From the UHGV virus genome UHGV-0138524: a DNA stretch of 20,478 nucleotides, one strand, 5' to 3'. The notes under the pieces were generated by a model. That model was not told the DNA's origin. It did not search any database and saw only the letters and a program-made list of their open reading frames with translations. This stretch comes from a virus. A program made the translations under genes and the position numbers. Of this stretch, positions 1 to 20,478 are shown piece after piece (position 1 is the stretch's first letter; every line of letters starts with the position of its first letter).

Positions 1-55
1 GTAGAGCCGGTCACACACACCGCTGCGCCTAATTTTGCTCCCTCTCCCAAACCAA
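1..55. repeat. 55-bp exact direct repeat, copy 1 (identical to 19892-19946); encodes the first residues of a tail-fibre variable segment on the minus strand
   Basis: Base-by-base comparison of 1-55 with 19892-19946; identity stops at 56 (g) versus 19947 (c), the first base of the outer half-site. Confidence 0.9.
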
Positions 56-662
56 GGTTTTTAAGAACGTCGCCGGCCAGTCCCGCGTCAACCATTTCTT
101 TCAGAGCATTAGCGATTAACGGGTACTGCTTGTGTGGATTGGCGGCCTCAACATGTTTTTTCATCAGGTTATCAGCATATCCTTTCACCTCGATAATCTT
201 GTCGTCGACATACTGGCGCGTTGCCAGCACGACTGCCGGGTCGATTTTCAGGGTGATTGCCGATGTGTTCGACACAATCAGAATCATGCGAATGGTCTGC
301 GTGCGACCGCTTCCCTCCTGCAGTTGTGGCTTGTAGGTCTCCGGACAGTTCGCCACGGCAATCAGAATACCATCATCGTCATAGAGACCAATCTCGCGGA
401 TCCAGAAACCACCTTCATTCTCGGGAATAATCTGTTCCGCGATAATCTGACTGGTATTGGCCGGGTCAACGGTCAGCAGGTTCAGCGGCGCGATGCGTTT
501 CTGGTTAATGAGCTTCGTCTGCGCCGGGTCAGGGGTCGGCAACGTACCATTCGCATCACCGACGGCCATCTGCGTCAGGTTGAGTTTGGTACCGAGTGCC
601 GCCGCGTTCGCCAGCCGCGCCGCGCCCTGATTGGTCAGAATGGCAAAATATTTTGCGGTCAT
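1..662 (-). CDS. H: Tail fibre protein, N-terminal constant domain (P2 gpH-like), reading through crossover site L into a variable segment; 3' end lies outside the window
   Basis: Hand translation of the minus strand from ATG at 662-660: MTAKYFAILTNQGAARLANA...GILIAVANCPETYKPQLQEGSGRTQTIRMILIVS...[23 protein letters not shown], resembling the P2 H N-terminus from memory; start overlaps the gpI stop (ATGA); not in the ORF track because it is open at the window edge. Confidence 0.8.
   Translation of the reverse strand, partial: MTAKYFAILTNQGAARLANAAALGTKLNLTQMAVGDANGTLPTPDPAQTKLINQKRIAPLNLLTVDPANTSQIIAEQIIPENEGGFWIREIGLYDDDGILIAVANCPETYKPQLQEGSGRTQTIRMILIVSNTSAITLKIDPAVVLATRQYVDDKIIEVKGYADNLMKKHVEAANPHKQYPLIANALKEMVDAGLAGDVLKNLGLGEGAKLGAAVCVTGS
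43..68. other. DNA-invertase crossover site L (gix/hix-like), inside the tail fibre gene at the constant/variable boundary
   Basis: TCTCCCAAACCAAGGTTTTTAAGAAC; core AAACC-AA-GGTTT matches the hix/gix consensus as recalled. Confidence 0.7.
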
Positions 663-1267
663 GCGTTCACTCTCAGGTTATCAATCAAATGGATGGCCGA
701 GGCCGGGTAATATTCACCGCCGACGACAATCTCCTCGGGGGTGTAGGGGTAAACAGTCAGCGCGTCGCCGTGATAGCATCCCGCGCCGACATACAGTTCG
801 CCGGTCGAGCTCAGACTGATAGCCAGCCCGGTCAGGTGGCGACTTGCCGGTTTGGCGTCTTCAATCAGGCGCTCAAGCTCCTGATACATTTCGTCAGTGA
901 TGCCGCTGTCGAGGACGCCAACAACGAGGCGGAATGTGCCTGGCTCCTCGTCGAGTTGCCACCACTCGCGCACCTCAATCAGAAAGCCGAGCGGCTCGAC
1001 GACCCGACGCAATGCGCTGATGGTGCCTTTGTGCTGATGGACGAAAAACGAGGACGCGCAGACGTTGCGCTTTGTCGCCTCCGGCCATTTCTCATCCCAC
1101 CTGTCGACCGACAGCGCCCACGCCAGATACGGCAGCAGCTTTACCGGGCAGGTGCGCCAGTTCCACAGGGTGCGCAGCGGTACCGGCACGCGCTGAATCT
1201 CAGAGAACGCAGCGGCGGCGGCAACCTCCAGCGGCGACGAGCCAACGGGTAATAGCCGGTCACTCAT
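659..1267 (-). CDS. I: Baseplate assembly protein (P2 gpI-like)
   Basis: 202-aa ORF starting MSDRLLPVGSSPLEVAAA..., resembling P2 gpI; sits immediately upstream of H as in P2. Confidence 0.8.
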   Translation of the reverse strand: MSDRLLPVGSSPLEVAAAAAFSEIQRVPVPLRTLWNWRTCPVKLLPYLAWALSVDRWDEKWPEATKRNVCASSFFVHQHKGTISALRRVVEPLGFLIEVREWWQLDEEPGTFRLVVGVLDSGITDEMYQELERLIEDAKPASRHLTGLAISLSSTGELYVGAGCYHGDALTVYPYTPEEIVVGGEYYPASAIHLIDNLRVNA

Positions 1268-1598
1268 CCGAGCCCCCGATAGTTATCTGGTACTCAGTAC
1301 AATTCGACGCCTGCGACTTACTCAGCACAATGTCGGCCTGCGGTGATGCCAGTTCGACACGCTGCACCCCCTCAACATGCAGCGCCGCGTAAATGGCCGA
1401 CAGACGGATATCACGCCCGAGGCGGTGCTGCGCGCTGATGTAACTCTGCAGCTTTTGTTCTGATGCCTGCCTGATGGGCTCAGACTCGGGGCCGGGGTAA
1501 ACGTAGAGCGTCGCGTCAATTTGGTACGGCACAATCTCGGCTGACTGGACGGTCAATTCCGCTTGGCTGAATGAATCCGCGACGCTGTTCCGCCGCAA
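1260..1598 (-). pseudogene. J: Baseplate protein J, C-terminal fragment only (5'-truncated)
   Basis: 112-aa ORF (...TVQSAEIVPYQIDATLYVYPGPESEP...HRLGRDIRLSAIYAALHVEGVQRVEL...) resembles only the C-terminal third of P2 gpJ; upstream sequence switches to portal-like coding on the other strand. Confidence 0.65.
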
Positions 1599-2040
1599 GT
1601 ATTATCAGAACGGCGCGCACGCAGGCTACATCATGTATGTGACTGACCCGGCGCAGAGCGCGACCGACGTCGAATCGCTGCGCGAGGCGATGCGCAACTC
1701 AAAAGGGCTCGGCAACTTTAAGAACCTGTTTTTCTACGCTCCCGGCGGAAAACCGGACGGCATCAAAATCGTGCCACTGAGCGAGGTCGCCACAAAGGAT
1801 GACTTTTTCAACATCAAGAAGGCCAGTGCCGCCGATCTGATGGACGCGCACCGCGTACCGTTCCAGCTCATGGGCGGCAAGCCCGAGAATATCGGTTCAC
1901 TCGGTGATGTTGAGAAGGTGGCAAAGGTATTTGTGCGCAACGAGCTGTCGCCGCTACAGGACAGGTTCAGGGAGGTAAATGACTGGCTCGGCATGGAGGT
2001 CATCAGATTCAAAGAGTACACCCTCGACAACCCAGAATAA
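1594..2040 (+). pseudogene. Q: Portal protein (P2 gpQ-like), C-terminal fragment only
   Basis: Translation ...FRRKYYQNGAHAGYIMYVTDPAQSATDVESLREAMRNSKGLGNFKNLFFYAPGGKPDGIKIVPL...HRVPFQLMGGKPENIGSLGDVEKVAKVFVRNELSPLQDRF... resembles the C-terminus of P2-family portal proteins; the frame is open only from 1507, so the N-terminal two-thirds are absent. Confidence 0.6.
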
Positions 2041-2070
2041 CTTAGGCCGCCACAATCTCTGCGCTCATTA

Positions 2071-2099
2071 TTGAAGATGCAATCTGCGAAAGCTATAGT
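2071..2099 (+). promoter_or_regulatory. Candidate sigma70 promoter for the 334-aa ORF
   Basis: TTGAAG (2071-2076), 17-nt spacer, TATAGT (2094-2099), about 19 nt upstream of the ATG at 2118. Confidence 0.4.
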
Positions 2100-2117
2100 G
2101 CATCGAATATCAAAACA

Positions 2118-3122
2118 ATGGGCGCGGAGATTAATATTTTGGAAACTGATTTTAAAATAACCCTCGAAGGTTTCGCTACTGAGCAAGAAGCAAATAATAT
2201 CGGTAATTTCACACTAGAAGCTATCCGAGCTTTAACAAAAAATCTCAATCTTGATATCTCCAAATTAAAATGCGTGATTGTTTCCTATAACTTCAGTGAA
2301 GCTCTTCAAAAGGTAACATCCTCTTACCAACACAAATCCCCTAGTTCATTTACCAATAGCAAACAGGGCGCAGCCGTCGGGCAGTTAGTAACAAAAATTG
2401 GCAATGATGGGCTATGTGAAGAATATACCCTTGTGCTATCGATTGATTTTTTTGTTGAGCTTTTCAATGATGGTAGCTTCTTAAAACTGAAAGAAGAAGG
2501 ATACCTCGCAGTCATCCATCGCATTCACCATGAATTAGTGCACGTACATGAAAAAAACTTACTAACATGCTTAGCCCAAAACTTTACAGTCAACGAGTAT
2601 GGTAGCGCGCTTCTTATCTCAGCCACGCGTGCATGGTCTGAATATCTCGCTAATTACATGTCTTCGGGGTCTGCCCCTCAAGAAACTATCGATTTATTTT
2701 TAGAGAATCTTGACACTGTTGTAAATGAAGTATCTGACGAGATTGAAAAACTCATCTGGGGTTATAAGTACGGTAATATTTCTCTGAATGACATGTATCT
2801 TGAAGTAAAAAAACGTATCAGGCTAATCATCAACTCTTATGCTTATGCGATGGGTTATGTCCATTCTCTAAACATCAATATTAAAGAATACGATCCAAAG
2901 CTATCCCTTACACTATCCAACTCAAAGATAAGATATCAATTATCAGAATTAGGCATTGCTTTTCAGAATCTTTATGGGAAGTTTAATGACCAGCACATTA
3001 CAGGTTTTGGTGATTTTCGGGAGATAACAATAATCATTGATGAAATATTCAAGCAGTTTGGGCTTGTTTTAGAGTGTCCCGATTGGTCTGGCGACGGTGA
3101 ACTCTACATACATGTAAATTAG
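2118..3122 (+). CDS. Hypothetical 334-aa protein with an HExxH (zincin-like) motif; AT-rich accessory gene between the portal remnant and cos
   Basis: Long ORF in clearly AT-rich DNA compared with its neighbours; motif IHRIHHELVHVHE (HELVH) at about 2524-2550; no phage core gene recognised. Confidence 0.6.
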   Translation: MGAEINILETDFKITLEGFATEQEANNIGNFTLEAIRALTKNLNLDISKLKCVIVSYNFSEALQKVTSSYQHKSPSSFTNSKQGAAVGQLVTKIGNDGLCEEYTLVLSIDFFVELFNDGSFLKLKEEGYLAVIHRIHHELVHVHEKNLLTCLAQNFTVNEYGSALLISATRAWSEYLANYMSSGSAPQETIDLFLENLDTVVNEVSDEIEKLIWGYKYGNISLNDMYLEVKKRIRLIINSYAYAMGYVHSLNINIKEYDPKLSLTLSNSKIRYQLSELGIAFQNLYGKFNDQHITGFGDFREITIIIDEIFKQFGLVLECPDWSGDGELYIHVN

Positions 3123-3341
3123 TTTAATCATAGTAGAAACATAATTAGCAGTTTGAATCCTGCCACTCCTGTAAAGCCGCTGCTCCTGGTGGCTTTTCCA
3201 TGCACACCACCATCACGCATCAGATGCGTCTCACGCGCACGAACACACTCGACCACCAACGAACCAGCAGCGACCACGACAGCGCCATCACGACGCGCTC
3301 AGAGGATAATTTTTATTATTACGCATCACTGCTGGCGCGCA

Positions 3342-3360
3342 ATGCTTTCCCCGCCACGCC
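3342..3360. other. cos cohesive-end sequence (186/P2 type)
   Basis: ATGCTTTCCCCGCCACGCC; reverse complement GGCGTGGCGGGGAAAGCAT equals the 19-nt cohesive end of coliphage 186 as I recall it and differs at two positions from P2 GGCGAGGCGGGGAAAGCAC. Confidence 0.6.
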
Positions 3361-3520
3361 TGCCCGCTTTATGGGGCGGTTTTAATGCAGTTGCATGACA
3401 ACTCTGGATCCGCGCTAGCTCTGGCGGCGCACGGACAGAACGGGCAAGACTGACGCATGCAAAACCATGCACCTAATGCATGCACGACTAAAAAACGGGA
3501 AATTCGCGGAAAAATGGCAT

Positions 3521-3550
3521 AAAAAAACCGGCATTCAGGGTGCCGGTTTT
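3521..3550. terminator. Bidirectional rho-independent terminator at the end of the SOS operon
   Basis: A7 (3521-3527), stem CCGGCA (3528-3533) / TGCCGG (3541-3546), T4 (3547-3550); on the minus strand the hairpin is followed by U7. Confidence 0.6.
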
Positions 3551-3568
3551 AGTCTGGTTTTGTCGCGA

Positions 3569-3670
3569 TTAATGGCCGCGCAATGCGCCAATAACACTGT
3601 TGAGGCACATGCTGGCAACAATCATCAGAAAAATCGTCGTCCACGGATTTTCATAAACGATAGATAACAT
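3569..3670 (-). CDS. Candidate 33-aa hydrophobic (single transmembrane-like) peptide
   Basis: Hand translation MLSIVYENPWTTIFLMIVASMCLNSVIGALRGH; AAGAGGAA Shine-Dalgarno-like sequence upstream of the ATG; ends just before the terminator; absent from the ORF track, which lists nothing under 60 aa. Confidence 0.3.
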   Translation of the reverse strand: MLSIVYENPWTTIFLMIVASMCLNSVIGALRGH

Positions 3671-3686
3671 ATTTATATAGTTCCTC

Positions 3687-3992
3687 TTATTTGCGCATTC
3701 TGATGTGATTTAACAGGTGTTTGATAACGACTGATAGCTCATCTTTACCGGCCTGCTCGACCATTTTTGCGGTGTAGCTTTCCACCTCGCGAGAGCTCAG
3801 GTCGTTATTTAAAGCCATTAAAGTCAGATTCTTTGCCCAATCGGCAAACGGGTCATTTTTCGATGAAAGGGGATTTTGCATGTACAAAAACCTCGAATTA
3901 TTTAACCAGCAGACGGTTGAAGTATTTGCGACGCTATGACCGGCTAACGCCTCGCGTAGCTCGTTGTTCAACCCCGCCAGCACTGAAAGCAA
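3687..3992 (-). CDS. Hypothetical 101-aa protein in the SOS operon (TTG start as called)
   Basis: ORF downstream of the DinI-like gene in the same orientation; no family recognised. Confidence 0.4.
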   Translation of the reverse strand: MLSVLAGLNNELREALAGHSVANTSTVCWLNNSRFLYMQNPLSSKNDPFADWAKNLTLMALNNDLSSREVESYTAKMVEQAGKDELSVVIKHLLNHIRMRK

Positions 3993-4014
3993 GTTTCAGC
4001 ACCGGCGGCGTTTG

Positions 4015-4248
4015 TTAATGCAGCCAGCTATCGTCCTCCCATACCTGCTGCATGATTTCCATTACTCGTTTTTTATCTTCGTCCAGTTTCAAACCGCTTA
4101 GTTCAACGCCATTAGCGGAGCCCTTGCGAATTCGGATAGCAGTCTTTGGGTAAATAGGTTGAAGATTGCGGTACAGTTCAGCCTCAAGTGCATCCAATGT
4201 TGCCTGACTAATTTTTTGCTCTTTATCCAACGTGATATTGATTCTCAT
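4015..4248 (-). CDS. DinI-family protein (DNA-damage-inducible protein I-like; Tum-like module)
   Basis: 77-aa MRINITLDKEQKISQATLDALEAELYRNLQ...KKRVMEIMQQVWEDDSWLH resembles E. coli DinI and the DinI-like part of 186 Tum. Confidence 0.65.
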   Translation of the reverse strand: MRINITLDKEQKISQATLDALEAELYRNLQPIYPKTAIRIRKGSANGVELSGLKLDEDKKRVMEIMQQVWEDDSWLH

Positions 4249-4251
4249 AAT

Positions 4252-4434
4252 CTAATCAGCCTTATAAAAATTATCATCTTCGGTTTCGTTATTTTCGCTG
4301 TTTGCTAGGTCTGCAATGAGAGTGAGCGCGAGCTTTAAGTCTGATGGCTTGCAGTTTGCAATCAGAGATACCTCGGCAATAAATTGCACACAAGCCCACT
4401 TTTGCTGCGTTCGGCTGAAATGTTCGCCAACCAT
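4252..4434 (-). CDS. Hypothetical 60-aa protein, first gene of the SOS operon
   Basis: ATG at 4434 preceded by GGGAGGG; a LexA box lies about 20 nt upstream; stop is 3 nt before the DinI-like ATG. Confidence 0.4.
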   Translation of the reverse strand: MVGEHFSRTQQKWACVQFIAEVSLIANCKPSDLKLALTLIADLANSENNETEDDNFYKAD

Positions 4435-4453
4435 GAAATCCCTCCCACAGGGT

Positions 4454-4473
4454 TACTGTATATTTATACAGTA
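4454..4473. promoter_or_regulatory. LexA (SOS) box overlapping the promoter of the minus-strand operon
   Basis: TACTGTATATTTATACAGTA, a near-perfect match to the palindromic CTGT-N8-ACAG consensus. Confidence 0.75.
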
Positions 4474-4547
4474 GCACGTATTGGCAAAAGATGGGAAGAA
4501 AAAAAACGAATAGAGCGATTGCTGTATGTGCATGATATGGATATGAA

Positions 4548-6770
4548 TTACCCATGTATTGGTTTTGATGCTTCAGCCATCGCCGCAACACGATTAAGGA
4601 TTTTCCGAGCTTTAGCCTCATGCGATGGTGCTGCGGAAAATATTTCTCCTTTGGCCGTTCCGCGTAGCCATTTACCATCAAAACAACTTTTACCACCGGC
4701 CATCAGGTGCAGGGCTTCGCCCCGGCTGATATTAATGCCGGTTGTCAGATGTATCTCATCGATAGTTTTAGCTATAGCTGCGTTTTGCTCATCCGTTCCG
4801 TGGATGAATTTTCGCCGTGCTGCTGGCTTTTGCTTCCTGAGTCGGTTGGTCAATTCTCGTCTTTCACGCCGACTCAGTGGTTTTGTTAAATCCAGTATCG
4901 GTGGATCGCTTTCGCTTCCCGTACAGTTATTGACAGAACTCCGAGGGACGGCTTTGCCGTCCTGAAGGTCAACGGCCAAATCAACAGCACGCTTCGGAAC
5001 AATCTTCCACTGAGTGAGCCGGGTTAAAATCGGGCTTCCTGCACCTATGGAGGAATCGTAGACCCCCTTAATACATACCGTTTCCTCACCGTACTGATTA
5101 AGCTCGGTGCGCGGTTCATACAGTGTGCGCACCTGTAAATCATCGCGACGGACAAACGGCCCACCCTGAGCATTAACATAACCAGCCCAGTCACCAGCGT
5201 CGGCGGCATCATGGACGGCGGCAAACTCAACGCTCAGACCGTGCGCGGTTTCGGTATCAGCGAGGCGACGCAACTCACGGTAAACCGTCACCGGCGCACC
5301 ACCAATAAACTGAAACTGACGGATGTGCCAGCGCGCAGCCCATGCTGAAACGGCGGGGGCTGTCTCTTTCAGCAGCTCACCGCTTTCATCATCGGTTTCA
5401 CCATCGAGAGCATAACCGTCGATATTTTTTGAAATGTATTTAGCAACATAGCCGGTTGCGCTGCCTTTCTCCGGGTCAATGGACTCGGCGTGGAAACGTG
5501 CTTTTTTGGATTTATCGCTTTTCAGTTCGTGGCGGTCTTCTTTCCATGCGTATTTACGGACGATGGAGCGAACATATTCAACATCTTCCGGCAGCATGAA
5601 CATCAGCATGTGCCAGTGTGGAGTGCCGTCGTGATGGGGCTCGGCGACACGAATACCGAAAATACGGACATCTTCCCGATGTAGTTTGGCACGGATACGC
5701 GCCCAGATACCGGTTAGATAGTTTTGCGTGTCAGCCGGGCTGGCACCGCTCCATTTGCTGTTACGGTAACCGGCTTTAGTCGTGGCGTGATATTTTGACG
5801 GCGCGGTTAGAGTGTAAAACTCACCGACATAACCGAGCTCATTACAGATGTTTTCAAACCCACGAATGCGGGTCATGAGCTCACAGCGGCGAATCGCAGG
5901 GTTAGCAACTGAGCCATCATATTTTTCAATTAGGCTGATACGGTTGCCGTCTTCGTCTTCGAGATCCAGACCTTTGAGAAATTCACGAGTGCGGCGCTTT
6001 TGTTCACGCCAGTCAGTCACGCAGTTTTTACTCGCGTAAGTGTTTTTTTTCTTACTGACGTTGCCGACTGCAATTTGCAGGTGTTCGCGCCACGTAGCTG
6101 CAACACGGCGCAAACGACCGCGCCACCACCCATCGTTAAACATTTTGGCGATAGCCGGTGCGATTTCATCCGCACCGACATATTTTTTTTCAACCCGCTC
6201 CCAATGTGGTGGGATAACGTTGAATTGGAGGGAAATAAAGCCAGCACGAATATACCAGGTGTACAGCGTTTTAAGCTCGCCGAATCCGTGGTCATTAATG
6301 TTGGCAAGTTCACCACGAATGAAATTAGCAATATCAGCGGCCAACAGGTCAACATCAGCGCGCGACATGTCCGGGAGACGGTTATATTGGGCGACCATAT
6401 TAACCATGCGTGACGACAGATATTGCATTTGCTGAGTATCAAAATGACTTCCAAAAACAGCGGTTGATACCTTGCTGTTGATACCAGCGCATTCGTATTT
6501 TTTTGCGACCAGTTCAAGACGCGGCAATGCCTTTTTGCAGAAGCTGATTAAAAATGCATTGGCTCGTTGACTACCCTGATTTTGCTCCAGCACCGCAGCA
6601 GTGCGATAAACATCTAACCGCACGCAGTCGGGCTGGAGAGAAAGCACCTTTTTTGCATGCAGCAAAGCCGCGAACATACGGTCGCGGCGATGCTGTTGCT
6701 CATAAGTAAGGTATGGGCTGGAGATTGCCGACCGTGGGACGTTCCACGGATAAGCGAATTGAACAGCCAA
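4548..6770 (-). CDS. A: Replication initiation endonuclease (P2 gpA-like rolling-circle initiator)
   Basis: 740-aa ORF with HDGTPHWHMLMF (His-hydrophobic-His) and GYVAKYISKN (paired tyrosine) motifs typical of the family. Confidence 0.85.
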   Translation of the reverse strand: MAVQFAYPWNVPRSAISSPYLTYEQQHRRDRMFAALLHAKKVLSLQPDCVRLDVYRTAAVLEQNQGSQRANAFLISFCKKALPRLELVAKKYECAGINSKVSTAVFGSHFDTQQMQYLSSRMVNMVAQYNRLPDMSRADVDLLAADIANFIRGELANINDHGFGELKTLYTWYIRAGFISLQFNVIPPHWERVEKKYVGADEIAPAIAKMFNDGWWRGRLRRVAATWREHLQIAVGNVSKKKNTYASKNCVTDWREQKRRTREFLKGLDLEDEDGNRISLIEKYDGSVANPAIRRCELMTRIRGFENICNELGYVGEFYTLTAPSKYHATTKAGYRNSKWSGASPADTQNYLTGIWARIRAKLHREDVRIFGIRVAEPHHDGTPHWHMLMFMLPEDVEYVRSIVRKYAWKEDRHELKSDKSKKARFHAESIDPEKGSATGYVAKYISKNIDGYALDGETDDESGELLKETAPAVSAWAARWHIRQFQFIGGAPVTVYRELRRLADTETAHGLSVEFAAVHDAADAGDWAGYVNAQGGPFVRRDDLQVRTLYEPRTELNQYGEETVCIKGVYDSSIGAGSPILTRLTQWKIVPKRAVDLAVDLQDGKAVPRSSVNNCTGSESDPPILDLTKPLSRRERRELTNRLRKQKPAARRKFIHGTDEQNAAIAKTIDEIHLTTGINISRGEALHLMAGGKSCFDGKWLRGTAKGEIFSAAPSHEAKARKILNRVAAMAEASKPIHG

Positions 6771-6771
6771 T

Positions 6772-6993
6772 TTATACCCCCCGATAGTGTTTGTTTTTTA
6801 GCTCTGCTATTTGCTGGCAGGTTATGCAAAAAGCCACGCCCGGAATCGCAATGCGGCGAGCTTCCGGGATTGGTGTGTCACATTCCTCGCAAAGAAAACG
6901 GGAAGGTGCAGCGATACGGGTGCGTGCGTTGCTGATGTGGCGTTCGCGGTCTTCCTGCTCGCGCAGTTGTGCTAAATCCATTGCGTCGGCCAT
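6772..6993 (-). CDS. TraR/DksA-family C4 zinc-finger protein
   Basis: 73 aa with CEECDTPIPEARRIAIPGVAFCITCQ; start overlaps the upstream stop (TAATG). Confidence 0.65.
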   Translation of the reverse strand: MADAMDLAQLREQEDRERHISNARTRIAAPSRFLCEECDTPIPEARRIAIPGVAFCITCQQIAELKNKHYRGV

Positions 6994-7220
6994 TAGTGCA
7001 GCTCCTGTGATTCATTCTCAAAGCGGGTTGCTTCACGGCGCAGCAGTTCGGCAGCTTCGGTGCCGCTCATACCCTCTCTGGTAATATGAATAGCCAGCGC
7101 CTCAAGGCGGATGGAAACAGCGAGCGCGCGGTCTTTACGCTCTTCTTTTTTTGCATCGGTCAGCAATACGGCCAGCGCATCGCTATCAGTGTTAAAACTA
7201 CGGATTTCGGTATTACGCAT
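6993..7220 (-). CDS. Hypothetical early-operon protein (75 aa)
   Basis: ORF translationally coupled to the downstream zinc-finger gene. Confidence 0.45.
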   Translation of the reverse strand: MRNTEIRSFNTDSDALAVLLTDAKKEERKDRALAVSIRLEALAIHITREGMSGTEAAELLRREATRFENESQELH

Positions 7221-7287
7221 AATTAACTCTCCTGCTTTCGGGCAATAAGATGCCCGGCGGGTTTACGCCATTAAATTTCTGTTTGGA

Positions 7288-7626
7288 TTAATTCGGCATG
7301 GTTAGCCGTTTGGGAAATAAGCTCACTACTGCACGAAAATGATTCATCGCTGTAATAAGCGCCTTTTTCTCGTCAGTAGTCAGCTCACTTAATTCGAGTT
7401 CATGACGAGCCGCCGGTATTTTTGCCAGAAAGAAAATAGCGGCCAGCGCCCGATTATTTTCTTCAAATTGTGGGTCACGTTTATCGCGCATATCATCGAC
7501 AAAACGTTCAACCTCTTTCCAGCTATCGCCCCAATATCTCGCGCGCAATTCGGCAACATGATTGAGACCGGCCAGACGTTCACCCGCTTTTAGCGGAACA
7601 GTCGCGGAAACAGCTTCGATAGCCAT
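7288..7626 (-). CDS. Hypothetical early-operon protein (112 aa)
   Basis: ORF in the early operon orientation; no family recognised. Confidence 0.45.
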   Translation of the reverse strand: MAIEAVSATVPLKAGERLAGLNHVAELRARYWGDSWKEVERFVDDMRDKRDPQFEENNRALAAIFFLAKIPAARHELELSELTTDEKKALITAMNHFRAVVSLFPKRLTMPN

Positions 7627-7790
7627 GATTCCCCCCGCTTTTGAGTAGAGAGGCCAGCCAGTAAATCAGCCTGCGAGTGGCTCGGGTGCCAGCGCTTGCC
7701 GTCCTTACCTGCGATCCAGCCGTGGCCGTAGTGCATGCCGGGGCTTTGCTTAACGAGCAGCGATGCGAATGACGGTTCACTTTTCAGCAT
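7590..7790 (-). CDS. Hypothetical small protein (about 66 aa)
   Basis: ATG at 7790 just downstream of the B stop; overlaps the next gene, so uncertain. Confidence 0.25.
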   Translation of the reverse strand: MLKSEPSFASLLVKQSPGMHYGHGWIAGKDGKRWHPSHSQADLLAGLSTQKRGESWLSKLFPRLFR

Positions 7791-7797
7791 ACGCACC

Positions 7798-8337
7798 TCA
7801 AATCAGACCAAACGATGCGCCAATACCGCTCATGGTATCGACCACGCTCGACATAGCTGGATTAGTCTGCAGACGTGCATGCAGCGCCAGAGCCGACAAT
7901 GACAACATGCGAATGCCGGAGTTAACGCTTTCAATCATGTTGTGCTTACGGGCAGTGGTCAGACGTTCATCAGATACCGCGCCGCTCGCCAGTTCGCCGA
8001 GTTCACGCATCGCGCGCATGACATAAGACTGCAATTTGTCTTTAGCCAACTCATTAACCGGCACGCATGGTAGGCAGTGAATCTGCGCTAAAAAACCATC
8101 AATGAGGGTTGAGTCTTCGGTCAGGTCAGTCAGCAGCCACAATTCAGGCGGCGTGAACTGGTGAGGCTGTTCCGGGTTGAGCTTGTTACGTAACGTTTGA
8201 ACGTTCATACCTGCACGCTCGGCCAGCTTCGCCATGTTGTGACGCTGTGCGAAAATGCGGCATGCTTCGTCATAGTGGGGATGTTTGGAAACCTGAAAAT
8301 CAAACATGGTTAAATTCCCTCTAACTTGCATAATCAA
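7798..8337 (-). CDS. B: Replication protein B (P2 gpB-like)
   Basis: 179 aa MIMQVRGNLTMFDFQVSKHPHYDEACRIFAQRHNMAKLAERAGMNVQTLRNKLNPEQPHQF... resembles P2 B. Confidence 0.75.
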   Translation of the reverse strand: MIMQVRGNLTMFDFQVSKHPHYDEACRIFAQRHNMAKLAERAGMNVQTLRNKLNPEQPHQFTPPELWLLTDLTEDSTLIDGFLAQIHCLPCVPVNELAKDKLQSYVMRAMRELGELASGAVSDERLTTARKHNMIESVNSGIRMLSLSALALHARLQTNPAMSSVVDTMSGIGASFGLI

Positions 8338-8339
8338 AT

Positions 8340-8711
8340 TCAGTTAAGAGCGGTGCGCTGGTCGATGTAGCGACAATCAATCGCTTGTTGAGTCAGCTTA
8401 TCGCGCCATGCTTTTACATTTACGAGGGTTCGGCTTCGTTTAGCAGCTTCCTCTTTGTTGGAAAAGTCTTTGGTCGGAGCTTTGAGAAGGACTCCCTCAT
8501 CGAGCCATTGCCAGACCAGACGCTCGCTAACACCGCGAGTAGCGGCGAAGTCTTTCACAGTCATCGTGTCTGACATAGCGGAGCGAATCATTGTCTGTAG
8601 AGCTGGCAGCATGGCGGTAACGATGGCATCAAACTGTGTTGGGTCTAGCAGCACAGTTTGATTTTGTGAGTTTTGCGAGTCGTGCGTCGAGATTGATTTT
8701 GCATCTGACAT
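8340..8711 (-). CDS. Cox/Apl-like helix-turn-helix regulator or excisionase, first gene of the early lytic operon
   Basis: 123 aa with an HTH-like stretch MTVKDFAATRGVSERLVWQWLDEGVL; faces the repressor gene; the true start may be an internal Met. Confidence 0.45.
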   Translation of the reverse strand: MSDAKSISTHDSQNSQNQTVLLDPTQFDAIVTAMLPALQTMIRSAMSDTMTVKDFAATRGVSERLVWQWLDEGVLLKAPTKDFSNKEEAAKRSRTLVNVKAWRDKLTQQAIDCRYIDQRTALN

Positions 8712-8823
8712 ATCGCATTATCTCCTGTTGTTTGAAATGTAGTGCAGTGGTGTGCATCTTGGTCGGTGAGCACCAATATAGATCGCTAAATTTTGGTTGT
8801 AAACAAAATTCTTGTTGGTGTCA

Positions 8824-9670
8824 TATGTCTAAAAATGATGTTAATGCGTCTGCCGCATTGGAACGTGTCCTTTCTGCATACGGCTTTAAGCAGCAAAAGG
8901 AACTAGCCGAAAGGCTTGGCATACATGCAAACAACGTGAGTAGCTGGCTTGCTAGAAACGTAATCCCTAGCAACGTTTTCGTTGAGTGTGCTCTTGATAC
9001 TGGAGCTGACCTGCGATGGCTAATTAATGGTGAGCTTGCAAATGCAAGATTTGAAGTGGTGAAAACTAAGCTTAAAGGTAAGCAACTCTATGATGAAATC
9101 ATGGCAAATGGAGGGAGGGCGGTTCTGCGTCGGATTCTCGATGCGTATGGTTTTACTCTGCAAAAAGAGCTTGGAGATTTATTAGGTATATCTTCCGGCA
9201 CTATAAGCACTTGGGTTAGACGCGATTTTTTCCCCGGTGACGTGGTTGTCACTTGCGCCCTTGATACTGGCGTATCGTTAGAATGGTTATCAACCGGAAA
9301 AGGCCAGATGCGTAACAGTAATGATGGTGAACCGGCAAATGCTTTAACGATTAGAAAGTGCCGCCTCGAGGCTGGCGAACTCAAAGATATCGGACGCTGG
9401 ACTCCTGATATATCTATGGTTCCATCAAATACTGATGATTTAGTGTTTATTGATGGTGTGAGCACATCTTGGCTTGTTGATAGTTCTAACTCGAAGATAG
9501 GAAATGGTCGCTGGCTTATTGGTATTGATGGCGCACTCGATGTTTTTGACGTAATCAGGTTGCCAGGCGGAAAGGTCAGGTTATCAAATAAGTCTGCTGA
9601 GTTTGAATGTAATATTTCAGATATCACACCATCAGGTGCGGTTATTTTTACTTTGGAAAAGCATGTTTAA
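8824..9670 (+). CDS. CI-type immunity repressor (186 CI-like) with a tandemly duplicated N-terminal DNA-binding domain
   Basis: From the internal ATG at 8824 (MSKNDV...); repeat 1 LERVLSAYGFKQQKELAERLGIHANNVSSWLARNVIPSNVFVECALDTGADLRWLINGE and repeat 2 LRRILDAYGFTLQKELGDLLGISSGTISTWVRRDFFPGDVVVTCALDTGVSLEWLSTGK; the track ORF starts at 8636, inside the upstream gene. Confidence 0.65.
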
Positions 9671-9679
9671 GGAGCAGTA

Positions 9680-10018
9680 ATGAAAAAGTTTATATTTGCG
9701 ATAGTCTGCATTGCACTTTCTTCCTCAGCCATAGCCGCTGAGAAGTTTAAAGAGATAGACGGCGCTGCATATGGTGACAAGTGGCCTCTAACCTTTGAAA
9801 AGGCAAAGGTATCATGTGTTAACCGTGCTTATGCTTTTGTGTATGACATCAAAACTGATGATAGATATCCTCTGAATGGCATGGCGGTAGATGCTGTTAA
9901 ATCAGGAAAGCTGGAGGGGTCTAACTTAGATGACGTATGGAAGGATGACCCTGAGTATGACGGCGTTAAAATTTCAATTTCACCGGTGATTGATGCCGCT
10001 ACAGCCCTTTGTAATTAA
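9680..10018 (+). CDS. Secreted or periplasmic small protein (DUF2511/YebY-like, assigned from memory); moron between the repressor and int
   Basis: N-terminal signal peptide MKKFIFAIVCIALSSSAIAAE; GGAG 7 nt upstream of the ATG. Confidence 0.55.
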   Translation: MKKFIFAIVCIALSSSAIAAEKFKEIDGAAYGDKWPLTFEKAKVSCVNRAYAFVYDIKTDDRYPLNGMAVDAVKSGKLEGSNLDDVWKDDPEYDGVKISISPVIDAATALCN

Positions 10019-10042
10019 TTTTCTTTTAGCCTCGGTATCGCA

Positions 10043-11092
10043 ATGACTGTAAGTAAACAAAAAAGTGGAAAATGGTTGTGTGAACTCTATCCAAATGGTC
10101 GAGAAGGGCGGCGTATACGTCGGCAGTTCAATACCAAAGGTGAGGCCGAGGCATTTGAAGCATTTACCAAAAGCGAGAGTGAAGATAAGCCGTGGCTCGG
10201 CAAGAAAGAAGACCGCCGACGCTTAAGCGAGATTATTCAGCTTTGGCACAATTTGCACGGTCAAGCGTTAGTCGCCAGTAAGTCGAGATTTGCAAAGCTT
10301 CAAATCGTATGTAATGGACTTGGCGACCCGATTGCATCTCGCCTTACCGCGAAAGACTGGGCTCATTATCGTGACCGTCGATTACGTGGTGAAATAGACA
10401 ATGGTTATCATAAAGACCCCTCGAAATGGATCGCCAAACCTATAACCGTCAATCGCGAACAACAATACCTAGAAGCAGTGTTTAATGAGCTCCGCCGGTT
10501 AGGGGAGTGGAGCCTACCCAATCCACTTGATGGGATCCGAGTATTCAAAGAAGCTGAGAAAGAAATGTCCTGGCTAACTTTGTCTCAGCTCCCGGAGCTG
10601 TTTCGAGCCTGCGAGCAATACGGCAAAGAAGACCTCACCATGATTGTTAAGGTGTGCCTTGCAACCGGCGCTCGATGGGGGGAAGCGGAGAGATTGACCC
10701 GACCTCAACTTTCTCCATATAAACTAACGTTCACCAAAACCAAAGGTAAGAAGAATCGCACAGTTCCTATTCCTAAATGGCTGTACGACGAGTTGTCCGT
10801 ACGTCAAGGCAGAATGTTTAAACCCTGCTATCAGGAGTTTAAAAAGATGCTCAAACTAACGAATATTGAATTGACGGAAGGGCAGAAGACGCACGTTTTG
10901 CGTCATACTTTTGGTGCGCATTTTATGATGAACGGAGGGAATATACTGGTGCTGCAGAAAATTCTCGGACATGCCAATATTCGAGAAACAATGAAGTATG
11001 CGCACTTTGCTCCTGACCACCTTGAACAAGCTGTAACCCTCAATCCGTTATCGCTGTATGTTGGCGACAATGTGGCGGCAGAGGTTGCATAA
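10043..11092 (+). CDS. int: Tyrosine integrase (P2/186 family)
   Basis: 349 aa; N-terminus ...GKWLCELYPNGREGRRIRRQFNTKGEAEAFE; catalytic-region signature VLRHTFGAHFMMNGGNILVLQKILGHANIRETMKYAH. Confidence 0.85.
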   Translation: MTVSKQKSGKWLCELYPNGREGRRIRRQFNTKGEAEAFEAFTKSESEDKPWLGKKEDRRRLSEIIQLWHNLHGQALVASKSRFAKLQIVCNGLGDPIASRLTAKDWAHYRDRRLRGEIDNGYHKDPSKWIAKPITVNREQQYLEAVFNELRRLGEWSLPNPLDGIRVFKEAEKEMSWLTLSQLPELFRACEQYGKEDLTMIVKVCLATGARWGEAERLTRPQLSPYKLTFTKTKGKKNRTVPIPKWLYDELSVRQGRMFKPCYQEFKKMLKLTNIELTEGQKTHVLRHTFGAHFMMNGGNILVLQKILGHANIRETMKYAHFAPDHLEQAVTLNPLSLYVGDNVAAEVA

Positions 11093-11227
11093 CACTGCAA
11101 TTCACTGCATTAAAAATTACTTTAACTAGTTGTTTTATATGGTAAGTGTTTGTTCGCTGTGGGGTGTTAATAGGAGCGTCTTAACTGATAACGTATTCGC
11201 GCTACATCCAAAGCGTGTTATGAAACA

Positions 11228-11257
11228 AGGGGTTAGCGAATTGCTAACCCCTTTTTT
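11228..11257 (+). terminator. Rho-independent terminator downstream of int
   Basis: Stem AGGGGTTAGC / GCTAACCCCT with loop GAATT, followed by T6. Confidence 0.6.
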
Positions 11258-11310
11258 ATTGGTGGTGGCGGCAAATTGGCGGCAGAGGTTGGAGCGATGG
11301 CGACAGATAT

Positions 11311-11331
11311 AAAAAAACCTGCCGAAGCAGG
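11311..11331 (-). terminator. Rho-independent terminator downstream of ogr
   Basis: On the minus strand: CCTGC-TTCG-GCAGG followed by T7, just after the ogr stop. Confidence 0.55.
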
Positions 11332-11332
11332 T

Positions 11333-11551
11333 TCAAAGCCAAAGTTGCTGTTGTTGGTTTCTGATGGGGTGTGGCGGAGCAGGATCAACAGTACCCGGTT
11401 TCACAATGAATCTTGATAGCGTCTCAAAAGTGATAAATGTACATCCGCAATTTATGTTCTGGCACTGGTGATAACGTTCTTTTGTTTCGGTGCTAAGGTA
11501 CCGGCTAGTGCGAGCATGTGCGGCGTTTTGGCATAACGGGCAGTGCATCAT
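11333..11551 (-). CDS. ogr: Ogr/Delta-family zinc-finger late-gene activator
   Basis: 72 aa MMHCPLCQNAAHARTSRYLSTETKERYHQCQNINCGCTFITFETLSRFIVKPG... closely resembles P2 Ogr; GGGGA upstream of this Met; the track ORF starts 15 codons further upstream. Confidence 0.85.
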   Translation of the reverse strand: MMHCPLCQNAAHARTSRYLSTETKERYHQCQNINCGCTFITFETLSRFIVKPGTVDPAPPHPIRNQQQQLWL

Positions 11552-11626
11552 AATTATTTCCCCTGCTGGCGTATCTGAGGGAATAATAAACTTCAAAATT
11601 GCATTTGCAAGTTTTGGTTTGCTTTT

Positions 11627-12796
11627 TCACTCCTCATTTTCTTCTGAGCTGTACTCCACATCGGAGAGTTTAACCTCAAGCTCTAAGCCCGTCGTGAAAC
11701 CGTTATTATTGAGGTTGTGGGTCACCTTGCTGATTAACCATGCCTGCTCGTCTATGACGCGCTTAAAGCCTGACACGCGTACAGGCGTCTCAGGAAATAA
11801 ATCCGCTCGCCCTAGCGCCAGTGTGATTGAAAACTCCGCAACACCTCGCTGCAGTTTATCCCACTTAGCCTGAGCGGCGCGCATCGCCTGTGCCTTTGAG
11901 GCATAGACTGTCGTCAGCGCCAGCACGTTATCGGCTTCACCGGCCATGTACTCACCCTCACGTGCTTCCTGTTCTTTTTTGACCTTTGTCTTTTTGCTGA
12001 CCGGCTTTGCTTTTGGGTGTTCCAGTGCGCGCAGGTGCTTCTCTTTTGGCTTGCGTTTCAGCGTTACTTTCTGCTTTTGTGGCTTCGGGTCTTTGGTGTG
12101 CAACCATTTAGCAGTGACGCCGGTATAAGCCCCACGGTCGGCAATGGCAAACTGATGACGGTCACCATCACTGCGGGTCAGCGTCATTTGCGGGACGGGT
12201 TTGCCGCTGGCCGTCATCGCACTACCGGCTTTCAGAAACAACAGTTTCCCTGCCTTCACCGATACCGTTGCCCCGTTGCGGTCAGCCAGTCGACTCAAAA
12301 ATACCGCGTCGGATTCCTGCGACTGGTCGATATGCGGTACCGGGATTTTTTTCAGCGATTCCGCAATGCTGGCCGTCAGTTTGTTGCGCTTTGCGATGGT
12401 ACTGACCAGTTCGCCGATGGTGGTGTCGTGCCATGACTCTTCACGCCTGGAATTTAGCGTGCCGCGAAAGTCCGCGCTGCGCGCCCGGATGGTCAGGGTA
12501 TCAGGAGCCCCCCGGTGCTCAATCTCATCGACCGTAAAATCCCCCTTATTCAGCAGCGCCGAACCCTGCCAGCCAAGCCACAACGTCAGCACTGCCCCGC
12601 GCAGGGGTAACTCGACTTTCCCATCGGTGTCATCGAGCTCAATGTCGAGCTGGTCAGCTTCAAAGCCCCTATTGTCCGTCATGGTGAGAGAAATCAGCCG
12701 GTCGCTGAAGTTGCTGGTAATGTCCTGACTGTTCAGCGTCAGCATAAAAGCCGGTGCAAGGCTGGCACCGGCGTCAATTGCCATCCCCGTTATCAT
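11627..12796 (-). CDS. D: Tail protein D (P2 gpD-like late control/tail protein)
   Basis: 389-aa ORF in conserved P2 order (ogr-D-U-T); sequence resembles gpD. Confidence 0.8.
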   Translation of the reverse strand: MITGMAIDAGASLAPAFMLTLNSQDITSNFSDRLISLTMTDNRGFEADQLDIELDDTDGKVELPLRGAVLTLWLGWQGSALLNKGDFTVDEIEHRGAPDTLTIRARSADFRGTLNSRREESWHDTTIGELVSTIAKRNKLTASIAESLKKIPVPHIDQSQESDAVFLSRLADRNGATVSVKAGKLLFLKAGSAMTASGKPVPQMTLTRSDGDRHQFAIADRGAYTGVTAKWLHTKDPKPQKQKVTLKRKPKEKHLRALEHPKAKPVSKKTKVKKEQEAREGEYMAGEADNVLALTTVYASKAQAMRAAQAKWDKLQRGVAEFSITLALGRADLFPETPVRVSGFKRVIDEQAWLISKVTHNLNNNGFTTGLELEVKLSDVEYSSEENEE

Positions 12797-13278
12797 GCAG
12801 TGAAACCTCCGGGCATACCCTGCAGTTTATCTGTCAAATTACCGGCAGAGCCGAGAAGCTCACTGGCCTGTTTATTCAGGTCACCAAACATCTCTGTCAG
12901 CGATTCATCAACCCGTTTTAGCGAAAGCGTGAAATCAATCTTTCTGGCCGCACCATCACTGAAAAACTCGGTGCGTGTAGTCGATACTTTATCGACGATA
13001 TACATCCCGAGGATATTTCCGGTTCCCTCTATCAACGGCCACGCTCTGCCTTCATTGGCCATCACCTCTACAGCCTTAAGTGAGATCCAACCGCCAGTGA
13101 TAGCGGGGTATAGCGTACCAGCAAGCTGTATAGAGGTTTCCCCCTCGCCAAGAAACTGATAGGCAGGTGGTTTACCCACCCGGTCATTGGACACCCAGCG
13201 ATAATCTTTCGAATGCTGCATCGACTGGTAAGGCAGGGTGCGAAGTTCAAACACAAACATTCCGAGAGCAAGCATCAT
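12793..13278 (-). CDS. U: Tail protein U (P2 gpU-like)
   Basis: 161-aa ORF overlapping the D start; order and sequence resemble gpU. Confidence 0.8.
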   Translation of the reverse strand: MMLALGMFVFELRTLPYQSMQHSKDYRWVSNDRVGKPPAYQFLGEGETSIQLAGTLYPAITGGWISLKAVEVMANEGRAWPLIEGTGNILGMYIVDKVSTTRTEFFSDGAARKIDFTLSLKRVDESLTEMFGDLNKQASELLGSAGNLTDKLQGMPGGFTA

Positions 13279-13291
13279 CGTTTAATCCCCC

Positions 13292-15734
13292 TCAATAGTC
13301 GTGGGTCATGTTGGCACGCTGGCGGGCGCGTTTATCGCGCTCAATCTGTTCGAGCGTGTCGCGTAGTTGTCTGTCAAGCTGATGCCCCGGCGCAACACCT
13401 CCCGGCAGATTGATGTTGTATTCGCTTTTGCTCTGGTCAATGTAAGAGCGCCCCGCCGGTGCGGTAACTGGCTGATAAGCCTGATAGCCGCCATATGTGC
13501 TGGTTGCCGGGATGTAGGAATTACCCTGTGTGGCGGCATTGGTTTTGGCGGCGGTCTGGTCGAGGCTGTCCGACTCTTTGTTGATGATGCCGAGCTTTTC
13601 GAGAAGCCAGTCGACACCGCTGCGCAGCTTGTTAAAAACATTGAGCGGAGCCATCAAGGCAGAGGCCAGTGCCTGACCAAATATGACGCCGACACTTTTG
13701 CAGCTATCAAGCGTTTCCTGCGTGGCCTTAACCGGTGCTATCAGGTCTTTAAACCACTGCCAGACGCCGCGCAGTTTCTCGCCGAGACCATCAAAAATGG
13801 GAGCCAGTGGAGCGAACATTTCCCCGACTGGGGCAAAGGCACTCATGATGCCCTCAATCACTCCCGAGAAAAATGCGCTGATGGGCTCCCAATATTTACG
13901 GATGAGTAGCGCCCCCGCCACAATCGCCGCACCGACGGCCACTATCGGCCAGGTAATCGCACCGAGCGCTGTCGCAATGGCACTACCGACGACAGTAAAG
14001 ACCGTACCCAGCACGCCAGCAGCGGCGATAATGGCATTAATCCCCATGACAACCGGCCACGCAACGAGACCAATGCCGCCGATGATACCAATCAGCGCCA
14101 GCGCACCACCGGCGATGATGCCGATAGTTTCCGCTAACTCCTTGTTGTCTTTGATCCAGTCATCAAGCTTTAGCACATACCGTGTTGCTGTCTGAGTTAG
14201 CTGACGCAATGAGCTATCTTGCTGGTCGTAGAGGTCGGTACCGACGGCCTCATAAGCGGATTGAAACTCTTTGAAGTCGCCACCTAAGTTATCCTGCATA
14301 ATTTTAACAAGCTCTGCGGTTTTTCCGTCTGAGGCTTTCAGGGTGGAGGTTAGCTGGTCAAGTTTGCCGGTTGAGGCGGCAGTCATGAGCACCGCCGCCG
14401 CCGAACTGGCTTCCTCACCGAATATCGTTTTCATGTATTCGGCTTGTTGACCGGTGCCGAGATTGTTACGCTCAAAACTGGCCTGCATTTCCTTGAGGAT
14501 GGTAAAAATCGGGCGCGTGTTGCCTTTACTGTCGGAAGTTTTGACCCCCAGCTCCTTAAGCGCATCCCACGCTTTACCGGTCGGAGCCTGCAGGCGGCTT
14601 AAAACCGCACGGCTCCCGGTGCCGGCCATCGAGCCGGTGATTTTGGCGTCATGCAGGGCGCCCACCATTGCGGCAGTTTCTTCAATGCTGACACCGGCAT
14701 TTTTCGCCACCGGCGCGGCGTATGTCAGCGCATCGCTCAGCCCGTCGAAATCGGCAGCAGTTTTATTCATCACCGTCGACAGAACGTCGCCAATGTGCGC
14801 CACCTTGTCATTGGAAAGCTGAAACGCAGAGCGCATCCCCATCAGTAATGCGGCGTTTTCTTCCATCGTGCGACGGTTGGCAAGCGCCATATTGAGGGTG
14901 ACCGGTGTCGTCGCCTGAATGGCTGCCGCATCGCCGCCCCCTTTGGCGATAATAATCTGCGCACTGGCTGCATCATCAGCAGAAGCGGCTGTATTGTCAC
15001 CGAGCTGGCGTGCCTGTTTGCGTAGCGCCTCCATTTCTGGCGACTGCTTATCGACCCCGAGCACGGCCTGCAGCTCGGAATTTTTCTGCGCAAAGTCATA
15101 ACCGGGCATCAGTAATTTCACCCCGGCCATCGTTCCCGCTGTCGCGATACCTACCCCGGCAGCCCCTGCAGCGGCCATGTTACCGGCAAGCTCCTTGCCT
15201 GATTTATATCGCTCTTTCACCCGGCCTAATTTCGCCTGCTGCGCACTGACGCGCGAGTGCCTCACGCTGGCGGTTAAGCTGCGCCGTCGTTTCGCTGATG
15301 GAGGTTTTGAGCCGACGCTCATCGGCAGAAAGGGTGCGGGTATTAATACCGGCCTGCATCAGTTCGGAGCGCTGGCGCTGTACAGACGTTCTCAGACTGT
15401 TGTACTTCGTCTGTAGCTCAGAGGCAGCACGCTTTGCCGCTTCGAGTGCCTGCGCCTGCGCGCGGGTCGGACTGGTGGAGTTTTTAAACTGCACGGCCAG
15501 TTCACCGGCTTCGCGTTTCGCTTTCTCAAGCGCCTGACTGGTCACGGCCAGTTGCGCACTGGCCTTACGAAAGCCGTCGATTTTTGACGCCTGACCATTC
15601 AGGTCACGCAGCCCTTTTTGTGTTTCGCGAATATCGCCCGACAGGGTTTTACTCGCGGTCTGGATGGATTTAAGCGGTCGGGTCGCCTGGTCGACCGCTT
15701 TCAGCAAAACCTCAAGTCTCAGGTTATTACTCAT
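13292..15734 (-). CDS. T: Tail tape measure protein (P2 gpT-like), frame interrupted near 15250-15256 (two overlapping ORFs, 15734->15204 and 15322->13292); possible pseudogene
   Basis: N-terminal ORF ends ...NRQREALARQCAAGEIRPGERAI*; the second frame continues ...RVSAQQAKLGRVKERYKSGKELAGN...; hydrophobic Gly/Ala-rich segments typical of tape measure proteins. Confidence 0.75.
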
Positions 15735-16214
15735 TGTGGTGTCCGCTACGCTGCAGCGCCTTTTCGCGCCATGTGATGAGCTCGGTCAGGCTCAGGGAAT
15801 AGAGCTCTGATAGCGGCCAGTGGAATATCACCGCGATATCCGCCATCAGGTCATCGGTCGACAGGTCGGGCGGGAAATCTACTCCGCCGAAGCCGGTGAC
15901 AAAAAACCAATCACCTTAGCGGCCAGCGACAGCATATCGGGCAGGTTCATTGCGGTAAGCTCCTGCGCCGTAAGCGCGGGGTAGGTCATGCGTGGCAATA
16001 CCTTAATCAGCGCATCGACTTCGGACTGCGCCACCGCTGCCAGACTGACACCGCGCAGGGTACCGGCGTTCGGCTCAATCAGTGTGACTTTATCAATCGT
16101 CTGACCGGCGCGCTTAATCGGCTTGTCGAGGGTCACGACGTTCGGGTTTACGGTGTCAATTTCATTGCCAGCCATATCAACAAATTCAGCGGTTTTACGT
16201 GGTGCTTTTGCCAT
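15727..16214 (-). CDS. E': E+E' fusion produced by programmed -1 ribosomal frameshift
   Basis: Slippery TTTTTTG on the minus strand (plus 15900-15906); the -1 frame continues FFVTGFGGVDFPPDLSTDDLMADIAVIFHWPLSELYSLSLTELITWREKALQRSGHHNE* and its stop overlaps the T start (ATGAGTAA). Confidence 0.65.
15879..16214 (-). CDS. E: Tail assembly chaperone E (P2 gpE-like)
   Basis: 111-aa ORF ending ...DMLSLAAKVIGFLSPASAE; position between FII and T. Confidence 0.75.
   Translation of the reverse strand: MAKAPRKTAEFVDMAGNEIDTVNPNVVTLDKPIKRAGQTIDKVTLIEPNAGTLRGVSLAAVAQSEVDALIKVLPRMTYPALTAQELTAMNLPDMLSLAAKVIGFLSPASAE
15900..15906 (-). promoter_or_regulatory. Slippery heptamer for the E/E' programmed -1 frameshift
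   Basis: T6G run on the coding strand near the 3' end of E, as in P2 and lambda G/GT. Confidence 0.6.
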
Positions 16215-16277
16215 GATGTTTTTCTCTGCTCTGAATGGGGATTAATAACCGGCCAGCAGTGCTGACCGGTCAGGGAA

Positions 16278-16796
16278 TTACAGCCCGATTGCGCGGCGGT
16301 GCTGTTCCAGACGGTCGACGCCGTTCACCTTCTCAACCATGTTGACGGTATCGATTTCGATGACGTCGCTACCATCAATCGTGAGGCGGTAATAGGTGCA
16401 TACGGTCGACAGTTTGGTCGAGGTGTTTTCACCCTGCTTATTCTCGCCGCCGTCGATTTCTTTATGACGGCCACGCATGACCACCTCGACCGCCACGATT
16501 TCGCCAGTGTCGTCACGTTGGTAAGAGCCAGCAAAACGCAACGGCACAGCGTCAGCACCCGGCGCGGCGTACTGCGCCCACAGCGCCACATCAGGCAGGC
16601 CACCGACAGACCATTCGACGGTGAGCGCATCATCGTCGAGACCAAGGTCAATCGCCGCCGCGCCATTCATGCCGCCGCCGCGATAGTTTTCGAGCTTGCG
16701 GGTCAGCTTCGGCAGCGTCACGGATTCAACAACGCCCATGTAGCTAAGGCCGTCATTGAACATGTTCAGATATTTAAGTTTGCGGGGTAGTGCCAT
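16278..16796 (-). CDS. FII: Tail tube protein (P2 gpFII-like)
   Basis: 172-aa ORF directly downstream of the sheath gene; sequence resembles FII. Confidence 0.8.
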   Translation of the reverse strand: MALPRKLKYLNMFNDGLSYMGVVESVTLPKLTRKLENYRGGGMNGAAAIDLGLDDDALTVEWSVGGLPDVALWAQYAAPGADAVPLRFAGSYQRDDTGEIVAVEVVMRGRHKEIDGGENKQGENTSTKLSTVCTYYRLTIDGSDVIEIDTVNMVEKVNGVDRLEQHRRAIGL

Positions 16797-16811
16797 GTTG
16801 TTTCAGGCTCC

Positions 16812-17990
16812 TTAGCTGTTGACCGATTCGGCCAGATTTACCAGATATTTATCGGTGATACGCTGGCGCAGGGTCAGGCTTTCCAGTGGTGGAACCGGTG
16901 TATAGTCGTAGTCGATATACAGTTTCCCGGCCTTGAGGGTTTCCTTATCGTTCGATTCCTCGTCAAACCAGCATTCACCGTCCACGATGTAGCCGTTTGA
17001 TTTCAGCTCGCGGAATTTGGCGTTAATGCCGTCGACAATGTCACGGATAAGTGATGCGGTGATGGGCTTATCGACCGCCCACATGTGCGCCTCGGCCATC
17101 GTGTCGGCCAGCACCTGCGCGGTGCGGGTGTAGTTCTCAAACAGGAAAAGCGGGTCATCAGAGCAGGTGCGGTTACCCCAAAAGCGGAAGCCATCCTTAC
17201 GCACCAGTGTTGTGAGCCCGGCCTCGTTGAGCAGATCAGCATCGGTGCCGGATGCCTGCAAATCCCAAAACACTGACGCACTGATGCCGGTAACACCCTG
17301 CACGCCGATGTTAGACAGGGTTTTGTGCCAGCCGACGGTCTGGTCGATATAGGCACGCAGGCCGAGTGCGCGCGCAGTTGCGTATGCCGGTGCGGTGGCG
17401 TTTGTGGTGGTATCCCATGCAAGGAAATCAGGCCAGATGACCATCAGCTCGCGCTGGCTGAAATTCTCGCGATAGGCCATCGCCTCGGAAATGGTTTTAC
17501 AACCCCATGCGCTGATATAGCCAAAGGCGCGCAGGCTGATACAGACCGAAGCAAGTGCGACTGCGACCTCTTTGGTATCGAGACCCGGCACGCCGAGAAT
17601 GCGCGGCTTAACGCCGGTGACTGCTTCGGCAGTCAACAGCGCCTTGATGCCGGTATATTTACCGCTCTCATCCGTGCCGCCGATGATATTGGAAATGGTC
17701 TGCGCTTCGGCGTCTTCTCCGGTACCTTCGGCAACACGCACGACAACTGTGACAGGTTTTGACTGGTCGGCGATGGCCTGCAGGGAGGCAGACAACGTGC
17801 CTTTTTTACCGGCTTTTGCAATGGCGCTCTGCACATTGGTAATCAATACCGGTTCGTTGAGGGGGAATGTCTCGGCATCCGCATCGCTGGCCGTGCAGAC
17901 CATGCCGACAATTGCGGTTGCAACAGTGGAAATGACGCGGGTGCCGTCGTTAATCTCAAGCACCTGCACGCCGTGGTGAAAATCACTCAT
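16812..17990 (-). CDS. FI: Tail sheath protein (P2 gpFI-like)
   Basis: MSDFHHGVQVLEINDGTRVISTVATAIVGMVCTASDADAETFPLNEPVLITNVQ... closely resembles P2 FI; start taken at the Met at 17990 (GGAG upstream) rather than the track start at 18017. Confidence 0.85.
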   Translation of the reverse strand: MSDFHHGVQVLEINDGTRVISTVATAIVGMVCTASDADAETFPLNEPVLITNVQSAIAKAGKKGTLSASLQAIADQSKPVTVVVRVAEGTGEDAEAQTISNIIGGTDESGKYTGIKALLTAEAVTGVKPRILGVPGLDTKEVAVALASVCISLRAFGYISAWGCKTISEAMAYRENFSQRELMVIWPDFLAWDTTTNATAPAYATARALGLRAYIDQTVGWHKTLSNIGVQGVTGISASVFWDLQASGTDADLLNEAGLTTLVRKDGFRFWGNRTCSDDPLFLFENYTRTAQVLADTMAEAHMWAVDKPITASLIRDIVDGINAKFRELKSNGYIVDGECWFDEESNDKETLKAGKLYIDYDYTPVPPLESLTLRQRITDKYLVNLAESVNS

Positions 17991-18088
17991 CCGGTTAACT
18001 CCGTGGTTAGTGGGCAAGTGTTATTGTCCTGGCTGGTCTGTTGAGGGGCTATTTGTCAGTGTTGGGTGATGTCTGACACATTGAGACA

Positions 18089-18331
18089 TCAGCAACGGAT
18101 GCGGGAAATTTTTTGTATAGCGTTGAGATACCCGAGGCGATCCAGTTTCCAGACCACAAGCGTATCGCCCTCTGACAAGGTTCTGAGTAACCTCTTTAGC
18201 CCCGGCCAGTCTGATGTTTTGCCGCTGATTTTATCTTCGAAAATCAGCTCGCATCCTGCGCACTCCAGTTCATTTCGCTGTAATGCGGTGTTCTGGTCAT
18301 TTGTTGATACACGTACATAACCGATAAACAT
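18089..18331 (-). pseudogene. Serine DNA invertase (Gin/Hin/Pin family), 3'-truncated remnant
   Basis: MFIGYVRVSTNDQNTALQRNELECAGCELIFEDKISGKTSDWPGLKRLLRTLSEGDTLVVWKLDRLG then unrelated residues and a stop; homologous to the first ~70 codons of the intact invertase at 20066. Confidence 0.75.
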
Positions 18332-18385
18332 GAGAAATAACCCGGTAAAAAGTCGGGATCATGCCAGCTGAACGGAATATCTGCA

Positions 18386-18411
18386 TTTTCTAAAAGGTTG
18401 GTTTAGGAGAT
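18386..18411. other. Crossover site M (degenerate outer half-site) bordering the invertible segment
   Basis: TTTTCTAAAAGGTTGGTTTAGGAGAT; the inner half GGTTTAGGAGA matches sites L and R, the outer half reads AAAGG instead of AAACC. Confidence 0.55.
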
Positions 18412-18765
18412 GCGGCAAAAAAAAATGTTGGCACTGGTTCCGGACAGATTCCGGACATGTCTTCATTTGGTAATCAGCGAGCCGATTCGGGGTATCAATA
18501 CCTGCCAGGCGGGTTAATTCTTCAATGGGCAATAGCCATAACGAGAACATCCCCAGAAACAGTATCATTCCCGATTGCGTTTCCAACCAGGGCGCTATGT
18601 GTTGTTGCAACAGACCAGAGTGTTGGGGGTACAGGTCAAGGTTTTGCGTTAACCGCCCAGGATTTTACGAGAACTAATTTCCAGCTACGCGCTTATCAGA
18701 CAGGAACCAACGCTGAATCATCCATCGGCGCTGGCGGGTTTAACTATTTTGCTGTGGGGTATTAA
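18394..18765 (+). CDS. Tail fibre C-terminal variable cassette (start-less Sv segment, silent in this orientation)
   Basis: Frame open from 18394: KVGLGDAAKKNVGTGSGQIPDMSSFGNQ...FNYFAVGY, paralleling the [19 protein letters not shown] junction of H; followed directly by a Tfa gene. Confidence 0.6.
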   Translation, partial: KVGLGDAAKKNVGTGSGQIPDMSSFGNQRADSGYQYLPGGLILQWAIAITRTSPETVSFPIAFPTRALCVVATDQSVGGTGQGFALTAQDFTRTNFQLRAYQTGTNAESSIGAGGFNYFAVGY

Positions 18766-18768
18766 TAA

Positions 18769-19200
18769 ATGGCTTATTTTTATTCAGCATTAAATAACGC
18801 TTTCTACCCTGATGAGCTCAGAGATGTTTATGAAGCGAGTAGAAACTGGCCTGACGATCTCATAGCCGTCTCAGATGAGACATTCACTGAATATTCGGGG
18901 ATGCCACCAGAGGGTAAAACTCGTGGAGCTACTGAGGATGGAATGCCGGCATGGGTAGACATTCCACCTTTAAGCCATGAGGAGGAAATCGCAGCAGCTG
19001 AAGCTGAAAAACAGTATCGTATCGATCAGGCTAATGAGTATATAAACAGCAAGCAGTGGCCGGGTAAAGCTGCGCTGGGGCGACTTACAGACGACGAGAA
19101 GGCCCAGTATAACGAGTGGCTGGATTATCTCGATGCGCTGGAATCTGTGGACATATCCAGCGCACCAGATATCAACTGGCCTGAGTCGCCGGAGGAGTAG
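18769..19200 (+). CDS. Tail fibre assembly protein (Tfa; Mu U / P2 G family)
   Basis: 143 aa ending ...[28 protein letters not shown], the characteristic Tfa C-terminus. Confidence 0.75.
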
Positions 19201-19603
19201 GCCAGTCCGGGTCTGCTGTATCAACTCGCATCAGCAGCACCCGGTATTTTTTCCATTCGGCTAATGAAACAGTTTCTTCTTCCGTCGCGATCCCCGCATC
19301 AACGGCGTCCTGCCGCCATTCTATTTCAGAGTCAGCTGAAGCACGCAGTCGCGATTTTTCGGCTTCTGCCAACGCAATAATTTCCTCTTCAGTTGGTTCG
19401 GGAATATCTATCCATTCAGGTAAACCATCAGAATTAGGAGCGCGTAATTTTCCGTTAGGTGATTCTCCGGCAAACTCAACGAATACGGAATAGTCTACTT
19501 CAACGGCATCGTCAGGCCAGCTACCTGCATTTTCATAAATACTTTTTAGCTCATCAGCGTAGAACGCATTTTCTTTTGCAGAATAAAACATATTAATCAC
19601 CAT
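19172..19603 (-). CDS. Tail fibre assembly protein, second (convergent) copy
   Basis: 143 aa ending ...[28 protein letters not shown]; 3' ends of the two Tfa genes overlap by 29 bp. Confidence 0.75.
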
Positions 19604-19946
19604 CCAATCGCGAAAACTCTAAAGCCACCGTAGCCAGCACATGTAATCTGAGTTCTTGTTACCGTCGTATAGTATGATCGGCCCACCGCTAAGCTATATG
19701 CGGCTGTAGAACTCAAATCAACTGCCCCAGTTGATACATCACTAAATAACGGAATCATGCACTCATTTGGGAATGCAATAGGGAAATTCGCAGTTACTGG
19801 TGTCACATAATCAGTTGTAGTAGCACCAAACCACTGCAATATGATCACCCGTTCTTTCCCGGCGACCATTGCCGGGATAGTCATATAGCCTGTAGAGCCG
19901 GTCACACACACCGCTGCGCCTAATTTTGCTCCCTCTCCCAAACCAA
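19597..19946 (-). CDS. Tail fibre C-terminal variable cassette (start-less S'v segment beginning at crossover site R)
   Basis: [30 protein letters not shown]...[10 protein letters not shown]; its first 17 residues are encoded by the 55-bp repeat also present at 1-55. Confidence 0.65.
19892..19946. repeat. 55-bp exact direct repeat, copy 2 (identical to 1-55)
   Basis: See copy 1. Confidence 0.9.
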
Positions 19947-19958
19947 CGTTTTCCGGAA
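19933..19958. other. DNA-invertase crossover site R (gix/hix-like)
   Basis: CTCTCCCAAACCAACGTTTTCCGGAA; core AAACC-AA-CGTTT; lies 107 bp upstream of the intact invertase. Confidence 0.65.
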
Positions 19959-20065
19959 GACATGGTTACTTCTGACGGTGCGGTACCAGACCTGCAGTAC
20001 AGCCAGAAATGACGATGCTCGATACAATGCGAGGGACTATGACATCTAAATAAAAGGGGATTTTT

Positions 20066-20478
20066 ATGCTGATCGGCTATGTAAGGGTGTCAACAAATGA
20101 CCAGAACACTGCGCTGCAAAGAAATGCGCTGGTAAGCGCAGGATGTGAACAAATATTTGAAGACAAAATAAGCGGCACTAAAGCGGAAAGGCCGGGGCTT
20201 AAGCGTTTATTACGGACCTTATCGGAGGGTGATACGCTGGTTGTCTGGAAGCTGGATAGGCTTGGCAGAAGTATGAAACACCTTATCACGCTTATAGAGG
20301 AGTTGCGGGAAAAAGGTGTTAATTTCCGTAGTCTGACAGACAGTATTGACACATCAACACCCATGGGGCGTTTCTTTTTTCACGTCATGGGGGCTTTAGC
20401 AGAAATGGAACGTGAATTAATTGTTGAGAGAACACTGGCCGGACTGGCAGCTGCACGCGAACAGGGACGCATTGGCGG
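20066..20478 (+). CDS. Serine DNA invertase (Gin/Hin/Pin/Cin family), 3' end outside the window
   Basis: MLIGYVRVSTNDQNTALQRNALVSAGCEQIFEDKISGTKAERPGLKRLLRTLSEGDTLVVWKLDRLGRSMKHLITLIEELREKGVNFRSLTDSIDT..., with the catalytic serine context YVRVST; AAAGGGGA upstream. Confidence 0.85.
   Translation, partial: MLIGYVRVSTNDQNTALQRNALVSAGCEQIFEDKISGTKAERPGLKRLLRTLSEGDTLVVWKLDRLGRSMKHLITLIEELREKGVNFRSLTDSIDTSTPMGRFFFHVMGALAEMERELIVERTLAGLAAAREQGRIG

Follow-up and report, generated by a model that had tools for sequence, protein, structure and literature searches.

In the C segment of phage P1 (Cin) and the G segment of Mu (Gin), a constant N-terminal part of the tail fibre is combined with two C-termini, each of which has its own assembly gene, and the invertase lies just outside one recombination site with the enhancer in its 5' end. 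The P segment of the E. coli K-12 element e14 has pix sites of the type TTCTCCCAAACC AA, with a central AA, and its fibre C-termini and Tfa genes are arranged as convergent pairs. This segment was found to invert experimentally (PMC4272514, PMC12529663), and it was inverted by PinQ, PinR and PinE alike, which established action in trans within the Pin family and inversion between prophages in E. coli (PMC12529663). Fin is also cited there as acting on the H segment of Hin. Phase variation is likewise documented for P2-like prophages whose invertase lies between fibre cassettes and sheath gene (PMC4272514), and the described P2-like fibre loci include the three-repeat shufflon of EPEC E2348/69 and Fels-2 Fin.

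The DNA analysed here (the window, 20,478 nucleotides) is a complete SPAdes contig, NODE_1_length_20478. It most likely represents a 19,891-bp cycle plus a 532-bp spur at 19947-20478, because bases 1-55 recur at 19892-19946 and this repeat has the size of one k-mer. A defective 186/P2-like prophage of E. coli, recovered in the assembly as a circle of 19,891 bp, hosts the fibre locus, which contains the following features.

42..67, plus strand: site L, 26 bp, CTCTCCCAAACC AA GGTTTTTAAGAA, with the inner half on the S'v side and the outer half within Hc
56..662, minus strand: Hc, constant N-terminal part of the tail-fibre gene H (Phage_tail_fib PF12571, E 1e-63)
16812..17990, minus strand: tail sheath gene FI, directly downstream of the invertase stub
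18089..18331, minus strand: invertase stub inv1rem, codons 1-67 homologous to Pin/Cin/Gin, then 13 unrelated codons and a stop
18242..18313, minus strand: Cin-enhancer-homologous stretch of the stub (coding nt 19-90), by homology to the P1 annotation
18386..18411, minus strand: site M, 26 bp, minus-strand ATCTCCTAAACC AA CCTTTTAGAAAA, with the inner half on the Sv3 side and the outer half adjoining the stub
18412..18768, plus strand: Sv3, silent alternative fibre C-terminus (Gp53-like_C), start-less
18769..19200, plus strand: Tfa, tail-fibre assembly protein of Sv3 (Caudo_TAP, E 2e-38)
19172..19603, minus strand: Tfa', tail-fibre assembly protein of S'v (Caudo_TAP, E 1e-33)
19597..19932, minus strand: S'v, fibre C-terminus (Gp53-like_C), start-less, fused to Hc via L on the cycle

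The real order of the locus was shown to be Hc - site L - (S'v, Tfa' / Tfa, Sv3) - site M - invertase stub - sheath gene. With its two sites, the locus belongs to the e14 P / P1 C type of invertible tail-fibre segments. It shares the site type, the central AA and the convergent gene pairs with e14, and in e14 of strain TW10722 the protein accessions of Tfa and the C-terminus are the same as those of a prophage of the stub lineage. However, e14 has an intact pinE, whereas the segment here adjoins only 67 invertase codons, and the host element is a 186/P2-like myovirus remnant rather than e14. The layout also follows that of P1 C and Mu G, but the cassettes are short Gp53-like_C domains of about 115 aa and the invertase is defective. 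Compared with the P2-like fibre loci, the lineage studied differs by a fixed invertase pseudogene. The original prediction had described the cassette as Mu G-segment-like; this held for its invertible fibre-cassette type, but the sites are nearer to those of e14 P and P1 C (cix/pix/hix type, central AA), while the central dinucleotide of Mu gix is TC/GA and its half-site differs.

The two C-terminal cassettes converge, Sv3-Tfa on the plus strand and Tfa'-S'v on the minus strand, and each C-terminus has its own Caudo_TAP gene. Their prediction as start-less cassettes with separate Tfa genes was confirmed by the open reading frames and by the Gp53-like_C and Caudo_TAP matches. In the present state, Hc and S'v form a 318-aa open frame, and a fibre gene of 318 aa is called in the relatives L027 and L029; the inverted state joins Hc and Sv3 in frame over 324 aa. 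The exact Tfa' protein was indexed in 353 blocks of the assembly collection, and an exact-protein look-up of the 114-aa S'v ORF gave no match.

The sequence TCTCCYAAACCAA occurred three times in the window (0.03 expected by chance), at 43-55 (plus), 18398-18410 (minus) and 19934-19946 (plus). Site M is inverted relative to site L, both have the central AA, and their half-sites match those of relatives that invert. The Hc-side outer half of L was identical in the loci of the lineage that have an Hc-side site (L020-L023, L025, L027, and L029). The 26-bp coordinates predicted for M and for a further site R, 18386-18411 and 19933-19958, were exact. The outer half of M had been taken as mutated, with AAAGG for AAACC. 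The letters were right, but CCTTTTAGAAAA is identical to the e14 pinE-proximal site and constant across the prophage lineage, and AAAGG is therefore native e14 sequence. We rejected decay of M, because its outer half is identical to that of a working e14 site.

The apparent third site and second invertase involve four further features of the contig.

1..55: 55-nt repeat, copy of 19892-19946; one k-mer, the vertex that joins the two ends of the 19,891-bp cycle and gives rise to the spur
19933..19958, plus strand: "site R", inner half and central AA as in L (same k-mer), then the foreign outer half CGTTTTCCGGAA
19947..20478, plus strand: spur, 532 bp, comprising the outer half of R, 107 bp of spacer and codons 1-137 of inv2
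20066..20478, plus strand: inv2 invertase, partial, 137 codons and then the contig end

All 55 bases of the end repeat are identical and the mismatch comes at the very next base, a pattern characteristic of a de Bruijn cycle with k=55 and an attached spur. A sister contig of the same element has 19,946 bp (= 19,891 + 55) and is a collinear circular permutation, in which Hc is fused to S'v and the spur is absent. The S'v-Hc join was also present in two further assemblies of the element. Site L thus connects Hc with S'v on the cycle as well as in the three other assemblies, and a single orientation of the segment was found in 4/4 assemblies. L and R are not independent, because their inner halves are one 55-mer of the cycle-plus-spur contig. 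The prediction of three sites with a common inner half was right in the three copies of TCTCCYAAACCAA and wrong in counting L and R separately. Judged from the sequence, the element appears to have only two independent crossover sites, fewer than the three or more of a shufflon-type locus such as p15B Min or the P2-like locus of EPEC; the apparent third site is a product of assembly, unlike the genuine shufflon sites of EPEC E2348/69.

The best DNA matches of the spur were 89% identical and belonged to a different P2-like prophage lineage. Its CGTTTTCCGGAA outer half, spacer and inv2 matched L035, L036, and L038 at 88-89%, which are P2-like prophages of other gene order where the spur-like sequence forms the canonical invertase end of a fibre segment. 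An outer half identical to that of R adjoins inv2-like genes in L035 (E. coli PCP06171) and L038 (an IMG/VR contig). No record combining stub, segment and inv2 was found among 5,426 complete E. coli genomes, phage records and plasmids, and the exact S'v-R-inv2 joint was not found in the E. coli complete genomes, GTDB representatives, IMG/VR or JGI metagenomes. A search for the R-inv2 joint in GTDB representatives, JGI metagenomes and IMG/VR gave one 21-mer match only, in L038, with a different cassette. An exact-protein look-up of the partial inv2 gave no match, and the protein search returned only cluster representatives at ≤94% identity, some of them from contigs of about 88-100 kb. DNA matches of inv2 on non-mobilizable plasmids of ~95 kb, which may be P1-like, covered the coding region only and not the flank.

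An intact second invertase had been described on the far side of the segment. Neither its intactness nor its place was borne out: inv2 is incomplete, with 137 codons to the contig end and no DNA-binding domain within the window, it is joined via the 55-mer only, and both the spur flank and the gene best match another prophage lineage. In the element itself, the far side is occupied by the constant fibre N-terminus Hc and not by an invertase. The second invertase is most likely an assembly product and not part of the locus.

The invertase beside FI had been predicted to be truncated after about 70 codons, in agreement with the 67 homologous codons found. The stub matched only positions 2-76 of the 145-position Resolvase model, without an HTH, and it lacks most of the catalytic domain and the whole DNA-binding domain. 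A complete serine invertase (catalytic domain and C-terminal HTH) was not found beside the segment within the window. The element's own invertase is thus non-functional. The identical 80-aa stub ORF was indexed in 276 blocks of the assembly collection, with the sheath gene adjacent in 8/8 of those listed, and RefSeq annotates it as a partial recombinase pseudogene. The sheath gene has 392 aa in all relatives. The 67-codon stub is fixed in this prophage lineage, which is common in E. coli.

The stub is ~77% identical to pinE at the nucleotide level over nt 1-201. The P1 record annotates a recombinational enhancer at cin nt 19-90, where the identity of the stub to cin was 81%, compared with 64% over nt 91-201, and we assign this stretch a putative enhancer role. 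Its centre lies ~120 bp from the centre of M, the value for this type of system being ~100 bp, with two Fis sites in cis. In a simple Fis-motif scan, the proximal site fell at a position conserved across invertases, and the distal candidate of the stub was below the cut-off. Selection on the stub was also considered from diversity (pi 0.002, against 0.075 at third codon positions of the sheath gene). This was discarded as evidence, because the loci had been picked by exact identity of the 80-aa ORF and the sheath gene has two haplotype classes.

The segment of this element forms a 1,545-bp module, which was compared among the relatives. It was >99% identical in at least 5 element backgrounds and occurred twice in one genome (L006 and L007). 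L003-L012 carry the identical module with an intact 188-aa invertase in both orientations. Opposite orientations were found in one prophage type, L003/L004 versus L008-L010 and L012, where the inner halves exchange outer halves exactly at the central AA. The related prophages L001, L005, and L007 retain the module without any invertase. In the stub lineage, another cassette pair was present in both orientations, L023/L026 versus L037 of EC1, with ~96% identity. This inversion could predate the truncation or reflect a replacement of cassettes, which vary widely among the members of the lineage.

Taken together, the locus is probably an orphan invertible segment that could be switched only in trans, with R and inv2 being an assembly spur. 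In the present state, H would be expressed as Hc plus S'v together with Tfa', and recombination between L and M at their central AA would yield the in-frame Hc-Sv3 fusion with Tfa downstream. Site M and the stretch with homology to the Fis-dependent enhancer persist in the stub and its flank, and the segment looks like a competent substrate. Because the element's own invertase is dead, any switching would have to occur in trans: only a Pin/Cin-family invertase from another element of the same cell would flip the segment, which would otherwise be frozen. The suggestion that switching depends on a second invertase or on one from another prophage therefore survives in its need for supply in trans, but not in a second invertase in cis. 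As for the contig, the assembler would have circled the cycle and then exited at the shared 55-mer onto the edge of a fibre segment from another prophage. The invertase-proximal edge of this second prophage would carry the same or a similar S'v cassette beside inv2.

That the contig is instead collinear with a real molecule, with three sites, two invertases and an intact inv2 opposite the stub, is highly improbable. The contig was assembled in this way, and the stub and inv2 form a 205-nt inverted repeat around the segment, 76% complementary. However, the join runs through a 55-nt stretch that repeats the start of the contig exactly, the circle is closed and spur-free in sister assemblies, the arrangement was present in 0/5,426 complete E. 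coli genomes, and inv2 is incomplete in the window; an R beside inv2 would, moreover, leave S'v without a constant fibre part. The spur might also be a real hybrid junction, in which a Pin-family invertase joined L to the invertase-proximal site of a second prophage and a subpopulation has S'v-R-inv2. We consider this unlikely. The sequences part immediately behind the central AA, the point of strand exchange by serine invertases, and the joint was absent from every other collection searched, but such divergence is equally expected of two ordinary loci with a common cassette, and outer halves differ from element to element in every case. Enhancer-dependent invertases strongly disfavour distant or intermolecular sites, and a minority product would be unlikely to assemble at ~5x depth.

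A different question is whether the orphan segment still inverts. It may be a frozen relic with no inversion since the loss of its invertase, in which case the orientation differences in the lineage would be older events or cassette replacements by homologous recombination. We consider this possible, if somewhat doubtful. The single orientation in all four assemblies is consistent with it, as are the ~4% divergence of the oppositely oriented relatives, the wide cassette variation across the lineage and the module retained without invertase in L001, L005, and L007. On the other hand, the sites are intact, with M identical to a working e14 site, the enhancer-homologous region is retained, and E. 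coli prophages are known from experiment to invert one another's segments in trans (PMC12529663). These observations argue for a segment that could still be switched in trans.

Host-range switching by the element is doubtful, because head, lysis and most baseplate genes are missing and the tape-measure gene carries a frameshift. A 334-aa cargo ORF gave no match with PADLOC or Pfam.

Above all, these results call for caution with assemblies: a contig that starts with an internally repeated k-mer is a cycle plus a spur, and gene neighbourhoods across such a join, such as "two invertases flanking one segment", are no sign that the genes are linked. For the biology of these prophages, the locus adds one more invertible fibre segment without its own invertase yet with intact sites, which fits the recent work on prophage invertases acting on each other's segments. 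The interest would be greater only if the retained stub proved to be a selected cis element. We suggest, tentatively, that the stub may be kept in this widespread lineage for its cis-acting parts, namely site M and the Fis enhancer in its first 90 nt. If this were true, orphan segments would be switchable by any Pin-family invertase in the cell, a network of fibre switches in several prophages could be driven by one invertase, and common sites could let the promiscuous 1,545-bp module pass from one element to another.

The segment at 18386-19958 holds two convergent gene sets. Open reading frames and domain matches (Gp53-like_C and Caudo_TAP) confirmed the predicted arrangement of two fibre C-termini, each with its own Tfa gene, and the predicted positions of sites M and R were exact to the base.

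Features of the fibre locus and its element (26-bp sites are written as inner half on the cassette side, central pair, outer half on the flank side)
18412-18768, plus strand: Sv3, alternative fibre C-terminus (Gp53-like_C)
18769-19200, plus strand: Tfa, assembly gene of Sv3 (Caudo_TAP)
19172-19603, minus strand: Tfa', assembly gene of S'v (Caudo_TAP)
19597-19932, minus strand: S'v, alternative fibre C-terminus (Gp53-like_C)
42-67: site L, CTCTCCCAAACC AA GGTTTTTAAGAA
18386-18411, minus strand: site M, ATCTCCTAAACC AA CCTTTTAGAAAA
19933-19958: site R, CTCTCCCAAACC AA CGTTTTCCGGAA
18089-18331, minus strand: invertase stub, ORF adjoining the sheath gene FI
17990 to 16812, minus strand: FI, after site M and the stub on the cycle
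662 to 56, minus strand: Hc, constant fibre part (Phage_tail_fib, E 1e-63), joined via L to S'v
3343-3360, minus strand: 186-type cos, identical to the 186-type cohesive-end sequence GGCGTGGCGGGGAAAGCA

The window has three copies of TCTCCYAAACCAA where 0.03 would be expected by chance; they lie at 43-55 (+), 18398-18410 (-) and 19934-19946 (+). Hc reads on in frame into either C-terminus, giving 318 aa with S'v and 324 aa with Sv3. The locus had been likened to the Mu G segment; since its sites carry the central AA of the pix/cix/hix class, whereas the Mu gix class has TC/GA, "e14 P / P1 C-like" is the better description. The silent Sv3 cassette opens with a run of nine A (18416-18426, GCGGCAAAAAAAAATG), in frame here, where slippage might occur. 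Three comparison loci (L009, L010, L012) have the same first 59 nt of Sv3, run included, and no length variation was seen.

The window is the entire ENA contig ERZ1755337 NODE_1_length_20478_cov_5.37. Its bases 1-55 equal 19892-19946 exactly and diverge at the base that follows; SPAdes uses 55 as its largest default k. A sister contig of the same accession series, ERZ1754902 NODE_1, measures 19,946 bp (19,891 + 55) and is circularly permuted but otherwise collinear with the window; there S'v continues through L into Hc, without the terminal 532 bp. S'v is also joined to Hc in ERZ1755106 and ERZ27234110. The terminal repeat and the sister assemblies therefore indicate that the contig goes once round a 19,891-bp cycle and then leaves it through the shared k-mer into a 532-bp spur (19947-20478). 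L and R have a common inner half because they are the same DNA, and the branch point lies directly after the central AA because outer halves differ between elements. Thus the second invertase on the far side and the three sites with a common inner half were most likely products of the assembly path. The original prediction read the sequence accurately to the base except in calling that invertase intact: its ORF, from 20066, has 137 codons before the window ends, and these include no DNA-binding domain.

The 1,545-bp module at 18400-19944 recurred at 99.1-99.9% identity in at least five element backgrounds (L001, L003-L012 and the window): P2-like prophages with a 188-aa invertase, P2-like prophages without one, this lineage, another myovirus (beside an integrase), and a T6SS-adjacent element with a Hin-like 193-aa invertase. 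One assembly, GCA_052874175.1, holds it twice (L006, L007). These comparisons point to horizontal exchange of the whole module at conserved sites. Moreover, the e14 of E. coli TW10722 (L039) and the stub-lineage 186-like prophage of TW10598 (L002) encode the same cassette proteins (WP_001089533.1, WP_001355803.1), so e14 and this 186/P2-like prophage have fibre cassettes in common.

The outer half, 107-bp spacer and gene of the spur showed 88-89% nucleotide identity to L035 (E. coli PCP06171, with an identical outer half CGTTTTCCGGAA), L036 (strain Ec73552) and L038 (an IMG/VR contig). In all three, P2-like prophages with a gene order unlike that of the window, this sequence is the usual invertase-proximal edge of a fibre segment. 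Given these matches and the presence of the same module in at least five element backgrounds, the simplest source would be a co-resident prophage carrying the same cassette beside its own invertase, although the exact S'v-R-invertase joint was not found in any collection searched. That the spur instead marks a real hybrid junction, formed by recombination between prophages, is improbable.

The invertase next to FI was indeed truncated near codon 70, as predicted: 67 codons homologous to Pin/Cin/Gin are followed by 13 unrelated codons and a stop. Of the 145 positions of the Resolvase model the stub matches only 2-76, and it cannot catalyze recombination. An identical 80-aa stub lies beside the sheath gene in all complete relatives examined, which are integrated between a yfiB-like OmpA-family gene and rplS; its ORF is indexed in 276 blocks of the assembly collection, and RefSeq annotates it as a partial recombinase pseudogene. 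Truncation is therefore fixed in a common E. coli prophage lineage and is not confined to this contig.

The outer half of M had been regarded as mutated, but it is identical to the pinE-proximal site of e14 and constant across the stub lineage. The e14 P segment inverts experimentally (PMC4272514, PMC12529663). In the P2-like prophage type with the intact 188-aa invertase, an identical module occurs in both orientations, and between L003/L004 and L008, L009, L010 and L012 the inner halves exchange outer halves exactly at the central AA. The Cin enhancer is annotated at cin nt 19-90 in the P1 record; the stub still has nt 1-201, with 81% identity to cin over nt 19-90. The enhancer-homologous stretch sits some 120 bp from M, a spacing similar to the roughly 100 bp reported for Hin (PMC3798978). 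Both orientations in relatives, the e14 identity of M's outer half and the retained enhancer-homologous stretch say that the sites are sound.

These invertases are known to act on each other's segments: the e14 P segment is inverted by PinQ, PinR and PinE alike (PMC12529663), and that paper also cites action of Fin on the Hin H segment and inversion of Mu G by PinE. Within the stub lineage, one cassette pair lies beside Hc in L023 and in TW10598, and beside the stub in EC1 and, among the matches listed, in further genomes. These opposite orientations are compatible with inversion after truncation; given a divergence of about 4% between the prophages compared, they might equally stem from older events or from replacement of cassettes. 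That difference, together with the single orientation of this element's segment in four of four assemblies, would fit a frozen relic that no longer inverts, a less likely but serious rival. Because the sites are sound and trans action is known, we rate as most likely that the segment is a competent substrate, which would switch only through an invertase supplied in trans. Of the predicted routes, supply by another prophage remains plausible, and a second invertase in cis is not supported.

Window 1-19946 is a 19,891-bp head-less 186-like element in its circular (attP) form. At least three ENA assemblies have it as NODE_1, and one of these, ERZ1755106, shows the integrated form beside a yfiB-like gene. 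Read on the minus strand, the cycle continues from FI through tube FII, E, tape-measure T, U, D and ogr to the attP junction (core near 11174-11186), then int, CI, replication gene A and cos; a DinI-family gene is also retained. The match to GGCGTGGCGGGGAAAGCA indicates that cos was kept in the deleted element. Next come a C-terminal piece of the portal gene, fused to a baseplate-J fragment, and gene I. The junctions of the element lie at 1598/1633 and about 11174-11228. It has no terminase, scaffold, capsid, lysis, R, S, V or W genes. Compared with the 814-aa T of relatives, T here (13292-15734, minus strand) has lost 2 nt near 15250 and reads as two ORFs of 176 and 676 aa; the same split was called in the sister contig L027. 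What is seen here may result from excision and escape replication, or else from helper-dependent (satellite-like) packaging. A 334-aa ORF (2118-3122, plus strand) occupies the place of the P2 accessory-gene hotspot, between the portal remnant and cos. It has no match in Pfam or PADLOC, and 1,682 blocks of the assembly collection are indexed for exactly this protein.

The cassettes, sites and dead invertase are real but ordinary, and invertible fibre loci in P2-like prophages, true three-repeat shufflons included, have already been described (PMC4272514). The unusual look of the locus came from the second invertase and the three sites, both most likely from the assembly path. Since head and lysis genes and most baseplate genes are missing and T is broken, inversion would not change host range in a virion of this element alone. 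The conserved stub may have been kept for its enhancer and site, which switching driven in trans would need.
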